Of a stretch of 18,126 bases of DNA, positions 1 through 18,126 are shown piece by piece. How positions within the stretch are numbered: position 1 is the first letter of the stretch; each line of letters opens with the position of its first letter. The position numbers and the translations under genes were made by a program. The DNA lies in IMG/VR virus record IMGVR_UViG_2671180699_000003. The stretch is one strand, 5' to 3'. The notes under the pieces were generated by a model. That model made no database searches, was not told the DNA's origin, and worked only from the letters and a program-made list of their open reading frames with translations. Origin of the DNA: a virus (taxonomy: Duplodnaviria; Heunggongvirae; Uroviricota; Caudoviricetes).

Positions 1-756
1 TTGAGTGCGGGACGCCTGAATAAAAAATCTCTGGGTATCGTGATGTTGTTATCGGTTGGACTGCTTTTGGCGGGCTGTTCGGGTAGCAAATCATCCGATA
101 CAGGAACGTATTCCGGCTCCGTTTACACCGTGAAACGGGGGGATACGCTATATCGTATTTCGCGCACCACGGGAACCAGCGTAAAAGAACTGGCGCGACT
201 GAACGGCATTTCCCCCCCTTACACCATTGAAGTTGGTCAGAAACTAAAACTGGGTGGGGCGAAAAGTAGCAGTATTACACGTAAATCAACCGCCAAATCA
301 ACGACCAAAACCGCATCGGTTACACCGTCATCAGCGGTACCGAAATCATCCTGGCCGCCAGTAGGGCAACGTTGTTGGTTATGGCCAACGACAGGGAAAG
401 TTATCATGCCGTATTCGACAGCAGATGGCGGCAATAAAGGGATTGATATCTCAGCTCCACGGGGTACACCTATTTACGCCGCGGGTGCAGGAAAGGTGGT
501 GTATGTGGGCAACCAGCTGCGTGGCTACGGTAATCTCATCATGATTAAACACAGTGAAGATTACATTACGGCTTACGCCCATAATGACACGATGCTGGTA
601 AATAATGGGCAAAGCGTGAAGGCTGGGCAAAAAATCGCCACTATGGGGAGCACGGATGCGGCATCTGTTCGCCTGCATTTCCAGATTCGTTACCGTGCAA
701 CGGCAATTGATCCGCTACGTTACTTGCCGCCGCAGGGCAGCAAGCCAAAATGCTGA
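1..756 (+). CDS. ygeR: LysM domain / M23 peptidase family lipoprotein (YgeR-like), 251 aa, TTG start
   Basis: ORF 1..756 begins at TTG. Lipoprotein-type signal peptide with LLAGCSG lipobox; LysM-like segment (YTVKRGDTLYRISR...); Ser/Thr/Lys-rich linker; C-terminal M23-like region. Length and sequence match my recollection of E. coli YgeR, which lies next to glyU. Confidence 0.85.
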   Translation: MSAGRLNKKSLGIVMLLSVGLLLAGCSGSKSSDTGTYSGSVYTVKRGDTLYRISRTTGTSVKELARLNGISPPYTIEVGQKLKLGGAKSSSITRKSTAKSTTKTASVTPSSAVPKSSWPPVGQRCWLWPTTGKVIMPYSTADGGNKGIDISAPRGTPIYAAGAGKVVYVGNQLRGYGNLIMIKHSEDYITAYAHNDTMLVNNGQSVKAGQKIATMGSTDAASVRLHFQIRYRATAIDPLRYLPPQGSKPKC

Positions 757-789
757 TGGCGAATTAATCAGCAGTCAGCAGCGCGGCAC

Positions 790-817
790 TTGCTAAGGAG
801 AGCGTAAGGTTTATAAT
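790..817 (+). promoter_or_regulatory. sigma70-type promoter for tRNA-Gly (-35 TTGCTA, 16-nt spacer, -10 TATAAT)
   Basis: TTGCTA at 790-795 and perfect TATAAT at 812-817, about 17 nt upstream of the tRNA 5' end. Confidence 0.5.
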
Positions 818-834
818 GCCTTACGCATCTCGAA

Positions 835-908
835 GCGGGCGTAGTTCAATGGTAGAACGAGAGCTTCCCAAGCTCTATACGAGGGTTCGATTCCCTTCGC
901 CCGCTCCA
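835..908 (+). tRNA. glyU: tRNA-Gly (anticodon CCC)
   Basis: 74-nt sequence GCGGGCG...CGCCCGCTCCA with a 7-bp acceptor stem, D-arm GTTCAATGGTAGAAC, anticodon loop TTCCCAA (CCC), T-arm GGGTTCGATTCCC and encoded 3' CCA. Confidence 0.95.
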
Positions 909-1141
909 ATTTATCTTCACCTCATCAATCTGCCATTTTTGCTGTATCTGATTTTCTATATTATCTTAATTCAATCGCTTCAGACTTTTCGCAATCGCCG
1001 TAATATTTCCCCATTTTGTTGTAAATAAAAAGCGTTTACGCAATGCAATCCTTTTGTAACAACCCAGGTAAAACACCTTATTTTCAAGTTGTTAAATAAG
1101 TGGTTATCTACGCTTTTAACAAACGATTGATGGAATATTTT

Positions 1142-1252
1142 ATGAAAGGGAAATCTGCATTAACTCTTCTGCTCGCTGGTATATTTTCGTGCGGCACATG
1201 CCAGGCGACAGGGGCAGAAGTGACGAGTGAATCTGTATTTAACATTCGGTAA
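1142..1252 (+). CDS. tiny ORF (36 aa) with signal-peptide-like N-terminus; possible gene remnant
   Basis: ATG at 1142, product MKGKSALTLLLAGIFSCGTCQATGAEVTSESVFNIR. No convincing SD. AT-rich region just before the N gap. Too short for the ORF track. Confidence 0.2.
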   Translation: MKGKSALTLLLAGIFSCGTCQATGAEVTSESVFNIR

Positions 1253-1302
1253 TGACTCCAACTTATTGATAGTGTTTTATGTTCAGATAATGCCCGATGA
1301 CT

Positions 1303-1312
1303 NNNNNNNNNN
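1303..1312. other. assembly gap (10 N) - scaffold/contig junction
   Basis: Run of 10 ambiguous bases in the sequence; the flanks differ in composition and gene content. Confidence 0.95.
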
Positions 1313-1363
1313 TGCGGGTGCTGTGTAATGGAAATAAAAAGGCCACCTGACGTGGACACCAGA

Positions 1364-2416
1364 TTATTTCCCCACCAGCTCGTTTATCTCTTTCACTGTC
1401 TGGTTAAACCGCTCTGACTCAAGCTCAACACCTAAGGCCCGACGCCCCAGCGCCATTGCTGCTTTTATTGTGGAACCGGATCCCATAAAAAAATCAGCAA
1501 CCAGATCACCAGGTCGACTACTGGCATTGATTATTTGCCTGAGCATATCCGCCGGTTTCTCACACGGATGTTTACCCGGGTAGAACTGAACGGGTTTATG
1601 CATCCAGACATCGGTATAAGGCACGGAGACTGATACGGAGAAATAGCGCCGGAGAGATTTAAACTCATCCAGCAATTCAGAATATTTGCGATTCAGTGAA
1701 TCATAAGATGCCACCAGCTGGTGGTGTGGTTGTTCCAGTTGTTGTTCCTGAAACTTCTCTGCCGCTATACGGGAAAACAGTGCCTGTAACTTCCGATAGT
1801 CAGCCTCATTCGGCAACTGCCACTGACTGGCACCAAACCAGTGGGAAACCATATTTTTCTTACCTGTGGCTTCGGCAATTTGTTTTGCCGTTATACCCAG
1901 TTCGGCACGAGCATCCCTGAAATACGATATCAGCGGTGCCATTATGTGCTGTTTGAGTTCCCTTTCTTTTGCCGCATAGCCGTCACTTTTGCCGCGATAT
2001 GGCCCCTGGTAATGTTCAGCAAACAGAACGCGCTCTGTGGCAGGAAAATATGCGCGCAGACTTTCTTTATTACACCCATTCCAACGTCCGGACGGCTTCG
2101 CCCAGATGATATGGTTAAGCACGTTGAAACGTTCACGCATCATGATCTCAATATCAGATGCCAGGCGATGCCCACAGAACAGGTAAAGGCTTCCGGCAGG
2201 TTTTAACACCCGCCAGAACTGGGCCAGACAGTGGTCCAGCCACTTAAGGTAATCTTCGTCCCCTTTCCACTGATTGTCCCAGCCGTTGGGTTTCACCTTG
2301 AAGTACGGCGGATCGGTAACAATCAGGTCAATGGAATCATCAGGCAGGGACTGAATAAAATGCAGGCAATCAGCGTTGATTAAATCAGCACTGTTTATTT
2401 TTACAGTATTTTTCAT
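1364..2416 (-). CDS. DNA methyltransferase, beta-class amino-MTase (N6-adenine or N4-cytosine), 350 aa
   Basis: ATG start. N-terminal motif IV DLIVTDPPY and C-terminal motif I FFMGSGST (order IV...I is beta-class). No restriction endonuclease nearby, so it looks like an orphan phage MTase. Confidence 0.8.
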   Translation of the reverse strand: MKNTVKINSADLINADCLHFIQSLPDDSIDLIVTDPPYFKVKPNGWDNQWKGDEDYLKWLDHCLAQFWRVLKPAGSLYLFCGHRLASDIEIMMRERFNVLNHIIWAKPSGRWNGCNKESLRAYFPATERVLFAEHYQGPYRGKSDGYAAKERELKQHIMAPLISYFRDARAELGITAKQIAEATGKKNMVSHWFGASQWQLPNEADYRKLQALFSRIAAEKFQEQQLEQPHHQLVASYDSLNRKYSELLDEFKSLRRYFSVSVSVPYTDVWMHKPVQFYPGKHPCEKPADMLRQIINASSRPGDLVADFFMGSGSTIKAAMALGRRALGVELESERFNQTVKEINELVGK

Positions 2417-2566
2417 GGATCAGTAAGCGTAACTCTGGTAGGCTCACTCTGCTTTTGCGCTAAAGCAGTGGGCCGTGGTTCGCTTGTGACCAGTAAGCAT
2501 GAGCGAATGGCTGGCAGGTGCTACCAACACCCACCAGCCGCCCATTTTCACAGCAGGAAACCGCCA

Positions 2567-2794
2567 TTACTGGCAGCGTCTGAATTTATTCCCGTACCCG
2601 CCGTTATCCTTCGCCAGACCCGCCAGAACTAACTGAGTCAGTATTAACTGGCACCGGGCTTCGCTTACTCCGGTAGTTCTCGTCATCATGCGTGGCGTTA
2701 CCCACTTGTCAGCAGGTAAGAAATGAAGGACTGCGGCGGCGGTTTCTGTCATATCTTGCTGTTTTAGCATGTCTTTTTCCCTTCTGGTTAACAT
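2567..2794 (-). CDS. hypothetical small protein (75 aa, or 67 aa from an internal ATG at 2770)
   Basis: ORF lying between a strong terminator and the MTase. Weak SD at the first ATG; the start is uncertain. Confidence 0.4.
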   Translation of the reverse strand: MLTRREKDMLKQQDMTETAAAVLHFLPADKWVTPRMMTRTTGVSEARCQLILTQLVLAGLAKDNGGYGNKFRRCQ

Positions 2795-2892
2795 GACATA
2801 CCAATAACTCTTGTCTAAAAATCCAGCAAGATAAAAAGTCAGTATTCACGACCACCAGCGTGTTTACTGTACTGCACCAAGTTTACAGGTAC

Positions 2893-2917
2893 AAAAAACC
2901 CGCTCAGTGGCGGGTTT
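2893..2917 (-). terminator. rho-independent terminator (tR'-like position)
   Basis: On the minus strand: stem CCCGC / loop CACTGA / stem GCGGG followed by TTTTTT. Lies downstream of the 205-aa gene. Confidence 0.55.
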
Positions 2918-3046
2918 AAGTTGTGTGGCGAAGTAACCACTCTTAACACACTAATAGCATTTTTGTTATAACACAAGTAGCTCATTCAGTATTTTTAGAA
3001 TCTTGACTTTCTTAAGCACGGCGAACTCTGAATACCAAACATAAAA

Positions 3047-3664
3047 TCAATTATCTTCCAGGCCGGATGCTATCAACGAAAGCCTCTCAAAAAACGCTGT
3101 AGCAGCCTTGTCCAAAGTTGAATAAGTACTGTATTCTCCGTGTTCGGGACCAACCACTACCCATGGTCGTCTTTTTGGGATTCGGGACTTCTCAGAAATC
3201 ACTGTTCCAGATATACCAATATCAATTGTTACACCTGTTATTATTTTCTCTTCATCTCTTTCCCTGAACTCAATTGCCATAAATGCCGTTTTTTTTCGTT
3301 TCCCGTTTTTAAAAAAATCAAATAAAGCAAAGCGATGCTCATTAAAATCAACACCCCATCGTCCTTCAGGATAAAGGGCATGAAAGTTGTCATTTACGCT
3401 CTGCATCGTCTCATAAGCTTTAACTTCTAAATCTCCATAGTGCATAGATACCGCGCAGGAGTCACTGGGTAACTGTATTTTCCCAAGATTGAAAACCTTT
3501 ACTGCTCCAGAACTATGGCATCTTGCCCGCAATTTATCCCCATTTATACTAATCGGAGAAATATTCCTTAATGTTCCGGGCTGGCTCCCTCCTAAGTAAA
3601 CGACTGTTAAAGATTGCTTATTTTCAATTGCATCAACTAATACATGCTCTACATTTTTATCCAT
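3047..3664 (-). CDS. hypothetical cargo protein, 205 aa, with a possible N-terminal WYL-like beta-barrel
   Basis: Start set at the ATG at 3664 (MDKNVEHV...), which has a GGGAGG SD 7 nt upstream, rather than the ORF-track start at 3691. The segment LTVVYLGGSQPGTLRNISPISINGDKLRARCHSSGAVKVFNLGKIQL resembles the WYL pattern by eye. AT-rich compared with its neighbours. Confidence 0.55.
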   Translation of the reverse strand: MDKNVEHVLVDAIENKQSLTVVYLGGSQPGTLRNISPISINGDKLRARCHSSGAVKVFNLGKIQLPSDSCAVSMHYGDLEVKAYETMQSVNDNFHALYPEGRWGVDFNEHRFALFDFFKNGKRKKTAFMAIEFRERDEEKIITGVTIDIGISGTVISEKSRIPKRRPWVVVGPEHGEYSTYSTLDKAATAFFERLSLIASGLEDN

Positions 3665-3665
3665 A

Positions 3666-3702
3666 ATAACCTCCCGATGAACAGGTATCATCAGGAGGTT
3701 AT
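3666..3702 (-). promoter_or_regulatory. 15-bp hairpin sequestering the SD of the 205-aa gene
   Basis: Inverted repeat ATAACCTCC(C/T)GATGA ... TCATC(A/G)GGAGGTTAT with a 7-nt loop. The GGGAGG SD sits in one arm and the start codon lies 1 nt beyond the stem. Confidence 0.5.
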
Positions 3703-3739
3703 AATAAAATATGATTATTTACTTTGATTGAATTTATTA

Positions 3740-4111
3740 CTATATGTAACAATCAATTTCTAAAGATACCCCCAACATTGCCAGACAACCGTCAATAAAC
3801 CCTTCAGCTTTCTGCAGTCTGATAACAACCTGATTAAGTGATATCCCCAGTTTTACCCCCAACGCCCGTAATGTAACCCCATACACATAATACATTTCCA
3901 GTAATTCGTATTGATACGGTTCCTTTTTCTTAAGAACTGTCATTGCAGAGCTAATGATCAGGCCATCGTCATCGCTACATTGCGGGCGGGATTTTACTTT
4001 CGAAGGAATTAATCCCTTAAAACCTGCAGCAACAGATGACCATTCCACATCCTCGTGATTATTTGCCACCCATGCCCCCCAACGTTCAAGAACCATTTGA
4101 ATATCACGCAT
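3740..4111 (-). CDS. quuD: late-gene antiterminator Q (QuuD-like), 123 aa
   Basis: Product MRDIQMVLERWGAW..NNHEDV.WSS.AAGFKGLI.SKVKSRPQC.DDDG... matches my recollection of DLP12 QuuD. ATG at 4111 has a GGAGA SD; the ORF-track start at 4126 is a TTG. Confidence 0.8.
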   Translation of the reverse strand: MRDIQMVLERWGAWVANNHEDVEWSSVAAGFKGLIPSKVKSRPQCSDDDGLIISSAMTVLKKKEPYQYELLEMYYVYGVTLRALGVKLGISLNQVVIRLQKAEGFIDGCLAMLGVSLEIDCYI

Positions 4112-4128
4112 CAACTTTCTCCACAAAA

Positions 4129-5124
4129 TCAGGCCAGCACGCCTATTGCCAGCGCACGATCGATAAAACGAAATATCAGCTCCAGCTGGGAGCCATACTT
4201 CTCTTCAAATGCCACGGTATCCGCATGCAGCTCGTCGTGATGCTTTCTGCACAAAGGCAACACAAAGAGGTCATGCGCTTTTGTACCCATTCCACCCTGA
4301 CCGTGGCCTATCAGGTGGTGGGGATCATCAGCAGGCTTTCCACAACATGCACACGGCTGTGTCTTAACCCAGCGCGTGTACTTTTCATTAACCCAGCGGC
4401 GGCGTTTTGGGCGTAACATAAAAGACTCCGGCGACTCCGGATCCACTTTCAGCGCCAGCACCTTTTTCGCTTTATCCTGGATGATGCTGGTGGCAGGAAC
4501 CGAAGGCACAAGGTCACTCTCCCGGGTGACAGACGGCACAACAGGTTTCGGTAATCTCAGCGCCTTACGGGCTGCGCTTTCAGGTAAGGCATCCGCCAGG
4601 TCATTACGAATCAGCCACCAGCACAGTTCCGGCATTGTCACGGCATGGTTATCATCAAAACCGAGATCCCGACGGACTACAGACAACACCCAGCGGGCAC
4701 AGTTATCCGTTGCCATTGATTCCAGCCGTTCCGTGAACTGATCGCGCAGCTGGTTATCGCAGTGCCAGCACAGACGGATTGCGCCCGGAGCGTGTCGCAT
4801 TGTGGTCATGTTCTCGCTGTGCCAGTCGGAATGAGGCCACTGGCAGCCTTTTTCACGAAGTAACCAGCTTTCAAGACATTCCACGCCACCAGCACGACGG
4901 ATCACTGCCTCATTGCGGAACACGGCCCGAACGGCAGGATCATCCGCCAGCGGTTGTGATACCGCCGGAACGGCACCACTGGCGAAAGATGAATAACGTT
5001 CCGGCTCAGGCTCCAGCAGGACACGCCCCTGCATAAACAGGGGCATCAGCTCTGAACCTGGCCTGAACAATACGATCCCCATACGCGGGGCAATTTCAGG
5101 GGTCAGTAGTGCTCTCACGGTCAC
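4129..5124 (-). CDS. DUF968-like nin-region protein with C-terminal HNH-like Cys/His motif, 331 aa
   Basis: C-terminal CACCGKPADDPHHLIGHGQGGMGTKAHDLFVLPLCRKHHDELH. GTG start. Sits between the KilA-N gene and Q. Confidence 0.5.
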   Translation of the reverse strand: MTVRALLTPEIAPRMGIVLFRPGSELMPLFMQGRVLLEPEPERYSSFASGAVPAVSQPLADDPAVRAVFRNEAVIRRAGGVECLESWLLREKGCQWPHSDWHSENMTTMRHAPGAIRLCWHCDNQLRDQFTERLESMATDNCARWVLSVVRRDLGFDDNHAVTMPELCWWLIRNDLADALPESAARKALRLPKPVVPSVTRESDLVPSVPATSIIQDKAKKVLALKVDPESPESFMLRPKRRRWVNEKYTRWVKTQPCACCGKPADDPHHLIGHGQGGMGTKAHDLFVLPLCRKHHDELHADTVAFEEKYGSQLELIFRFIDRALAIGVLA

Positions 5125-5125
5125 C

Positions 5126-5935
5126 TCAATGAACGGTATCGAGCAGCTTTAACAGCTCAGGGAATCGGGATTCGAAGAAATGCGGCTGCGTCTCACGCGG
5201 ATTTGCGGGACTGGTGATGTTCTTGCCGAACATGCAGCCTTTCGCCGTCAGCGACCAGAATTTTTTGATGTTGTTAATCCCGGTACGGCTGTATCGTTCG
5301 CGCTGCTCGACGATCCCCAGCTTCACCATCTGGTGATATGCCTGATTAGCCGTCAGGCGGATACCATACTGCTTCAGCAGTGCACTCAGCGACAGCGTCG
5401 GGCGGCTTGAGCCATCAGGCGCGTCAGCAGGTGCATCAATGGCATAGCGCGGTGCCAGATTCGGTAAGCCAACAGCCTCCTGGAGTTTCTGACAGGCACC
5501 AAGCACTGAAGAGTTAGACAGATTTAACTCCCGGCGCATAAAGTCCAGCAGGATCACGCCAGCCTGCATCTTGTCAGCAGCCTGTCCGGATAACTTTTCC
5601 GGCGCGCTGGTTACCATATCGAAAGTACGGATCACCTTCAGATGGAATGACGGGCTGATCCACATTGCATAGGCATACACCAGTTCCTTACAGACATACG
5701 TTCCCCGTTCATTTCCCCCATGAATCACACTCACCGGGTCAACACCCAAATTCTGGGTGTTGGTTAATTCATGAACAAGCTCAACAGTTTGTTGGCTGGA
5801 AAGAAACTTTCCTGGCTCCTTGGTTCTGGCATTTGCACCAGATGCTACTGCTGCGCGATGCAGATCGTTCAGGCTGTAACGCCCATAAGCATCACGACGA
5901 ACTTCAATACCATCAATGACCATCAGATTATTCAT
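5126..5935 (-). CDS. KilA-N domain protein (antirepressor-like), 269 aa
   Basis: N-terminal KilA-N-like region (VIDGIEVRRDAYGRYSLNDLHRAA...). GAGGAG SD 9 nt upstream of the ATG. Confidence 0.6.
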   Translation of the reverse strand: MNNLMVIDGIEVRRDAYGRYSLNDLHRAAVASGANARTKEPGKFLSSQQTVELVHELTNTQNLGVDPVSVIHGGNERGTYVCKELVYAYAMWISPSFHLKVIRTFDMVTSAPEKLSGQAADKMQAGVILLDFMRRELNLSNSSVLGACQKLQEAVGLPNLAPRYAIDAPADAPDGSSRPTLSLSALLKQYGIRLTANQAYHQMVKLGIVEQRERYSRTGINNIKKFWSLTAKGCMFGKNITSPANPRETQPHFFESRFPELLKLLDTVH

Positions 5936-5954
5936 ACTTCGTTTCTCCTCTTAA

Positions 5955-6344
5955 TCAGGCAGCTGCACCCGCCGTTTTCTCGTACTTACTGATAGTGATC
6001 TCGACCTTCCCTTCCGGGATAACCGGTCCCCACTCCACCAGCATTCTTTTCACCTGACTGTCGTCTTCCCACACCCCCGCGTGGGTCAGGGCGTCAAACA
6101 GCGCCTTGTTATAGTTGTCCAGATCGCGGATCCTGTTATCCGGAGGAAACAACACGATCTCCACTGAAGCAGGTGCCGACGTTGGTTTCGGCAGACGACG
6201 TAACTGCTCAACTATTGCTGCACACGCCGCGCTCTGGAATTTGCGCCCCGCCGCGCTTATCAGGCTCTTACCTGCAAACGCCACTTTGTTGGGGTGTCGC
6301 CAGTACGTGTTCACGCTGGGCGGAAAAGGCAGTATTAGCTTCAT
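5955..6344 (-). CDS. rusA: RusA Holliday junction resolvase
   Basis: 129 aa with LPFPPSVNTYWRH and RDLDNYNKALFDALTHAGVWEDDSQV, matching the RusA family catalytic region. Confidence 0.85.
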   Translation of the reverse strand: MKLILPFPPSVNTYWRHPNKVAFAGKSLISAAGRKFQSAACAAIVEQLRRLPKPTSAPASVEIVLFPPDNRIRDLDNYNKALFDALTHAGVWEDDSQVKRMLVEWGPVIPEGKVEITISKYEKTAGAAA

Positions 6345-6667
6345 ACTTTCAGGCCCCTCTCATGTAACCAGTGGGCTGCACGCAACCTGGCGTTCTCCTC
6401 ACCGGCAAGCAGTGCGCGGATGATACCGACCGCCTCGCTGTCGTCGTCCTTCACCGCGGTATGAAGCGTGATGCCCCGGGCCACGCCACGCTTTATCGTG
6501 ATGACGCCTTTTTTCTCCAGTGCGCGAAGATGCTCCACCGCTGCATTCACTGAACGGTATCCCAGCATGGTTGCCACCTCCTGATTGGTTGGCGGGAAGC
6601 CACGTTCTTTCTGATAAGAAATCAGCATATCCAGCACCTGCTGCTGGCATTGAGTTAACGTCGTCAT
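6341..6667 (-). CDS. LexA N-terminal DNA-binding domain protein (no S24 peptidase domain), 108 aa
   Basis: QQQVLDMLISYQKERGFPPTNQEVATMLGYRSVNAAVEHLRALEKKGVITI closely parallels the LexA winged-helix N-terminus. ATGA overlap with rusA. Confidence 0.65.
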   Translation of the reverse strand: MTTLTQCQQQVLDMLISYQKERGFPPTNQEVATMLGYRSVNAAVEHLRALEKKGVITIKRGVARGITLHTAVKDDDSEAVGIIRALLAGEENARLRAAHWLHERGLKV

Positions 6668-7317
6668 GCCGCCATCTCCCTGACCAGTTTTTCTGCCTGC
6701 TGGCGAACCTGCGCCAGAAAGGCCTCACCACATGCCTCAAGTTCATCGCGCCCGATGTAGCTGATTGCCGGTCCCTTCCAGGTCTTGTCGAAAACAGCAA
6801 TAGCACCAGCGAAGAAAGCGCCTGTCGGCACCTGCTTCTCATCCTTCGGGATAAACCAGGCAGGCAGTTCAAAACCAATACGCCCGCGAATAAAAGCAAT
6901 ATGATCTGCATCTTCCGGCCACCACACTTCGCTGGTGGCAGCTTTGATCAGGAAAACATAGCGCCCGCCTTTATCACGCATGGCACTGGCATGCTTCATG
7001 ATGTAACGCATGCCGGTGATGTATTGCCCCTCATGCTGACTGGCGCGGCTGTATGGGGGATTACCAAAGGCAGCACCTTTAAGCTCCGCAAGGCGTTCTG
7101 ACCAGTCATGCGCCAGCGCGTTGTCTTCCGCCGTGTAATACGCAGCACATTTGGCGTTATCACCGTCAGTGAACAGATCCAGAACAAACGGGCCAAACAG
7201 GGTGTTAATTCCCCAGAAAATGTTGTCCGGCGTGCGCCACTGATCGCCCACTTCCTTCAGTTCATGGGCTGGTTTGTTCCGCAGTTCCGCCAGCGCCTGG
7301 CAATATTTATTACTCAT
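6664..7317 (-). CDS. phage Dam-like N6-adenine DNA methyltransferase, 217 aa
   Basis: NPPY catalytic motif (FGNPPYS). Start set at ATG 7317 (MSNKYCQ...), which overlaps the upstream stop as TAATG, rather than the GTG at 7350. Confidence 0.7.
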   Translation of the reverse strand: MSNKYCQALAELRNKPAHELKEVGDQWRTPDNIFWGINTLFGPFVLDLFTDGDNAKCAAYYTAEDNALAHDWSERLAELKGAAFGNPPYSRASQHEGQYITGMRYIMKHASAMRDKGGRYVFLIKAATSEVWWPEDADHIAFIRGRIGFELPAWFIPKDEKQVPTGAFFAGAIAVFDKTWKGPAISYIGRDELEACGEAFLAQVRQQAEKLVREMAA

Positions 7318-7805
7318 TAAGCCCCCACGTAATTCCCTGAGAGATACCACTCTTCACCTGATGCAGCCCGCTTACTGCTTTTCCGTAAACACCGTTCACG
7401 ACGCGCCAGAAAATTGTTTCGTTCTGGCTGGGAGTGGCTTTCACGGAATGCCGCCATCCACACCGTTGCAGCACGACGGTATAAGCCCCTCGACTCCAGT
7501 TCTTCAGCCTGGCGGGTCAGGCACAAAATCACCCGGGGGTCGTTAGTGCCGACATAGAACTTGCGCACAGGTCTGGTTTCACGAACTGGTTGTGGTTCCG
7601 GCTCCTGCGCTCTCTCAGTCAGGCGCGAGAAATGTCTGCGTGTATCTCCTTCACAACGGTGAGCCACACGCCCACTCTGACGTAACTTGCTTGCTGACTG
7701 CAGAACGCGCTGCCGTGAGTAACCTGCAAAAGCATCCGCAATGTCTCCGGAAGTACAGCCCGGATGGGCTTCAATGAATTTCTGAACTTCATTCAAAATA
7801 CTCAT
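7317..7805 (-). CDS. PerC-family transcriptional regulator-like protein, 162 aa
   Basis: C-terminal LESRGLYRRAATVWMAAF resembles the PerC/Pch signature (GLWRRAA..W). ATG at 7805 has a GGGGTGA SD; the ORF-track start at 7811 is a GTG. Confidence 0.5.
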   Translation of the reverse strand: MSILNEVQKFIEAHPGCTSGDIADAFAGYSRQRVLQSASKLRQSGRVAHRCEGDTRRHFSRLTERAQEPEPQPVRETRPVRKFYVGTNDPRVILCLTRQAEELESRGLYRRAATVWMAAFRESHSQPERNNFLARRERCLRKSSKRAASGEEWYLSGNYVGA

Positions 7806-7807
7806 GC

Positions 7808-8800
7808 TCACCCCCTGAATCCTGCCGGGATCTGGCTGTAGTCCACGTTGTCGTAACTGGATTTGAAATATGGGTCTTCGCGTTTTTCTGTGTATGTGCT
7901 GACGGACGGCGATAAGCGCAGGGAAAGCTCATCCCATTTTTCCCGCAGCTTCGACGGGCTGAGCACGTTACGGCACCAGAACGGATCGCGGCTGACGCGG
8001 CTGTACATCTCGCAGATTTGTTTGTGAGTACGACCATCCTGCACACACATCAGGCGAATTTCGTTTGCCCAGGCTGTCCAGTTCGGTTCTTTGGGACGAA
8101 CCACCTCGCCGTCACATTCGGCGGCCTGCTCGTACAGGGCGATGATTTTTTTCCAGAGCCACTGTGCGCAGGTCAAATCATCCTGCGTTCCCCACTGGCG
8201 CTTTTTAGGGCTGAATACAACCGCATCAGGATGGCGAGTTAAAAACTCCTGTTCAGCCGTTTGCGTGTCCGGTTGCGAAGCGTCCGGACGAGAAGAGGTT
8301 TTATTCTCTGTAGTAATCTCTGTTGTATTCTCTGTAAGATCATTGGGCCATTTTGACCCGATGACAGCGTGTCGTTTTGAACCAATGGATCGTGTCATTT
8401 TGCGCCCATCCATCAGGTCACTTTGACCCGATGGAGAAGTGCATTTTGACCTGATGGATTCGTTCACTTTGACCTCTTCTAAAAGCTCACTTTCATAGTT
8501 GATCGTGTAGAAGTTGGTCATGTCACGCTTCGATTTATTGAGTTGCTCGCGACGCAAAACCCCAAGTGATTTCAGGCTTGCAAATGTGCGTTTCAGAGTG
8601 GACTCTGACCAGAACGGAAACTGCTCCAGCCACTGTTCTGTCGTGTTATAAACCCAGCGAATTCCGCCATGCTCAGTGCCTGAATTCGTTTCATTCAGCC
8701 AGTAATGAAGCTGCTGCAACACAATTGCCTCATTCAGACCAATACGGCATGCAAGATCACGATTTATCACAATGGGCTGGGATGTCATTAACAGGCTCAT
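7808..8800 (-). CDS. replication initiation protein (lambda O-like organizer with a conserved phage C-terminal domain), 330 aa
   Basis: N-terminal winged-helix replication-protein motif and a conserved phage C-terminal region (PFWCRNVLSPSKLREKWDELS). Iterons lie inside the coding sequence. GGAGGTG SD upstream. Confidence 0.7.
   Translation of the reverse strand: MSLLMTSQPIVINRDLACRIGLNEAIVLQQLHYWLNETNSGTEHGGIRWVYNTTEQWLEQFPFWSESTLKRTFASLKSLGVLRREQLNKSKRDMTNFYTINYESELLEEVKVNESIRSKCTSPSGQSDLMDGRKMTRSIGSKRHAVIGSKWPNDLTENTTEITTENKTSSRPDASQPDTQTAEQEFLTRHPDAVVFSPKKRQWGTQDDLTCAQWLWKKIIALYEQAAECDGEVVRPKEPNWTAWANEIRLMCVQDGRTHKQICEMYSRVSRDPFWCRNVLSPSKLREKWDELSLRLSPSVSTYTEKREDPYFKSSYDNVDYSQIPAGFRG
8349..8476. 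repeat. origin iterons: about five direct repeats CAYTTTGACCYGATGGA at 23-24 bp spacing
   Basis: Copies at 8349, 8373 (degenerate), 8419, 8442 and 8465 (partial), plus an inverted partial copy TCCATCAGGTCA at 8409-8420. They fall in the linker region of the O-like gene, as in lambda ori. Confidence 0.65.
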
Positions 8801-9021
8801 GCCGCACCTCCGAGATGCTTCATGTTTTTTCCGGAGCGAAAGGCTATAAGCGGCATACTGACGCGGTAATTACGGCCCAGCGGTTCACAAATCACCTTCT
8901 GACATTCACGGTCAACCAGGCTAACACGTAGAACATGCCCTGCAGGCGTGGTGTACCACTGACCGGGGCGAGGACAACGGAAAGTCTGATTGGTAAATCG
9001 TTTGAAAATATTCCGGATCAT
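8797..9021 (-). CDS. hypothetical protein, 74 aa
   Basis: AAGGGGG SD 5 nt upstream; ATGA overlaps with both neighbours. Confidence 0.4.
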   Translation of the reverse strand: MIRNIFKRFTNQTFRCPRPGQWYTTPAGHVLRVSLVDRECQKVICEPLGRNYRVSMPLIAFRSGKNMKHLGGAA

Positions 9022-10166
9022 TTGCGCCCCCTTACCTCTGAAGAGTTCAGCGACGAATGAATAAGACGGGCAAGAAATGCCGCATCGTTAATTCGGTCAT
9101 ACAGACTTACAGCCAGAGGTGATTCAGCTTTTTCCAGCATGGGATAAAGCTGCTGCAACCAGACCTGATGAATTGATGAAATGTAGGAATAGAGAACGCT
9201 GGCGTTATGTGCAACGTCGCTCGGTACAGCGGGCTTTGAAAGCTGTTTCTCCATCTGGTTAAAGGCATTGATGTATGCCTCTTTGAACTGGGCAGCACGT
9301 TTACCCGTGAAACCCATAGCAAGAAACGCAAAGCCGTCGCGGGTTATTTGATAGCAAGGTAGTTTGCGGCCTGTGCAATCGGTGTAATCACTCACCGAAA
9401 AATTGCGGGCAGTGAATGATGCGGAACATTCAAGCGTGCGGATCTTTTTCAGTACATCGTCATGACGTTTGGAGAAGAAGTTGGCAACAGCCAGGGATGA
9501 AGTAACAGCCTGACCATCAACGATGGCAATTTCAGGTTGAGTGAGGGTTGGGATCGTAGCCATGATGGCAGTCTCCGATAACAGTGAATTACCTTCACCA
9601 CCGGAAACGCCAATTTCGCTGGTGGTGAACTGAACGGGGTTGGCGTAACCGGCGTTATCGGAAACCGGCGCACCTTTCGGTGCCCCCGTCCAGCCCACCA
9701 TAATTTGGGTGTGCACAGACGCAGACGATAAAAAAGACGCTGGCGCGTCATATATCGCCGATAACATTTCCAGGACGCCAATCCCGACACCCGCTTTATA
9801 AGGTGCCTGAACAGTGTAACGTCCCGGAATGGCAGAATCAATGTGCTGGTGGTCCTTCACACTCAACAAAATCACGCCTGAATTTCCACAAAGGACTAAA
9901 GCACTCATGCGGGTAGTCTTTGCGAAGATAGATAACGCGCTGTGTTTCTGGCTCCCAACGAATAACATGGACATAAAGCCCTCTTCCGTCACGAAACCAG
10001 CGGTTAAGTTCCTGCACAACTCGCCCCCCACAGTCAGGTAAAGTTCTCTGTGGTTACTTACAGCCAGGTGATTTGGTAATCTGCATTCATGCCGTAACAA
10101 CAGGTGTTCAGCGACGCTGACCACCAGCTGTTGCGACAAACGGTTATTTGCCGTTAAACTGTTCAT
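9018..10166 (-). CDS. Rha-family phage regulatory protein with a ~200-aa N-terminal extension (382 aa; alternative internal start at 9563 gives 181 aa)
   Basis: Rha-like motifs QAVTSSLAVANFFSKRHDDVLKKIR and ITRDGFAFLAMGFTGKRAAQFKEAYINAF begin at residue ~202. The ATG at 9563 has a GGAGA SD, but the frame stays open upstream to an ATG at 10166 that overlaps the upstream stop (ATGA). Confidence 0.55.
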   Translation of the reverse strand: MNSLTANNRLSQQLVVSVAEHLLLRHECRLPNHLAVSNHRELYLTVGGELCRNLTAGFVTEEGFMSMLFVGSQKHSALSIFAKTTRMSALVLCGNSGVILLSVKDHQHIDSAIPGRYTVQAPYKAGVGIGVLEMLSAIYDAPASFLSSASVHTQIMVGWTGAPKGAPVSDNAGYANPVQFTTSEIGVSGGEGNSLLSETAIMATIPTLTQPEIAIVDGQAVTSSLAVANFFSKRHDDVLKKIRTLECSASFTARNFSVSDYTDCTGRKLPCYQITRDGFAFLAMGFTGKRAAQFKEAYINAFNQMEKQLSKPAVPSDVAHNASVLYSYISSIHQVWLQQLYPMLEKAESPLAVSLYDRINDAAFLARLIHSSLNSSEVRGRK

Positions 10167-10726
10167 GCGTTAGTTTCTCCACAGACACAAAACGCCACGA
10201 CGCCCGGAGCTGCACACTCGCGGGCGTCACTCTTTTCTGGAGCGCAAAAGATTTTGTAGACCAGTGCTGCATGCTCCTGGAGCTTCGAAATTGACAGATA
10301 CAACTCATCATTAATTGCTGTCTGCTCGTGTGGCTCCACTACCCCATCTTCGATTGCCGAACGAATCTGCTTTGAGTAACTCCCGATCTGTTCGATGACT
10401 TCCAGCAGGCGCTGGTTTATATCGGCGTTCTCTACTTCCTCAAGTTCAGGAAGCGATACAAACACCCCACCAGCAGACTGTGCGACAGCATCCGCAATGT
10501 AGTGAGTGCCAGCCGCGCGCTGTAAAATCATTGCCCATCCCAGCGGGAAAATCTGATCGCCATCTGCACGAAGGCGGTTGAATAAAGCGTTCTCTGTTAC
10601 ATCCAGCCACTCAGCAGCTTCAGCGTAACCTCCCGGCAACGCCGCGATAGTTTTTCTGACAGCTTTCACGTACCACTCAGGCTGTTTTTCTACTTTCCAG
10701 TGATGCTTACCCACGGTTAGCCTCAT
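10163..10726 (-). CDS. hypothetical regulator at the CII position (possibly YdaT-like), 187 aa
   Basis: First gene after cro. HTH-like segment GGYAEAAEWLDVTENALFNRLR followed by a predicted helical region. A GTG at 10714 with a GAGG SD is a possible alternative start. Confidence 0.35.
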   Translation of the reverse strand: MRLTVGKHHWKVEKQPEWYVKAVRKTIAALPGGYAEAAEWLDVTENALFNRLRADGDQIFPLGWAMILQRAAGTHYIADAVAQSAGGVFVSLPELEEVENADINQRLLEVIEQIGSYSKQIRSAIEDGVVEPHEQTAINDELYLSISKLQEHAALVYKIFCAPEKSDARECAAPGVVAFCVCGETNA

Positions 10727-10757
10727 CGTTCTGTGGTTAAAAATTGAAGGTGTTCTG

Positions 10758-10958
10758 TTAATCTTTCGGATAGATATCCGGTCTTAAGTCAGATTTCGTA
10801 ATTGCACCTGACGTGCATTGCTCAAGTTTTTTAGCCAGCACAAAACTGGCTTTTTTATAACCATTGAAAACCAGCCGTAAGTAGCCTGGTGTTGAGCCAA
10901 CTTTTCCGGCCAACTCGCCCTGCTGTTCTTTGGTTAAAGAGTCCCAATACGCTTTCAT
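10758..10958 (-). CDS. Cro-like repressor, 66 aa
   Basis: Internal ATG at 10958 with a GGAGG SD; the longer ORF-track version overlaps cI. Small HTH protein diverging from the cI-like gene. Confidence 0.65.
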   Translation of the reverse strand: MKAYWDSLTKEQQGELAGKVGSTPGYLRLVFNGYKKASFVLAKKLEQCTSGAITKSDLRPDIYPKD

Positions 10959-11048
10959 ACAATATGTACCTCCGATATACATATTACATGATTGAGATGA
11001 ACCTTCAAGATACTTGTACCCTATCGGTACAAAGGTTTTAATTTCGTT
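10959..11048. promoter_or_regulatory. immunity-region OR: divergent PR/PRM candidates with a palindromic operator
   Basis: Palindrome TTGTACC-ctatc-GGTACAA at 11014-11032. PRM candidate TTGTAC-N17-TTTAAT ending at a leaderless cI ATG. PR candidate on the minus strand: TTGAAG-N17-TAATAT. Confidence 0.45.
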
Positions 11049-11723
11049 ATGAAAACAGTCCATGACATCCGGCGGTCTAACGCCAGAAAACTGAGAGATG
11101 GTGTTGGCGGGAATTCTTCCTTTGCCACCATGATTGATCGCGAGCCAACCCAGACCAGCAGGTTTATGGGAGATGGTGCTACTAAAAATATCGGTGACAG
11201 CATGGCACGGCACATCGAAAAATGTTTCGACCTGCCTGTCGGATGGCTTGATCAAGAACACCAGACAACAAACATCACAAAAAAACCTGATGTTTCAATT
11301 ACTAACAAACAAATAACGTTAGTCCCTGTCATATCATGGGTACAGGCCGGAGCATGGAAAGAAGTTGGCTATTCTGAGGTTGATTTGAGCACAGCAGAAA
11401 CTTATCCCTGCCCTGTACCCTGTGGCGAAATGACTTATATCTTGCGGGTGATTGGTGATTCAATGATTGATGAGTACCGCCCGGGAGACATGATTTTTGT
11501 TGATCCTGAAGTCCCTGCCTGCCACGGTGACGACGTTATTGCATTGATGCACGATACAGGCGAAACCACCTTCAAGCGGTTGATAGAAGATGGAACACAG
11601 CGTTACCTCAAAGCATTAAACCCAAACTGGCCTGAACCTTACATTAAGATCAACGGTAATTGCTCTATAATTGGTACAGTGATTTTCTCAGGAAAACCAA
11701 GAAGATACAAAATAAAGGCCTAA
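11049..11723 (+). CDS. CI-like phage repressor (N-terminal HTH, C-terminal S24 LexA-type autopeptidase), 224 aa
   Basis: C-terminal GDSM (Ser nucleophile) and TFKRL (Lys) S24 motifs; HTH-like N-terminus; divergent from cro. Confidence 0.85.
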   Translation: MKTVHDIRRSNARKLRDGVGGNSSFATMIDREPTQTSRFMGDGATKNIGDSMARHIEKCFDLPVGWLDQEHQTTNITKKPDVSITNKQITLVPVISWVQAGAWKEVGYSEVDLSTAETYPCPVPCGEMTYILRVIGDSMIDEYRPGDMIFVDPEVPACHGDDVIALMHDTGETTFKRLIEDGTQRYLKALNPNWPEPYIKINGNCSIIGTVIFSGKPRRYKIKA

Positions 11724-11734
11724 TCAATATTTAT

Positions 11735-11757
11735 AACCTGCTTCGGCAGGTTTTTTT
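11735..11757 (+). terminator. rho-independent terminator after cI
   Basis: Stem CCTGC / loop TTCG / stem GCAGG followed by TTTTTTT. Confidence 0.55.
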
Positions 11758-11761
11758 ATAC

Positions 11762-11795
11762 TTGACAATGTACCCTTGAGATACATAATGTATCT
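11762..11795 (+). promoter_or_regulatory. pL-like promoter with overlapping operator palindrome (OL)
   Basis: Consensus -35 TTGACA at 11762-11767, 16-nt spacer, -10 CATAAT at 11784-11789. Perfect palindrome AGATACAT-a-ATGTATCT at 11779-11795 overlaps the -10. Confidence 0.55.
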
Positions 11796-12226
11796 AAAAG
11801 AAACATAACACAGGCAAGATTAAACTAAATTTGGTTGTAACACGGCGTATGGCACATGCGTCGTTAGCGGTCTGGGGACGTTAAAGGGGACAATCCACTC
11901 CTTGCTCGAGCAAACAAACCAGGTAGCCGGAATGTGCAAGTCAATGATGATGCTGATAAGACGCCTAACCAGCGTGGCGATTCGGTTTGACGCCTGGGAA
12001 GAGACCAGGGTGCAACGATGAGGGCATTTATGGAACCGCGACAAAGTGTGGTGCCGTAACTGGCTAAGTGCTCTCAGCGTTGTGGTGAATGCGCAGGCTG
12101 ATGCGCGAAAGACATTGCAGCTATTGCGGAAAAGAGCTGTTCGGCGGGGCAATTAAACGCCCGTGAGAGTCTGAAATAACCGCAAGCCGGAGATCAGCAC
12201 CGGTCACCACAACAGCCACTGCTTTG

Positions 12227-12272
12227 GCGGTACCAGTTTGTACACTTGCTTCCGGCTGGTACCGCTCTTTTT
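12227..12272 (+). terminator. terminator-like hairpin in the pL leader
   Basis: 10-bp stem GCGGTACCAG ... CTGGTACCGC with a 19-nt loop, followed by TCTTTTTA. Confidence 0.4.
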
Positions 12273-12409
12273 ACAAAACAGAGAAGAGCATCACCGGACG
12301 ACGGGCTCATAACCCAATCCATCCGGGCGGCTGCCACCGCAGGTGTTCTTCTCTGTTTTGTGGAGAAACTAACCGACCTTGCAGGGTCGATATGATGAGG
12401 AGCAGCAAA

Positions 12410-12772
12410 ATGGCTAGCGAACGCAGTACTGATGTGCAGGCATTTATCGGGGAGCTGGACGGCGGCGTATTTGAAACCAAAATCGGCGCAGTTCTCAGTG
12501 AAGTCGCTTCCGGTGTGATGAACACGAAAACCAAAGGTAAGGTCTCGCTCAACCTGGAAATCGAACCATTTGATGAGAACCGTGTGAAAATCAAACACAA
12601 ACTCTCATATGTTCGCCCGACTAACCGCGGGAAAATTTCCGAAGAAGACACCACCGAAACACCGATGTATGTCAATCGCGGTGGTCGCCTGACTATTCTG
12701 CAGGAAGACCAGGGACAATTACTGACTCTTGCCGGTGAACCTGACGGAAAACTACGCGCAGCAGGTCATTAA
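12410..12772 (+). CDS. yfdP: YfdP-like hypothetical prophage protein, 120 aa
   Basis: ATG at 12410 with a GAGGAG SD; the upstream TTG extension is rejected. Length and position (immediately before a YfdQ-like gene) match K-12 CPS-53 yfdP. Confidence 0.5.
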   Translation: MASERSTDVQAFIGELDGGVFETKIGAVLSEVASGVMNTKTKGKVSLNLEIEPFDENRVKIKHKLSYVRPTNRGKISEEDTTETPMYVNRGGRLTILQEDQGQLLTLAGEPDGKLRAAGH

Positions 12773-12837
12773 TATCGTTCTTAATTAACTGATTATTTAT
12801 CTCATCACTGAATATCTTTATATAGTGAGGACTGATT

Positions 12838-13662
12838 ATGTCTCATAACTTAGACGCAACCGCAATTAATCAAATCCATGCCCTTATTTCTGCTCAGGGT
12901 GTTAATGAAATCATCAGTAAGATTGGTGCCGATGCTGTGGCATTGCCTGAGAATTTCCGCATTCATGATCTGGAAAAATTTAATTTAAATCGTTTCCGTT
13001 TCCGTGGTGCGCTTTCCACTGCCAGCATCGATGACTTTACCCGTTATTCTAAAGATCTTGCAGATGAAGGCACCCGCTGCTTTATCGATGCCGATAATAT
13101 GCGTGCCGTCAGTGTGCTTAACCTGGGTACTATTGATGAGCCAGGTCACGCAGATAACACTGCCACTCTCAAACTGAAAAAGACAGCACCGTTCTCTGCT
13201 CTGTTGTCTGTTAATGGCGAGCGTAACTCCCAGAAGTCACTGGCAGAATGGATTGAAGACTGGGCCGACTACCTTGTGGGCTTTGATGCTAATGGTGACA
13301 CCATTCAGGCAACCAAAGCGGCTGCGGCGATCCGTAAAATCACAATTGAAGCGAACCAGACCGCTGATTTTGAAGATAATGACTTCAGCGGCAAACGCTC
13401 CCTGATGGAGTCTGTCGAAGCGAAGACCAAAGACATTATGCCAGTGGCATTTGAATTTAAATGCGTTCCGTTTGAAGGCCTGAAAGAACGTCCATTTAAA
13501 TTACGCCTCAGCATTATCACTGGCGATCGTCCTGTACTGGTTCTGCGCATTATTCAGCTGGAAGCGGTGCAGGAAGAAATGGCTAACGAATTTCGTGATC
13601 TGCTTGTTGAGAAATTCAAAGACAGCAAAGTAGAAACCTTTATTGGTACTTTCACCGCCTGA
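12838..13662 (+). CDS. yfdQ: YfdQ-like protein (DUF2303), 274 aa
   Basis: 274 aa, the same length as K-12 YfdQ; gene order yfdP-yfdQ-yfdR; AGTGAGGA SD. Confidence 0.65.
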
Positions 13663-13674
13663 TTTCATTACTGC

Positions 13675-13696
13675 AAATGCCCCTGCGGGGGCATTT
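13675..13696 (+). terminator. hairpin (possible attenuator or weak terminator) between the yfdQ-like and yfdR-like genes
   Basis: Perfect 9-bp stem AAATGCCCC / loop TGCG / GGGGCATTT, followed by ATGG rather than a clean U-tract. Confidence 0.3.
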
Positions 13697-13789
13697 ATGG
13701 AAACGTAATTAACTCAATAATCACCGAATGGTGAGGGCTTCCTTTTACCAGAATTCAGCGCGGTGCAGTGCATATACGTGGAGAACAAA

Positions 13790-14326
13790 ATGTCATTTAT
13801 TAAAACTTTTTCCGGGAAGCATTTTTATTATGACAAGATAAATAAAGACGACATCGTTATTAACGATATCGCGGTTTCCCTTTCAAATATCTGTCGCTTT
13901 GCAGGACATCTTTCACACTTCTACAGCGTCGCCCAACATGCGGTGCTTTGCAGCCAGCTGGTACCGCAGGAATTTGCTTTTGAAGCGTTAATGCATGATG
14001 CAACAGAAGCATATTGTCAGGACATCCCCGCACCACTGAAACGCCTTCTTCCTGACTATAAACGGATGGAAGAAAAAATAGACGCCGTAATCCGTGAGAA
14101 ATACGGGTTACCTCCTGTTATGAGCACGCCAGTGAAATATGCCGATCTCATTATGCTGGCAACCGAACGCCGCGATCTCGGGCTTGATGATGGTTCTTTC
14201 TGGCCTGTACTGGAAGGTATCCCGGCGACAGAGATGTTCAAAGTTATTCCACTGTCACCAGGCCATGCCTACGGGATGTTTATGGAACGTTTTAACGAGT
14301 TATCGGGGTTACGCAAATGCGCATGA
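13790..14326 (+). CDS. yfdR: YfdR-like HD-domain phosphohydrolase, 178 aa
   Basis: ATG at 13790 with a GGAGA SD. His/Asp residues spaced as in an HD domain (AGHLSH...HDATEAY...D). 178 aa, the same length as K-12 YfdR. Confidence 0.65.
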   Translation: MSFIKTFSGKHFYYDKINKDDIVINDIAVSLSNICRFAGHLSHFYSVAQHAVLCSQLVPQEFAFEALMHDATEAYCQDIPAPLKRLLPDYKRMEEKIDAVIREKYGLPPVMSTPVKYADLIMLATERRDLGLDDGSFWPVLEGIPATEMFKVIPLSPGHAYGMFMERFNELSGLRKCA

Positions 14327-14904
14327 ATGTTTTCGAAATGGAAGGGTTTCTTCGCGGGAAATGTGTACCGCGAGATCTGAAAGTGAACGAAACAAACGCT
14401 GAGTACCTGGTGCGTAAATTTGCTGAAGCTGAGGCCAAGTGCGCGGCGCTGGCTGAACGTATCGAAGAGTTACAGACAAAACCTACGCCAGATTCGTTTG
14501 GCATCATCGGTGAAAACATTCGAACACAGGATAATCGAATAACGTCAGACCCTATGTTTTGTGTGTATCAAAAGCGCGAAATTGTTGTTGATGCTGATTA
14601 TGACTATGACCGGATTGTCTGGGTTGATGAAGATAGCAATGAAGCCAATAAACTCCAAAGTCGTCGTCTCGAACTACTTCATGAAAACTTTCGGGAACCA
14701 CCAGAAAAATGGCGGCGCGTTGCTGTGAAAGATATTGATGAATTCGTTACCTGCTGTTTCACCGAACAGGGTTGTAAAGACTACCTGGCAGCCAATGGTC
14801 ACAATCTTCGCTTGCCATTTATATATGTAAAAAGCGGTTTCAGGAACGCTGAATATATCGGCATAAGAAACTGGCTTGCTGGCATTCGCATCAAAGGAGA
14901 GTGA
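14317..14904 (+). CDS. hypothetical phage protein, 195 aa
   Basis: Start overlaps the yfdR-like stop; an ATG at 14323 is an alternative start. No family recognised. Confidence 0.5.
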   Translation: MRMNVFEMEGFLRGKCVPRDLKVNETNAEYLVRKFAEAEAKCAALAERIEELQTKPTPDSFGIIGENIRTQDNRITSDPMFCVYQKREIVVDADYDYDRIVWVDEDSNEANKLQSRRLELLHENFREPPEKWRRVAVKDIDEFVTCCFTEQGCKDYLAANGHNLRLPFIYVKSGFRNAEYIGIRNWLAGIRIKGE

Positions 14905-14905
14905 G

Positions 14906-15097
14906 ATGATCGGACAAATATCAATTGTTCGACCGGGAGCATGTGACGATCGCGAGATACGAATGATTATTCGTCTGGCAATAGGGAAAACAATAACTGC
15001 TCTCATTACTCCTGAAAATCTCGCATTAGCGTTAACAGGAAAGTCAGACCTGCCAGTAGAGCTAAAGCTGCGAAATATTGAGATTAAAGTGAAATAG
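14906..15097 (+). CDS. hypothetical small protein, 63 aa
   Basis: ATG at 14906 with an AAAGGAGAG SD, 2 nt after the upstream stop. Confidence 0.4.
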   Translation: MIGQISIVRPGACDDREIRMIIRLAIGKTITALITPENLALALTGKSDLPVELKLRNIEIKVK

Positions 15098-15099
15098 TT

Positions 15100-15987
15100 A
15101 TGAATACTCTTACCAAAGAATGGTTACAGAACACGATTACCGGAATTGAGTCGATAATAGACGATAAATCGTTTGTATGTAGTGAAATAGCATTCGAAAT
15201 AGGTGTGGTTAACAACATACTTACCGCATTTAAAATTGCACTGGCATCGCTGGAAGCAGATCCAGTTGCTTATATTTTCAAACATCCGGCCGGGAAATTA
15301 TTCTGGGCTTTAACTGATGAAAGCAATAAAGAGCAAGCTGACGTTATTCCTGTTTATGCTGCCGCGCCTGCGTCGGTTGTGCCGGATAATGCATCAGAGC
15401 CTCTTGCTTATGCTTACAAAGAGCTTACGCCTGAGATTATGCGCAACCATTTAGCTGTATTCGAGCGATATGGAATAGCCCCAAACGATAGCTCTACCAC
15501 AATTCAGGCACTGCGAATCGCGCTGGATGGCATAGAGCGGAGCGGCGCCATGCTTCATGGTGCCGAACCTGTAAGCCAAACTTACAAGTTGCCTCCCCTG
15601 TCATCCAACGAAGTAAACGACGCGGCATGGAAATTACGCAACATGCTTACTGAACACGGTCCTCTTAATGGGCGTCAGTTCAACAATCTGAAAGGTTGCT
15701 TCTATGAGGCATTAAAGGTCGCAATGCGCAACTATCCGGTAACTCCGGATAGTTGGATAAGCTGTAGTGATCGAATGCCAGAAATGGGAGAGCGACAATG
15801 CTATGCGTTAGCGGCTGACTTTAAAAACAACTACCCGCCACACATCCCCAACACTCAGGTCGGCGTATATGGCGACTGGTTTAATGATGGCGATCCCACT
15901 TGGGTTGACGGTGATGGCGAAGACCTGTATCTCAAAGAGGTAACCCACTGGATTCCGCTACCAGAACCGCCGCAGGAGGTGAAGTGA
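15100..15987 (+). CDS. DUF551 domain-containing phage protein, 295 aa
   Basis: C-terminal WISCSDRMPE ... VTHWIPLPEPP is typical of DUF551. Confidence 0.6.
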   Translation: MNTLTKEWLQNTITGIESIIDDKSFVCSEIAFEIGVVNNILTAFKIALASLEADPVAYIFKHPAGKLFWALTDESNKEQADVIPVYAAAPASVVPDNASEPLAYAYKELTPEIMRNHLAVFERYGIAPNDSSTTIQALRIALDGIERSGAMLHGAEPVSQTYKLPPLSSNEVNDAAWKLRNMLTEHGPLNGRQFNNLKGCFYEALKVAMRNYPVTPDSWISCSDRMPEMGERQCYALAADFKNNYPPHIPNTQVGVYGDWFNDGDPTWVDGDGEDLYLKEVTHWIPLPEPPQEVK

Positions 15988-16559
15988 TGAACAACTTAAT
16001 GATCGACCTTGAGACGATGGGGAAAAATAAGGATGCACCGATCGTTTCCATTGGCGCGGTGTTCTTCACTCCAGAAACCGGAGACATCGGACAAGAATTC
16101 TATACGGTTGTTAGCCTGGAAAGTGCTATGGGGCAAGGAGCTACACCTGACGGCGATACCATCCTGTGGTGGTTGAAACAAAGCCCTGAAGCACGAGCTG
16201 CAATCTGTATTGATGATACTTTGTCGATCAGCGATGCTCTCTCAGAACTAAATCATTTCATTAACCGGCACGCAGACAATACGAAATATTTAAAAGTCTG
16301 GGGTAACGGAGCCACCTTCGACAACGTAATTTTACGTGGAGCTTATGAGCGAGCAGGACAAATCTGTCCGTGGGCATACTGGAATGACCACGATGTACGC
16401 ACGATCGTTACGCTTGGGCGTTCCATCGGATTCGACCCCAAAATGGACATGCCTTTCGATGGCGAACGGCACAACGCCATGGCTGATGCCCGTCATCAGG
16501 CAAAATATGTTTCCGCTATCTGGCAGAAATTAATTCCTGCCACCAGCACAGAATTATGA
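15984..16559 (+). CDS. DEDDh-type 3'-5' exonuclease, 191 aa
   Basis: N-terminal Exo I motif MIDLETMG; C-terminal GERHNAMADARH resembles the H-x4-D Exo III motif. Confidence 0.7.
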   Translation: MMNNLMIDLETMGKNKDAPIVSIGAVFFTPETGDIGQEFYTVVSLESAMGQGATPDGDTILWWLKQSPEARAAICIDDTLSISDALSELNHFINRHADNTKYLKVWGNGATFDNVILRGAYERAGQICPWAYWNDHDVRTIVTLGRSIGFDPKMDMPFDGERHNAMADARHQAKYVSAIWQKLIPATSTEL

Positions 16560-16595
16560 TTTTCCCGGGTGCAGCCGGTTTTGATGGAGAAAATT

Positions 16596-16877
16596 ATGAA
16601 CACCTTGTTTTTACTGATGGCTGAATTCAATACCCCTAACATTGAACTCTCAGCAGTTAGCCAAAAGTACTTTGGCATGAGTCCAGCCACGGCAGAAGCA
16701 AAAGCAAACGCTTGTAAGTTGCCCGTTCCAACATATCGCATCGGCACATCACAAAAAGCAAAACGTTGCATCAATATTCAGGATCTTGCGGAATACATAG
16801 ACAAAAGACGAGAAGAAGGACGTATCGAGTGGGAACAGGTCAGAACAAGCAAACAGAAGGGCAAAGAACATCACTAA
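16596..16877 (+). CDS. PrtN/AlpA-like small DNA-binding protein (excisionase-like), 93 aa
   Basis: ATG at 16596 with a GGAGA SD. Product MNTLFLLMAEFNTPNIELSAVSQKYFGMS... Last gene of the plus-strand operon, directly before a terminator. Confidence 0.45.
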   Translation: MNTLFLLMAEFNTPNIELSAVSQKYFGMSPATAEAKANACKLPVPTYRIGTSQKAKRCINIQDLAEYIDKRREEGRIEWEQVRTSKQKGKEHH

Positions 16878-16906
16878 ATAAAAAACCCGCCTAAAGGCGG
16901 GTTTTC
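16878..16906. terminator. bidirectional rho-independent terminator
   Basis: A-run, stem CCCGCC / loop TAAA / stem GGCGGG, then TTTT. Lies between the converging plus-strand operon and the minus-strand module. Confidence 0.6.
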
Positions 16907-16924
16907 AAAAAGCACCAGCTATGA

Positions 16925-17098
16925 TCATGCTGCTTTGCGACGACGAAGCTTACCCTGCTGCTCTTTACCAGAGACAGTAGCGTGAGTGAACGCATTAGGA
17001 GCAGCCTTCATCAGAACTTCAACAGCAGCACCCATACCTGCGAATGCTTTCATTGTGTCGAACTTAACCTGTGGCTTGGTTGCTTTTTGATCTTCCAT
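16925..17098 (-). CDS. small ORF, 57 aa
   Basis: ATG at 17098 with an AGGAG SD 7 nt upstream. Product MEDQKATKPQVKFDTMKAFAGMGAAVEVLMKAAPNAFTHATVSGKEQQGKLRRRKAA. Below the ORF-track length cutoff. Confidence 0.4.
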   Translation of the reverse strand: MEDQKATKPQVKFDTMKAFAGMGAAVEVLMKAAPNAFTHATVSGKEQQGKLRRRKAA

Positions 17099-17137
17099 AG
17101 AAAACTCCTGAAGTTATACCGAAACAATTCCTGTTGT

Positions 17138-17557
17138 TTACTCATCATCAATAGATGATACGCAATATTTATTTTTAAATTTAAGGTTCTTTGGCGTAAC
17201 TTCATCAGAGATATCAAAACCGTCCAGAATTCTATTGAATGTAGCTTCTGGCATATCATCATGAACAGAAATCTCACCCGATCGCTGCTTTCTAACCATG
17301 TTATCCACTCGCCAAATTATAGCTTCAGCGTAAACAACATAACTTGGATGCTTGATAAAGCGATGATCACCAGAATTCAAGACGCAAGACGGATCGTGGG
17401 GGACACCATCCTTGATACTAGAAATATTAACAACTAAAACACAATAACAATCGTTAACGGGGTAATAAACAGGATCATTACAAATCACATGAAGATGATT
17501 GCATGGCCCAGTTGGGGCAAGCACAGTTCCTTTCCTGTATGGCTGATAATCCGTCAT
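17138..17557 (-). CDS. candidate toxin partner of the Panacea protein (possible MazF/PemK-like fold), 139 aa
   Basis: ATG overlaps the upstream stop (ATGA). Hydrophobic beta-strand pattern HLHVICNDP...CVLVVNISS...SYVVYAEAIIWRVD loosely resembles Kid/PemK; this is a weak by-eye similarity. Confidence 0.45.
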   Translation of the reverse strand: MTDYQPYRKGTVLAPTGPCNHLHVICNDPVYYPVNDCYCVLVVNISSIKDGVPHDPSCVLNSGDHRFIKHPSYVVYAEAIIWRVDNMVRKQRSGEISVHDDMPEATFNRILDGFDISDEVTPKNLKFKNKYCVSSIDDE

Positions 17558-18126
17558 GATAATTGCAAAGAAAATTCCTTAAGTTTCTGAGATTCTTCCA
17601 TTTTGCCAATTATGCGATTAGCCTCATCCTCGCTTTTACCCTCACTGATCAGCATTTCTTTCAGGTCTATAGGCTTACGAGAATTGCCAGGATCGTGCCA
17701 CTCTGGACAAACGCTTTCTAGATGCGTCATATTTGCGAGATCAAATCGGTTCATATGCCCATACCGAGAATAGATTTCATCTAAAATCCGGATATCTGCA
17801 CGACTCAATTCATCAAAGACCTCGTCTGCATCCATTTCCCTCGGATCTGAACGCAACGATACATTATGCCCGTTCGTCTCTATCAAGTTGTACCAGTAGT
17901 CACCAATGCCTTCAGCCTTACCGCGAATCAAGTTCAGCGTATTCGACATGACTGGTCCAAATTTCATAGAGTAAAGGCTATCTTCGCCGATCATCCTGCC
18001 ATGCTTCAAAATCGACTGGCGGTTAGACAGATAGAGCAACTTCATCAATTTCAGATATGCCATGCGCCCACCTCGCTTAAGAAGTAGGTATGCAGCCATT
18101 TGAGCTACTTTTTCTTCGCAAAACAT
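17554..18126 (-). CDS. Panacea-domain (DUF4065, SocA/GepA-like) protein, putative antitoxin, 190 aa; start at the window edge
   Basis: Motif RMAYLKLMKLLYLSNRQ...MKFGPVMSNTLNLI matches the DUF4065 core. The ATG is the final three bases of the window, so a longer N-terminus cannot be excluded. Confidence 0.6.
   Translation of the reverse strand: MFCEEKVAQMAAYLLLKRGGRMAYLKLMKLLYLSNRQSILKHGRMIGEDSLYSMKFGPVMSNTLNLIRGKAEGIGDYWYNLIETNGHNVSLRSDPREMDADEVFDELSRADIRILDEIYSRYGHMNRFDLANMTHLESVCPEWHDPGNSRKPIDLKEMLISEGKSEDEANRIIGKMEESQKLKEFSLQLS

Follow-up and report, generated by a model that had tools for sequence, protein, structure and literature searches.

Ten Ns Between glyU and a Lambdoid Prophage in an Escherichia coli Scaffold: A Probable Assembly Join at Two Multi-Copy Elements

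The Join at 1303–1312

We analysed an 18,126-nucleotide stretch of DNA (the window), in which the tRNA gene glyU stands close to part of a lambdoid prophage. The two are separated by a run of exactly ten Ns, and the rest of the window is free of N. Our analysis indicates that these Ns very probably connect two contigs that are not physical neighbours, in a draft E. coli assembly built from short reads. From the sequence on each side, rather than from direct observation, we infer that the contigs flanking the N run almost certainly lie apart on the chromosome. Each flank breaks at the start of a multi-copy element, which is IS1 on the left and a shared phage lysis cassette on the right. Because each contig stops where a multi-copy element begins, the adjacency of tRNA and prophage would be an artefact.

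The original prediction had taken this adjacency as a statement of the scaffolding, and not as evidence of a prophage integrated at glyU. Our results bear this out. Both contig ends lie at the boundaries of multi-copy elements, and what follows glyU, over 339 nt, is ordinary E. coli sequence from the edge of the ETT2 region, without an att junction. The 3' end of the tRNA has no second copy, either within the window or at the loci of related prophages, and the module at the right end of the prophage is located at dusA in all of the complete genomes with this module.

The spacer could be the minimum gap of a scaffolder, the product of a reference-guided ordering, or a plain concatenation of contigs. 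Paired-end scaffolders can write a run of ten Ns as a minimum gap.

The left contig carries actS, glyU and the beginning of ygeQ, and stops 55 nt into an IS1 copy inserted 106 nt into ygeQ. The right contig represents the half of a lambdoid prophage that comprises the early genes and the Q side, starting from the first base past the essD-rrrD-Rz cassette, which this prophage has in common with prophages of the DLP12 type. In the chromosomal arrangement that we propose, position 1302 would continue into the remaining 713 bp of IS1, followed either by the rest of ygeQ and ETT2 or by an IS1-bounded deletion. Position 1313 would adjoin the holin gene essD, and after it the lysis, packaging, head and tail genes, the integrase and dusA. 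The prophage itself would be located in the 5' end of dusA, about 1.3–1.4 Mb from glyU.

The Left Flank: actS, glyU and an Interrupted ygeQ

The following features were recognised up to and including the N run.

1–756, + strand: actS (ygeR), amidase activator lipoprotein gene of the chromosomal backbone; 100% identity to positions 3302–4057 of L001, annotated there as actS
835–908, + strand: glyU, tRNA-Gly(CCC); ARAGORN, Rfam tRNA at 71.6 bits, glyU in the K-12 annotation
909–1141, + strand: spacer between glyU and ygeQ, normal E. coli sequence at the edge of the ETT2 region; 31.8% G+C
1142–1247, + strand: first 106 nt of ygeQ (putative lipoprotein/GH15-like; first gene on the ETT2 side according to the L001 annotation), cut by IS1
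1248–1302, − strand (strand of the transposase): terminal 55 nt of IS1, from the end beside the transposase C-terminus; left contig end; 55/55 identity
1303–1312, no strand: spacer of ten Ns from contig to contig; its length is not a measured distance

We found 100% identity between positions 1–1247 and the prophage-free actS-glyU-ygeQ region on a complete E. coli chromosome (L001). The window holds one tRNA gene left of the gap, which is glyU, and a promoter-like TTGCTA-16-TATAAT is located ahead of it at 790–817. The AT-rich stretch after glyU (909–1247) has a G+C content of 36.3%. In K-12, this stretch leads into ETT2 remnants. In another strain (L004), it leads into an intact ygeQ and the type III secretion genes of ETT2, whereas the window has only the first 106 nt of ygeQ. 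It has been reported that ETT2 adjoins glyU and that glyU is a known island site (PMC3977695). The original prediction had also described the neighbourhood of glyU as the ETT2 island site, and this is in accord with the ETT2 secretion genes that follow ygeQ in other strains (PMC3977695).

According to our alignment, the intact ygeQ runs on at the point where the window changes to IS1, at position 1248. The 55 nt at 1248–1302 agree at all 55 positions with the termini of two IS1 copies (768 bp each) annotated in L001, which assigns them to IS1 by their terminal sequence. This IS1 end, inserted 106 nt into ygeQ, had been missed in the earlier reading of the window. The reading frame of ygeQ ends at a TAA (1250–1252) that is contributed by the IS1 end. 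The window holds 55 nt of the element before the N run, and the far end of IS1 and the target-site duplication lie outside it. We searched 5,426 complete E. coli genomes with a query that included the 55-nt IS1 end and obtained 76,517 match places, with a median of 10 and a maximum of 62 per genome.

The exact junction of ygeQ and IS1 (after ...AACATTC, with the transposase on the − strand) was contiguous in none of the 5,426 complete E. coli genomes, and it had no exact match among the GTDB species representatives. IS1 at the edge of ygeQ and ETT2 is nevertheless a known situation, in that many complete E. coli genomes have IS1 inside or just past ygeQ. In two pig isolates, YZ22PE68 and YZ22PE106, an IS1 copy lies 2 bp from the insertion point of the window, in the opposite orientation. 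The whole ETT2 region is deleted in both isolates, and IS1 abuts yqeG.

It looks as if IS1 targets the 5' part of ygeQ repeatedly (window 1241–1250; L003 3540–3610; L009 3540–3610).

It had been argued that the tRNA points away from the gap. This is wrong, since glyU lies on the + strand and its 3' end (908) faces position 1303. The backbone sequence together with the IS1 end is a better argument than the orientation of the tRNA.

The Right Flank: A Break Inside the Late Operon

The DNA right of the gap is a late-side segment of a lambdoid prophage, transcribed leftwards. Its features nearest to the join are as follows.

1313–1363, − strand: prophage spacer from the methylase stop codon to the missing holin gene essD; start of the right contig
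1364–2416, − strand: cargo DNA methyltransferase gene (N6_N4_Mtase; Pfam PF01555, E = 2.2e-42), between Q and the lysis genes
3740–4126, − strand: late antiterminator gene Q (Pfam PF06530, E = 5.2e-48)

The prophage part of the window (1313–18126) is a mosaic, and its best relatives cover 83–88% of it at 97.5–98.8% identity. In relatives, the methylase of 1364–2416 is annotated as a DNA-methyltransferase. Downstream of it, with respect to late transcription, the four relatives whose annotation was read have the holin gene essD, the endolysin gene rrrD and a lysis gene of the Rz type. The genes for the large terminase, portal and capsid come next in three of the four, and tail genes also follow in MARGA_3; the annotation of YZ22PE68 was read only to the packaging gene nohD. 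A lambdoid late region has Q upstream of holin, endolysin and spanin; Q is in the window, and in the relatives the cassette lies just beyond the base that corresponds to 1313.

In the relatives L002, L005, L006 and L008, the counterpart of position 1313 lies 16 nt upstream of the start codon (ATG) of essD. Therefore, the break lies inside the late operon and not at an end of the prophage, and this accounts for the lack of lysis and structural genes in the window. Their absence had already been pointed out and is confirmed here, as the relatives have them immediately left of the equivalent of 1313. The right flank had also been called the Q-distal end of the prophage, and in this respect the earlier reading needs correction, because the break is internal, between the cargo methylase and the holin gene.

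We also compared the lysis cassette of a relative with that of the DLP12 prophage of E. coli K-12 (essD-rrrD-rzpD/rzoD), and the two share 94.6% identity over 973 nt. L002 and DLP12 are identical through ...CATAACCCCACCTCGCAGA up to position 20000 of L002, and they diverge at 20001, which is window position 1313. The homology thus stops exactly before 1313, and the cassette itself is absent from the window.

The whole lysis cassette was present in 5,161 of the 5,426 genomes, at a median of 2 and up to 11 places. A query that combined essD with the junction gave 7,923 match places in 4,348 genomes. The essD-only matches that were sampled stop at query position 230–233, which is at, or within 2 nt of, the boundary base equivalent to 1313. 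Among the 942 complete genomes that have the methylase end, essD directly abuts it in 690. A location at glyU was found for none of the essD-methylase junctions among the matches listed. The search for an intrinsic terminator after the methylase gave one weak hairpin (1364–1345, − strand), and the count for the region was not above that of the shuffles.

Signatures of the Two Contig Ends

Contig breaks induced by repeats in short-read assemblies have both ends on multi-copy DNA, and the two ends here are like them, with IS1 on one side and the essD-rrrD-Rz cassette on the other. We infer that the left end, with its 55 nt of IS1, fits the edge of a de Bruijn graph with k = 55. On the side of the lysis cassette, 0 nt of the repeat are kept, and the right contig begins at the first unique base. 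The 55 nt from 1313 to 1367 always occur with the methylase gene in complete genomes and are not an independent repeat. A k = 55 signature at both ends was considered and rejected for the right end on these two grounds. The asymmetry between the ends (55 nt against 0 nt) is not covered by one assembler behaviour, and it counts against the reading that we propose for the join.

Integration Site of the Prophage

The feature at the right end of the window is as follows.

17138–18126, − strand: right-end module, consisting of a 139-aa ORF and a Panacea/SocA-like antitoxin gene (Pfam PF13274)

The last base of the window belongs to the start codon of the Panacea/SocA-like gene (17554–18126, − strand), and no prophage end is included. 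The original prediction had regarded the integration site as not established. This holds for the window itself, which contains neither end of the prophage, but with the help of the relatives the statement can be upgraded to an integration that is very probably in dusA. More exactly, the site would be the 5' end of dusA, and the position of this copy is read from the location of its relatives.

In MARGA_3, strain 219 and YZ22PE68, the Panacea gene is followed by about 250 nt, a 105-nt remnant of the dusA 5' end, and then yjbM, zur, dinF and lexA. At the far end of the MARGA_3 prophage, a tyrosine integrase gene is located beyond the tail fibres and beside an intact dusA. The first ~107 nt of this intact dusA are only 83% identical to the native remnant, and they therefore represent a surrogate 5' end supplied by the phage. 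Farrugia et al. (2015) have described dusA-associated integrases of lambdoid prophages that are located in the 5' end of dusA, with an arrangement as in MARGA_3 (PMC4482086). The three relatives all show the arrangement described there. For the window, the remnant would be expected about 250–370 nt past the right edge, and this copy would belong to the dusA-integrated prophages by way of its relatives.

We found the end module (17138–18126) in 206–208 complete genomes. A contiguous query of the module and the native dusA remnant was covered by at least 80% in 208 complete genomes. Therefore, the module is always located at dusA in complete genomes. One relative, which matches the window only to about position 14420 and has a different integrase module, is located at thrW, which shows that the site of integration goes with the end module. 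However, the same relative weakens the argument for a dusA location, because these prophages are mosaic and one with another integrase module is found at thrW.

The distance between glyU and dusA in K-12 is 1.263 Mb. In YZ22PE68, where IS1 at ygeQ and the prophage are both present, the chromosome is a circle of 4.83 Mb, and glyU lies 1.435 Mb from the methylase gene.

We also explored the glyU side. It had been suggested that a direct repeat of the tRNA 3' end should be sought, and this check gave none, either within the window or at the loci of related prophages. A 25-nt probe of the glyU 3' end, with up to 3 mismatches allowed, found only the tRNA itself within the window, and a 20-mer of the same end was absent from the related prophage loci L002 and L005–L008. 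Directly after the glyU 3' end, we found no element or integrase; positions 909–1247 are ordinary glyU-ygeQ sequence, 100% identical to that of prophage-free strains.

Alternative Explanations

The adjacency could be physically real if IS1 or the prophage had mediated a rearrangement (an inversion, a translocation or a deletion), with the Ns standing for the rest of IS1. IS1 does delete DNA at the glyU-ygeQ locus, as in YZ22PE68 and YZ22PE106, where ETT2 is gone through to yqeG, and the ten Ns may be the minimum gap of a paired-end scaffolder. However, such a rearrangement needs an IS1 end at 1313, and the right contig end is without IS1 sequence. Position 1313 is instead exactly at the boundary of a different repeat, where an IS1 junction would fall only by a large coincidence. 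In addition, essD is beside the equivalent of 1313 in the four annotated relatives, and it is so in the 690 complete genomes counted above. We consider this explanation very unlikely. A large rearrangement in this isolate, for example an inversion or translocation of about 1.3–1.4 Mb with its ends at the IS1 in ygeQ and in the late operon of the dusA prophage, is a little less likely again. If it were true, it would set the Q-methylase segment beside glyU and part the prophage from its lysis and structural genes.

It could also be supposed that the prophage is integrated at the 3' end of glyU and that the gap hides the att junction. The glyU 3' end does face the gap, and glyU is a known island site with ETT2 adjoining (PMC3977695). 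However, over the 339 nt after glyU the window has 100% identity to strains that continue into an intact ygeQ and ETT2, so any island junction at the end of the tRNA is the old ETT2 one. On the prophage side, the gap is bordered by the middle of a late operon and not by an end, a second copy of the tRNA 3' end was not found, and the end module is always at dusA. This makes integration at glyU very improbable, and we rejected it on sequence grounds: backbone DNA after the tRNA, no att repeat, and an end module of the dusA type. A small true gap, in which the flanks are contiguous and a few bases are missing, has in its favour the short N run and nothing else. It was rejected as well, because 1302 is the 55th base of an IS1 element of 768 bp, so that no fewer than 713 bp still have to come, while the sequence from 1313 onward has no IS1 similarity beyond chance 11–12-mers. 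The scenario of 1302 and 1313 being linked across a few bases, which had been named as one that would overturn the scaffolding view, is excluded for this reason, and this explanation is scarcely credible. A join between two contigs that are not neighbours is thus the reading that we retain.

Additional Features of the Window

The window starts at the TTG of actS (1–3), its last three bases are the ATG of the Panacea gene (18124–18126), and gene boundaries appear to have set its edges. The 139-aa ORF of the end module (17138–17557, − strand) follows the Panacea/SocA-like gene (17554–18126) and has no Pfam match. The two may constitute a toxin-antitoxin pair, located where the prophage borders the dusA remnant.

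There are two DNA methyltransferase genes in the prophage. The N6_N4 gene is located in the cargo slot between Q and the lysis genes. The other is an ORF in the nin-like region (about 6664–7350, − strand), and the relatives annotate it as a phage N-6-adenine methyltransferase. A 214-aa ORF (3047–3691, − strand) between Q and the methylase has no Pfam match; one relative annotates it as WYL domain-containing, and the others call it hypothetical. This ORF is cargo at the position where Stx phages carry their toxin genes.

We also detected two Rfam families on the − strand of the prophage, the C4 antisense RNA at 9618–9705 (82.8 bits) and isrK at 9730–9806 (61.5 bits). The region 9618–9806 looks like a P1/P7-type c4-ant immunity module carried by a lambdoid prophage. 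Both RNAs overlap a 382-aa ORF (9018–10166) that relatives annotate as a Rha-family regulator, and this ORF may have a spurious N-terminal extension. The stretch at about 9576–9782 has no match in the relative MARGA_3.

Implications

The join is almost certainly an assembly artefact over well-known elements; there is nothing novel in it, and the finding is an ordinary one. Its sole importance is for annotation quality, and it touches no open biological question. Taken at face value, the scaffold would wrongly suggest a prophage integrated at glyU, a prophage without lysis and structural genes, and a 36-codon fragment of ygeQ beside phage DNA. Recognising the double break at repeats avoids a false att site and a false call of a defective prophage, and it moves the question of integration to dusA.

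Follow-up and report, generated by a model that had tools for sequence, protein, structure and literature searches.

The 205-aa ORF studied here lies on the minus strand of an 18,126-nt stretch of tailed-phage DNA (IMG/VR record IMGVR_UViG_2671180699_000003), which is referred to below in its whole length as the window. It is a single ORF at 3047-3664 with its ATG at 3664, and the same CDS is found in the RefSeq annotation. The gene upstream of it (3740-4111, minus) encodes 123 aa from ATG 4111, the mechanically called ORF beginning at TTG 4126, and matches PF06530 with an E value of 5e-48; PF06530 is the Q21 family of Q antiterminators (PMC9388147). A spacer of 75 nt (3665-3739, minus), in which no promoter is supported, separates Q from the 205-aa gene. 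On the other side the gene is followed, on the same strand, by a candidate late promoter, pR', in which the putative Q-binding region is allele-specific (2948-2976), a conserved pR' leader (2918-2947) and the intrinsic terminator tR' (2893-2917), and then by the first conserved ORF of the late leader (phrog_331; 2567-2794, minus) and a DNA methylase gene (1364-2416). The late backbone made up of the phrog_331 ORF and the methylase gene is the same as in phages with other cargo. As to the ends of the element, the idea of a truncated prophage was dropped, since positions 1303-1312 hold a run of N next to the end of an IS1.

The earlier note on this DNA had described an AT-rich 205-aa ORF of unknown function between Q and a terminator, and this description was borne out: at 39.6%, the GC content of the gene is below that of the window (48%) and of the DUF968 gene (56%), and the protein matches phrog_8498 (E 3e-126), for which no function is annotated. 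The evidence supports the gene being horizontally acquired cargo in a lambdoid prophage. Judging from a dN/dS of 0.23 against a second E. coli allele (allele 2) and from 954 cluster representatives, the gene is real and under selection. When it was considered as a moron, its composition was found to be unlike that of the backbone, a promoter of its own was not supported and its terminator was the tR' of the backbone. Translation from a further in-frame ATG, at 3691, would yield a product of 214 aa instead; this codon lies inside the hairpin described below and has no Shine-Dalgarno (SD) sequence.

The N-terminal domain of the protein (approximately residues 3-65; 3470-3658, minus) is an Sm/SH3-like five-stranded barrel that can be superposed on solved WYL domains. 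The WYL resemblance that had been noticed by eye is real, but it spans one third of the protein and not half. The match to Pfam WYL PF13280 (16.5 bits, E 0.0085) is below the gathering cut-off of 21.8 bits, and 48 of the 71 family members gave sub-threshold matches to PF13280, the best at 1.2e-4. The family profile aligned with DriD (E 1.6e-4) over the motif Y-x-G-G-S-x-P-G-x-x-R-E-x-x-P, through which DriD contacts ssDNA by Y168, S172, R176 and R178 (PMC9186387). The family residues Y23, S27 and R33, which are at least 90% conserved or invariant, align with the phosphate-backbone contacts Y168, S172 and R178, and the counterpart of R176 in the 205-aa protein is Thr31. All eight invariant columns of the family fall in the WYL domain. 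The further DriD contacts Y240 and R288 come from regions that are absent from the 205-aa protein. The Trp-Tyr-Leu tripeptide is missing as well, the equivalent strand reading K-L-R-A-R (residues 44-48); the motif is degenerate also in DriD (NYL) and CapW (WHV). The prediction of ssDNA as the ligand is based on the three conserved contact residues.

The rest of the protein is not that of a WYL regulator. The C-terminal domain (approximately residues 87-199; 3068-3406, minus) is family-specific, with an alpha-beta5-alpha fold and a disordered acidic loop at residues 140-151; its fold differs from that of the WCX dimerisation domain, which is absent. No HTH match was obtained in Pfam, NCBIfam or PADLOC, and the WYL barrel begins at about residue 3. 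Lacking both HTH and WCX, the 205-aa protein cannot act as a one-component transcription factor. The suggested link to the regulators of defence systems is therefore valid for the fold of the sensor domain but not for the HTH and WCX that such regulators carry. The 205-aa form showed neither catalytic nor pore-forming features, and so no effector could be identified in it. A structure search of BFVD returned no full-length match.

The family comprises 93 profile matches and 954 cluster representatives of about 195 aa. Searches of Pfam, NCBIfam, PHROGs and PADLOC yielded only the sub-threshold WYL match and two PHROGs of "unknown function". In one lineage there is an extra domain, either fused or adjacent (phrog_31886), for which no function is annotated either. 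PADLOC-DB 2.0 gave no significant defence match, only generic Cas-associated WYL models (E 0.0014-0.0066), and a CRISPR context was absent from every homologue locus examined. Some members are fused to hydrophobic segments or Zn-ribbons. Two homologues are flanked by integron attC arrays, and one is found 15 nt behind the gene of a cI-like repressor, which is itself divergent from cro; others occupy phage terminase or antirepressor slots, lie beside an integrase, or belong to a ParE islet or a GmrSD/NYN/PemK island. Across the 12 or more loci compared, no neighbour gene recurred, and at six of the loci the proteins encoded on either side had nothing in common. As far as these neighbourhoods tell, the family is always on mobile DNA, in phage morons, integron cassettes and islands, with no fixed partner gene. 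The cargo occupying the same slot in phages 569R4, PhiR40_1, Stx2a_1447 and Ayreon had no match in Pfam or PADLOC. Our literature search found no paper on the accession, on HTH-less WYL proteins of phages or on WYL integron cassettes, and no experiment or paper on this protein family; the Gifsy-1 paper has WYL in its reference list only.

The start of the gene is enclosed in a stem-loop (3660-3708, minus). Its core, at 3666-3702, has a 15-bp stem (3688-3702 paired with 3666-3680) that includes a single G.U pair and is closed by a loop of 7 nt (3681-3687), and an outer 5-bp helix pairs the AUG. Taken together, the helix amounts to about 20 bp and is interrupted by a single 1x1 mismatch. The SD sequence GGGAGG, as read from the sequence, is located at 3670-3675 (minus), 5 nt before the ATG at 3662-3664, and is paired to the anti-SD arm, whose ACCUCCU exactly reproduces the 16S tail. 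The calculated minimum free energy was -26.2 kcal/mol, with z scores of -4.1 (101 nt) and -5.6 (70 nt), and none of 200 shuffled sequences folded as well. Moreover, the hairpin was the best-ranked inverted repeat of the whole 18 kb. These values uphold the earlier observation that SD and start are buried, and the element represents a candidate translational operator, in which SD and AUG are paired in a stable helix and translation would be lowered. Allele 2 retains the hairpin (z -3.6) despite three one-sided changes, with no compensatory pair among them. However, it was absent from all seven distant homologue loci and present only in the two Q-linked alleles of E. coli, which implies that it is a property of the junction and not of the protein family. 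The earlier comparison with the gating of toxic proteins is accordingly not supported, and a family-wide guard for a toxic protein was rejected. The consensus scan called neither this hairpin nor the terminator at 2893-2917; in our reading, the stems were extended into the A/U flanks and the counted T-run was shortened.

The earlier note had further suggested that the 75 bp behind Q may hold a constitutive promoter resembling pR'. The two hexamers, TTCAAT (3727-3732) and TATTAT (3701-3706), are separated by 20 nt, allele 2 has an 11-nt indel between them, and the promoter-like matches in the region (five found, 4.2 expected in shuffles) are not in excess. A promoter adjoining Q was thus rejected. 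The conserved elements are located downstream of the gene instead. A 17-mer, TTGTGTTATAACAAAAA, at 2960-2976 is shared only with allele 2, and the alignment of five loci shows T-A-n-n-n-T and AAAAA as the invariant elements of an otherwise variable stretch. The candidate pR' comprises a -35 hexamer TTGTGT (2971-2976), a 17-nt spacer and a -10 hexamer TAGTGT (2948-2953), all on the minus strand, and a palindrome, TTGTGTTATAACAAAA, overlaps the putative -35. It is a weak match to the consensus (6/12) that the scan did not call, and neither the direct-repeat Q-binding element (QBE) of Q21 type nor an SDPE was identified at it; among the features of a Q21 cassette, Q and the terminator are present and the promoter derives from comparison. 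The leader GTTAAGAGTGGTTACTTCGCCACACAAC, with a transcript start probably near 2941, is near-identical in allele 2 and in phages 569R4, PhiR40_1 and Stx2a_1447. In these three phages the cargo is upstream of the leader on the opposite strand, and the leader-sharing phages with this arrangement have a terminator right after Q, so that their pR' must adjoin the leader. Hence, the late promoter is most likely downstream of the 205-aa gene (approximately 2948-2976) and followed by a leader of about 50 nt and tR', and the most likely gene order is Q, 205-aa gene, pR', leader, tR', with the gene between Q and a pR' that is 0.77 kb from Q and not adjacent to it.

The terminator itself (8-bp G+C-rich stem followed by U6) has counterparts of 100% identity in mEp460, Ayreon and Stx2c phages, is kept in many lambdoid phages and is annotated in phage Ayreon as "terminator"; in allele 2 the pairing is retained with a changed sequence. 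The claim that it closes off the cargo is correct in so far as the element is strong and would stop unmodified transcripts leaving the gene, but it is not a private end of the cargo, being the tR' of the late operon that is common to phages with other or no cargo. The assignment of the gene to the slot of stx does not stand either. stx is located downstream of pR' and tR', whereas the 205-aa gene is upstream of the likely pR'; being upstream of the block 2893-2976, it is not late-leader cargo under Q control.

The C-terminal recognition-helix half of Q was present in 52 of 5426 complete E. coli genomes, every one of which had the 205-aa gene alongside (52/52). Allele 2 has the same recognition helix, and there the Q allele and the cargo gene co-occur in 21 of 22 genomes. 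Lying between Q and the likely pR', the gene would escape the control of Q and be co-inherited with the Q/QBE pair. Since it is located between Q and the putative loading site of Q at the late promoter, comparison shows Q, cargo and pR' to be inherited as one block.

Our tentatively preferred interpretation is that the gene is a carrier-protective single-gene conflict module with a self-sufficient WYL sensor, carried distally on the Q transcript with its SD locked. A conflict role is suggested by the occurrence of the family in integron cassettes, beside cI, in morons and in restriction/toxin islands, with some members membrane-fused. The protein consists of the N-terminal WYL barrel, a flexible linker and the family-specific alpha/beta domain, with no HTH, WCX or partner gene. 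The cargo would form the far end of the delayed-early message from which Q is made, and without antitermination of the polymerase this message would stop at tR'. Translation would be kept very low by the stem of about -22 to -26 kcal/mol over SD and AUG. The WYL pocket could bind ssDNA or a similar nucleic-acid fragment arising from phage replication, recombination or DNA damage, and the binding might alter the oligomerisation or target contact of the C-terminal domain, with an ssDNA-triggered exclusion or abortive-type response as the output. As no promoter of its own is supported and the SD is locked, production from the E. coli copy may be confined to the lytic phase, which fits a benefit to the phage (counter-defence) better than protection of the lysogen. 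The locus is thus a reasonable candidate for work on phage-host conflict and not a demonstrated new system.

A role in counter-defence is the strongest of the alternatives, though unlikely in its specific form: a protein made with Q would soak up the ssDNA or ligand of CapW or BrxR, or poison their dimers, so that CBASS or BREX stay repressed. The gene is co-oriented with Q, 75 nt behind it and with no supported promoter, from which lytic expression is expected, and the protein keeps the ligand pocket while lacking the DNA-binding output. A target for such a decoy exists, because CapW-controlled CBASS is turned on by induction of a lambda prophage and cuts its virion yield (PMC11662680). However, homologues are found in chromosomal integron cassettes, beside cI and in restriction/toxin islands, where counter-defence is of no help to the carrier. 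Furthermore, the membrane-anchored variants are ill-suited to be a sponge, little protein is expected from a locked SD, which is poor for a stoichiometric sponge, and no WCX or dimer interface in common with the host regulators was found.

It is quite unlikely that the hairpin is mainly a transcription element, either a weak terminator or an RNase III site by which the Q message is ended or trimmed, with the burial of the SD as a by-product and the cargo translated only from transcripts that begin within the stem (3694 or later) and have their SD free. By inspection, a G+C-rich hairpin with a T-run is located at the same place, immediately behind Q, in both 569R4 and PhiR40_1, and if the stem here is taken to stop at GGGAGG, five of the 8 nt that follow, UUAUUAUG, are U, but this U-tract is interrupted. 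A helix of about 20 bp is near the size of an RNase III substrate; the ACCUCCU arm paired to the SD has, on the other hand, the look of a translational operator. Modelled transcripts starting at 3694 or 3691 free the SD from structure (-10 and -9 kcal/mol, respectively; z 0) and those from 3697 keep it, yet -10-like hexamers in the AT-rich spacer occur at chance frequency.

Still less probable is a regulator of the phage's own programme, which would sense ssDNA or damage, contact RNA polymerase, Q, RecA or the repressor, and tune late timing or induction. The strict linkage to the Q allele and putative QBE agrees with this idea, as does the palindrome over the putative -35, and the WYL activators DriD and PafBC do act on RNA polymerase (PDB 9fnd). 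A simpler cause of the linkage is, however, that the gene is physically trapped between Q and the site of Q. Distant homologues in integron cassettes and islands have no Q nearby, and the protein has no DNA-binding domain with which to read the palindrome.

In lambda the distance from pR' to tR' is about 194 nt. That pR' adjoins Q, as the earlier note suggested, with the gene inside a pR'-tR' leader and an RNA of about 0.8 kb in every lysogen, is improbable to the same degree: textbook cassettes put pR' beside Q (10.1101/651190), the pR'-tR' distance varies and is 258 nt in Stx phages (PMC7547250), and AT-rich -10-like hexamers do exist in the spacer, but the 20-nt spacing and the indel between the hexamers, the conservation of the 17-mer, T-A-n-n-n-T and leader downstream of the gene, and the position of pR' beside the leader in the leader-sharing phages all argue against it.

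Returning to the conflict module, a broader form of it, in which the "WYL plus X" proteins of about 195 aa are a new one-gene immune or counter-immune class that spreads as integron cassettes and morons and became locked at Q/QBE in E. coli, is possible but rather doubtful. If it is true, the proteins would combine a stand-alone ssDNA sensor with an output in an undescribed alpha/beta domain, which membrane segments replace or accompany in some cases, and the E. coli module could not be lost without breaking the late switch. Every characterised WYL protein that we found either couples the sensing of ssDNA to transcription by means of an HTH fused to it or acts as an aid to Cas13d; a widespread form that lacks the HTH would demonstrate that the sensor can be connected to a different output, and would offer a compact, testable way of studying how the ssDNA alarm is read or masked by mobile elements. 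The locus also suggests that cargo can reside between Q and its promoter, where, unlike in the stx slot, co-inheritance with the late switch is guaranteed. This position relative to Q and pR' matters for predicting whether prophage cargo is expressed in the lysogen or on induction only. Should the protein prove inert or no more than structural, the locus would be a moron of the ordinary kind.

The structured leader of lambda N, which is relieved by RNase III, is an SD-sequestering operator of a phage early transcript. The present hairpin resembles such operators in having a stable helix over SD and AUG on a long early transcript; it differs in that neither a site of processing nor an opener acting in trans nor a coupling ORF upstream was identified, and the stop codon of Q lies 38 nt upstream of the stem. 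Compared to the wHTH-WYL-WCX regulators (the activators DriD and PafBC, and CapW and BrxR as repressors of CBASS and BREX), the 205-aa protein is without HTH, three-helix linker and WCX, and its gene is not beside any operon that it could regulate. The Cas13d accessory protein WYL1 carries an RHH domain. It differs from the 205-aa protein also in being encoded beside cas13d and in being twice as large (PDB 6oaw). The putative RNA of about 50 nt from approximately 2941 to tR' would be, like lambda 6S RNA and StxS, a constitutive by-product of antitermination control (PMC7547250); it is far shorter than the 258-nt Stx leader, and the cargo gene is outside it. A search of Rfam for known RNA elements returned no family at or close to its gathering score. 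Relative to stx, the 205-aa gene is located between Q and the likely pR' and not after tR', with no promoter of its own found. At the same time, it is similar to lambdoid morons and late cargo (stx, and rexAB beside cI) in being an AT-rich foreign gene in a conserved backbone, in a slot the contents of which differ between phages, and one distant homologue is in a rexAB-like position.

The 205-aa cargo ORF (3047-3664, minus strand) is separated by a 75-nt spacer from the Q antiterminator gene (3740-4111, minus; PF06530, E 5e-48), upstream of which lies a DUF968 gene (4129-5124, minus). About 130 nt of non-coding sequence follow the ORF up to the terminator (2893-2917, minus), a G+C-rich hairpin with a U-run. 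Further on, also on the minus strand, lie a small conserved ORF and then a DNA methylase gene. RefSeq contains an identical CDS, labelled as a 'hypothetical' or a 'WYL domain-containing' protein. The GC content of the ORF is 39.6%, in comparison to 48% in the window and 56% in the gene upstream of Q. Compared with the second E. coli allele of the locus (allele 2, locus L027), the amino-acid identity was 71% and dN/dS 0.23. This implies that the ORF encodes a real protein under purifying selection. One or the other allele was present in about 74 of the 5426 complete E. coli genomes; neither occurred among the 50,697 phage records searched.

The Pfam family PF06530 represents the Q21 family (PMC9388147), and the Q21-loading template spans the positions -40 to -1 of the late promoter pR', ahead of the pause element (10.1101/651190). 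Based on this template, the Q-binding element was taken to lie within -40 to -1 of pR'. To locate pR', we aligned five loci (the window, L027 and the phages 569R4, PhiR40_1 and Stx2a_1447). All five share the leader GTTAAGAGTGGTTACTTCGCCACACAAC, which runs into the terminator, and just upstream of it the motif T-A-n-n-n-T (TAGTGT, TAATCT, TATCGT, TATGCT and TATCGT) is invariant within an otherwise variable stretch. The alignment points to a putative pR' on the minus strand with the -35 hexamer TTGTGT (2971-2976), a 17-nt spacer containing an AAAAA run that is invariant in all five loci, and the -10 hexamer TAGTGT (2948-2953), so that the transcript would begin near 2941, about 50 nt upstream of the terminator's end. 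The hexamers match the consensus weakly (6/12), and neither a Q21-style direct repeat nor a pause element was identified at this promoter. In 569R4, PhiR40_1 and Stx2a_1447 the cargo between Q and the leader block is on the opposite strand, and in the first two phages a G+C-rich hairpin with a T-run directly follows Q; therefore, pR' cannot adjoin Q there. The slot between Q and pR' (969-2364 in 569R4, L003; 2470-2916 in PhiR40_1, L017; 1-1425 in Stx2a_1447, L025) carries one or two opposite-strand genes in each of these three phages, none of which had a Pfam or PADLOC match. The Q-to-pR' slot is a cargo hotspot.

The predicted recognition helix varies among the Q proteins of the compared phages and is the same (ISLNQVVIRLQKAEGF) in the window and L027. 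Of the five aligned loci, these two are also the only ones with the 17-mer TTGTGTTATAACAAAAA upstream of the -10 hexamer, as would be expected of an allele-specific Q-binding site. We also observed a near-perfect 16-bp palindrome at 2961-2976 (minus-strand TTGTGTTATAACAAAA), centred on GTTATAAC and overlapping the putative -35 hexamer. It is kept in L027; the site of Q21 is described as a direct repeat. The Q allele of the window was accompanied by the cargo gene in 52 of 52 complete genomes, and that of allele 2 in 21 of 22. Such constant association is explained by the location of the cargo between Q and pR', as an exchange removing the cargo would part Q from its site.

The segment 2850-2916, comprising the terminator and the DNA following it, recurs with 100% identity in mEp460, Ayreon and Stx2c phages, and the Ayreon record annotates the hairpin element as a terminator. 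Ayreon encodes a different Q protein (250 aa), which is adjoined by a pR' that reads as lambda-like, and the same hairpin comes directly behind this promoter. Thus, the hairpin at 2893-2917 is tR' of the late operon, and not a terminator private to the cargo gene as proposed earlier. In L027 its pairing is retained with a changed sequence. The element would also halt unmodified polymerases leaving the cargo gene. In Ayreon (L002) the hairpin AACCCGCCACTGAGCGGGTTTTTT is present twice (1826-1850 and 2501-2530), flanking a 37-aa ORF and a 141-aa gene whose product appears lipoprotein-like from its N-terminus, as if the insertion of this cargo had brought along an additional tR'. On the plus strand, 2789-2925 gave a sub-threshold Rfam match to the Salmonella sRNA STnc130 (31.6 bits against a gathering score of 55, E 0.025); the stretch is antisense to tR' and the conserved late leader, and the match probably reflects shared prophage sequence.

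Judging from these alignments, we consider it quite probable that the cargo gene lies between Q and pR', would be read as the tail of the Q transcript without being under Q control, and is followed by tR'. The earlier observation was largely right as a whole, and its interpretation needs three corrections: besides the nature of the terminator, these concern the stx-type slot, since the gene precedes the putative pR' rather than trailing tR', and the promoter suggested in the 75-bp spacer after Q, which is not supported. The spacing between the proposed TTCAAT and TATTAT is 20 nt, with an 11-nt indel between them in L027, and promoter-like hits around the spacer were at chance level.

The burial of the Shine-Dalgarno sequence (SD) and the start codon was borne out. 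Positions 3688-3702 pair with 3666-3680 in a 15-bp stem with one G.U pair and a 7-nt loop. The 3' arm holds the SD GGGAGG, 5 nt ahead of the AUG, which is itself paired in an outer 5-bp helix, and the 5' arm holds ACCUCCU, a match to the 3' tail of 16S rRNA. The hairpin was far more stable than shuffled sequences (z -4.1 for 101 nt and -5.6 for 70 nt) and is the top inverted repeat of the entire 18-kb window. In allele 2 the fold persists (z -3.6) with three substitutions, each on one side of the stem only: a C-G pair becomes U.G, a U.G pair becomes U-A, and a third pair is broken. As no compensatory double change was found between the two alleles, the conservation of the hairpin is suggestive but not proof. 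No comparable structure was present at seven distant homologue loci (z -1 to +2), which implies that the hairpin belongs to the Q-cargo junction and not to the protein family. The stop codon of Q is 38 nt ahead of the stem, no upstream ORF able to open it by coupling was found, and the sole in-frame ATG (3691) lies inside the stem without an SD. The Q transcript would yield little protein as long as the stem stays closed. The SD would be free in transcripts that begin at 3694 or later; the idea that a start site within the stem would make the hairpin a transcript-specific gate is unsupported. It is unlikely that the hairpin acts mainly as a transcriptional element, a reading that concerns only the RNA element and is compatible with any of the three protein roles considered below.

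The number of relatives of the 205-aa protein increased from 9 in a single-sequence search to 93 with a profile and to 954 cluster representatives in an exhaustive profile search, 608 of them at E below 1e-10, and nearly all family members are 187-210 aa long. PHROGs assigned the protein to phrog_8498 (function unknown). An AlphaFold model (71 sequences, pLDDT 82) predicted two domains. The WYL resemblance of the N-terminus, noticed earlier by eye, is supported by a sequence match of the family profile to the regulator DriD (E 1.6e-4) over Y-x-G-G-S-x-P-G-x-x-R-E-x-x-P; the Pfam WYL model scored 16.5 bits, below its cut-off of 21.8, with weak matches in 48 of 71 members. In the matching stretch of DriD, Y168, S172, R176 and R178 bind the ssDNA backbone (PMC9186387). 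We checked the DriD numbering against chain 9pfq (offset 4). Y23, S27 and R33 are conserved at at least 90% across the family, and its eight invariant columns (G26, P29, G30, R33, P37, A47, K56 and F58) are all in the WYL domain. Judged by spacing and not by a tool alignment, R46, K56 and F58 would sit at the positions of DriD Y192, K202 and R204. The WYL pocket of the protein has backbone contacts like those of DriD, and the protein contains neither a DNA-binding nor a WCX domain; no HTH was found in it, no Pfam family covered it in any member, BFVD contained no full-length viral match, and a literature search found no published work on it. It is an uncharacterised architecture on a known sensor domain. 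Some members carry additions: N-terminal hydrophobic helices, probably transmembrane, and a coiled coil in P0203, P0219 and P0220; a C-terminal addition of three zinc ribbons and two hydrophobic helices, the latter also probably transmembrane, in P0167; and a fused domain of about 150 aa without a Pfam match in P0145 (356 aa). At the Pseudoalteromonas locus L021 this last domain is a separate gene (768-1223), 9 nt downstream, and the two versions constitute phrog_31886.

No neighbouring gene was common to different homologue loci. Two related marine phages have the homologue between terminase and Rha/antirepressor genes, and a further phage has it close to terminase and AntA. Other homologues were located 15 nt past a cI-like repressor gene that is itself divergent from cro, a position like that of rexAB, adjoining an integrase, in a small islet with ParE, and in an island that also encodes GmrSD, NYN, a serine recombinase and PemK. 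In two genomes a distant homologue (6001-6588 in both loci) is part of integron cassettes (L019, 3000-12588; L005, 5400-10500), in which arrays of 107-112-nt attC-like repeats, beginning with ..CTAACAA and ending with ..GTTAGGC or GTTATGT, stand between small same-strand genes. A truncated integrase fragment lies just upstream of the L005 array, divergent from it, and the L019 cassettes include ParE/Phd, HicAB and HEPN_Swt1. Given these varied contexts and the lack of a common neighbour, the protein behaves as a self-contained mobile unit.

In the window itself, a minus-strand gene at 6341-6667, adjoining RusA and Dam methylase in a nin-like region, encodes a 108-aa protein with a LexA DNA-binding domain only (PF01726, E 3e-19), lacking the peptidase domain. 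The immunity region contains genes for an Ash/Rha fusion protein (382 aa; 9018-10166, minus) and a CII(CP76)-type regulator (10163-10726, minus), both on the same side of an S24-peptidase repressor-like gene (11049-11723), which is encoded on the opposite, plus strand. A run of 10 N (1303-1312) is next to a stretch (1245-1302) which we take to be an IS1 terminal inverted repeat; matches to it are annotated as IS1 transposase. To the left of the run lie the host genes actS/ygeR (1-756) and tRNA-Gly(ccc) (835-908). Scaffolds have probably been joined at this run, which makes the adjacency of the prophage to the actS/ygeR-side host DNA uncertain.

As to function, the WYL pocket may bind ssDNA or a related nucleic-acid fragment, and the C-terminal domain could provide the output by oligomerisation or protein contact. 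The present data establish no new mechanism. We tentatively favour a role that helps the carrier, as an exclusion or abortive-type response, at somewhat less than even chances; the integron cassettes, the cI-adjacent copy, the islands with restriction and toxin genes and the membrane-anchored variants point to it. It is rather unlikely that the protein is a decoy for WYL-type alarms of the host, one of which, CapW, responds to lambda induction (PMC11662680); pointing to this reading are the co-orientation of the E. coli copy with Q, its lack of a supported promoter and the lytic-phase expression expected for it. Involvement of the protein in the prophage's own timing is improbable.

Follow-up and report, generated by a model that had tools for sequence, protein, structure and literature searches.

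A phage-encoded LexA DNA-binding head with a helical tail in place of the S24 domain: a candidate RecA-insensitive surrogate of LexA

The only characterized phage-encoded truncated LexA homologue is gp6 of GIL01, a tectivirus of Bacillus thuringiensis. This protein, a product of the early operon made after SOS induction, is about 44% identical to the head of host LexA and switches on the late promoter from a palindrome specific to gp6, GaCACAnnTGTGaC, which is read by K38 (PMC6182141). In E. coli LexA (TIGR00498; 1LEA, 1JHH, and 3JSO), the winged helix-turn-helix (HTH) head is followed by a flexible hinge and by an S24 peptidase and dimerization domain. The free N-terminal domain of LexA retains residual repressor activity, and its removal by ClpXP is needed for full SOS induction (PMC11442139). 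The LexA DNA-binding domain (DBD) fused to any dimerizer represses LexA operators, as in the LexA two-hybrid system (PMC12369361). Engineered LexA-DBD fusions and the LexA(Ind−) forms G85D and S119A (1JHF and 1JHH) follow the same logic as that proposed below, in which SOS operators are occupied regardless of RecA*; these, however, are laboratory constructs and mutants, whereas the gene considered here is a natural, widespread phage gene, and both dimerization and operator binding of its product are putative.

We analyzed a LexA-like gene in an 18,126-nucleotide stretch of DNA of a virus of the class Caudoviricetes (IMG/VR record IMGVR_UViG_2671180699_000003), referred to below as the window. 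The gene occupies positions 6341–6667 of the minus strand and encodes 108 amino acids followed by a stop codon, with ATG as the start codon in the list of open reading frames (ORFs). It is recognized by Pfam, NCBIfam, and PHROG 362, and its RefSeq name is “LexA family protein.” A first-pass annotation of the same sequence had proposed translational coupling to a Dam-like methyltransferase gene and to rusA, and an ATGA overlap is indeed present at each junction: The stop codon of dam overlaps the start of the LexA-like gene at 6664–6667 (minus strand; read from the sequence), and the stop codon of the LexA-like gene overlaps the rusA start at 6341–6344 (minus strand; read from the sequence and the ORF list). 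The Shine-Dalgarno sequence of the LexA-like gene, GGGAG, lies at 6676–6680, with the ATG 8 nt further on.

The upstream neighbor, a phage N-6-adenine methyltransferase of the Dam type (6664–7350, minus strand), is supported by the ORF list, Pfam (PF05869, E = 1.2e-45), NCBIfam, and a RefSeq homologue; the mechanically called ORF begins at 7350, and the RefSeq homologue begins at the equivalent of 7317. Downstream lie the RusA Holliday-junction resolvase (5955–6344, minus strand; Pfam PF05866, E = 6.9e-15, as well as NCBIfam and PHROG), a KilA-N protein (5126–5935, minus strand), and a DUF968/HNH-like protein (4129–5124, minus strand), the last two identified by Pfam matches. The LexA-like gene lies in the early rightward operon, with replication genes on one side and Q on the other; lexA, in contrast, is an autoregulated chromosomal gene. 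Two ORFs overlapping 6341–6667, at 6371–6553 (plus strand) and 6399–6911 (minus strand), were set aside as lacking family support. Rfam gave no match at the locus. In a PADLOC scan, the gene belonged to no defense system, and a CARF match of its product (E = 3.6e-4) reflects merely similarity between winged HTH domains.

Residues 1–65 of the LexA-like protein match PF01726 (LexA_DNA_bind) over its full length (1–65 of 65; E = 2.9e-19, 69 bits against a cutoff of 23.7), and the Pfam scan returned no match to PF00717 (Peptidase_S24); the protein stops at residue 108, and the next ORF is that of RusA. Only positions 1–91 of the 203 in the lexA equivalog profile TIGR00498 are covered, and the score of 70.5 is below the equivalog cutoff of 110.95. 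These matches bear out the first-pass view of a stand-alone LexA DNA-binding domain without the autocleavage domain. The close mimicry of the LexA N-terminal winged helix that it claimed also holds. HMMER aligns residues 2–70 with E. coli LexA without a gap (PDB 1lea, E = 6.5e-16), and BLASTP finds 39 of 90 positions identical (E = 1e-21). Two AF2 models, with pLDDT of 81.8 and 86.1, both contain a winged HTH, with helices at residues 6–22, 28–35, and 40–52 and wing strands at 56–58 and 66–68. In a Foldseek comparison with the PDB, made with the first model only, the LexA-DNA complex 3jso was matched with an rmsd of 1.0 Å over 68 columns at 50% identity. Residues 1–68 (6464–6667, minus strand; AF2, Foldseek, and HMMER) therefore form a winged HTH homologous to residues 1–68 of LexA; the correspondence with LexA runs residue for residue over 1–70 at about 50% identity.

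The recognition helix, residues 39–52, reads SVNAAVEHLRALEK (6512–6553, minus strand; from the translation and alignments), its LexA counterpart being SPNAAEEHLKALAR. We took the LexA contact residues from two secondary sources. According to a review, S39, N41, A42, and E45 are the main mediators of protein-DNA interactions in LexA-DNA crystal structures (PMC11442139); an older set adds E44 (PMC3091678). Conservation of the helix-3 contacts, a check fixed in advance by the first-pass annotation, was observed: The LexA-like protein is identical to LexA at all four residues of the crystal-structure set and at four of the five in the older one, the only change being E44 to V. The wing residues R64-G65-I66 are the same as in LexA and invariant throughout the LexA-like family. 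With respect to gp6 of GIL01, compared here by its published description, both proteins are phage-encoded LexA heads devoid of S24, but the helix of gp6 is retargeted (K38), while the protein from the window retains the LexA contact residues. It further differs from gp6 by a conserved tail and by its occurrence in lambdoid siphoviruses and myoviruses of Enterobacteriaceae.

Among the wider family, the recognition helix is less uniform. No member keeps E44 of LexA (V, A, T, F, L, or Y is found instead), and in members from Citrobacter, Cronobacter, Klebsiella, Salmonella, and Cedecea, E45 is replaced by G, D, L, I, or T, with A42 sometimes replaced too; the Salmonella member has E45I and the Klebsiella member E45L. 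LexA of these genera recognizes the same SOS box. A dedicated mimic of SOS-box binding should therefore be frozen at positions 42 and 45, and their variation counts against such a role. Diversification of positions 42, 44, and 45 under one SOS box, with backbone and wing fixed, resembles immunity-type specificities and would be expected if the LexA-like protein were a phage-specific transcription factor similar to GIL01 gp6, in which a captured LexA head reads a lineage-specific phage operator. Such a factor would repress or activate phage genes, in the nin region or late, and would not act directly on the SOS regulon of the host. As gp6 demonstrates, a captured LexA head can be redirected to a new site (PMC6182141), stand-alone LexA-DBD proteins are common among phages (BFVD matches), and the location of the gene just upstream of the RusA-DUF968-antiterminator segment is conserved in seven lineages, all with a lambdoid prophage context. 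However, the E. coli type holds every crystal-structure contact residue of LexA, which is unexpected after retargeting, and the genomic comparison described below also speaks against this explanation, which we consider rather unlikely.

To describe the mosaicism around the gene, we used 80 loci whose LexA-like proteins are 98 to 100% identical. The segment corresponding to ~4300–6700 of the window is the only part common to all 80 of them. The immunity region of the window is shared by 40% of the loci, the late region by 23 to 35%, and Q by 7%. Around an E. coli-type protein that hardly varies, the Q, late, immunity, and replication modules are thus exchanged, which is not what a factor tied to a phage operator predicts. 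A co-inherited late-promoter operator of the gp6 type is accordingly absent for the E. coli type, with Q and late modules present in 7 to 35% of these loci. Nor does the co-inherited block itself provide a suitable site. Its largest intergenic gap is at most 19 bp (ORF list), an inverted-repeat search over 4100–7900 yielded no CTGT-type palindrome, and SOS-box scores computed with a position weight matrix (PWM) are at most 7.8 bits within the block; a phage-borne operator inside it was dropped from consideration on these grounds. Since a gap-free coding block without a CTGT-type palindrome is all that is shared, a co-inherited phage promoter operator is unlikely in E. coli phages. An invariant, host-borne target fits the mosaicism around the E. 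coli-type gene better.

The genes for the LexA-like, RusA, KilA-N, and DUF968 proteins travel together in about 83 to 100% of the 80 loci. The start/stop overlap with rusA and the adjacency of the two genes in five of seven lineages (the window, L002, L005, L092, and L094; in L005, a 67–amino acid ORF lies between them) would also agree with a function other than transcription, in which the LexA-like protein is a DNA-binding accessory of the RusA, KilA-N, and DUF968/HNH-like block that recruits or restrains these enzymes on replicating phage DNA. Small DNA-binding proteins are encoded beside resolvases in other nin regions, lambda NinH being an analogy. We find this explanation improbable. Conservation of the base-reading residues in a winged helix points toward binding that is sequence specific, a Klebsiella locus has no RusA, and in a Cronobacter locus a gene on the opposite strand separates RusA from the LexA-like gene; tight linkage within the nin region may simply reflect the lack of recombination breakpoints in a compact operon. 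Linkage to dam is not conserved, with dam present in 65% of the close loci. This point, together with the 30-residue helical tail and the frequency and existing annotation of this prophage gene, was missed in the first-pass annotation.

Behind the winged helix, residues 69–73 (6449–6463, minus strand; two AF2 models) begin a hinge, as in E. coli LexA, and pLDDT falls below 50 at about residues 71–75 in both models. Where LexA has its S24 domain, residues 74–108 (6344–6448, minus strand; AF2 and column conservation) are predicted to form a conserved amphipathic two-helix hairpin of some 30 residues, with helices at 75–88 and 93–103 and pLDDT of about 90. Within the family, A97 and L101 of the tail are invariant and G105 is nearly so. 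A Foldseek search with the AF2 model found no PDB match for the hairpin. The contrast between a confidently predicted tail and a hinge with pLDDT below 50, along with the low pTM of the models (0.56 to 0.59), suggests that head and tail are two units without a fixed mutual orientation. The hairpin is plausibly a dimerization module, given the hinge in front of it, the low pTM, and a tail whose amphipathic character is conserved. With neither an S24 domain nor equivalents of Ser119 and Lys156, the protein is expected to lack RecA-stimulated self-cleavage.

In the HMMER and BLASTP alignments, similarity runs on through the LexA cleavage region (LLAGEE versus VAAGEP), and A88-G89 of the LexA-like protein stand opposite A84-G85 of LexA. 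One could therefore imagine a decoy or pseudosubstrate whose hinge-tail segment fills the active site of LexA, CI, or UmuD, or engages RecA*, and so modulates cleavage. Such a function appears very improbable: The AG dipeptide varies among relatives (AN in Citrobacter-type members and S, D, C, or E elsewhere), and the segment is predicted by AF2, with high confidence, to be helical rather than strand-loop. To our knowledge, the LexA N-terminal domain has no part in RecA* binding, which also counts against a decoy.

The LexA-like gene is not new. It is a common prophage gene, found in 2233 of 5426 complete E. coli genomes and in about 50 sequenced phages, including SfV, SfII, mEp460, and Stx2a, Stx2c, and Stx2k phages, with DNA identity of 95 to 99% to phage records and E. 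coli genomes; a scan of viral contigs with the single protein returned 98 to 100% identical copies only. Its existing labels derive from the domain: “transcriptional repressor” in PHROG 362, orf42 in SfV, “LexA DNA binding domain protein” in mEp460, and “repressor, lexA family” in Stx2a phages. The labels “SOS-response repressor and protease LexA” and “RecA-mediated autopeptidases” on some records are wrong, since there is no protease domain. PHROG 362 comprises stand-alone LexA_DNA_bind phage proteins of about 105 to 135 amino acids, which the protein from the window fits by profile (1.6e-59, 199.7 bits; residues 1–108 against positions 1–106 of 106), by length, and by phage context. We found no study of this family in the literature.

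The gene is under purifying selection. Among 83 copies, there are 58 DNA alleles and 11 protein variants, with a pN/pS of 0.04, a value biased low by the choice of loci by protein identity. Relatives at 40 to 50% identity keep the length and the C-terminal tail; a pseudogene or remnant of a full LexA is thus ruled out.

SOS boxes were scored with a provisional PWM built on 20 E. coli boxes. The window contains a single strong LexA-type site, a canonical box, CACTGTTTATTTTTACAGTA, at 2389–2408 (no strand assigned), which scores 22.0 bits against a shuffle maximum of 18.0 and is also an exact CTGT-N8-ACAG match. It is thus a candidate site for host LexA and, putatively, for the LexA-like protein. 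The box lies at codons 4–10 of the late-region N6_N4 methyltransferase ORF and is conserved in phages of other genera. The LexA-like gene also occurs in each of the 27 phage records from E. coli and Shigella that carry this methyltransferase. The two genes, however, are linked (~4 kb apart), and phage records of Citrobacter and Morganella that returned no LexA-like homologue in tblastn contain the box as well; we therefore dropped the box as a dedicated target of the protein.

Beyond the window, 44 of the 80 close loci have one or more SOS boxes scoring at least 19.9 bits within 10 kb. In three of seven lineages, a canonical box (20.0 to 26.5 bits) is located directly upstream of the LexA-like gene, an arrangement similar to that of the autoregulated lexA gene and one that links the family to SOS regulation. 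The box precedes dinI in L093 and immediately follows a promoter-like TTGCAA-17-AATAAT in L005. Two of these three lineages, Salmonella P0137 and Klebsiella P0312, encode proteins with altered contact residues, and for their upstream boxes host LexA alone is the best explanation. A small orfX found ahead of the LexA-like gene in three lineages is missing from the window and was dropped for that reason.

We tentatively propose, at a confidence somewhat short of even, that the LexA-like gene encodes a RecA-insensitive surrogate of LexA. The winged-helix head would read the CTGT half-site of host LexA. The 30-residue hairpin behind the hinge would stand in for S24, the dimerization and self-cleavage domain of LexA, and two hairpins would pair, probably as a four-helix bundle, bringing two heads onto one SOS box. 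The position in the early operon and the coupling to dam and rusA suggest that production of the protein follows prophage induction or infection, at a time when LexA of the host has been cleaved. The protein might at that stage return to SOS boxes on the host chromosome irrespective of RecA; phage boxes, such as that at 2389–2408, and co-resident LexA-controlled elements could be further targets. The mechanism is physically reasonable, since the free LexA N-terminal domain represses and the LexA DBD does so with any dimerizer. The architecture, the identity of base-reading residues, the purifying selection, the operon position, and the presence of SOS boxes are observations, whereas dimerization through the tail, SOS-box binding, and a physiological effect are inferences. 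The earlier reading as an SOS-box repressor or competitor decoupled from RecA is partly supported.

A broader statement, that about four in ten E. coli genomes carry a prophage-encoded, uncleavable LexA surrogate closing SOS operators regardless of RecA*, is more doubtful. Should the protein read a site of its own instead, it would be a further small regulator of phage origin, and of modest interest. If the broader statement is true, the surrogate would be made at the onset of the lytic program or, for certain lineages, of the SOS response itself. This could allow a phage to shut off the response of the host to damage and to silence co-resident rivals under LexA control, for example colicin operons and prophages with LexA-controlled antirepressors. 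The lineages with SOS-box promoters, sometimes with dinI, would represent a phage-borne negative-feedback module for SOS. The protein would be a natural counterpart of engineered LexA-DBD fusions, with an outcome opposite to that of the activator gp6 of GIL01. Re-occupation of SOS boxes would change the end of the damage response in E. coli, Shigella, and Shiga toxin–producing strains, with consequences for mutagenesis induced by antibiotics, for the induction of Stx phages, and for how prophages compete with colicin plasmids that share their cell.

The LexA-like gene (6341–6667, minus strand; ATG start) encodes a 108–amino acid (aa) protein, which the first-pass annotation described as a LexA winged-helix head lacking the S24 domain. 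The Pfam LexA_DNA_bind domain is complete on residues 1–65 (E = 2.9e-19; score 69 bits, cut-off 23.7), and Peptidase_S24 has no Pfam match in the 108 aa. The NCBI lexA equivalog model is matched over only the first 91 of its 203 positions, with a score of 70.5 versus a cut-off of 110.95. Because no S24 domain was matched and the score falls below the equivalog cut-off, the protein should be classed outside the LexA repressor proper; by its matches, it belongs to the PF01726/PHROG 362 group. The close likeness to the LexA N-terminal winged helix was borne out as well: residues 2–70 align without gaps to E. coli LexA (PDB 1lea, E = 6.5e-16), BLASTP gives 39/90 identities (E = 1e-21), and both AlphaFold models (pLDDT 81.8 and 86.1) have three helices and a two-stranded wing. 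The first model superimposes on LexA of the LexA-DNA crystal 3JSO with an rmsd of 1.0 Å (68 columns, 50% identity). A ribosome-binding site, GGGAG, precedes the start codon by 8 nt, and the proposed coupling to both neighbors is seen in the sequence as ATGA overlaps with the Dam-type methyltransferase gene (6664–6667, minus strand) and rusA (6341–6344, minus strand). The description was right in all details that could be checked; that the protein also works like LexA can be put forward only by hypothesis.

An exhaustive profile search revealed relatives at 40–50% identity that keep both the length and the C-terminal segment. All are from Enterobacteriaceae (Citrobacter, Salmonella, Cronobacter, Kosakonia, Enterobacter, Cedecea, and Klebsiella). 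The protein is under selection: among 83 copies, 58 DNA alleles encode only 11 protein variants, with a pN/pS of 0.04 that is biased low since the loci were chosen by protein identity. AlphaFold predicts the tail as two helices (residues 75–88 and 93–103, pLDDT ~90) behind a hinge at residues ~71–75 (pLDDT <50), and the low pTM of the models (0.56–0.59) suggests that head and tail are two units without a fixed mutual orientation. Conserved hydrophobic positions of the tail are 79, 80, 82, 83, 86, 87, 93, 97, 98, 100, and 101, with A97 and L101 invariant; no structural match to the tail was found in the PDB. Since an amphipathic hairpin of 30 residues would probably not be stable by itself, we infer that it pairs with that of a second copy.

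In LexA two-hybrid systems, the LexA DNA-binding domain carried on any interacting protein pair represses LexA operators (PMC12369361). The N-terminal fragment of cleaved LexA binds 10- to 1000-fold more weakly, and full SOS induction still needs its degradation by ClpXP (PMC11442139). Because of this two-hybrid repression and the ClpXP requirement, a stable LexA head with its own dimerizer would be expected to hold SOS operators closed, beyond removal by activated RecA (RecA*). The reading we prefer, if tentatively, is that the protein is a RecA-insensitive LexA surrogate, dimerized through its tail, that returns to SOS boxes during lytic growth. A role as a cleavage-site decoy seems to us very improbable.

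In LexA-DNA crystal structures, S39, N41, A42, and E45 are the main mediators of protein-DNA interactions, and the CTGT motif is recognized largely by direct readout (PMC11442139); an older contact list adds E44 (PMC3091678). The window protein reads S39-V-N41-A42-A-V44-E45, with all four crystal-structure residues identical and E44 replaced, and wing residues R64-G65-I66 are invariant among family members. The helix-3 contacts needed for the proposal of the first-pass annotation, that the protein could bind SOS boxes as a non-cleavable repressor or competitor, are kept, and the sequence of the window protein partly supports this proposal, while variation across the family weakens it. Position 44 is E in none of 13 tail-bearing members; E45 is present in eight, the rest having G, D, L, I, or T, and A42 is replaced by T or G in three. 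Enterobacteriaceae LexA proteins read one and the same SOS box, and in a family built to mimic LexA positions 42, 44, and 45 should be frozen. As judged from these residues, the family looks like one of DNA-binding proteins whose specificity drifts. The variation at the three positions in hosts sharing one SOS box favors a lineage-specific phage regulator with its own site. The precedent is gp6 of the Bacillus thuringiensis tectivirus GIL01, which uses K38 to bind a palindrome of its own and acts as an activator of the late promoter (PMC6182141). We regard such a regulator as possible though rather unlikely.

Mosaicism was assessed in 80 viral contigs encoding a 98 to 100% identical LexA-like protein. 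Only ~4300–6700 of the window is common to at least 97% of these loci, with a drop to 83–87% within 5500–6100; sharing is 7% for Q, 23–35% for the late region, 40% for immunity, and 6–30% for replication. The co-inherited block is coding from wall to wall (largest gap, 19 bp) and contains no CTGT-type palindrome. That a near-invariant DNA-binding protein persists in constantly reshuffled phage surroundings is most simply explained by a target that stays put, which would suggest a host-chromosomal site or a generic motif; for the E. coli type, this pattern speaks against a late-promoter role like that of gp6. More broadly, seven lineages have the gene in the lambdoid nin region, where it is followed by RusA (in 5/7, directly or past a 67-aa ORF), DUF968, and an antiterminator. 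Given as an accessory of this RusA/DUF968 block, the protein would have a role we consider improbable. A DNA methyltransferase gene precedes it, directly or past one small ORF, in four lineages, and the enzymes are of different families (PF05869, PF00145, and a PF00145 + MethyltransfD12 fusion). Dam at ≥85% identity is present in only 65% of close loci; therefore, the linkage to dam is loose.

From 1313 on, the window belongs to a lambdoid prophage, of which it covers the early and regulatory region. Ten N at 1303–1312 join it to bases 1–1302, which carry an NlpD-like LysM/M23 gene and tRNA-Gly ccc (835–908) and are unrelated to the prophage. Both sides of this junction were found together in no complete E. 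coli genome; the window therefore crosses a scaffold join. The rightward operon, on the minus strand, encodes, in order, cro-like, CII-like, Rha/Ash, replication, PerC/YfdN, Dam, LexA-like, RusA, KilA-N, DUF968, and Q proteins. Q is followed by a WYL-domain gene, then by a small ORF and the gene of an N6_N4 methyltransferase; in one complete homologous prophage, lysis and terminase genes come next. A CI-type repressor with an S24 domain (11049–11723) is encoded divergently. Judging from operon position, the LexA-like gene would be expressed once the CI repressor is lost, host LexA being cleaved by then. The PerC/YfdN-type activator gene (7317–7811, minus strand), directly 5′ of dam, adds a second small regulator to this compact operon; in 91–94% of related loci, it is inherited together with the LexA-like gene. 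The WYL-domain gene (RefSeq label; 3047–3691, minus strand), with no Pfam or PADLOC match in the window, lies between Q and a putative late promoter/terminator region (~2890–2960), an unusual place for such a regulator. Within one called 382-aa Rha/Ash ORF (9018–10166), Rfam matches C4 antisense RNA and isrK at 9618–9705 and 9730–9806 (minus strand; 82.8 and 61.5 bits, respectively); the region resembles a P1-type immI (c4/ant) antirepressor control module in the early operon.

SOS boxes were scored with an approximate matrix of 20 E. coli boxes (training boxes, 12.2–26.3 bits). The window contains one strong site, CACTGTTTATTTTTACAGTA (2389–2408; 22.0 bits, compared to a maximum of 18.0 over 200 shuffles), which forms codons 4–10 of the late-region N6_N4 methyltransferase ORF. 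The box is also found at loci L008, L009, L010, and L092 (Salmonella; 9739–9758), and in a Salmonella prophage it lies 5′ of the called start. Phages of Citrobacter, Klebsiella, and Morganella keep its CTGT and ACAG with a different spacer. This suggests that the methyltransferase preceding the lysis genes may be LexA-controlled; tblastn found no LexA-like homologue in the Citrobacter and Morganella phage records with this box. The 150 bp 5′ of the methyltransferase (2417–2566) are more conserved across genera than coding sequence, include CTGTGAAAATGGGCGGCTGGTGGGTGTTG and a CTGCTTT...AAAGCAG stem, have no Rfam match, and may be an unrecognized RNA or regulatory element of the late leader. In the late region of the Salmonella prophage L092, beside its SOS-boxed methyltransferase, adjoining opposite-strand genes (10794–12390) have AcrVA2-like and Cas1 Pfam matches. 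Another, very strong box, TACTGTAT[A/G]TAAAAACAGTA (25–26.5 bits), occurs at 14204–14223 of phiSTEC1575-Stx2k and in ~20 of loci L011–L090. It falls where a CI-type (HTH + S24) repressor gene, belonging to another immunity type, codes for the linker; translated as N-T-V-x-K-N-S, it is read in the frame used for the methyltransferase box (N-T-V-K-I-N-S). A box of ≥19.9 bits is present within 10 kb in 44 of the 80 loci.

Shortly 5′ of the LexA-like gene itself, canonical boxes (20.0, 26.1, and 26.5 bits) were found in three of the seven lineages: before dinI in Klebsiella (L093), directly after a promoter-like TTGCAA-17-AATAAT in Enterobacter/Cedecea (L005), and after a terminator in Salmonella (L092). 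Between box and gene, all three have a conserved 75- to 96-aa ORF (L005 5713–5961, L092 6724–6951, and L093 6775–7065; 45–57% pairwise identity) with no Pfam family, which in Klebsiella comes after dinI; a second conserved ORF, of 67 aa, lies 3′ of the gene in two of them. Therefore, the LexA-like gene of these phages is predicted to be LexA-controlled, like lexA itself, and the boxes tie the family to the DNA-damage response. Since residue 45 is altered in two of the three proteins, host LexA alone accounts for the boxes, and they do not prove self-regulation.

At 95–99% DNA identity, 50 phage records carry the LexA-like gene, among them SfV (orf42), SfII, SfIV, mEp460, the cdtI phage, and Stx2a, Stx2c, and Stx2k phages, as do 2233 of the 5426 complete E. 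coli genomes. PHROG 362 "transcriptional repressor" matches over the full length (1.6e-59), RefSeq labels the gene "LexA family protein," and the pham that represents it in a Stx phage survey carries domain pfam01726 (PMC8136144). The feature is real and functional, and it has already been catalogued. Labels of "SOS-response repressor and protease LexA" or "RecA-mediated autopeptidases" on some records are contradicted by the predicted domain content. No paper on the function of the gene was found in the open-access literature. LexA heads occurring as stand-alone proteins are common among viral structure predictions, and GIL01 gp6 is the one characterized phage-encoded truncated LexA homologue (PMC6182141). 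Given this precedent, either outcome for the protein of so common a gene would be informative.

Follow-up and report, generated by a model that had tools for sequence, protein, structure and literature searches.

The lambdoid prophage gene yfdN encodes a predicted winged-helix protein with a three-helix module related to PerC/Pch and ANR regulators

Results

The feature studied here, part of an 18,126-nucleotide stretch of viral DNA (the whole of which is referred to as the window), corresponds to yfdN, a prophage gene already known, which here belongs to the early operon of a lambdoid prophage of the CPS-53/SfV/mEp460 type. Sequence comparisons indicate that its product carries a three-helix module with homology both to the ANR (Aar-type) regulators and to the first half of PerC/Pch. 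Since only this first half of the PerC/Pch domain is present, fused to a predicted DNA-binding domain, YfdN is not a likely LEE activator and, judged by its sequence, should not be expected to behave as a ler activator of the PchA/B/C type. We somewhat favour the view that YfdN is an early phage DNA-binding regulator using a PerC/ANR-type protein-contact module.

The reading frame is real and lies on the minus strand, which the earlier note had not specified. It encodes 162 aa between ATG 7805 and TAA 7319-7317, according to both the ORF list and the sequence, and is under purifying selection (dN/dS 0.14-0.28 in informative pairs, about 0.2). PGAP places the start at GTG 7811, 6 nt upstream, which results in a protein of 164 aa; ATG 7805 is the better start, because the Shine-Dalgarno sequence AGGGGG lies 5 nt upstream of it and the aligned methionine is the start in most relatives, being the first residue in nearly all of the 32 aligned family members. 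The coordinates of all features are listed in Table 1.

Table 1 Features of the yfdN locus, with coordinates in the window.
Feature	Coordinates	Strand	Basis
yfdN CDS, 162 aa	7317..7805	minus	ORF list, sequence, PHROG 1324, K-12 identity, dN/dS
Predicted winged helix-turn-helix domain, aa 1-66	7608..7805	minus	AlphaFold2, Foldseek, family profile vs PDB
Variable linker, proline- and glutamate-rich, aa 67-89	7539..7607	minus	pLDDT, family alignments
PerC-core/ANR-like three-helix domain, aa 90-148	7362..7538	minus	Pfam, hhalign, NCBIfam, AlphaFold2
GLYRRAATVW signature, aa 107-116	7458..7487	minus	Translation, alignment
C-terminal tail, aa 149-162	7320..7361	minus	Family alignments, pLDDT
O-like/DnaD-like replication initiator, 330 aa	7808..8800	minus	PHROG 391 'replication initiation O-like', E 1e-101
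Initiator/yfdN junction	7803..7822	minus	TGA 7810-7808, Shine-Dalgarno AGGGGG, ATG; reads ...ttcagggggtgagcATGagt
TAATG overlap of yfdN stop and Dam start	7315..7319	minus	Sequence
Dam methyltransferase CDS	6664-7317	minus	Pfam PF05869, E 1e-45

Compared to yfdN of the K-12 prophage CPS-53, the gene is 98% identical at the nucleotide level and its product 96% identical over 162 aa, and the match to PHROG 1324 is full-length (aa 1-161, E 6.5e-78). This identity, together with the synteny with yfdM (dam) and yfdO (replication), places the protein in the YfdN orthologue group (PHROG 1324; RefSeq yfdN). K-12 YfdN (CPS-53/KpLE1), SfV orf40 and mEp460 gp44 match the window protein in length and in having the two domains, and their genes have the same neighbours, an O-like replication gene upstream and Dam downstream. 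The K-12 allele differs by six amino acids, most of them within or beside the linker, and is flanked by truncated pseudogenes of yfdM and yfdO, whereas the prophage module surrounding the gene in the window is intact. More distantly, about 30 clusters of proteins of 140-165 aa contain both domains at 23-48% identity, and the architecture is kept down to about 25% identity. The N-only PHROG 23071 and the C-only PHROG 2608 were rejected as proof of independent modules, since the N-only proteins, at >90% identity, are apparently products of yfdN alleles with truncations or frameshifts; genuine relatives of about 90 aa consisting of the C-domain do exist.

RefSeq names the product "PerC family transcriptional regulator" and lists the gene in 2664 of 5426 complete E. 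coli genomes, i.e. about half, and a 2018 paper refers to yfdN as "the K12 unique PerC homologue" (PMC5931665). yfdN is an ordinary, already annotated prophage gene, and its PerC-family naming is not new; the gene is not a new link between prophages and PerC-type regulation. The literature that we found to mention YfdN consists of screens or strain constructions, and no experiment on YfdN itself was found in it. In a filamentation screen of UTI89, the implicated region comprised five genes including yfdN2 and was not narrowed to one gene; this screen does not count among the evidence.

The winged helix that the earlier note had assigned to the N-terminal ~90 aa is supported by AlphaFold2, Foldseek and the family profile, but only for aa 1-66; aa 67-89 form a disordered linker outside the domain. 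In the AlphaFold2 model, helices at aa 3-13, 19-25 and 31-44 are followed by strands at aa 47-52 and 55-60 (H-H-H-beta-beta; pLDDT 82-91), which on this predicted structure corresponds to the H1-H2-H3 plus beta-hairpin wing topology of winged helices. A Foldseek search of the N-domain against the PDB returned a list dominated by winged-helix proteins (ArsR/SmtB, MecI/BlaI, MarR, PadR), with rmsd values of 1.4-3 Å over about 63 aa and, because the domain is short, E-values that all exceeded 1e-3. The profile of the YfdN family matched PDB sequences with E-values from 2e-4 to 3e-3, among them BlaI (2e-4) and MarR (6e-4). By sequence alone the domain is only weakly recognized (Pfam HTH_24 E 0.19; PHROG MarR 6e-5), and no Pfam HTH family reached its threshold on the N-domain in the Pfam scan. 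The predicted topology and a basic recognition helix (aa 31-44) are shared with MarR, BlaI, MecI and ArsR domains, but the dimerisation helices and the ligand or sensor domains of these families are absent from YfdN. On the strength of the models, aa 1-66 most likely bind DNA. For a relation of the N-domain to lambda Ren, PHROG 142 (Ren-like) matched aa 1-68 at E 0.0039, whereas hhalign gave the family and lambda Ren a probability of 11.5%. These values are too weak to establish homology, and the similarity is treated here as probably a generic winged-helix resemblance. The linker has pLDDT values below 50 at aa 64-84 and is the most variable, indel-rich stretch of the family alignments.

The C-domain is modelled as three helices (aa 90-105, 109-122 and 126-148) with a pLDDT of about 90. 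Its assignment to the PerC family, which had been made dependent on a significant match in a profile search, stands, since YfdN passes Pfam's own threshold for PerC PF06069 (36.2 bits vs a gathering threshold of 22.6, E 7.2e-9; aa 98-149, positions 5-56 of the 90 of the model). BLASTP of YfdN gave E-values of 5e-9 for PchE, 1e-6 for PchA, 9e-6 for PerC and 1e-4 for PchD, and hhalign aligned the YfdN family with PerC/Pch at 98.8% probability (E 1e-16), with YfdN residues 97-151 corresponding to PerC residues 5-59. Over 44-52 aa, the core is 33-41% identical to PerC (EPEC pMAR2) and PchA-E (EHEC O157 Sakai). In an alignment of YfdN, PerC, PchA, PchD, PchE and one plasmid PerC-family protein, ten positions are invariant (A100, L103, E104, G107, R110, R111, A112, W116, R129 and C139), and YfdN has the complete PerC core motif A-x2-L-E-x2-G-x2-R-R-A-x3-W ... 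R ... C. The signature GL(W/Y)RRAA..W, which had been reported for the C-terminus, is present as GLYRRAATVW, but it is located within the C-terminal half rather than at the very C-terminus, and it spans the turn joining helices 1 and 2 together with the beginning of helix 2.

Beyond this core, YfdN and the PerC/Pch proteins differ. PerC and PchA/D/E fill the Pfam PerC model end to end, whereas PerC residues 60-89 have no counterpart in YfdN in either the alignment or hhalign, so that the whole PerC domain of about 90 aa is not present and the C-terminal 30-45 residues of PerC/Pch (the ...EIKxAV..EMGI..FRNY part) are missing. PerC and Pch are single-domain proteins of 89-104 aa, a size class to which YfdN, with 162 aa, a 66-aa winged helix, a linker and a tail motif of its own, does not belong. 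Although all of these genes reside on mobile elements, the nin slot is occupied by yfdN and by none of pchA, pchD and pchE: PchA is encoded in the late region of Sp4 near the lysis genes, PchD in SpLE1 adjoining ibrA and ybdM, and PchE in Sp7. The tail motif, W-x-L-[AS]-G-x-[YF]-x-G (here WYLSGNYVG), is specific to the YfdN family; most two-domain homologues carry it, even at about 25% identity, as do some of the 90-aa relatives that consist of the C-domain alone, and it is missing from PerC/Pch. Given its pLDDT values below 50, the tail could serve as a linear motif for partner binding.

The same three helices resemble the ANR proteins. These are single-domain proteins of less than 10 kDa with the signature A10/E14/A22/W26/A29 (PMC4983702), and they have been reported from genomes that also encode AraC-family regulators. 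In YfdN, the signature recurs in identical spacing as A100/E104/A112/W116/A119 on a three-helix fold, and, as in Aar, Rnr and Cnr, the fold comprises about 55 aa, contains A-x3-E-x7-A-x3-W-x2-A and ends after helix 3. The model of the YfdN C-domain superimposes on that of a predicted phage ANR regulator, ranked 36th among the fold matches, with an rmsd of 0.5 Å over 56 columns (TM 0.91). A profile search of PDB sequences and Foldseek yielded no solved structure of a PerC or ANR domain.

YfdN might thus be an ANR-like anti-regulator, whose three-helix module sequesters an AraC/XylS-type activator or H-NS/Ler by protein contact alone, with a net negative effect as for Aar, Rnr and the PICI protein EcCIMP1_025, and whose winged helix serves another purpose. 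Besides the spacing of the signature and the superposition, this reading is favoured by the match to the NCBIfam model ANR_neg_reg NF033650 (E 3.1e-5), which is stronger than those of PerC and PchA/D/E, themselves weak ANR matches; by the absence of the C-terminal half of PerC from YfdN as from ANR proteins; and by a documented PerC-family protein with ANR-like behaviour (PMC11773190). However, the score of 23.7 bits does not reach the curated cut-off of 32, and the description of ANR proteins as stand-alone proteins below 10 kDa, with an AraC/XylS activator in the genome, does not fit a 162-aa winged-helix fusion in a phage replication/nin module. Of the 20 ORFs of the window scanned against Pfam, none had an AraC-family domain, and the conserved fusion to a winged helix argues for a DNA-targeted function. 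We therefore consider an ANR-like function rather unlikely and prefer a DNA-binding regulator.

The earlier note had pointed out that PerC/Pch regulators activate LEE genes via ler, and YfdN could accordingly be a bona fide activator of ler/LEE or other host virulence genes that links prophage carriage to virulence. The homology at the family level extends to every position of the core motif, activation of LEE1 is established for PerC and PchA-C (PMC5931665; PMC4764244), near-identical yfdN copies are present in Stx2c-converting phages of O157, and the authors of the 2018 paper deleted yfdN from their K-12 ler-lacZ reporter strain (PMC5931665). On the other hand, only PerC residues 5-59 are matched, and the C-terminal half that is conserved in PerC and PchA-E is lacking in YfdN. 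Family membership also does not predict LEE activation, which has been shown only for PerC and PchA-C. In the 2018 paper, ler-lacZ did not respond to full-length PchD and changed less than 2-fold with PchE (PMC5931665), and a PICI-borne PerC-family protein represses LEE1 (PMC11773190). The family extends to prophages of Pantoea, Kosakonia and Kluyvera. In addition, a ler probe matched 690 complete E. coli genomes, compared to the 2664 with yfdN, so most yfdN carriers are without LEE; as a lower bound from these population counts, this applies to at least 1974 carriers (74%). K-12 MG1655, itself a yfdN carrier, is known to lack LEE. Taken together, a LEE-activating function of YfdN is highly improbable.

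The gene order confirms the assignment to the nin region: yfdN is prophage-borne and located within the nin-equivalent early operon, in which, on the minus strand, genes for a cII-like protein, Ash/Rha, a small ORF and the O-like replication initiator precede yfdN, and Dam, a LexA-DBD protein, RusA, KilA-N, DUF968 and Q follow. The window is essentially all prophage. The overlap between yfdN and Dam is likewise 1 nt in the PGAP annotation of L002. A promoter scan of the minus strand from 6000 to 11800 detected no sigma-70-like promoter, and a promoter of yfdN's own was rejected for this reason; the dam promoter annotated inside SfV orf40 was not detected in the window at the threshold of the scan. 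The initiator/yfdN junction and the lack of a sigma-70-like promoter are consistent with a yfdN that is co-transcribed with the other genes of the early operon and translationally coupled.

This position could also reflect a role as a replication accessory factor that works with the O-like initiator and might aid origin recognition or recruit the host helicase or its loader. In lambda, P and ren fill the slot after O that is equivalent to the position of yfdN, and winged helices are common in replication proteins. In the window as in SfV, mEp460, L010, L011, L064, L068 and L069, the gene directly before yfdN or its homologue, and start/stop-coupled to it, encodes an O-like/DnaD-like initiator; the homologues at these loci are only 26-66% identical to the window protein. 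Furthermore, the modules of the window, SfV and mEp460 contain no P-, DnaC- or DnaB-type gene, RPA32 is among the matches of the family profile to the PDB, and replisome organizers are among the fold matches. Against this, it is gene position that carries the argument: YfdN resembles no helicase loader in sequence or fold, the comparison with lambda Ren is weak, the YfdN homologue of Kluyvera prophages comes after RecT instead of an initiator, and the significant relatives of the C-domain are transcription regulators only. A replication function is therefore unlikely in our assessment.

On the downstream side, YfdN might be a partner or controller of the adenine methyltransferase, either as a C-protein-like methylase regulator or as a PapI-like factor that binds DNA depending on its adenine methylation. 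The gene after the yfdN homologue encodes an adenine methylase from one of three unrelated Pfam families, namely Dam PF05869 in the window, mEp460 and L057 (the SfV gene at this position is named dam), D12 PF02086 in L011 and L050, and MT-A70 PF05063 in L010 and L069. The yfdN stop overlaps the methylase start, and there is a weak, full-length match of the family profile to a PapI-type regulator (2htj, E 0.004). However, no methylase follows the homologue in L064, L068, L070 and one E. coli genome, lambdoid phages, being mosaics, normally exchange analogous genes at a given slot, and the PapI match is no better than those to many other winged helices. PADLOC had no match for YfdN, only methylase-model matches for the neighbouring Dam, and a role in a defence system was rejected. 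A dedicated link to the methylase thus seems quite improbable.

Discussion

For the preferred reading, a DNA-binding regulator with a protein-contact module, we envisage that yfdN would be expressed as part of the rightward early operon once the prophage is induced or a cell is infected, and that the winged helix would bring YfdN to specific DNA sites, where the PerC/ANR-type module could contact another regulatory or nucleoid protein. The most likely partner would be a protein of the H-NS family, since Pch counteracts silencing by H-NS, and H-NS is, like AraC-type activators, a target of ANR proteins. At LEE1, less H-NS is bound when Pch acts, and this activation is dependent on H-NS/StpA/Hha/YdgT (PMC4764244); ANR proteins have H-NS, Ler and AraC-family regulators as binding partners (PMC10148876). 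The outcome would be a changed transcription of phage genes and possibly of host genes. Several points speak against this proposal. What Pch does in relation to H-NS may require the part of the PerC domain that YfdN lacks, its C-terminal half. The position beside a replication initiator is strictly conserved and could instead point to a role in replication, and a regulator made only during the lytic cycle would have just a short time in which to influence host genes.

For virulence biology, these results change little, as yfdN is a common prophage gene, already annotated as PerC family, and most of its hosts are without LEE. A product named 'PerC family transcriptional regulator' should not for that reason be taken as a 'LEE activator': of the PerC domain, YfdN shares just the ANR-like half, and the family is known to include activators of LEE, proteins without effect on it, and a repressor. 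The annotation gap is nevertheless real for a gene carried by about half of the complete E. coli genomes, and the three-helix core common to PerC, ANR and YfdN is a possible general module for binding H-NS or other regulators.

A more far-reaching, and in our view doubtful, possibility is that YfdN-type proteins form a distinct class, in which a PerC/ANR module tethered to DNA by a winged helix, with a C-terminal peptide motif of its own, is an integral partner of a one-gene (O-like only) lambdoid replication module and acts either as a DNA-targeted H-NS counter-silencer on phage DNA or as the missing adaptor between the initiator and host replication proteins. In that case, a phage housekeeping module would have PerC, Pch and the ANR proteins as its free-standing relatives or descendants.

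Identity and genomic setting of yfdN

The gene singled out in the earlier note proved to be a real minus-strand ORF encoding 162 aa, and its sequence identifies it as yfdN, with 98% (DNA) and 96% (protein) identity to the K-12 copy in the cryptic prophage CPS-53/KpLE1. The CPS-53 genes yfdO (replication) and yfdM (dam) correspond to the flanking genes in the window, where the copies are intact. PGAP alternatively starts the gene at GTG 7811, two codons upstream of ATG 7805, but we consider the ATG the better start because a Shine-Dalgarno sequence (AGGGGG) lies 5 nt upstream of it and the aligned methionine is the first residue in nearly all distant family members. Of 5426 complete E. coli genomes searched by megablast, 2664 carry yfdN, at up to four places each. 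Among phages, the gene occurs in SfV (orf40), SfII, SfIV, mEp460 and Stx2c-converting ones. Nothing in the finding is novel, since both the gene and its PerC annotation were on record: the RefSeq product name is 'PerC family transcriptional regulator'. The authors of PMC5931665, who refer to yfdN as 'the K12 unique PerC homologue', removed it from the strain carrying their ler-lacZ reporter; a literature search for experiments on YfdN itself found no such paper, and the gene, very common as it is in E. coli prophages, still awaits characterisation.

Many database entries more than 90% identical to yfdN are truncated or frameshifted alleles (P0123, P0124, P0101, P0094, P0137). Pseudogenised copies appear to be common in cryptic prophages, and PHROG 23071 seems to owe its separate existence to N-terminal-only products among these entries. 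In UTI89, a five-gene prophage fragment including yfdN2 (4,997,073-4,999,597) was a reproducible filamentation hit in an over-expression screen, which left the responsible gene unassigned (PMC6206680).

Judging from gene content, the early region of the window is lambdoid, and the minus-strand order from initiator to Q bears out the placement of yfdN in the nin region. Two nt separate the stop codon of the O-like initiator from the yfdN ATG, the yfdN stop and the dam ATG overlap as TAATG, and a sigma-70-like scan of 6000-11800 returned no promoter-like site on the minus strand. Given these coupled start and stop codons and no such site, the simplest reading is that yfdN belongs to the early rightward transcript and would be expressed on induction or infection.

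Coordinates of the early region, of motifs in yfdN and of methylase genes following yfdN homologues in other loci (L-numbers).
Feature	Position	Strand	Remark
cI-type repressor	11049-11723	+	in the lambdoid early region
cII-like gene	10163-10726	-	first in minus-strand order
Ash/Rha ORF, 382 aa	9018-10166	-	Ash-family domain aa 117-212, Rha regulatory domain aa 222-307
Small ORF	8797-9021	-	between Ash/Rha and initiator
O-like/DnaD-like replication initiator	7808-8800	-	directly upstream of yfdN
yfdN coding sequence	7317-7805	-	ATG 7805, stop TAA 7319-7317, 162 aa
GLYRRAATVW signature	7458-7487	-	aa 107-116, from translation
Tail motif W-x-L-[AS]-G-x-[YF]-x-G	7320-7361	-	WYLSGNYVG in window; aa 149-162
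Dam	6664-7317	-	PF05869; directly downstream of yfdN
LexA-DBD protein	6341-6667	-	after Dam
RusA	5955-6344	-	after LexA-DBD protein
KilA-N	5126-5935	-	after RusA
DUF968/HNH	4129-5124	-	after KilA-N
Antiterminator Q, 128 aa	3740-4126	-	PF06530; after DUF968/HNH
Adenine methylase, L011	4444-5268
Adenine methylase, L050	4511-5269
Adenine methylase, L010	4471-5139
Adenine methylase, L069	3926-4585
Adenine methylase, L057	4444-5637

YfdN carries half of a PerC domain

The PerC/Pch signature quoted in the earlier note is present, and family membership held in the profile search, Pfam PerC (PF06069) matching YfdN with 36.2 bits (gathering score 22.6; E 7.2e-9). BLASTP against retrieved sequences gave E-values of 5e-9 for PchE, 1e-6 for PchA, 9e-6 for EPEC PerC and 1e-4 for PchD, and comparison of the YfdN-family profile with a PerC/Pch profile 98.8% probability (E 1e-16). 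In the alignment with PerC, PchA, PchD and PchE, YfdN aa 97-151 match only PerC residues 5-59, with ten invariant positions (A100, L103, E104, G107, R110, R111, A112, W116, R129, C139). YfdN thus holds only the first half of the domain: PerC, PchA, PchD and PchE span the Pfam model end to end, whereas YfdN lacks any counterpart to the last 30-45 residues, which PerC has in common with all five Pch proteins.

The note pointed to the activation of LEE genes via ler by PerC/Pch regulators and held that a prophage-borne homologue could link prophage carriage to host gene regulation; a role as LEE activator we regard as highly improbable for YfdN. Besides the missing C-terminal half, PchD and PchE hardly activate ler even at full length (PMC5931665), and a PICI-encoded family member is a repressor of LEE1, not an activator (PMC11773190). 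Furthermore, a 43-nt ler probe, which divergent alleles may escape, matched 690 genomes, compared with 2664 that carry yfdN; LEE is thus absent from at least 74% of the carriers. The PerC label should not be taken as 'virulence activator'; the observation in the note is confirmed, its interpretation partly supported.

Predicted fold and proposed role

In an AlphaFold2 model built with 27 homologues (mean pLDDT 77), three helices followed by a beta-hairpin are predicted for aa 1-66 (pLDDT 82-91), disorder for aa 64-84 and a further three helices for aa 90-148 (pLDDT about 90). Foldseek against the PDB matched the N-domain exclusively to winged-helix DNA-binding proteins, among them ArsR/SmtB, MecI/BlaI, MarR and PadR (rmsd 1.4-3 Å over about 63 residues), although none of the E-values reached 1e-3, in keeping with the shortness of the domain; the YfdN-family profile matched BlaI (2e-4) and MarR (6e-4) among PDB sequences. 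Together, these results support the N-terminal winged helix of the earlier note as a prediction, with an extent of 66 aa plus linker instead of about 90 aa.

The three-helix C-domain also matched the NCBIfam model of ANR (Aar-family) regulators (E 3e-5; 23.7 bits, below the 32-bit cut-off), more strongly than PerC, PchA, PchD and PchE do. The ANR signature A10/E14/A22/W26/A29 (PMC4983702) has exactly the spacing of YfdN A100/E104/A112/W116/A119, and a predicted phage ANR regulator can be superposed on the YfdN model with an rmsd of 0.5 Å over 56 columns (TM 0.91). The resemblance between the PerC family and ANR has been noticed before (PMC11773190), and the binding partners of ANR proteins include H-NS, Ler and AraC-type activators (PMC10148876). 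That YfdN, with its predicted winged helix, is an ANR-like anti-regulator working through protein contacts only seems unlikely to us. Beyond its established identity, domain structure, partial homology, conservation and operon position, we somewhat favour YfdN as an early phage DNA-binding regulator, in which the winged helix would target DNA and the PerC/ANR-type module would contact another regulator or a nucleoid protein, H-NS-family proteins being the best guess by analogy.

Searched exhaustively with HMMER, 1.84 billion representatives yielded 99 clusters, about 30 of which are two-domain proteins of 140-165 aa (23-48% identity to the window protein) that keep the winged-helix framework, the PerC core and the tail motif. 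The latter is conserved down to about 25% identity and absent from PerC/Pch; given its low AlphaFold2 confidence, it may be a peptide motif for partner binding. Some 90-aa relatives have core and tail without winged helix, and P0179 (214 aa) carries two tandem winged-helix domains ahead of the core; the number of fused winged helices varies within the family. Relatives occur in prophages of Shigella, Pantoea, Kosakonia and Kluyvera. The dN/dS of yfdN was 0.14-0.28 in informative comparisons, changes falling mostly in the linker.

Neighbouring genes

The upstream neighbour of YfdN homologues (26-66% identical) was again an O-like initiator in 7 further loci examined; the exception is formed by the Kluyvera homologues, with RecT upstream. 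No P-, DnaC- or DnaB-type gene was found in the replication modules of the window (7808-10726, minus strand), SfV (NC_003444, 1779-4698) or mEp460 (4501-7727), and a P/DnaC-type gene was also missing from the other homologue modules examined; the modules of this phage group contain one O-like/DnaD-like initiator each, whereas lambda has P and ren in the slot that YfdN fills here. A role of YfdN as replication accessory to the initiator is rather improbable in our view. The route of host helicase recruitment is not evident from the sequence of the window, SfV and mEp460 modules.

Downstream, an adenine methylase of one of three unrelated families (Dam PF05869, MethyltransfD12 PF02086, MT-A70 PF05063) often follows, with none directly after the homologue in L064, L068 and L070. 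These findings point to a conserved 'methylase slot' with analogous genes as its occupants; that YfdN is partner or controller of the methylase we hold to be very unlikely. In SfV, the gene named dam (4698-5351) has the product label 'phosphoadenosine phosphosulfate reductase', as has a yfdN neighbour in phage Kati (PP925833), which looks like a propagated mis-annotation of PF05869 Dam. In Sakai SpLE1 (17943-20146 of L007), pchD directly follows ibrA, annotated as PAPS reductase, and ybdM, and the lambda nin region contains the PAPS-reductase-like ninC (3082-3954 of L009); neighbours of this kind may be a recurrent feature of PerC-family genes.

Further observations in the window

Q is followed by a 214-aa protein of PHROG 8498, with no function assigned there (both within 3047-4126, minus strand). 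L002, the prophage whose yfdN allele is closest to that of the window, has an antitermination protein of roughly 250 aa in place of the 128-aa Q, so the late-control module is mosaic relative to the yfdN module. Just beyond the cI gene, a typical place for lysogeny-expressed morons or exclusion genes, lie two ORFs of 110 and 134 aa (11820-12598, minus strand) without Pfam match, one of them matching PHROG 3651 (function not assigned). When the whole window was compared with E. coli genomes by megablast, every match started at position 1313, and the plus-strand ORF 1-756 resembles peptidase or endolysin-type proteins (PHROG); this may point to a junction between modules or to a prophage boundary in 1-1313.

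Follow-up and report, generated by a model that had tools for sequence, protein, structure and literature searches.

A probable lambda-like replication origin inside an O-family initiator gene of a lambdoid Escherichia coli prophage that lacks a phage helicase loader

The O-P-DnaB pathway of phage lambda serves as the textbook case of a virus taking over the helicase of its host, and in lambda it is the C-terminal domain of O that binds P. In the RepA_N replicons of Firmicutes (pSK41, pSK1 and pAD1 type), the iterons lie centrally in the initiator's own gene. The winged-helix N-domain of these initiators binds the iterons as a dimer; the C-domain is variable and host-specific. In the iteron plasmids RK2 and F, the Rep protein (TrfA and RepE, respectively) binds one strand of repeated 13-mers in the unwinding element. 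The subject is reviewed in PMC10797057. Origins inside the initiator gene have also been described for Bacillus phage SPP1 (oriL in gene 38, encoding the replisome organiser G38P) and Staphylococcus phage 80alpha (ORF20). The initiators of these phages have a modular build: their N-domain binds the origin, and their C-domain passes it on to loader and helicase (PMC5499656).

A 2025 survey found only an O homologue in 34 of 314 lambdoid phages; according to the same survey, the replication of these O-only phages has been studied in none of them and is not understood, and neither their origins nor the tail of their initiators are described there (PMC12315714). About one tenth of the enterobacterial lambdoid phages belong to this class, among them the Shigella phages that convert the serotype and some E. 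coli prophages that are very common.

Here, a stretch of 18,126 nucleotides (the window; IMG/VR record IMGVR_UViG_2671180699_000003) from a lambdoid E. coli prophage of the CPS-53/SfV/mEp460 group was analysed. Judging from its sequence and that of its relatives, the segment 8302-8479 is very probably the vegetative replication origin of this phage, located where the gene of its own initiator codes for the linker, with opening and P-less helicase loading as proposed below. This origin is built like that of lambda, yet is part of a widespread, unnamed origin-plus-initiator cassette, encountered here without a phage loader. The locus thus offers three handles on the O-only question: a set of iterons, a candidate unwinding element and a seven-residue tail that tracks the absence of P.

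As in lambda, dyad-symmetric iterons with a 20-24-bp spacing are situated inside the initiator gene, between the two domain-coding halves (at nt 349-433 of the lambda O gene), and are followed downstream by an A+T-rich tract. The C-domain is homologous, and the gene has the same place in the early right operon, behind cro and cII. Unlike in lambda, the N-domain belongs to an unrelated sequence type, the iterons have another sequence and number six instead of four, and an ordered 12-bp tandem array is present where lambda has A-runs. There is no P gene, and the initiator ends in the motif [IV]PxGFRG, compared to ...NTDWIYGVDL in lambda O.

Architecture of the initiator gene and its repeats

Along its entire length, the initiator is 98.5% identical to that of phage mEp460_4F5, but it has no match among the Pfam, NCBIfam and PDB sequences, in Pfam even at E<=10. 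The model of the N-domain displays a winged-helix topology, and the top Foldseek matches are wHTH proteins. Its identity to ten phage proteins ranges from 46 to 81%; the hosts of these phages are both Gram-negative and Gram-positive and include Klebsiella, Pseudomonas, Staphylococcus and Bacillus. The domain contains the invariant motifs LA..IGLNEA..LQQ..YWL ... R.T..Y.I and matches 16,143 clusters (50% identity) at E<=1e-3. No Pfam model corresponds to it: the lambda O-type PF04492 (Phage_rep_O) was not found, and BLASTP gave no N-terminal alignment to lambda O. Its fold matches include the RepA_N-type structures 4pql, 5kbj and 4pt7, a weak and generic resemblance (E ~1e-2, TM ~0.5). The RepA_N systems differ in being plasmid, not phage, replicons, and PF06970 is among the Pfam models without a match here.

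The C-domain, on the other hand, is 33% identical to lambda O over 148 aa (BLASTP, E 1e-26, compared to no alignment for the N-domain), and a profile search with it retrieves lambda-type 'Replication protein O' fragments. Its AlphaFold2 model is a helical bundle (pLDDT >90), for which Foldseek found no solved structural neighbour at E<1. The tail, predicted to be disordered, ends in IPAGFRG (7811-7831). The linker peptide that connects the two domains looks repetitive (SIRSK / SIGSK / VIGSK; TENT-TEIT-TENK).

Table 1. Positions of the features in the window.
Feature	Position	Strand	Basis or remark
PerC-family regulator, yfdN-like	7317..7811	-	Pfam PerC E 7e-9; PHROG 1324 'transcriptional activator'; occupies the position of lambda P
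O-family replication initiator gene, 330 aa	7808..8800	-	ORF; PHROG 391 'replication initiation O-like' E 1e-101
Coding part of disordered C-terminal tail, aa 297-330	7811..7912	-	pLDDT <55 (predicted)
Coding part of C-terminal helical domain, aa 184-296	7913..8251	-	BLASTP to lambda O
Coding part of winged-helix N-domain, aa 1 to ~104-108	8476..8800	-	AlphaFold2 pLDDT 85.7; putative origin-binding
Three tandem 12-bp units	8302-8337	.	Repeat searches; candidate DNA-unwinding and helicase-entry element
Iteron array, six abutting 23-bp imperfect palindromes	8341-8479	.	Pattern and repeat analyses
Iteron I1	8341-8363
Iteron I2	8365-8387
Iteron I3	8388-8410		Degenerate
Iteron I4	8411-8433
Iteron I5	8434-8456
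Iteron I6	8457-8479		Degenerate

The natural unit of the iterons is a 23-bp imperfect palindrome centered on GGTCA-AAR-TGACC. On the minus (gene) strand the consensus reads CATCrGGTCA-AAA-TGACCyGATG, and the family consensus is CATCAGGTCAAAATGACCCGATC. The invariant positions are themselves dyad-symmetric, with A at -10 and T at +10, and CA at -3/-2 and TG at +2/+3. The units succeed one another, from I1 to I6, at 24, 23, 23, 23 and 23 bp. A first-pass annotation of this DNA had counted about five direct repeats at 23-24 bp; the spacing holds, while the number has to be raised to six. The consensus it proposed was out of register and, because the initiator gene is on the minus strand, antisense. 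The near-palindrome it noticed at 8409-8435 is indeed symmetric, but the separate inverted partial copy it saw there is the dyad of I4 itself. A perfect 13-nt inverted repeat (8408-8420 / 8447-8459) likewise stems from the intrinsic dyad symmetry of the units.

The repeats are far beyond chance and are present where that annotation had placed them. When up to three mismatches are allowed, CAYTTTGACCYGATGGA has five matches in the 18-kb window, every one inside 8349-8458 (four direct and one inverted, at 8409-8425), compared to 0.16 expected; five matches were reached in 0 of 200 shuffles. The 23-24-bp period was recovered by TRF as well as by a second repeat search, and the autocorrelation at a shift of 23 reaches 0.54, whereas the maximum under the null is 0.34 +/- 0.02. 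Rfam has no match at the repeats. The array covers codons 107-151 (gene nt 322-460), between the end of the N-domain at ~aa 104 and the start of the C-domain at ~aa 184, and its assignment to the linker-coding part was therefore correct.

Directly downstream of the iterons in gene sense, at gene nt 464-499, lies an array of 12-bp units (ACAGAGAWTACW), which the first-pass annotation had overlooked. Its three copies read ACAGAGAATACA, ACAGAGATTACT and ACAGAGAATAAA in gene sense. The array is A+T-rich with a purine-rich sense strand; its G+C content of 0.31, versus 0.48 for the whole window, is the lowest of any 40-bp window across 7700-8900, and it is unpaired in a single-strand fold prediction. 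In RK2 and F, too, an iteron array adjoins short tandem repeats, which there form part of an A+T-rich element for unwinding. The origins of these plasmids differ in being non-coding and in using DnaA boxes, whereas the box TTWTNCACA has 0 matches in the whole window (2.1 expected). By analogy, the strand binding in RK2 and F serves as the model for a possible role of the ACAGAGA units, and the initiator could, hypothetically, bind the 12-mers in single-stranded form.

In the proposed mechanism, dimers of the winged-helix N-domain would bind each of the six 23-bp iterons (core GGTCA-AAA-TGACC), and the 23-bp phasing would give rise to a wrapped nucleoprotein complex resembling the lambda O-some. 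The strain of this complex would open the adjoining A+T-rich array, at which host DnaB would be loaded without a phage P, probably via the lambda-O-type C-domain and the disordered [IV]PxGFRG tail engaging host DnaB-DnaC.

Alternatively, the repeats could be sites for the initiator or another regulator, serving autoregulation, copy-number control or the exclusion of related phages, instead of a replication start. Plasmid iterons (RK2, F, P1) also mediate autorepression and handcuffing, and binding and initiation are not separable by sequence analysis alone. Homologous phages are reported to be inhibited by cloned lambda iterons (PMC3349717). However, a neighbouring A+T-rich repeat array of low stability invariably accompanies the iterons, oriented as at lambda ori, and a promoter scan of 7700-9100 detected no promoter-like site for them to regulate. 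A purely regulatory role is thus unlikely; as regulatory and origin roles do not exclude each other, it would mostly be an added function and not a true alternative.

Selection on the repeats and exchange of the iterons

Variation was measured over 66 distinct colinear relatives. A minor allele above 10% is found at 74% of the third-codon positions in the N-domain, but at 31% in the iteron cores and at 0% (0/12) in the 12-mer array, which makes the synonymous sites in iterons and 12-mers 2.5- to 14-fold less variable than those of the N-domain. Within this set of relatives, the repeats are thereby shown to act as DNA under DNA-level selection, and not as peptide repeats. Since a period of 12 bp is a multiple of three, a selected T-E-x-T peptide could add to the conservation of the 12-mers.

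The two arms of the palindrome change together, symmetrically, between lineages: GGTCA/TGACC in Escherichia and Providencia, GGACA/TGTCC in Hafnia, GGGCA/TGCCC in Erwinia and Pantoea, GTATCA/TGATAC in Staphylococcus and AGCTCA/TGAGCC in Listeria. Among isolated phages, mEp460_4F5 carries identical repeats; they are also conserved in HannyBb, whose N-domain is of the same type and whose iterons are the same. Phages SfII and SfIV share a C-terminal half that is 97% identical, but their N-domain is different, and so are their iterons (15-bp period); the iterons of SfV are of a third type. In SfII, SfIV, SfV and LLS, the iteron type is swapped exactly where the N-domain is swapped. Among phages that have the C-domain in common, the iterons co-vary with the type of N-domain, as SfII, SfIV and HannyBb show. 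The earlier suggestion of an iteron-type origin as in lambda hence finds comparative support in the anatomy, the DNA-level selection, the related phages and these N-domain-linked swaps.

A second alternative is that the origin is a relic, at which this prophage or the entire O-only class has ceased to initiate; replication would then depend on recombination or be driven by the host, and a loader would not be needed. CPS-53, the relative in K-12, is described as a defective prophage, and in one relative (L092), an insertion disrupts the 12-mer array. Growth of the O-only phage LLS is poor when RecBCD is missing, and Chi sites are numerous in this phage (PMC12315714); part of the replication in the O-only class may therefore be recombination-dependent. 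A relic is nevertheless very improbable, in view of the strong ongoing purifying selection on iterons and 12-mers in the 66 distinct variants, of an initiator that is intact and nearly identical in the isolated phages mEp460_4F5 and HannyBb, and of a tail motif conserved on several types of C-domain.

The idea that the repeats are a by-product of a low-complexity linker peptide selected as protein, devoid of any DNA function, draws on the repetitive look of that peptide and on the 12-bp units being in frame, but it is hardly tenable and already contradicted by the evidence: besides the suppressed synonymous variation, the 23-bp period is not a multiple of three, the six iterons are read in three frames (2,2,0,1,2,0 for I1-I6) and encode different peptides, the palindromic symmetry with its co-varying arms has no meaning for a peptide, and distant relatives keep the CAGA core while the encoded residues vary (T-E, P-D, T-D, P-E).

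Distribution of the origin-plus-initiator cassette

The replication origin proposed here, together with its initiator, represents a cassette that can be defined by three elements: a winged-helix N-domain (PHROG 391/6493 type), 23-bp iterons and tandem CAGAKA units. The IMG/VR scan yielded close relatives only (79-100% identical), and the diverse set was taken from GenBank phage records. Iterons of the form NNNCA-N3-TGNNN, with a period of 22-24 bp, stand right after the N-domain coding part; straight after them follow 2-4 sense-strand CAGA[GT]A units (three here) at a spacing of 10-15 nt. The spacing used for the CAGAKA test was 10-15 nt as well, as a pattern of exactly 12 nt missed distant members. 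Tandem CAGA[GT] units were encountered in 13 of the 18 diverse relatives, at 7.4 per kb versus 0.016 per kb elsewhere in the loci (~460-fold); in the other five, tandem CAGAKA is weak or absent by the strict pattern. The 12-mers track the N-domain type, being absent from the origin types with other N-domains (lambda, SfII, SfV, LLS) and, SfIV included, from the O-only phages compared here.

All three elements occur in phages of Klebsiella, Providencia, Erwinia, Pantoea, Pseudomonas, Burkholderia and Vibrio and also in Staphylococcus, Bacillus, Lactobacillus, Flavobacterium and Bacteroides phages. The cassette spans phages of Proteobacteria, Firmicutes and Bacteroidota and is, by this distribution, ancient and widespread. 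No described origin of the present type was found in the literature; a full-text search with the iteron and 12-mer sequences returned unrelated matches only (one paper on the oestrogen receptor and one on DDIAS and cancer). The family of the origin-binding module is very large, is named in no domain database and has Gram-negative, Gram-positive and Bacteroidota hosts. Dissecting one member would allow the origins of thousands of phage genomes to be annotated, and vector design could gain portable pairs of origin and initiator.

Absence of a helicase loader and the C-terminal tail

No P, DnaC-like or DnaB-like gene is present in the window, left operon included, and none is annotated in the whole genome of HannyBb. 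The genes downstream of the initiator are PerC-like, Dam, LexA-like, RusA, KilA-N, HNH and Q. The PerC-like gene and the DUF4222 gene (8797-9021) were considered as hidden P analogues and dropped, because HannyBb, with the same initiator and origin, has neither of them. SPP1 and 80alpha differ in encoding their own loader and helicase; the likeness to these phages lies in the layout. The first-pass statement that no P or DnaC-like gene follows the initiator thus holds for the window and for the annotated HannyBb genome, and it agrees with the O-only class of PMC12315714. The O-only phages LLS, SfII, SfIV and SfV (PMC12315714) resemble this locus in their single O-family gene, the lack of a helicase or loader gene and the [IV]PxGFRG tail, and SfII and SfIV also in their C-domain. 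They carry other types of N-domain and iterons of their own, which have a 15-bp period in SfII, SfIV and LLS; those of SfV are different again.

The [IV]PxGFRG motif is common to P-less initiators with three different types of C-domain, and this conservation points to an active partner protein. In the family with the lambda O C-domain, the proteins with a lambda-type tail (3/3 checked, and lambda O itself) are followed by Phage_lambda_P (Pfam), whereas none of the GFRG-tail proteins checked is. In the few, phylogenetically clustered cases checked, [IV]PxGFRG takes the place of the lambda-type tail whenever P is missing, which provides a new lead. The apparently solo initiator of Providencia PSTCR8lys does not carry the GFRG motif.

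Host DnaC/DnaB may be recruited through the C-terminal domain of the initiator. Since this domain is homologous to that of lambda O, which binds P, the distinguishing feature is more likely the different C-terminal tail, a candidate docking peptide for the helicase-loading machinery of the host. A broader proposal, which can be put forward only tentatively, has two joint parts. The N-domain, the iterons and the ACAGAGA-type 12-mers would form one ancient, pan-bacterial phage origin cassette, in which the 12-mers are sequence-specific, as a single-strand site of the initiator or as helicase entry, and not merely easily melted. In addition, the [IV]PxGFRG tail would be a previously unrecognised docking motif, by which P-less lambdoid initiators capture host DnaB-DnaC directly, in place of the lambda O-tail and P.

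Three of the GFRG-tail initiators are followed by a DnaC-like gene. The tail was therefore discarded as a strict marker of having no loader at all and is taken to be consistent with loaders of the DnaC type. An SSB-like acidic tail (...DDDLPF in mv4, ...IVLPF in TP21-L) was similarly considered as the mark of loader-less initiators in Firmicutes, an assignment weakened by the DnaC-like gene that adjoins in mv4.

Probable origin structure within the initiator gene

The first-pass annotation had described about five direct repeats in the O-family initiator gene and read them as an origin of the lambda kind. This main interpretation stands, and the repeats are real: the pattern has five clustered matches against 0.16 expected, a number reached by no shuffle. 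Viewed on the gene strand, the array consists of six abutting 23-nt units, with centres 24, 23, 23, 23 and 23 bp apart and a family consensus CATCAGGTCAAAATGACCCGATC. All six are imperfect palindromes (5/6 in each arm for I4), which accounts for the inverted partial copy noticed earlier as well as for a perfect 13-nt inverted repeat.

Directly downstream in gene sense lies a tandem array of three 12-bp units (ACAGAGAATACA ACAGAGATTACT ACAGAGAATAAA). The array has a G+C content of 0.31, below the window's 0.48, and no 40-bp window across 7700-8900 is lower; the sense strand is 67% purine, and the array is unpaired in a single-strand fold. Iterons and 12-mers together probably function as the origin, and the DNA would be unwound at the 12-mers. 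Compared with lambda ori, the region differs in its unnamed, very widespread origin-binding domain, its six palindromic 23-bp iterons and its conserved, ordered 12-mer element; P is also missing.

Two GATC sites lie at iteron edges, and the consensus iteron ends in GATC. As 2 sites per 190 bp is not a significant excess over the ~0.7 expected, control of the origin by methylation via the phage Dam is only a thought. Both in its half-sites and in their 3-bp spacing, the I4 core (GGTCA-AAG-TGACC), the best of the six, matches the vertebrate oestrogen response element (GGTCAnnnTGACC), hence an unrelated literature match for 'GGTCAAAATGAC'; the likeness is a coincidence with no biological meaning here. 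In one relative (L092, IMG/VR 2563366940_000001), a foreign sequence (TGTGAACCGCCCCGGGAATCCTGGAGACTAAACTTCC...), resembling one end of an IS3-family element, interrupts the 12-mer array after unit 1 (gene nt ~475) and cuts the initiator to 169 aa. This is a dead origin in a prophage remnant.

DNA-level conservation and the N-terminal domain

The 23-bp period shifts the frame, placing the units in codon frames 2,2,0,1,2,0, so that their translations differ (SIRSK, SGQSD, DGRKM, SIGSK and others). Among 66 distinct colinear relatives (from 80 IMG/VR loci, HannyBb and a Klebsiella phage), a minor allele above 10% is seen at 74% of third-codon positions in the N-domain, 31% in the iteron cores and 0% in the 12-mer array; the mean minor-allele fraction at third-codon positions is 0.262, 0.098 and 0.018, respectively. 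Conservation tracks the iteron register and is dyad-symmetric, with A -10/T +10 and CA -3/-2/TG +2/+3 invariant. The repeat signal resides in the DNA, not in the peptide.

The repeats, whose absence from related phages had been named as an argument against an origin, are kept in HannyBb: its gene, only 78% identical at the DNA level, has six 23-bp iterons of this type and an unchanged set of three 12-mers. In SfII and SfIV, the C-terminal half is 97% identical, the N-domain is different, and so are the iterons (GATTTTGACGGGTCA, 15-bp period); LLS has the SfII type and SfV a third one. N-domain and iterons are one specificity unit, in the classic lambdoid pattern.

No sequence match to the N-domain (aa 1 to ~108) was found in Pfam, NCBIfam or PDB. 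Its AlphaFold2 model (76 sequences, pLDDT 85.7) is a winged helix, with wHTH regulators as fold neighbours and weak scores for the RepA_N plasmid initiators 4pql, 5kbj and 4pt7. Of 1.84 billion cluster representatives searched with a profile, 16,143 match at E<=1e-3, and 3,424 of these reach E<=1e-30. Many of the best-scoring ones (P0360-P0394 and others) are 400-880 aa long and match the profile in two separate stretches, one long representative in three; these may be tandem-domain initiators or fusions.

By tblastn, 111-123 GenBank phage records contain the N-domain. Identity is 46-81% where the host is Klebsiella, Providencia, Hafnia, Erwinia, Pantoea, Pseudomonas, Staphylococcus or Bacillus; it is ~50% for Listeria, 44% for Lactobacillus and 27-37% for Stenotrophomonas, Burkholderia, Vibrio, Flavobacterium and Bacteroides. 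Palindromic NNNCA-N3-TGNNN repeats, with a period of mostly 22-24 bp, occur just after the N-domain in 18/18 diverse genes. Both arms vary jointly between lineages: AGGTCA-AAA-TGACCT in Providencia, GGGACA-AAT-TGTCCA in Hafnia, AGGGCA-ATT-TGCCCT in Erwinia, GTATCA-AAA-TGATAC in Staphylococcus phage Sebago, AGCTCA-AAA-TGAGCC in Listeria and CTACCCA-TTG-TGGGTAG in Stenotrophomonas. Such symmetric change is expected of a dimeric reader.

Nearly all 18 genes also carry, after the iterons, 2-4 units akin to ACAGAGAWTAC, as in Pseudomonas phage AF (TACAGAGATTAC TACAGAGACTAC), Bacillus phage TP21-L (CCAGAGACTAC ACAGAGAATAC CAGAGACTAC), a Flavobacterium phage (CCAGATATAAAC ACAGATATAAAT) and BcepMigl (four CAGAT units with 12-nt spacing). 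Sense-strand CAGA[GT] pairs 10-15 nt apart are present in this zone in 13 of the 18, at a density of 7.4 per kb compared with 0.016 per kb in the rest of these loci, and CAGA is constant while the encoded residues vary (T-E, P-D, T-D, P-E). The lambda, SfII/LLS and SfV origins lack tandem CAGA units, which therefore travel with the N-domain rather than with host or C-domain.

Missing loader and initiator tail

The C-domain (aa 184-296) is homologous to that of lambda O (33% identity, E 1e-26). Its model is a confident helical bundle, for which no solved structural neighbour was found; the last ~30 residues of the initiator are predicted to be disordered. Other C-domains in the N-domain family are DnaB_2 (Staphylococcus phage 96), Phg_2220_C (Listeria) and DnaT (Stenotrophomonas). 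The genes next to the family's initiators also vary: primase-helicase (Pseudomonas phage AF, the Flavobacterium phage), DnaC-like loader (BcepMigl, mv4), or loader together with DnaB-like helicase (Staphylococcus phages).

As noted at first pass, no P or DnaC-like gene follows the initiator. P, DnaC-like and DnaB-like genes are absent from the window; none is annotated in the whole HannyBb genome either. The O-only state is already in the literature: only an O homologue is present in LLS and 34/314 enterobacterial lambdoid phages, and this mode of replication 'is not yet understood' (PMC12315714, Genome Res 2025). The origin anatomy and the tail described here are not covered in that paper.

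P-less phage initiators end in [IV]PxGFR[GS]: ...DYSQIPAGFRG in the window protein, SfII and SfV, ...EIPPGFRG in HannyBb, ...KIPEGFRG in LLS, ...SVPAGFRS in Klebsiella phi7.2 and ...SVPHGFRG in Pantoea AH07. The motif is found in about 75/77 intact initiators of the IMG/VR set, and GFRG-type tails are common to three different C-domain types. The other tail class of the lambda-O-C-domain family comprises ...NTDWIYGVDL, ...DWNTAxGWExVL and the like. In a small, phylogenetically clustered sample, a Pfam Phage_lambda_P gene comes next after the initiator in lambda and 3/3 further proteins with the lambda-class tail, and in neither of two further GFRG-tail proteins. The motif is missing from one initiator, of Providencia, that is apparently solo.

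In three IMG/VR loci (L062, L064, L067), a HannyBb-like initiator that shares the iteron type and ends in EIPPGFRG is directly followed by a DnaC-like gene (locus nt 3466; 38% identity to BcepMigl gp62, E 3e-37). The same origin and initiator therefore occur with and without a phage loader. We infer that the tail determines the partner, the GFRG type working with a DnaC-type loader, the host's own where the phage has none; helicase would be recruited in this manner.

The bacterial SSB acidic C-terminal tip is ...DDDIPF. Within the N-domain family, two initiators from phages of Firmicutes, Lactobacillus phage mv4 (ORF292, L097) and Bacillus phage TP21-L (gp4, L014), end in ...NDDDLPF and ...EDIVLPF, which suggests SSB-tail mimicry recruiting replisome proteins; mv4 has its DnaC-like neighbour despite this C-terminus.

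Prophage context

The window lies in an E. coli prophage, lambdoid and belonging to the CPS-53/SfV/mEp460 group, with cI and the left operon on the plus strand. The initiator gene is present at >=80% coverage in 1,715/5,426 complete E. coli genomes and is 98.5% identical to that of phage mEp460_4F5.

Positions of the putative origin elements and neighbouring genes
Feature	Position	Strand	Remarks
Iteron I1	centre 8352	gene strand	catcgGGTCA-AAA-TGGCCcaatg
Iteron I2	centre 8376	gene strand	cattgGTTCA-AAA-CGACAcgctg
Iteron I3	centre 8399	gene strand	gatggGCGCA-AAA-TGACAcgatc
Iteron I4	centre 8422 (core 8416-8428)	gene strand	catcgGGTCA-AAG-TGACCtgatg
Iteron I5	centre 8445	gene strand	catcaGGTCA-AAA-TGCACttctc
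Iteron I6	centre 8468	gene strand	gaagaGGTCA-AAG-TGAACgaatc
13-nt inverted repeat	8408-8420 / 8447-8459		perfect
12-mer array	8302-8337		
GATC sites	8338, 8388		
cro-like gene		minus	first in early right operon
cII	10163-10726	minus	early right operon, after cro-like gene
Ash/Rha antirepressor	9018-10166	minus	early right operon, after cII
DUF4222 gene	8797-9021	minus	between antirepressor and initiator
O-like initiator	7808-8800	minus	after DUF4222 gene
PerC-like gene	7317-7811	minus	yfdN-like; after initiator
Dam methylase	6664-7350	minus	two genes downstream of initiator; then LexA-like gene
RusA, KilA-N, HNH/DUF968, then Q		minus	last part of early right operon, after LexA-like gene
C4 antisense RNA	9618-9705	minus	Rfam, 82.8 bits
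isrK Hfq-binding RNA	9730-9806	minus	Rfam, 61.5 bits
yfdQ homologue	12838-13662	plus	PHROG 210
yfdR homologue	13763-14326	plus	
Peptidase/endolysin-like ORF	1-756		
tRNA gene	835-905	plus	Rfam, 71.6 bits
DNA methyltransferase gene	1364-2416	minus	

The Ash and Rha domains are carried by a long mechanical ORF (382 aa), which is probably over-extended at its 5' end. The C4 and isrK RNAs lie inside it, an arrangement that resembles an antirepressor immunity module of the P1/P7 c4-icd-ant type, here placed between cII and the initiator.

Homologues of yfdQ and yfdR, the latter a deoxyribonucleoside 5'-monophosphate phosphatase, are also found in the O-only phage LLS. PMC4776307 reports that K-12 YfdR binds DnaA and that overexpression of yfdQ-R-S-T inhibits initiation at oriC. 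A shut-off of host initiation is possibly linked to loader-less phage replication. Near the left end of the window, the tRNA gene is flanked by the peptidase/endolysin-like ORF and the DNA methyltransferase gene.

Follow-up and report, generated by a model that had tools for sequence, protein, structure and literature searches.

A probable P4/P1-type antisense-RNA gate beneath the long reading frame that enters the Rha gene of an e14-like lambdoid prophage

The window (the whole 18,126-nucleotide stretch of viral DNA analysed) contains on its minus strand an open reading frame which encodes 382 amino acids and, as the original prediction had described, carries a long in-frame extension ahead of a Rha domain. 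Its first ATG (10166-10164) forms an ATGA with the TGA stop (10165-10163) that ends the preceding gene (10163..10726). The features identified within and around this frame are collected in Table 1.

Table 1. Coordinates of the features identified at the ymfL-Rha locus, in window positions
Feature	Position	Strand	Details
ymfL-like (CII/CP76-type) gene	10163..10726	-	Pfam Phage_CP76, 5.3e-15; NCBIfam YmfL equivalog, 7.4e-50; PGAP 'ymfL' in relatives
GGAG, candidate SD for coupled initiation	10177..10180	-	10 nt upstream of ATG 10166; sequence reading
Long ORF	9018..10166	-	382 codons; one phase joins the ymfM-like segment, the 'Ash'/eta-like read-through segment and the Rha gene
ymfM-like bridging ORF, first 50 codons	10018..10166	-	between ymfL and the DUF4222 gene; start context as in K-12 ymfM
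Inverted repeat CCACAG-N14-CTGTGG	10028..10053	-	conserved, just upstream of the DUF4222 start; in 3/3 sequence types after ymfL
DUF4222 gene	9838..10017	-	59 aa, GTG start; frame differs from that of the long ORF; PGAP-annotated
Putative sigma-70 promoter	9813..9841	-	-35 TTGATT 9841-9836, 17-nt spacer, -10 TACACT 9818-9813, start near 9806; by eye
IsrK/seqA-type leader RNA	9730..9806	-	Rfam RF01394, 61.5 bits (gathering 50)
C4 target boxes in leader RNA	a1 TTGGCGT 9781-9775; b1 GTTATCGG 9765-9758	-	covary with C4
Intrinsic terminator in leader RNA	stem 9749-9736, then U-run	-	terminator scan
C4/CI-type antisense RNA	9618..9705	-	Rfam RF01695, 82.8 bits (gathering 45)
ATG-GTG at C4 5' end	9696..9701	-	in phase with the long ORF; 46 codons before ATG 9563, no stop between
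C4 single-stranded elements	specificity loop UCCGAUAAC 9662-9654; UACGCCAA 9647-9640	-
Downstream C4 targets	9573..9613: a2 TTGGCGT 9613-9607; b2 GTTATCGGA 9582-9574	-	b2 overlaps SD GGAG 9576-9573 of ATG 9563
Rha-family regulator/antirepressor-like cargo	9018..9563	-	181 aa; Pfam, TIGRFAM; PHROG Rha-like and anti-repressor families

Profile searches located the Rha domain towards the distal end of the frame, PF09669 matching residues 222-307 (1.7e-30; 105.8 bits against a cut-off of 29.9) and TIGR02681 residues 213-311 (103 bits against 45.95). The second in-frame ATG (9563-9561), preceded by the GGAG at 9576-9573, is codon 202, and translation from it yields a form of 181 amino acids in which the TIGR02681 match occupies residues 12-110, with model position 5 aligned to residue 213 of the long ORF (residue 12 of the shorter form), some 11 residues after M202. 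The domain is consequently N-terminal, its usual place in Rha proteins, in the 181-residue form and not in the 382-residue reading. The 181-residue length was recorded in 82/82 relatives, with variable columns at codon positions 1, 2 and 3 numbering 32, 32 and 80, and an MAT(I/V)P N-terminus was retained, together with its spacing, across a range of cargos comprising the 181-residue Rha, a 77-residue protein, a 120-residue Rha-like protein and Kil/Icd-like proteins of 64-65 residues; a mosaic joint lies at about 9539. As judged from these comparisons of sequence, ATG 9563 is the true and conserved start of the cargo gene, and the b2 target lying over its SD would place that start under RNA control. 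The original suggestion that this ATG, with an SD just before the Rha domain, is a genuine start thereby holds, subject to the correction that the protein it initiates has 181 residues.

At the proximal end of the frame, the ymfL-end junction (...GCATGAACAGTTTAA) was found to be kept at YmfL loci of other genera. The first 50 codons of the type present in the window bore no coding signature, variable columns at the three successive codon positions being 11/12/5 among close relatives and 7/15/9 in a further comparison; the equivalent values for the ymfM-like segment in two more diverse groups were 20/18/32 and 15/19/34. The DUF4222 gene matched both Pfam PF13973 (9.5e-14; 51.1 bits against a cut-off of 27) and phrog_1343 (1.1e-36), and the variable columns over its interval gave 2/2/10 when counted in the DUF4222 frame, as against 2/10/2 in that of the long ORF. 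It is thus a real gene under purifying selection in its own frame, and codons ~50-110 of the long ORF are that gene in the wrong frame. Ribosomes engaged on the long frame would cross the DUF4222 start, an awkward arrangement if both are needed.

Between the DUF4222 gene and the Rha start lie two RNA genes, the Rfam matches to isrK and C4 both being located on the strand of the long ORF and above their respective gathering scores. A consensus promoter scan for the leader RNA returned nothing at threshold, the candidate TTGATT-17-TACACT scoring 8/12, and as no match was obtained at that threshold a promoter can only be inferred. Only 4/31 columns of the putative promoter vary, and its position is that of the TATAGT box of satellite phage P4, identified by eye 7 nt ahead of the isrK match there, which is presumably a constitutive promoter internal to the P4 gene eta.

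The C4 alleles encountered comprised at least 15 of the specificity loop and 5 of the a-element, and for most of them the stretches examined contained boxes that match exactly. Variant modules in tandem arrays escaped a strict regular expression for C4 and were located from Rfam coordinates. In nearly all modules in which a b2 box was found, it matched the loop allele and lay 35 nt after the 3' end of C4, where it ends in the GGA of the SD, the cargo ATG following 54 nt (53-55) after that end. The profile of phrog_4908 starts at the ATG-GTG found at the C4 5' end (9696..9701).

The same coordinates that define the two RNAs are matched, as residues 117-212 of the long ORF, by the Pfam protein family Phage_ASH (PF10554; 63.2 bits against a cut-off of 26), and the pattern of variation was accordingly compared at the levels of protein and RNA. 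Variable columns at codon positions 1, 2 and 3 were 13/11/8 for isrK, 7/6/7 for the spacer, 14/14/18 for C4 and 12/11/11 for the interval from C4 to the ATG; 36 distinct C4 sequences gave 22/19/21. Such uniform variation over the codon positions indicated that constraint at the amino-acid level was absent from the Phage_ASH stretch. The C4 helices of the 36 distinct homologues retained 95.6% canonical pair cells, as against 34-51% in shifted controls, and double-sided (compensatory) changes were present in 17/27 pairs. The 'conserved residues' of Ash are RNA helices and target boxes. Existing annotations of other elements can be read in the same way: on a P1-like plasmid a PGAP 'ash family protein' pseudo-CDS (2112-2225) sits on the C4 match (2108-2195) upstream of icd and ant; in P4 an old 'cI protein' CDS, itself a Pfam Ash match, overlies the C4 match, with the isrK match just upstream in the longer eta frame; and phage records label the Ash stretch as non-coding or as C4/isrK. 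The proposal of a novel N-terminal domain finds no support in these results, and the 200-codon extension is an open frame that overlies a second small gene and a pair of regulatory RNA genes, with no new protein domain.

The long frame is nonetheless a real entity. An extension of 201-202 codons was open in 76/82 close relatives representing several allele classes, 83-99% identical across the extension and with a sole common indel of 3 nt, and frames of 387 and 383 codons were likewise free of stops in E. coli CFSAN027343 and Citrobacter braakii respectively. Among 66 distinct modules the RNA region was stop-free in 62 when read in the frame of the long ORF, and in 7 and 20 respectively when read in the other two frames. 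The first ATG of the frame overlapped the stops of a variety of unrelated upstream genes, including YmfL, P4 Vis/ORF88, DUF4222-like genes, Rha paralogues and others. The openness of the long frame therefore exceeds chance, although part of it could have come down with conserved RNA sequence in the absence of selection. An additional check of whether observed single-base variants could create stops in the long frame was compromised by the Rha control, which 'failed' as well on account of several changes occurring at once in diverged codons.

Homologues with stops, which the original prediction had listed among the observations that would refute it, do exist, some carrying stops or a 1-nt phase shift between extension and cargo gene. 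In relative L013 the loss of 1 nt leaves an extension of just 10 codons, with Rha intact; in 8 modules the cargo and the open frame are offset by 1 nt; and on the P1-like plasmid the Ash pseudo-CDS ends 24 nt before icd and in the same phase, a stop appearing to separate the P1 frames. Taken together, these three cases indicate that in-phase fusion to the cargo is dispensable. Separate genes in this interval, the other such observation, were also revealed by comparison with related loci, as had been advised: DUF4222 in relatives and a 112-residue ymfM in K-12.

The closest parallel to the locus is the immunity region of P4, where, according to the part of PMC10111431 that summarises Forti et al. 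(1999, J Bacteriol 181:5225), the nested genes eta/kil lie over seqA-CI-seqC, eta is coupled to an upstream alpA homologue and eta translation prevents termination. P4 has its isrK/seqA and C4/CI matches arranged as here in both order and strand; the eta ORF (8812..8168) likewise begins at an ATGA overlap, with ORF88, and passes through both RNAs in phase into a 65-residue kil tail; the short-gene start follows a downstream target box; the corresponding stretch gives a Pfam Ash match; and the junctions themselves are homologous (..EAAIMATTLTP in P4, ..ETAIMATIPTL here). The locus is a further case of the design known from this satellite phage. The two differ, however, in cargo (65-residue Kil in P4, 181-residue Rha here, Kil/Icd-like cargos occurring also in other modules), in host element (a satellite as against an e14-like lambdoid prophage whose repressor is of the LexA type) and in the length of the upstream frame (~133 codons as against 201), which here also runs over an additional gene, DUF4222, in a different frame. 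Prevention of (Rho-dependent) termination by translation of the long ORF is known for P4 only.

A second parallel is provided by Gifsy-1 of Salmonella, in which orf45 overlies a C4-like RNA (STnc1160), is translated, is needed for translation of the antirepressor and is conserved in nucleotide but not amino-acid sequence, and in which a short IsrK has an activating role (PMC4825925). The isrK-orf45-anrP region shares with the present locus an IsrK RNA (its terminator leaky in Gifsy-1), a leader ORF over a C4-like RNA and an antirepressor-type cargo, and orf45 has two in-frame starts, ATG-GTG, equivalent to those at 9696..9701. By way of contrast, the stop of orf45 overlaps the start of anrP as AUGA, whereas here no stop intervenes from 9701 to 9563 and the leader ORF enters Rha in phase.

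On the P1-like plasmid, icd starts 54 nt after C4, the spacing also seen for the cargo ATG in nearly all modules. In the immI system of P1/P7 (c4 RNA-icd-ant), two elements of C4 reportedly pair with a1/b1 upstream and a2/b2 downstream, b2 is said to cover the ribosome-binding site of the first cargo gene, and loop alleles reportedly give rise to heteroimmunity. P1 differs in that its frame through c4 appears closed before icd, in its cargo of Icd plus a KilAC-type Ant, and in being a plasmid prophage. In the e14 element of E. coli K-12, ymfM, described as a 'cell division inhibitor' (bioRxiv 10.1101/2020.11.19.390815), has the same ATGA-coupled start after ymfL and stands in an identical phase to the DUF4222 ORF, and a further shared feature is the phrog_1170 match at codons 48-98; in K-12, however, the ymfM frame stops after 112 codons, and a search of the K-12 locus with the RNA models returned no match to an isrK-C4-Rha module.

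The interval 9837-9564 can be read, with a probability of around 0.78, as a P4/P1-type antisense-RNA gate with the 181-residue Rha as its product, the upstream 201 codons being an eta-type read-through frame. This interpretation builds upon the observed anatomy, RNA identities, covariation, conserved start and open-frame conservation. Within the early operon of this e14-like lambdoid prophage, the gate would follow the CII-like ymfL and precede both Rha and the replication genes. Transcription from the putative internal promoter would produce the leader RNA, and would either stop at the IsrK terminator or read on, in which case the C4/CI-type RNA, located downstream of that terminator, would form part of the read-through transcript. 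Its two single-stranded elements are predicted to pair with a1/b1 in the leader and with a2/b2 downstream and, because b2 covers the SD of ATG 9563, C4 would, by analogy with the experimentally studied P1 and P4 systems, block translation of Rha and probably also, through polarity, transcription of the O-like replication gene beyond.

The read-through frame would start at the ymfL ATGA, cross DUF4222 out of frame, traverse both RNA genes and enter Rha in phase. Its openness would be under selection and its amino-acid sequence over the RNA genes would not, and hence its function most likely resides in the act of translation itself. For transcripts from the early promoter, the balance tips slightly towards a mechanism in which ribosomes arriving from ymfL would stop the IsrK terminator, C4 and the target structures from forming, and would keep Rho off the RNA. 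By that same mechanism, and with a similarly modest leaning in its favour, transcription of the induced phage would pass the gate and transcripts from the internal promoter would find it closed. A wider joint reading is put forward tentatively, as falling somewhat short of an even chance: e14-like lambdoid prophages would carry a P4-type RNA gate between cII-like and replication genes; a ymfL-coupled 382-codon 'translate-through' frame would override the IsrK terminator and C4 repression; K-12 ymfM would be what is left of the 5' end of such a frame, or else the ymfM phenotype would be due to the nested DUF4222 gene; and the unit would chain into tandem C4-Rha arrays, mostly with different C4 loops, each ATGA-coupled to the previous cargo.

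The most substantial competitor to the read-through interpretation, although an unlikely one, treats the openness of the frame as a passive by-product. The RNA genes would be real and Rha would start at 9563, but the 201 upstream codons would go untranslated, the ancestral RNA having simply lacked stops in that phase and its sequence having been kept by constraints on the RNA. Such a view would account readily for the uniform codon-position variation of the RNA part, the retention of cargo by frameshifted and out-of-phase relatives, the presence of an intrinsic terminator within the frame and that of the DUF4222 gene in another. It sits less comfortably with a frame that stays open across poorly conserved stretches too (83% of columns vary in the spacer and 63% from C4 to the ATG) with so small a common indel, that runs well past the RNAs in non-homologous upstream contexts, that in repeated cases starts within the ATGA at the end of a real upstream gene, and whose equivalents, P4 eta and Gifsy-1 orf45, are reported to be translated.

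That the ORF encodes a genuine two-domain protein, with Ash or a novel domain as a folded N-terminal module fused to Rha, is very improbable. The above-threshold Phage_ASH match, the phrog_821 family spanning extension and Rha, the 'Rha family' proteins of 296 and 387 residues named by PGAP and the place of Phage_ASH among the Bro-network domains (PMC10111431) would all fit 'Bro network' domain swapping, but the Ash region covaries in the manner of an RNA, varies uniformly over codon positions and is annotated as non-coding or C4/isrK in phage records, the cargo proteins are initiated downstream of it from a conserved SD and ATG, and across codons 50-110 the long ORF is DUF4222 read in the wrong frame. 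An artefact or pseudogene, in which sequencing error, recent stop loss or a frameshift joined genes in one genome, can be given hardly any credence: the separate 112-residue ymfM that K-12 e14 forms from the same start speaks for it, and it is refuted by the extension being present in those 76 relatives, which span several allele classes, and in other genera as well. The fusion of two genes by loss of a stop or a frameshift, as originally entertained, also lacks support, the in-phase arrangement being the common one, found also in P4 eta/kil.

Recognition of the RNA genes has consequences for annotation, since Pfam and PHROG protein families have been seeded by DNA whose core is two RNA genes. 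PGAP variously names the same DNA 'Rha family phage regulatory protein' (296 or 387 residues), 'ash family protein' and 'Icd-like protein' (246 residues), and this widespread annotation of the RNA core as protein affects gene lengths, domain-architecture statistics and inferences of 'domain swapping'. A P1/P4-type antisense-RNA gate with many specificity alleles, placed before the antirepressor-like and replication genes of common lambdoid prophages, would also bear upon prophage induction and upon cross-immunity among co-resident prophages. At least part of an extension-like sequence was present in 4295/5426 complete E. coli genomes, and most of the interval in 976; the isrK-C4 part matched 339 phage records, many of them Stx-converting phages.

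The region that follows ymfL combines identified RNA genes, covariation, a controlled start and a conserved open frame, an anatomy assigned a probability of about 0.9. The original prediction had accurately described the long ORF, a first ATG sharing bases with the upstream stop, a second in-frame ATG behind an SD, and the tight coupling of the operon; a GGAG also lies 10 nt 5′ of the first ATG. The prophage is lambdoid and e14-like, and the window is its early operon, in which the order is LexA-type repressor (+ strand), cro-like gene, ymfL, long ORF, 74-aa gene, O-like replication gene and PerC-like gene. Profile searches identified the gene upstream of the long ORF as YmfL/CII-like, and matched Rha models solely to residues 213-311 of the ORF. 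A tRNA-Gly(CCC) gene close to one window end may be the prophage attachment site.

Coordinates of the features, with variable columns at positions 1/2/3 of the long ORF among 47 distinct close relatives
Feature	Coordinates	Strand	Basis or remark	Variable columns
Long ORF, 382 aa	9018..10166	-	ORF list and sequence	
First ATG / upstream TGA	10166-10164 / 10165-10163	-	sequence	
Start of ORF to DUF4222	10166-10018	-		11/12/5
CCACAG-N14-CTGTGG	10028-10053	-	inverted repeat	
DUF4222 gene, 59 aa	9838..10017	-	other frame, over codons ~50-110; Pfam 9.5e-14, phrog_1343 1e-36	2/2/10 (own frame); 2/10/2 (long-ORF frame)
Putative internal promoter	-35 9841-9836; -10 9818-9813	-	inferred	
Phage_ASH match	roughly 9818-9531	-	Pfam; residues 117-212	
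isrK (RF01394)	9806..9730	-	Rfam, 61.5 bits	13/11/8
Spacer				7/6/7
C4 antisense RNA (RF01695)	9705..9618	-	Rfam, 82.8 bits	14/14/18
orf45-type ATG-GTG	9701-9696	-	in phase with long ORF, no stop before 9563	
C4 to ATG				12/11/11
SD-like GGAG / second ATG	9576-9573 / 9563	-	sequence	
Rha	9563-9018	-		32/32/80
Mosaic joint	about 9539			
tRNA-Gly(CCC)	835-908	+		
K-12 ymfM ORF (locus L003)	3323-3681		window 9838-10166	
C4 matches, locus L097	11108-11021, 10452-10365, 9796-9709	-	loops differ among the three	
C4 matches, locus L073	648-735, 1508-1595, 2356-2443		second and third loops identical	
C4, locus L124	6782-6695	-		
int-alpA, loci L099 / L140	7978-8039 / 8457-8525		Rfam	
P4 eta ORF	8812..8168			
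P1-like plasmid: pseudo-CDS / C4 match	2112-2225 / 2108-2195			

The 201 codons preceding the second ATG had been proposed to be either a novel N-terminal domain of Rha or the outcome of a gene fusion. Rfam searches at gathering thresholds located isrK and C4 within this extension, on the strand of the ORF itself, the isrK RNA terminating in a hairpin and U-run at a site also picked up by a terminator scan; the sole protein-family match, Phage_ASH, coincides exactly with these two RNA genes. Rha exhibited a coding pattern of variation. Among 36 distinct C4 sequences gathered in a broader survey, the Rfam helices were 95.6% canonical (shifted controls, 34-51%), double-sided changes occurred in 17 of 27 helix pairs, and variation was spread 22/19/21 over the codon positions. 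Because codon-position variation is even and C4 covaries, comparison indicates that the 'Ash domain' stretch evolves as structured RNA and not as protein, and a novel domain is not upheld for an extension holding two RNA genes. The DUF4222 gene is annotated by PGAP in relatives. The inverted repeat, ~15 nt 5′ of its start, is kept in alignments of all three otherwise divergent sequence types found after ymfL, the hosts being E. coli, Citrobacter, Mangrovibacter, Erwinia and Scandinavium.

Comparison demonstrated that three elements, C4 loop, isrK box and pre-ATG box, switch together between the window (CCGATAAC, GTTATCGG and GTTATCGG-AG, respectively) and strain GB089 (CCGTATGC, GCATACGG and GCATACGG-AG), a layout that is the P1 c4 scheme of a1/b1 and a2/b2 boxes; an Rfam family, c4-a1b1, exists and matched one relative. 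A pattern scan of viral contigs yielded at least 15 alleles of the C4 loop and 5 of another single-stranded element (ACGCCAA among them); for most of these, boxes that match exactly lie in the upstream and downstream stretches inspected. In these contigs the downstream loop target begins 35 nt past C4, its end formed by the GGA of the SD, the cargo (the gene starting after C4) has its ATG 54 nt (53-55) past C4, and an N-terminal MAT(I/V)P is kept across differing cargos (a 181-aa Rha, a 77-aa protein, a 120-aa Rha-like protein, a 64-65-aa Kil/Icd-like protein and an 81-aa protein). Since loop and boxes match, spacing varies little and MAT(I/V)P is constant, the comparisons identify ATG 9563 as a conserved, RNA-controlled start, the product being a 181-aa Rha, a length invariant in 82/82 relatives.

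Fusion through sequencing error is contradicted by recurrence of the open frame: an extension of 201-202 codons is kept in 76 of 82 close relatives, in allele classes with 83%, 91% and 99% identity across it, and the long frame spans 387 codons in E. coli CFSAN027343 and 383 in Citrobacter braakii. The sole common indel among close relatives is of 3 nt, and 62 of 66 distinct modules (isrK, C4 and cargo) have no stop in this phase across isrK and C4, as opposed to 7/66 and 20/66 for the other phases. The first ATG of the frame repeatedly shares bases with the stop of an unrelated upstream gene (YmfL, P4 ORF88/Vis (ATGATGATG), a DUF4222-like protein, a 181-aa protein or Rha paralogues). Such comparative counts argue for selection on openness. 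Alignment of relatives bore out conservation of the open frame, but DUF4222 proved to be a separate gene and K-12 ymfM ends at 112 aa. The frame need not be fused in phase to the cargo: 53- or 55-nt spacing puts the two out of phase in eight modules, one relative (L013) has a 1-nt deletion in the extension, and in P1 a stop appears to separate the C4-region frame from icd, the Ash pseudo-CDS of a P1-like plasmid stopping 24 nt short of icd, with which it is in phase.

In design the window matches P4 eta/kil with seqA-CI-seqC, and it is related to P1 immI and Gifsy-1 isrK-orf45-anrP. The P4 ORF, which is eta with kil as its tail, spans seqA/isrK and CI/C4 and ends in a 65-aa 'MATTLTPSHPEF...' protein; starting at the MMM of residues 16-18 yields the published length, 197-199 aa. 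The old P4 CDS named 'cI gene product' belongs to Pfam Ash and lies over the C4/CI match, with the isrK/seqA match just 5′ of it inside the longer eta frame. As PMC10111431 summarises Forti et al. 1999, a constitutive promoter lies within eta, early termination is due to CI and seqA and prevented by eta translation, eta is translationally coupled to an alpA homologue, Kil is a truncated Eta, and full-length Eta derives solely from an upstream promoter; C4 and isrK matches inside 'Bro network' genes are also noted there. According to PMC4825925, Gifsy-1 orf45 lies over a C4-like RNA, undergoes translation, is conserved in nucleotide but not in amino-acid sequence, and is required for antirepressor translation; the window shares its type of ATG-GTG. 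In the P1-like plasmid the pseudo-CDS, annotated as 'ash family protein', sits on the C4 match, just 5′ of icd and ant. The design is already known; the points of difference here are the lambdoid e14-like host element, the Rha cargo, and a longer read-through frame, which in addition passes over a second gene in another frame. Two P4-like elements with an isrK-C4 module also have int-alpA RNA matches, which fits a satellite-type context.

A translate-through function for the long frame is rated slightly better than an even chance. Transcripts from the putative internal promoter would be untranslated, and would either stop at the IsrK terminator or be blocked by C4 pairing at b2, the downstream box, over the SD. 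Early-promoter transcripts would be translated continuously from ymfL via ATGA, so that neither the terminator nor the target structures could form and Rho could not load; Rha and the replication genes would then be expressed, and the 382-aa product would be a by-product.

The first 116 codons of the long ORF are the counterpart of K-12 ymfM (112 aa), with a common ATGA start and phase relative to DUF4222. YmfL loci of Shigella, Citrobacter and Mangrovibacter likewise carry an ATGA/GTGA-coupled ORF of 108-134 codons crossing DUF4222, and a third-position excess over its first 55 codons (20/18/32 and 15/19/34) suggests that these are probably translated in those lineages; no such excess was found in the few sequences of the window type (7/15/9). 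In K-12 the ORF of the 'cell division inhibitor' ymfM encloses 53 of 59 DUF4222 codons in another frame, and the comparative signal of purifying selection at the overlap falls in the DUF4222 frame. Because the whole ymfM ORF was cloned, and a term search of the paper's text found no frame-specific controls (bioRxiv 10.1101/2020.11.19.390815), the filamentation phenotype could come from either frame.

The chief practical value lies in annotation: Pfam Ash, several PHROG families and thousands of PGAP gene models appear to translate the RNA module. The families that appear built on it or on over-extended ORFs (window 9564-10166) are phrog_821, phrog_3960, phrog_995, phrog_6928 ('transcriptional repressor'), phrog_4908, whose profile begins at the orf45-like ATG 9701, and Pfam Phage_ASH. 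PGAP places the Rha start inconsistently (296 aa, from M87, in some genomes; 387 aa in another), and with other cargos labels the extension stretch 'ash family protein' or 'Icd-like protein'. In one viral contig (L124) the frame through isrK and C4 reaches 496 codons 5′ of C4, starting 2 nt past the stop of a Rha/antirepressor-like gene. Tandem arrays of three modules occur in some prophages (L097, L073), with a Rha paralogue (120-187 aa) after each module; within each array, cargos one and two end at a TGA contained in an ATGA that could serve as the start of the read-through frame of the next module, and the Rha gene of the third L073 module is ~94% DNA-identical to that of the window.

Follow-up and report, generated by a model that had tools for sequence, protein, structure and literature searches.

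Short promoter-proximal transcripts that end at an operon-gating terminator are reportedly produced by lambda, as the 6S RNA between PR' and tR', and by Stx phages, as StxS, and StxS is said to show that the product of a terminated leader can be a functional sRNA. A different type of phage leader is the processive antiterminator RNA put of HK022 (putL and putR), which suppresses downstream terminators without accessory factors via the zinc-binding domain of the RNA polymerase beta' subunit. The put RNA spans ~70 nt, and its two stems form a V accompanied by a short triplex (PMC9378689). Furthermore, Sun et al. (2020, Front Microbiol, PMC7719688) described sRNA-17, a 193-nt RNA of E. coli K1 RS218 that is encoded upstream of yfdP in an mEp460-type prophage, was detected by RACE and Northern blotting, rises in stationary phase, and drops under microaerobic conditions. 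Its promoter was placed in a fragment corresponding to ~11829-12079 of the sequence analyzed here, on which ArcA-P gel shifts were obtained at 20-80 µM protein. A deletion mutant showed tens of differentially expressed genes and blood-survival phenotypes, and the exchange of the equivalent of 12104-12221 for a resistance cassette increased yfdP expression ~95-fold. In that work, sRNA-17 was presented as a stand-alone sRNA under ArcA regulation, with a structure predicted by Mfold and with homologues limited to Escherichia, Shigella, Salmonella, and phage mEp460; as in our search, no Rfam homologue was found, and a conserved fold, upstream modules, and the terminator-gating position were not described.

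The window, that is, the whole stretch of 18,126 nt analyzed here, is a lambdoid prophage, and mapping of the published oligonucleotides (full-length, RACE, and Northern; Table S2 of PMC7719688) identified the locus upstream of yfdP as that of sRNA-17, so this part of the leader is already known. All of these oligonucleotides match 12078-12271 or its flanks: the full-length primer pair covers 12078-12110 and, on the complementary strand, 12240-12271, and the Northern probe is antisense to 12140-12189. The prophage type given in that study, mEp460, is 99.3% identical. On the plus strand, sRNA-17 thus spans 12078-12271 and consists of a structured domain, here referred to as the core, followed by a terminator hairpin, with its 3' end in the terminator U-tract and its 5' end by RACE (C12078) in the 2-nt gap between two helices referred to as P0 and P1. 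Among the options offered by the original prediction for this leader was a stable noncoding RNA, and it is this option that the primers support, as the RNA that they delimit ends at the hairpin noted there.

Upstream of the leader lies the plus-strand gene for a CI-like repressor (11049-11723; LexA family, Peptidase_S24; Pfam PF00717, E = 1.5e-26), which is labelled ymfK or LexA family protein in an E. coli locus with 99.3% identity. It is followed by an intrinsic terminator on the same strand (11735-11752; 7-bp stem, 4-nt loop, T-run), which is a labelled terminator in the record of phage Ayreon, and then by a PL-like sigma-70 promoter, TTGACA-N16-CATAAT, at 11762-11789 of the plus strand (11762-11794 with its palindrome). 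This promoter, predicted earlier as near consensus with an operator palindrome, matches the consensus at 11 of 12 positions and is overlapped by the operator-like ATGTACCCTTGAGATACATA (ATGTAC-N8-TACAT) at 11768-11787; a perfect 15-bp palindrome, GATACATAATGTATC, is located at 11780-11794. Since operator-like copies also occur between cI and cro, at 10964-10983 and 11015-11031, the promoter is plausibly controlled by the repressor, as is lambda PL.

Between this promoter and yfdP (12410-12772, plus strand; 120 amino acids, ATG at 12410; phrog_204, E = 1.2e-49; named yfdP by PGAP), the first early-left gene, there are ~620 nt without a credible gene. PGAP placed no annotation between the LexA-family repressor gene and yfdP in the 99.3% identical locus, a promoter scan revealed no sigma-70-like site within 11796-12409, and the only plus-strand open reading frame of at least 50 amino acids that touches the leader, at 12224-12772, is an in-frame upstream extension of yfdP with a TTG start. 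The description of the leader as ~600 nt poor in open reading frames therefore holds. Two minus-strand reading frames, 11820-12152 (110 amino acids) and 12194-12598 (134 amino acids), appear as hypothetical proteins in some phage records; no leader reading frame, these two included, had a Pfam match.

Rather than an empty leader or a decayed gene, this stretch is an array of folded RNA modules that ends in a terminator, and each of the three modules (module A, P0, and the core) is supported by compensatory base changes. Module A, at ~11842-12009 on the plus strand, starts ~45 nt past the predicted start of the PL-like transcript. In an alignment of 35 nonredundant homologues, it comprises five helices, namely, H1 (11842-11864), H2 (11871-11875 with 11919-11923), an inner hairpin (11884-11903), H3 (11961-11975), and H4 (11993-12009), in which 95.2% of the cells are paired, compared to at most 46% when the partners are slid, and nine pairs are altered on both sides; its conserved single-stranded blocks include GGUAGCCGGAAUGUGCAAG. 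A long-range pairing proposed by RNAalifold, GGCACAU with AUGUGC, is invariant and hence uninformative, and H1, which has an A-U/G-C compensatory pair, was preferred. The P0 hairpin follows at 12019-12076 on the plus strand (5' strand, 12019-12030; 3' strand, 12065-12076; -24.7 kcal/mol, z = -2.9). Other members share the consensus GGAAAGAGCAUUG...CAGUGCUCUUUCC, most have a complementary partner 55-120 nt upstream, and in several lineages the sequences are wholly different while the complementarity is kept.

The core domain (12079-12213, plus strand), represented by a covariance model, R1, is enclosed by the helix P1 (12079-12087 with 12205-12213; 9 bp here, followed by an AAU junction) and contains the hairpin P2, GCGCA-GGCUGA-UGCGC (12091-12106, loop GGCUGA), a hypervariable insert (12107-12185), and the hairpin P4, GCCGG-AGAUCAGCA-CCGGY (12186-12204), which has 5 bp and the loop AGAUCAGCA and abuts the 3' strand of P1. 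Within the loops, GCUGA of P2 is complementary to UCAGC of P4. The window scored 94.1 bits with R1 (E = 1.6e-28), a value to be read in light of the window itself being in the seed alignment and of R1 E values being rough. Among 102 nonredundant sequences, P1 was 100% paired with all seven core pairs covarying, and P4 was 100% paired with three covarying pairs (three to five across sets); the covariation observed for P1 and P4 was not reached by any shuffled or slid control. A set of 94 species genomes agreed, with one P1 pair occurring as U-A in 37, G-C in 35, A-U in 4, and C-G in 3 of them. The compensatory changes that the original prediction had named as a check in homologous prophages are hence present in P1 and P4 as well as in module A and P0.

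P2 was 92.5% paired in alignment A3; helix 2 in alignment A7 was disregarded because it was misregistered through insert columns. P2 and the two loops are near invariant, in part because sequences were collected with exact 19- to 25-mers, and the pairing of these elements is supported by few variants. In one such member, the loops read GUCGAU/AUCGAC instead of GCUGAU/AUCAGC, which amounts to two compensatory exchanges in the loop-loop pairing, and its P2, GAGCA/UGCUC, is compensatory too. Across the family, P1 measures 7-10 bp and the insert from 7 to ~190 nt, with a compact core of only 72 nt in one member. G-U pairs occur in the helices and, together with the same-strand tRNA genes described below, place the RNA on the plus strand.

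No known family accounts for this fold. In Rfam 15, the whole window gave nothing relevant at gathering scores, only chance-level matches far below gathering, and searches of the leader, module A, and the compact 72-nt member at an E value of 5 or better likewise gave nothing relevant; the covariance search suggested in the original prediction thus yielded no family match. A hammerhead- or HDV-like ribozyme, which the CUGAUG...GAAA strings and nested pseudoknots brought to mind by eye, was rejected, as GAAA is not conserved, the order of the helices does not fit, and no Rfam ribozyme matched. Similarly, a purine-riboswitch-like aptamer is unlikely despite the three-way junction with kissing loops, as the terminator does not overlap P1 but lies 7-121 nt away.

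The terminator at 12226-12272 (plus strand) has a 13-bp stem (12226-12238 with 12254-12266), a 15-nt loop, and a CUUUUU tail (-21.2 kcal/mol, z = -3.4); it was overlooked by a simple terminator scan because of the large loop. The hairpin with a U-tract that had been predicted ahead of the yfdP-like gene is therefore present, with the correction that its stem starts at 12226 and has 13 rather than 10 bp. It is identical in Ayreon and homologous to the hairpin that follows tRNA-Arg in phages EC.W1-9 and BUCT711 (GGCGGUG...CACCGCCCUUUUUACA). From its position, the terminator would probably also gate the early-left genes. The distal leader (12280-12409, plus strand; -45.1 kcal/mol, z = -2.0) consists of a long hairpin at 12280-12354 followed by GUUUUG, a second hairpin at 12374-12389, and a Shine-Dalgarno sequence, GAGGAG, before the yfdP ATG. 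Positions 12225-12415 are 96-97% identical in SfV, SfIV, and other phages whose upstream sequence differs.

The resemblance to boxA noted earlier for the string GCTCTTTTTACAA at 12264-12276 did not withstand closer inspection. The string lies inside the terminator tail, reads GCTCTTTTTAC, which fails GYTCTTTAANA (PMC5725501), and is the conserved U-tract tail of the terminator shared with the Uetakeviruses, the alternative that the original prediction had itself offered. A second candidate, in the 3' strand of P0, was rejected in the same way: the family consensus, UGCUCUUUCC, holds a GCUCUUU string, which is GCUCUCA in the window copy, but the site reads GTGCTCTCAGC, also fails GYTCTTTAANA (PMC5725501), and is base paired in P0. 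GCUCUUU strings, like those of lambda nut and rrn boxA, are thus common to the terminator tail and the P0 consensus, but both depart from the boxA consensus at positions 8-9 (PMC5725501), and unlike lambda nut, the leader has no boxB and is accompanied by no N gene.

Parts of the leader are widespread. Matches were present in 2,945 of 5,426 complete E. coli genomes, in mEp460 (99% identity from 11823 on), in the Ayreon, cdtI, and Stx2c phages (~90%), and in P1, D6, SJ46, epsilon15-like Uetakeviruses, and many Klebsiella, Salmonella, and Erwinia phages. The core was found in more than 200 distinct phage or prophage contexts, mainly in Proteobacteria, and, with counts from exact-word scans being lower bounds and related sequences not being independent, its exact 25-mer GTGGTGAATGCGCAGGCTGATGCGC occurred in at least 120 IMG/VR contigs and an exact core 19-mer in at least 120 species-representative genomes of Enterobacterales, Pseudomonas, Xanthomonadales, Burkholderiales, and alphaproteobacteria; ~75 of 100 genomic 19-mer loci gave full-length model matches. 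The 19-mer also turned up in a small number of metagenome-assembled genomes from other phyla, possibly through binning errors.

The genomic contexts of the core are recurrent. In ~125 distinct contexts, the upstream same-strand gene encoded a CI-like repressor in 19, and in 36 the core was located 350-500 nt after a Q-like antiterminator gene of one of four different families, upstream of lysis genes; downstream genes included those for endolysins (36), Rz-like spanins (37), holins (~30), YfdP (8), and YfdQ (8). A terminator-like site was found within 160 nt downstream of the core in 95 of 214 contexts (44%), compared to 54 of 642 control windows (8%). Within 1.5 kb of the core, tRNA genes were present in 14% of the 214 contexts, and they were on the same strand at 30 loci and on the opposite strand at none; such adjacency is seen in non-lambdoid phages and also in a 157-kb Klebsiella phage. 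In Ayreon, cdtI, and Stx2c, the surrounding elements, from module A and P0 through both strands of P1 to the terminator and yfdP, are kept while the interior of the core is replaced by unrelated sequence. Module A homologues also follow cI in mEp390, and the leader unit appears from these comparisons to be modular and horizontally mobile. The original prediction had not anticipated that the leader would be a mosaic of RNA modules that are structured and widely distributed.

The relationship to tRNA genes extends to the position of the core itself. In the Uetakeviruses SPN1S, BUCT711, and EC.W1-9 and in phiV10-like phages, a promoter-like sequence (read by eye) is followed directly by module A, then by P0, and then by tRNA-Arg. 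In four Uetakeviruses, the flank ...AGUGCUCUCAGCGUUGUGG precedes tRNA-Arg, and in the window and in phage Tyrion, which has module A, P0, and the core as in the window, the same flank precedes the core; the tRNA starts in the shared string ...CAGCGUUGUGG, exactly where P1 starts in the window and Tyrion. The tail after tRNA-Arg is A-CCA-GAAUCACGC, and that after several cores is A-CCA-AAUCACGC. Taken together, the same flank, the homologous terminator, and the matching tails indicate that the core occupies a tRNA slot. A 3' NCCA follows P1 in 24 of 202 contexts (~12%), ~7-fold above chance; in the window, P1 is followed by A-CAG-CCA and not by NCCA.

With regard to shape, the core has the cloverleaf-like helix order of tRNAs and tRNA-like RNAs (the tRNA-like domain of tmRNA, the YrlA Y RNA, and viral examples), with a closing helix stacked on a 5-bp hairpin and a loop-loop "elbow," and it shares with tRNAs the slot between the same leader and terminator, the direction of the genes, and, in a subset, the 3' NCCA. 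It differs from tRNAs in having no T-loop or D-loop motif, no anticodon arm (with inserts of, e.g., only 12 nt), and a P1 of 7-10 bp, and it did not match tRNA, tmRNA, or YrlA models. ARAGORN and the tRNA covariance model detected no tRNA or tmRNA in the leader, with no tRNA match at an E value of 5 or better; the sole tRNA in the window is tRNA-Gly at 835-908. In the structural model, the core would nevertheless qualify as a tRNA mimic, with an acceptor-like helix predicted to be coaxial with a 5-bp hairpin, an elbow contact, and the position and orientation of a tRNA gene.

The anatomy, base-pair covariation, and distribution observed here and the ends and accumulation of sRNA-17 established in the literature (PMC7719688) are, we think, probably best explained by a cassette that lies close to the promoter, ends in a terminator, and encodes a stable RNA shaped like a tRNA. 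Transcription would start at the repressor-controlled PL-like promoter, at ~11796, and the polymerase would cross a structured leader of ~285 nt made up of module A and P0 before reaching the 135-nt cloverleaf-like core, in which P1, with its 7-bp covarying core (9 bp here), would be stacked on P4, the P2 loop would pair with the P4 loop, and the hypervariable insert would sit at the position of the anticodon arm. Much of the transcription would then halt at the terminator at 12226-12272. A cut between P0 and P1, possibly by a tRNA maturation enzyme such as RNase P, would release the stable RNA of ~193 nt that is sRNA-17, and yfdP-yfdQ-yfdR would be expressed only by those polymerases that read through the terminator and the next hairpin. 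The core itself may act as a stable tRNA mimic that binds a protein or larger machine and not as a base-pairing sRNA or a cis antiterminator.

Some observations speak against individual steps. The RACE end at C12078 is 1 nt before a 9-bp P1, whereas the canonical RNase P product has a 7-bp acceptor stem, and this end could alternatively be a weak transcription start. Against an origin at PL stands the detection of sRNA-17 in lysogenic cells, in which repression of a PL-type promoter is expected. Tempering the comparison with tRNA are the variable length of P1, the missing T-loop motif, the unmatched tRNA models, and the presence of NCCA in only ~12% of contexts.

Other readings of the leader were weighed against this tRNA-shaped cassette. 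In one, which we regard as rather unlikely, the leader is a cis-acting processive antitermination (or anti-Rho) RNA, with module A and/or the core binding RNA polymerase and carrying it past the 12272 terminator and later ones, in place of the missing N and nut. No N-like gene is present, the core lies in both types of lambdoid leader that are classically under antitermination control (after CI-like genes in 19 and after Q-like genes in 36 of 125 contexts), a terminator follows it five times more often than in control windows, module A lies shortly past promoter-like sequences (judged by eye) in Uetakeviruses and, in the window and mEp390, follows cI, and an exact 19-mer conserved across many bacterial orders suggests contact with a universal machine, for example, RNA polymerase. 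It is established lambda biology, however, that Q-dependent late operons require no RNA element. The leader also lacks sequence or model similarity to putL and putR and differs in topology (PMC9378689), its terminated product accumulates as a discrete RNA (PMC7719688), and removal of 12104-12221 raised yfdP expression instead of lowering it, which a promoter in the resistance cassette may explain. Moreover, the exchange of the core interior in Ayreon, cdtI, and Stx2c with retention of the terminator and operon, and the presence of the core beside tRNA genes of non-lambdoid phages and in the 157-kb Klebsiella phage, also speak against antitermination.

The published interpretation, a trans-acting base-pairing sRNA that regulates host mRNAs and is made from its own ArcA-repressed promoter in ~11829-12079, draws on the Northern, microaerobic, ArcA-P gel shift, expression, and blood-survival data (PMC7719688), but we consider it improbable. 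The presumed promoter fragment corresponds to module A plus P0, i.e., to covarying RNA structure without a sigma-70-like site, and the gel shifts used 20-80 µM protein. The nucleotides under the strongest conservation are tied up in helices and in the loop-loop pairing, leaving no obvious seed, and the hosts, from Enterobacterales to Burkholderiales and alphaproteobacteria, would not share mRNA targets. In addition, the "targets" that respond most strongly, yfdP and yfdR, are neighbours in cis, a result that polarity or read-through from the cassette would produce, and the increase in yfdP expression upon deletion of 12104-12221 is most simply a cis effect. It is highly improbable that the region is instead protein coding, through the minus-strand frames at 11820-12152 and 12194-12598 or through short Arg-rich plus-strand peptides, or that it acts at the DNA level as a recombination or protein-binding site. 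Such a reading could appeal to the hypothetical proteins in some phage records, to stop-free stretches that cover most of module A on both strands, and to cassette boundaries that resemble recombination joints; against it stand the lack of PGAP genes and Pfam matches, indel runs in module A homologues without bias to multiples of 3 (28 of 119 divisible by 3), helix-compensatory substitutions and strand-specific G-U pairs, an interior insert that varies from 7 to ~190 nt, and an orientation that is always that of the neighbouring tRNA genes. The degraded or very small N-like antiterminator suggested in the original prediction is unsupported, given that there is no conserved open reading frame and no Pfam match and that the pattern of conservation is that of a paired RNA.

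Returning to the described systems, the leader resembles HK022 put in being an RNA-only element just 3' of an early promoter, ahead of terminators, in a lambdoid phage without N. The likeness to put raised in the original prediction was not upheld as homology: putL and putR, located in HK022 by their inverted repeat, aligned locally to the leader with scores of 28 and 27, compared to shuffle means of 27.3 and 28.5, R1 had no match in the HK022 immunity region, and in place of the V shape, 285 nt of leader precede a fold in which a closing helix surrounds two kissing hairpins and a variable insert. An unrelated fold could still serve a put-like function, as in the antitermination reading above, although we regard this as rather unlikely. 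The leader belongs to neither put nor nut/boxA, is not a tRNA, and falls in no Rfam family. Like lambda 6S RNA and StxS, it would be a promoter-proximal terminated transcript, and many copies of the core lie between Q and lysis genes; the likeness is one of position, with no homology claimed, as the window copy is behind PL and not PR' and the core fold is much more conserved and elaborate. By this analogy, the leader probably works as a terminated-leader RNA that carries a tRNA mimic.

A wider proposal, which we put forward only tentatively as a possibility, is that the core represents a new and very widespread class of tRNA-shaped phage RNAs with a Watson-Crick loop-loop elbow and a hypervariable arm in place of the anticodon arm, residing in the slots of tRNA genes and, downstream of cI and Q, in leaders that end at a terminator, whose near-invariant 19-25 nt may contact a universal host machine (an enzyme that processes or binds tRNAs, the ribosome, RNA polymerase, or a defence nuclease directed at tRNAs), with module A as a second, independent new leader RNA family. 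Neither Rfam 15 nor the searchable literature contained a description of the fold, the two upstream modules, the relation to tRNA slots, or the spread across orders, and no paper was found to contain the sequence strings searched for; the core RNA may be among the 10,006 unnamed viral RNA candidates catalogued in PMC10690425. The Pas sRNAs and STnc100 (Zhu et al., 2026 preprint) were considered and set aside, as their context, capsid and tail genes, is unrelated.

With these data, sRNA-17, until now an orphan described in a single paper and absent from Rfam, becomes part of a testable structural class, a covariation-supported phage RNA family that crosses bacterial orders. The published promoter and knockout phenotypes need to be reread, given that the fragment taken for a promoter is a structured RNA and that the genes most strongly affected are neighbours in cis, and the arrangement bears on how lambdoid phages without N carry early-left genes past a terminator. 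Finally, in phage P1, module A follows trnI and two copies of the core lie antisense to the annotated genes plp and upl, and hypothetical proteins such as these, annotated over the RNAs, are candidates for misannotation.

Outside the window, the core domain, an RNA domain made up of closing helix P1, hairpin P2, a variable insert, and hairpin P4, is most commonly located between a Q-like antiterminator gene and the holin/endolysin/spanin cassette, as seen among ~125 loci (L009 to L351). The upstream Q-like gene, belonging to one of four PHROG families, is present in 36 of these contexts. The Q-to-lysis interval is the leader region of the late operon, which in lambdoid phages is a site of tRNA and toxin genes as well.

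Other settings were also found. In phage P1, the covariance model of the core domain (R1) detected two copies, both on the strand of the ban operon: L004 1302-1419 (AF234172 69811-69928; 69.5 bits) and L004 1563-1702 (AF234172 70072-70211; 33.9 bits). Since plp and upl are annotated as coding sequences on the strand opposite these copies, these two annotations may be erroneous. Module A, the structured leader RNA that lies upstream of the core domain in the window, is likewise present in phage P1, between trnI and ban. In the 157-kb Klebsiella phage Madison, ~2.6 kb without an annotated gene (L006 438-3045) contains both an STnc100 match and a copy of the core domain that scores 74.5 bits; this stretch looks like a non-coding RNA island within a large phage. 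In mEp390, a member of the Hendrixvirinae and a relative of HK022/HK97, module A is located ~150 nt downstream of a LexA-family repressor gene (L459 528-701), in a stretch annotated as "hypothetical protein."

The interior of the core domain differs between phages. Ayreon, cdtI, and Stx2c phages retain module A, the P0 hairpin that follows it, both strands of helix P1, the terminator, and yfdP, with an unrelated sequence of ~100 nt in place of the interior from P2 through the insert to P4 (in Ayreon, L001 ~2860-2960, aligned with window 12088-12204). A compact 70-nt variant, found in IMG/VR at L129 2197-2274 and at no fewer than 25 further loci, has helix P1 and P4 unchanged, with UCCUGAUGGCGUCGUAAAGCGAUAGCCGUGAAU replacing P2 and AUAGCAGCG as the P4 loop. 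Some variable inserts (L111 1795-1969, L287 4122-4296, and L276 5702-5861) contain strings resembling tRNA D and T arms (AGCUCAAUCGGUAGAGCU and GGUUCGAUUCC), a likeness that suggests a tRNA-like piece nested within the core domain; ARAGORN called no tRNA at these three inserts.

Between the terminator and yfdP, the window contains a second strong hairpin (12280-12360) with a 13-bp closing stem followed by GUUUUG. This hairpin, a possible second terminator or stabilizer of the mRNA 5' end, is 96 to 97% conserved in SfV, SfIV, and others in which the upstream sequence is different.

Two further non-coding RNAs adjoin each other on the minus strand of the window, namely, a C4 antisense RNA (9618-9705; 82.8 bits) and isrK (9730-9806; 61.5 bits), both within the mechanically called minus-strand open reading frame 9018-10166. 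The pair looks like an antirepressor control region of the phage P1 immI type, and therefore, the true gene of this frame probably starts downstream of both RNAs. Lastly, a plus-strand tRNA-Gly(CCC) gene (835-908) is adjacent to a 350-amino-acid open reading frame on the opposite strand (1364-2416), and together, these probably represent the attachment-site/integrase end of the prophage.

What the first reader, a model, noticed from the sequence alone, without database searches (positions are those of the whole stretch)
17138..18126. Panacea-domain antitoxin plus an uncharacterised 139-aa toxin candidate at the prophage edge
The 190-aa protein carries the DUF4065/Panacea core (LKLMKLLYL...FGPVMS). 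Its stop overlaps the start of a 139-aa ORF by 4 nt (ATGA), the classic arrangement of a type II toxin-antitoxin or abortive-infection pair. Panacea domains are known to neutralise many unrelated toxin domains (PanA-PanT systems). The partner here is not a toxin I recognise with certainty; I see only a loose MazF/PemK-like strand pattern. The pair sits on the minus strand, separated from the phage early-left operon by a bidirectional terminator, in the accessory slot near the presumed int/xis end. It may be an undescribed PanT-type toxin or defence module.
Basis: partly seen in the sequence, partly recalled or inferred. Interest (0 to 1): 0.72.

Follow-up and report, generated by a model that had tools for sequence, protein, structure and literature searches.

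The report
Prophage PanA–PanT toxin–antitoxin pair
The two overlapping genes at the edge of this E. coli prophage are a real Panacea-type toxin–antitoxin pair, but the "unknown" toxin belongs to a MazF-shaped toxin family (PanT cluster T6) that already has a lab-validated member, so this is a new example of a known system rather than a new kind.

Summary
Window 17554..18126(-) encodes a complete 190-aa Panacea/DUF4065 protein (Pfam PF13274, 70.9 bits). Its stop overlaps, by ATGA, the start of a 139-aa ORF at 17138..17557(-).

It is not an undescribed toxin. It is 43% identical (E 6e-34) to the Pseudomonas moraviensis PanT. Its PanA is 43% identical (E 7e-49) to that system's PanA. Kurata et al. 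2022 (PMC8832971) placed that pair in PanT cluster T6 and showed toxicity, neutralisation, complex formation and specific inhibition of protein synthesis.

All 29 related loci with readable upstream DNA have a PanA gene immediately upstream, and 18 of them show the same 4-nt overlap.

The cassette is a low-GC insert in the variable slot next to attP/int of a dusA-integrating lambdoid prophage. Homologous cassettes sit in other accessory slots of unrelated temperate phages.

Still open:
- the catalytic chemistry; a family-specific H21/D55/C58/H65 set replaces the canonical MazF Arg;
- the RNA target;
- whether the pair excludes other phages or stabilises the prophage.

Verdict: new member of a known kind, modest interest.

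The parts
17554..18126 (-). panA: 190-aa stand-alone Panacea (DUF4065) antitoxin. It has a conserved N-terminus (MFCEEKVAQMAAY), the GPV motif (F56-G57-P58-V59), a conserved TH..CxEWxDP motif, and a variable C-terminal tail of about 40 aa.
   Evidence: PF13274 at 70.9 bits. phrog_1281 at 2.6e-26. 43% identity, E 7e-49, to the Pseudomonas PanA whose N-terminus is the MIFSEQKVAQ of Kurata's corrected P. moraviensis PanA. Alignment of 29 PanAs. Complete ORF.
17138..17557 (-). panT: 139-aa MazF-fold toxin of PanT cluster T6. Near-invariant family residues are H21, L22, D55, C58, G63, H65, F67, S72, Y76, G113 and S117.
17554..17557 (-). ATGA stop/start overlap: the panA TGA lies within the panT ATG context, suggesting translational coupling.
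   Evidence: Sequence. The same 4-nt overlap occurs in 18 of 29 related loci and a 1-nt overlap in 2 more.
16925..17098 (-). orf57: a small co-directional ORF 39 nt downstream of panT, with an AGGAG upstream. It is probably co-transcribed but is not part of the cassette.
   Evidence: phrog_2741 at 8.4e-36. It is present in phage mEp460 without panAT.
16881..16906 (.). GC-rich hairpin between the convergent orf57/panAT transcript and the PrtN-like excisionase gene (16569..16877, +). The T-run has 6 T on the minus strand and only 4 T on the plus strand.
   Evidence: Terminator-like site at L001 8027..8002, which equals window 16906..16881. Sequence.

Best explanation
This is a type II PanA-PanT toxin-antitoxin cassette of the class that Kurata et al. 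2022 numbered T6, carried as an accessory insert (moron) at the att/int end of a dusA-integrating lambdoid E. coli prophage.

PanT (139 aa) is a MazF-fold protein. By homology to the validated P. moraviensis member, it arrests growth by specifically blocking protein synthesis, most likely as a sequence-specific endoribonuclease. PanA (190 aa, stand-alone Panacea domain plus a C-terminal tail) is translated first. It is translationally coupled to PanT through the ATGA overlap and neutralises PanT by direct binding.

Shown here: domain identity, fold, homology of both partners to the validated pair, conserved operon architecture, purifying selection, and the mobile accessory-slot context.

Inferred:
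- RNase chemistry. Invariant H21 would take the place of the MazF catalytic Arg and S46/S47 the place of the catalytic Thr, with the D55/C58/H65 loop contributing.
- The biological role. The most likely role is lysogen-expressed abortive infection or exclusion of superinfecting phages, triggered when PanA is lost or displaced. Prophage stabilisation is the main alternative.
For: - PanA domain: PF13274 at 70.9 bits, with the GPV motif present.
- Homology to the validated pair: PanT is 43% identical over 120 aa, E 6e-34, to P. moraviensis SDU72800.1. PanA is 43% identical, E 7e-49, to the partner in the same 90% cluster, whose N-terminus is the 'IFSEQKVAQ' quoted by Kurata.
- Cluster membership: Kurata's T6 list holds Pantoea septica LMG 5345 (overlap -4) and 'Yersiniaceae bacterium 2016Iso4' (-1). 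These are the strains of my loci L014 and L013, which show the same overlaps.
- Literature on PanT Pse. mor.: toxic and neutralised, pulled down with PanA, neutralisation independent of ClpXP and Lon, and specific inhibition of 35S-Met incorporation (PMC8832971).
- Conserved architecture: 29 of 29 loci have PanA upstream. The partners in five diverse phages all hit PF13274.
- Constraint: dN is about 0.09 with synonymous sites saturated, measured against the 86% identical homologues.
- Mobile accessory context.
Against: - Nothing was measured for this E. coli pair. Eight of the 25 PanTs tested by Kurata et al. were not toxic in E. coli.
- There is no sequence-level match to MazF/PemK: Pfam at E<=1, PDB hmmsearch, and hhalign at probability below 1%.
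- The residue mapping onto the MazF active site comes from a non-significant alignment path.
- The canonical catalytic Arg is absent.
- RNA cleavage has not been demonstrated even for the P. moraviensis homologue.
- No defence-system model matches, and I found no phage assay.
Confidence: 0.78

Rival explanations
1. The molecular module is the same, but its selected role is addiction or stabilisation. Cells that lose or excise the prophage are poisoned by longer-lived PanT, so the cassette keeps the prophage in the lineage rather than defending against other phages.
For: The architecture is classic type II TA. The cassette sits at the very end of the element next to att/int. The Pseudomonas homologues are chromosomal and outside any prophage, flanked by yggX and metabolic genes ('NotPhage' in Kurata's table). 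A purely anti-phage role therefore need not apply.
Against: The same cassette turns up in lysogen-expressed accessory slots of unrelated temperate phages. One is the position directly after the cI-like repressor, the lambda rexAB slot, in Pantoea prophages. Others are in P2-like, Vinavirales and Helicobacter elements. That pattern is more typical of exclusion genes. Differential stability of PanA and PanT is unknown.
Confidence: 0.25
2. The pair is functionally inert in E. coli, as a decayed or host-mismatched module. The 139-aa protein would be non-toxic, like several PanTs tested by Kurata et al.
For: Eight of 25 tested PanTs were not toxic in E. coli, including an E. coli and a Salmonella phage pair from cluster T1.
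Against: Those non-toxic T1 proteins are unrelated to this one. Every near-invariant family residue is retained here. Both genes are under strong purifying selection. The full cassette is kept at 95% identity or more in 205 complete E. coli genomes. The validated T6 member was toxic in E. coli itself.
Confidence: 0.1
3. PanT is a CcdB-like gyrase poison, or another non-RNase binder, built on the shared MazF/CcdB barrel.
Against: All higher-ranked hits by two methods are MazF/Kid RNases. The homologous P. moraviensis toxin inhibited protein synthesis specifically, not thymidine incorporation.
Confidence: 0.04

Closest known systems
PanA-PanT of Pseudomonas moraviensis BS3668 (PanT cluster T6; WP_083354365.1 / WP_083201923.1), Kurata et al. 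2022 PNAS, PMC8832971
   Same: Both partners are homologous: PanT at 43% identity, E 6e-34, and PanA at 43%, E 7e-49. Gene order is antitoxin first with overlapping stop and start. PanA is stand-alone Panacea ('noNTD'). The toxin is predicted MazF-like. H21, D55, C58 and H65 are conserved in both.
   Different: The window pair is phage-borne, at the att end of an E. coli prophage, whereas the Pseudomonas pair is chromosomal between yggX and metabolic genes. The enterobacterial subfamily also conserves H23 and C26, which Pseudomonas lacks (C26 is Met there). The overlap is 4 nt here and 1 nt there. The E. coli pair has not been tested experimentally.
MazF/PemK/Kid endoribonuclease toxins (Pfam PF02452) with MazE/PemI antitoxins
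   Different: No sequence-model match. The beta1-beta2 hairpin is short instead of the long MazF S1-S2 loop. A 24-residue conserved loop (48-71) carries D55, C58 and H65. Two extra helices are present. An invariant His stands where the catalytic Arg is expected. The antitoxin is a Panacea protein, not an AbrB/RHH MazE.
SocA-SocB (Caulobacter, type VI TA)
   Same: The antitoxin carries the same Panacea domain (PF13274 is named after SocA).
   Different: The NCBIfam SocA equivalog scores 14.4 bits against a cutoff of 190. The toxin is unrelated to SocB. Kurata et al. found PanA neutralisation independent of ClpXP and Lon and based on direct binding.
Lambda rexAB and other lysogen-expressed exclusion genes in accessory slots of temperate phages
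   Same: The cassette occupies accessory slots that vary between related phages. In Pantoea prophages it sits exactly after the cI-like repressor. It has lower GC than its neighbours.
   Different: There is no sequence or structural relationship, and an exclusion phenotype has not been tested.

Membership tests
PanA (Panacea/DUF4065 antitoxin) | Pfam PF13274 match above the gathering score | tested here: met
   70.9 bits against a cutoff of 25.7, residues 27-137
PanA (Panacea/DUF4065 antitoxin) | Conserved GPV signature motif, reported as critical for neutralisation (PMC8832971 Discussion) | tested here: met
   KFGPVMS at residues 55-61. The motif is conserved in 29 aligned PanAs.
PanAT system (criteria of Kurata et al.) | [quoted passage not shown] | tested here: met
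   29 of 29 loci from Enterobacterales, Pseudomonas, Vibrio, methanotrophs, Beggiatoa-like bacteria and Helicobacter keep the pair. Flanking genes differ between loci.
PanAT system | Toxin inhibits growth, the antitoxin rescues, and the two form a complex | not testable with these tools
   Shown only for the P. moraviensis homologue.
PanT cluster T6 | Sequence homology to the cluster's validated member and to listed members | tested here: met
   E 6e-34 to the P. moraviensis protein. Loci from two strains listed in T6 were recovered with the window's profile.
MazF/PemK endoribonuclease (PF02452) | MazF/CcdB SH3-like barrel fold | tested here: met
MazF/PemK endoribonuclease (PF02452) | Match to the family's sequence model | tested here: not met
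   No PF02452 hit at E<=1. No MazF chain in PDB profile searches at E<=10. hhalign probability below 1%.
MazF/PemK endoribonuclease (PF02452) | Catalytic Arg and Thr/Ser pair (R25/T48 in B. subtilis MazF; from my own knowledge of the family) | tested here: inconclusive
   A non-significant hhalign path puts invariant H21 on R25, S46 on T48 and S72 on S73. The Arg is therefore absent and the Ser/Thr plausibly kept. No coordinates were available to check the geometry.
MazF/PemK endoribonuclease (PF02452) | Cognate MazE/PemI-type antitoxin | tested here: not met
   The partner is a Panacea protein.
SocAB type VI TA | SocA equivalog model above its cutoff | tested here: not met
   14.4 bits against 190.
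Catalogued anti-phage defence systems (PADLOC-DB v2) | Match of either protein to a defence-system model | tested here: not met
   No hit at E<=1 for any of the three proteins.

The most novel reading that the evidence does not exclude
T6 PanTs may not be canonical MazF-type RNases. The family has swapped the catalytic Arg for an invariant His and added a conserved loop carrying Asp55, Cys58 and His65. Together these could form a metal site or a Cys/His catalytic centre on the MazF scaffold, giving a different chemistry or a different target (for example a specific tRNA or rRNA site, or a non-RNA substrate). In temperate phages the cassette would act as a lysogen-expressed abortive-infection switch. 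In this prophage it could even be driven by the displaced host dusA promoter, with PanA as the sensor of an incoming phage.
Probability: 0.2. Interest if true: 0.55.

Novelty: new member of a known kind. Interest (0 to 1): 0.3.

Why it matters
It identifies two genes that RefSeq annotates as 'Panacea domain-containing protein' and 'hypothetical protein', the second with a truncated start. The full cassette is present in about 4% of complete E. coli genomes (205 of 5,426) and in several temperate phages.

The toxin family is large: 2,693 clusters at 50% identity in the profile search. It still has no Pfam, NCBIfam or PADLOC model.

Its conserved His/Asp/Cys/His set differs from the textbook MazF active site. 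The E. coli prophage copy is therefore a convenient native-host system for three open questions left by the PanAT papers:
- what these MazF-fold PanTs cleave and how;
- how a stand-alone Panacea domain neutralises them;
- what triggers release of the toxin.

Tried and rejected
1. Link to Kurata's cluster T1, whose E. coli MOD1 and Salmonella phage Emek pairs were tested as 'not toxic'. I fetched Emek and compared its toxin with the window protein and its family profile. There was no similarity, so those negative results do not apply here.

2. Sequence-level link to MazF. None was significant. Only the fold comparison links the families.

3. PanA:PanT complex model from a linker fusion. The neutralisation interface therefore stays unknown.

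4. Genomic context of the P. moraviensis protein itself. I used the representative of its 90% cluster instead.

5. The weak Pfam and NCBIfam hits for PanT (ICMT at E 0.05; DapC at E 0.002, far below cutoff) are short chance matches.

6. Promoter scan upstream of panA in the lysogen. It found 3 sites against 4.4 expected by chance, so it is not informative.

7. Rfam. There is no RNA family in 16800-18126, so nothing suggests a type I or type III RNA antitoxin.

Full report
**What is in the sequence.** The minus strand of window 17138-18126 holds two ORFs. The first is 17554..18126, 190 aa, whose ATG is the last base triplet of the window. The second is 17138..17557, 139 aa. The stop of the first and the start of the second share ATGA.

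The 190-aa protein matches Pfam PF13274 (SocA_Panacea, formerly DUF4065) at E 2.2e-19, 70.9 bits against a gathering score of 25.7, over residues 27-137. It carries the GPV motif. Although the window stops at its ATG, the protein is complete. In an identical E. coli lysogen (locus L001) the nearest in-frame stop is 81 nt upstream with no alternative start codon between. PGAP and two phage records call the same 190 aa.

For the second ORF, RefSeq (WP_014640052.1) starts at GTG 17524, giving 128 aa. However, the eleven residues upstream (MTxYxPYRKGT) are conserved in homologues down to 47% identity. The ATG at 17557, and with it the ATGA overlap, is therefore the real start.

**What the 139-aa protein is.** It has no significant hit in Pfam, NCBIfam or PADLOC. 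Its only family hit is an unannotated PHROG, phrog_19071 at 3.4e-31.

A word-indexed search found 62 clusters, all called 'hypothetical protein', in Enterobacterales, Vibrio and Shewanella. A full profile search found 2,693 clusters at 50% identity with E<=1e-3 and 919 with E<=1e-10. It is a large unnamed family.

At sequence level there is no detectable link.

**It is a member of a described and validated PanT class.** Kurata et al. 2022 (PMC8832971) surveyed Panacea-linked toxins and numbered 88 clusters. Their cluster T6 is annotated by HHpred as 'EndoA/PemK/MazF-family RNAses'. It contains the P. moraviensis BS3668 pair, recorded as a verified TA. Three lines tie the window pair to T6.

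1. T6 lists Pantoea septica LMG 5345 (antitoxin|toxin, overlap -4) and 'Yersiniaceae bacterium 2016Iso4' (-1). Scanning species genomes with the window protein's alignment recovered exactly these strains as L014 and L013, each with a PanA gene upstream and with those same overlaps.
2. The window PanT is 43% identical over 120 residues (E 6e-34) to a 132-aa P. moraviensis protein, SDU72800.1, found on a 6.09-Mb contig.
3. The PanA next to the representative of that Pseudomonas cluster begins ...IFSEQKVAQMAAY. This is the N-terminal extension 'MIFSEQKVAQ' that Kurata et al. added to the P. moraviensis PanA. It is 43% identical (E 7e-49) to the window PanA, which begins MFCEEKVAQMAAY.

I could not read WP_083201923.1 itself, so the identity of SDU72800.1 with it is inferred from organism, genome size, gene order and overlap.

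For that homologous pair the paper reports the following:
- toxicity in E. coli that PanA neutralises;
- neutralisation in strains lacking ClpXP and Lon;
- co-purification of PanA with tagged PanT;
- specific inhibition of 35S-methionine incorporation.

RNA cleavage was predicted there, not shown. The two 'not toxic' enterobacterial pairs in that paper (E. coli MOD1 and Salmonella phage Emek) belong to cluster T1. The Emek toxin shows no similarity to the window protein or its profile, and MOD1 was not compared directly.

**Conservation of the module.** In 29 loci with readable upstream DNA, a PanA homologue lies immediately upstream of the PanT homologue in every case. These comprise 22 species genomes, 6 phage or prophage records and the E. 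coli lysogen. Eighteen have a 4-nt overlap, two have a 1-nt overlap, and most of the rest have gaps of a few bases. The partners in five diverse phages all pass PF13274.

PanA and PanT identities to the window fall together across loci, as expected for co-evolving partners.

Against the 86-87% identical Kosakonia and Pluralibacter homologues, dN is about 0.09 for both genes. The proportion of synonymous differences exceeds 0.74, which is saturated. Both genes are therefore under strong purifying selection.

**Active-site reasoning (inference).** Across 128 family members at 25-50% identity to the window protein, the near-invariant residues are H21, L22, D55, C58, G63, H65, F67, S72, Y76, G113 and S117. 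S46 and S47 are always Ser, Thr or Cys. All are present in the window protein.

The model has a tight beta1-beta2 hairpin in place of the long MazF S1-S2 loop. It also has a 24-residue ordered loop (48-71) carrying D55, C58 and H65, and two extra helices.

A statistically non-significant hhalign path against a small MazF/Kid profile aligns H21 with the catalytic R25 of B. subtilis MazF, S46 with T48 and S72 with S73. The roles of R25 and T48 are from my own knowledge of the MazF literature.

I therefore propose MazF-like RNA transesterification with His replacing Arg, assisted by the D55/C58/H65 loop. A metal site or Cys/His chemistry is not excluded. I had no model coordinates to test the geometry.

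**Genomic setting.** The window is part of a lambdoid prophage. It carries a cI-like S24 repressor, a CII-like protein, Rha/Ash, DUF551, a 3'-5' exonuclease and a PrtN-like excisionase. In E. coli WP4-S18-ESBL-09 the prophage is integrated in dusA.

panA-panT are the last genes before the attachment site. Phage and lysogen sequences are identical for 263 nt upstream of the panA ATG and then diverge. In the free phage Lys8385Vzw the integrase follows.

In the lysogen, the displaced 5' fragment of host dusA points into panA. Host-promoter read-through into the cassette is therefore possible but untested.

Downstream, a 57-aa ORF (phrog_2741) follows after 39 nt. A GC-rich hairpin at 16881-16906 then separates this transcript from the convergent excisionase gene. 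Phage mEp460 has orf57 but carries an unrelated 177-aa gene in place of panAT. The slot is therefore variable.

The panT region has 37-40% GC against 47-51% in neighbouring genes.

The full cassette occurs at 95% identity or more in 205 of 5,426 complete E. coli genomes and in two sequenced phages.

Homologous cassettes sit in several other settings:
- next to int in Yersinia phage YeP1;
- at the genome end of a Vibrio Vinavirales element;
- near the portal gene of the P2-like Pseudomonas phage Sirocco;
- in a Helicobacter prophage;
- directly after the cI-like repressor, the lambda rexAB position, in Pantoea prophages.

In Pseudomonas the cassette is chromosomal, between yggX and metabolic genes.

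**Function.** The molecular reading is a type II TA with a MazF-fold translation inhibitor neutralised by direct PanA binding. It is well supported by homology to a tested pair.

The biological role is inferred. Recurrence in lysogen-expressed accessory slots of unrelated temperate phages favours exclusion or abortive infection. The Ernits et al. [quoted passage not shown] Neither protein matches a PADLOC model. I found no infection assay for this class. Prophage stabilisation is the main rival.

**Verdict.** The toxin is not new in kind. It is an untested E. coli prophage member of PanT cluster T6. The interest that remains lies in the non-canonical conserved residues, the unknown RNA target and trigger, and the annotation fixes (a family without a model, and a truncated RefSeq start).

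Noticed in passing
window 9618-9705 (-) and 9730-9806 (-): Rfam C4 antisense RNA (82.8 bits) and isrK Hfq-binding sRNA (61.5 bits) lie side by side. Both are inside the long ORF 9018..10166(-), which carries Phage_ASH and Phage_pRha domains. This looks like a P1/P7-style antirepressor control module in a lambdoid prophage.
   Followed up: no
window 835-908 (+): A phage-borne tRNA-Gly (anticodon CCC).
   Followed up: no
window 1364..2416 (-) and 6664..7350 (-): There are two DNA methyltransferase genes in the same prophage segment, one N6_N4_Mtase and one Dam-type. A DUF968/HNH gene lies at 4129..5124 and a KilA-N gene at 5126..5935.
   Followed up: no
window 17524-17557: RefSeq WP_014640052.1 starts panT at GTG 17524 (128 aa). 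Conservation of the upstream 11 residues in homologues shows that ATG 17557 (139 aa) is the true start. Many RefSeq entries of the Pseudomonas and Halomonas relatives are likewise 103-108 aa instead of 132-135 aa.
   Followed up: yes
L001 9248-9605 (outside the window, just beyond 18126): In the lysogen, the displaced 5' fragment of host dusA (MHGNSEMQKINQ...) is co-oriented with panA and ends 253 nt upstream of its ATG. The free phage carries its own surrogate dusA 5' end at the same place. A dusA-type promoter may therefore read into panAT in both states.
   Followed up: partly
L034 3415-3948 (phage mEp460) versus window 17138-18126: The slot between orf57 and int holds an unrelated 177-aa gene with no Pfam hit in mEp460. 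It is a variable accessory slot and could hold other exclusion genes.
   Followed up: partly
L039-L041 3429-4405 (Pantoea prophages): The homologous panAT cassette sits directly downstream of the cI-like HTH/S24 repressor gene and before the N-like gene, which is the lambda rexAB position.
   Followed up: partly
window 16925..17098 (-): This 57-aa ORF (phrog_2741, E 8.4e-36) has its own AGGAG and lies 39 nt after panT. It is conserved in phages that lack panAT. Its function is unknown.
   Followed up: partly
window 12838..13662 (+) and 13763..14326 (+): These are homologues of the CPS-53/KpLE1 genes yfdQ (DUF2303) and yfdR (a weak HD/YfbR-like 5'-deoxynucleotidase hit) in the early-left operon.
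   Followed up: no
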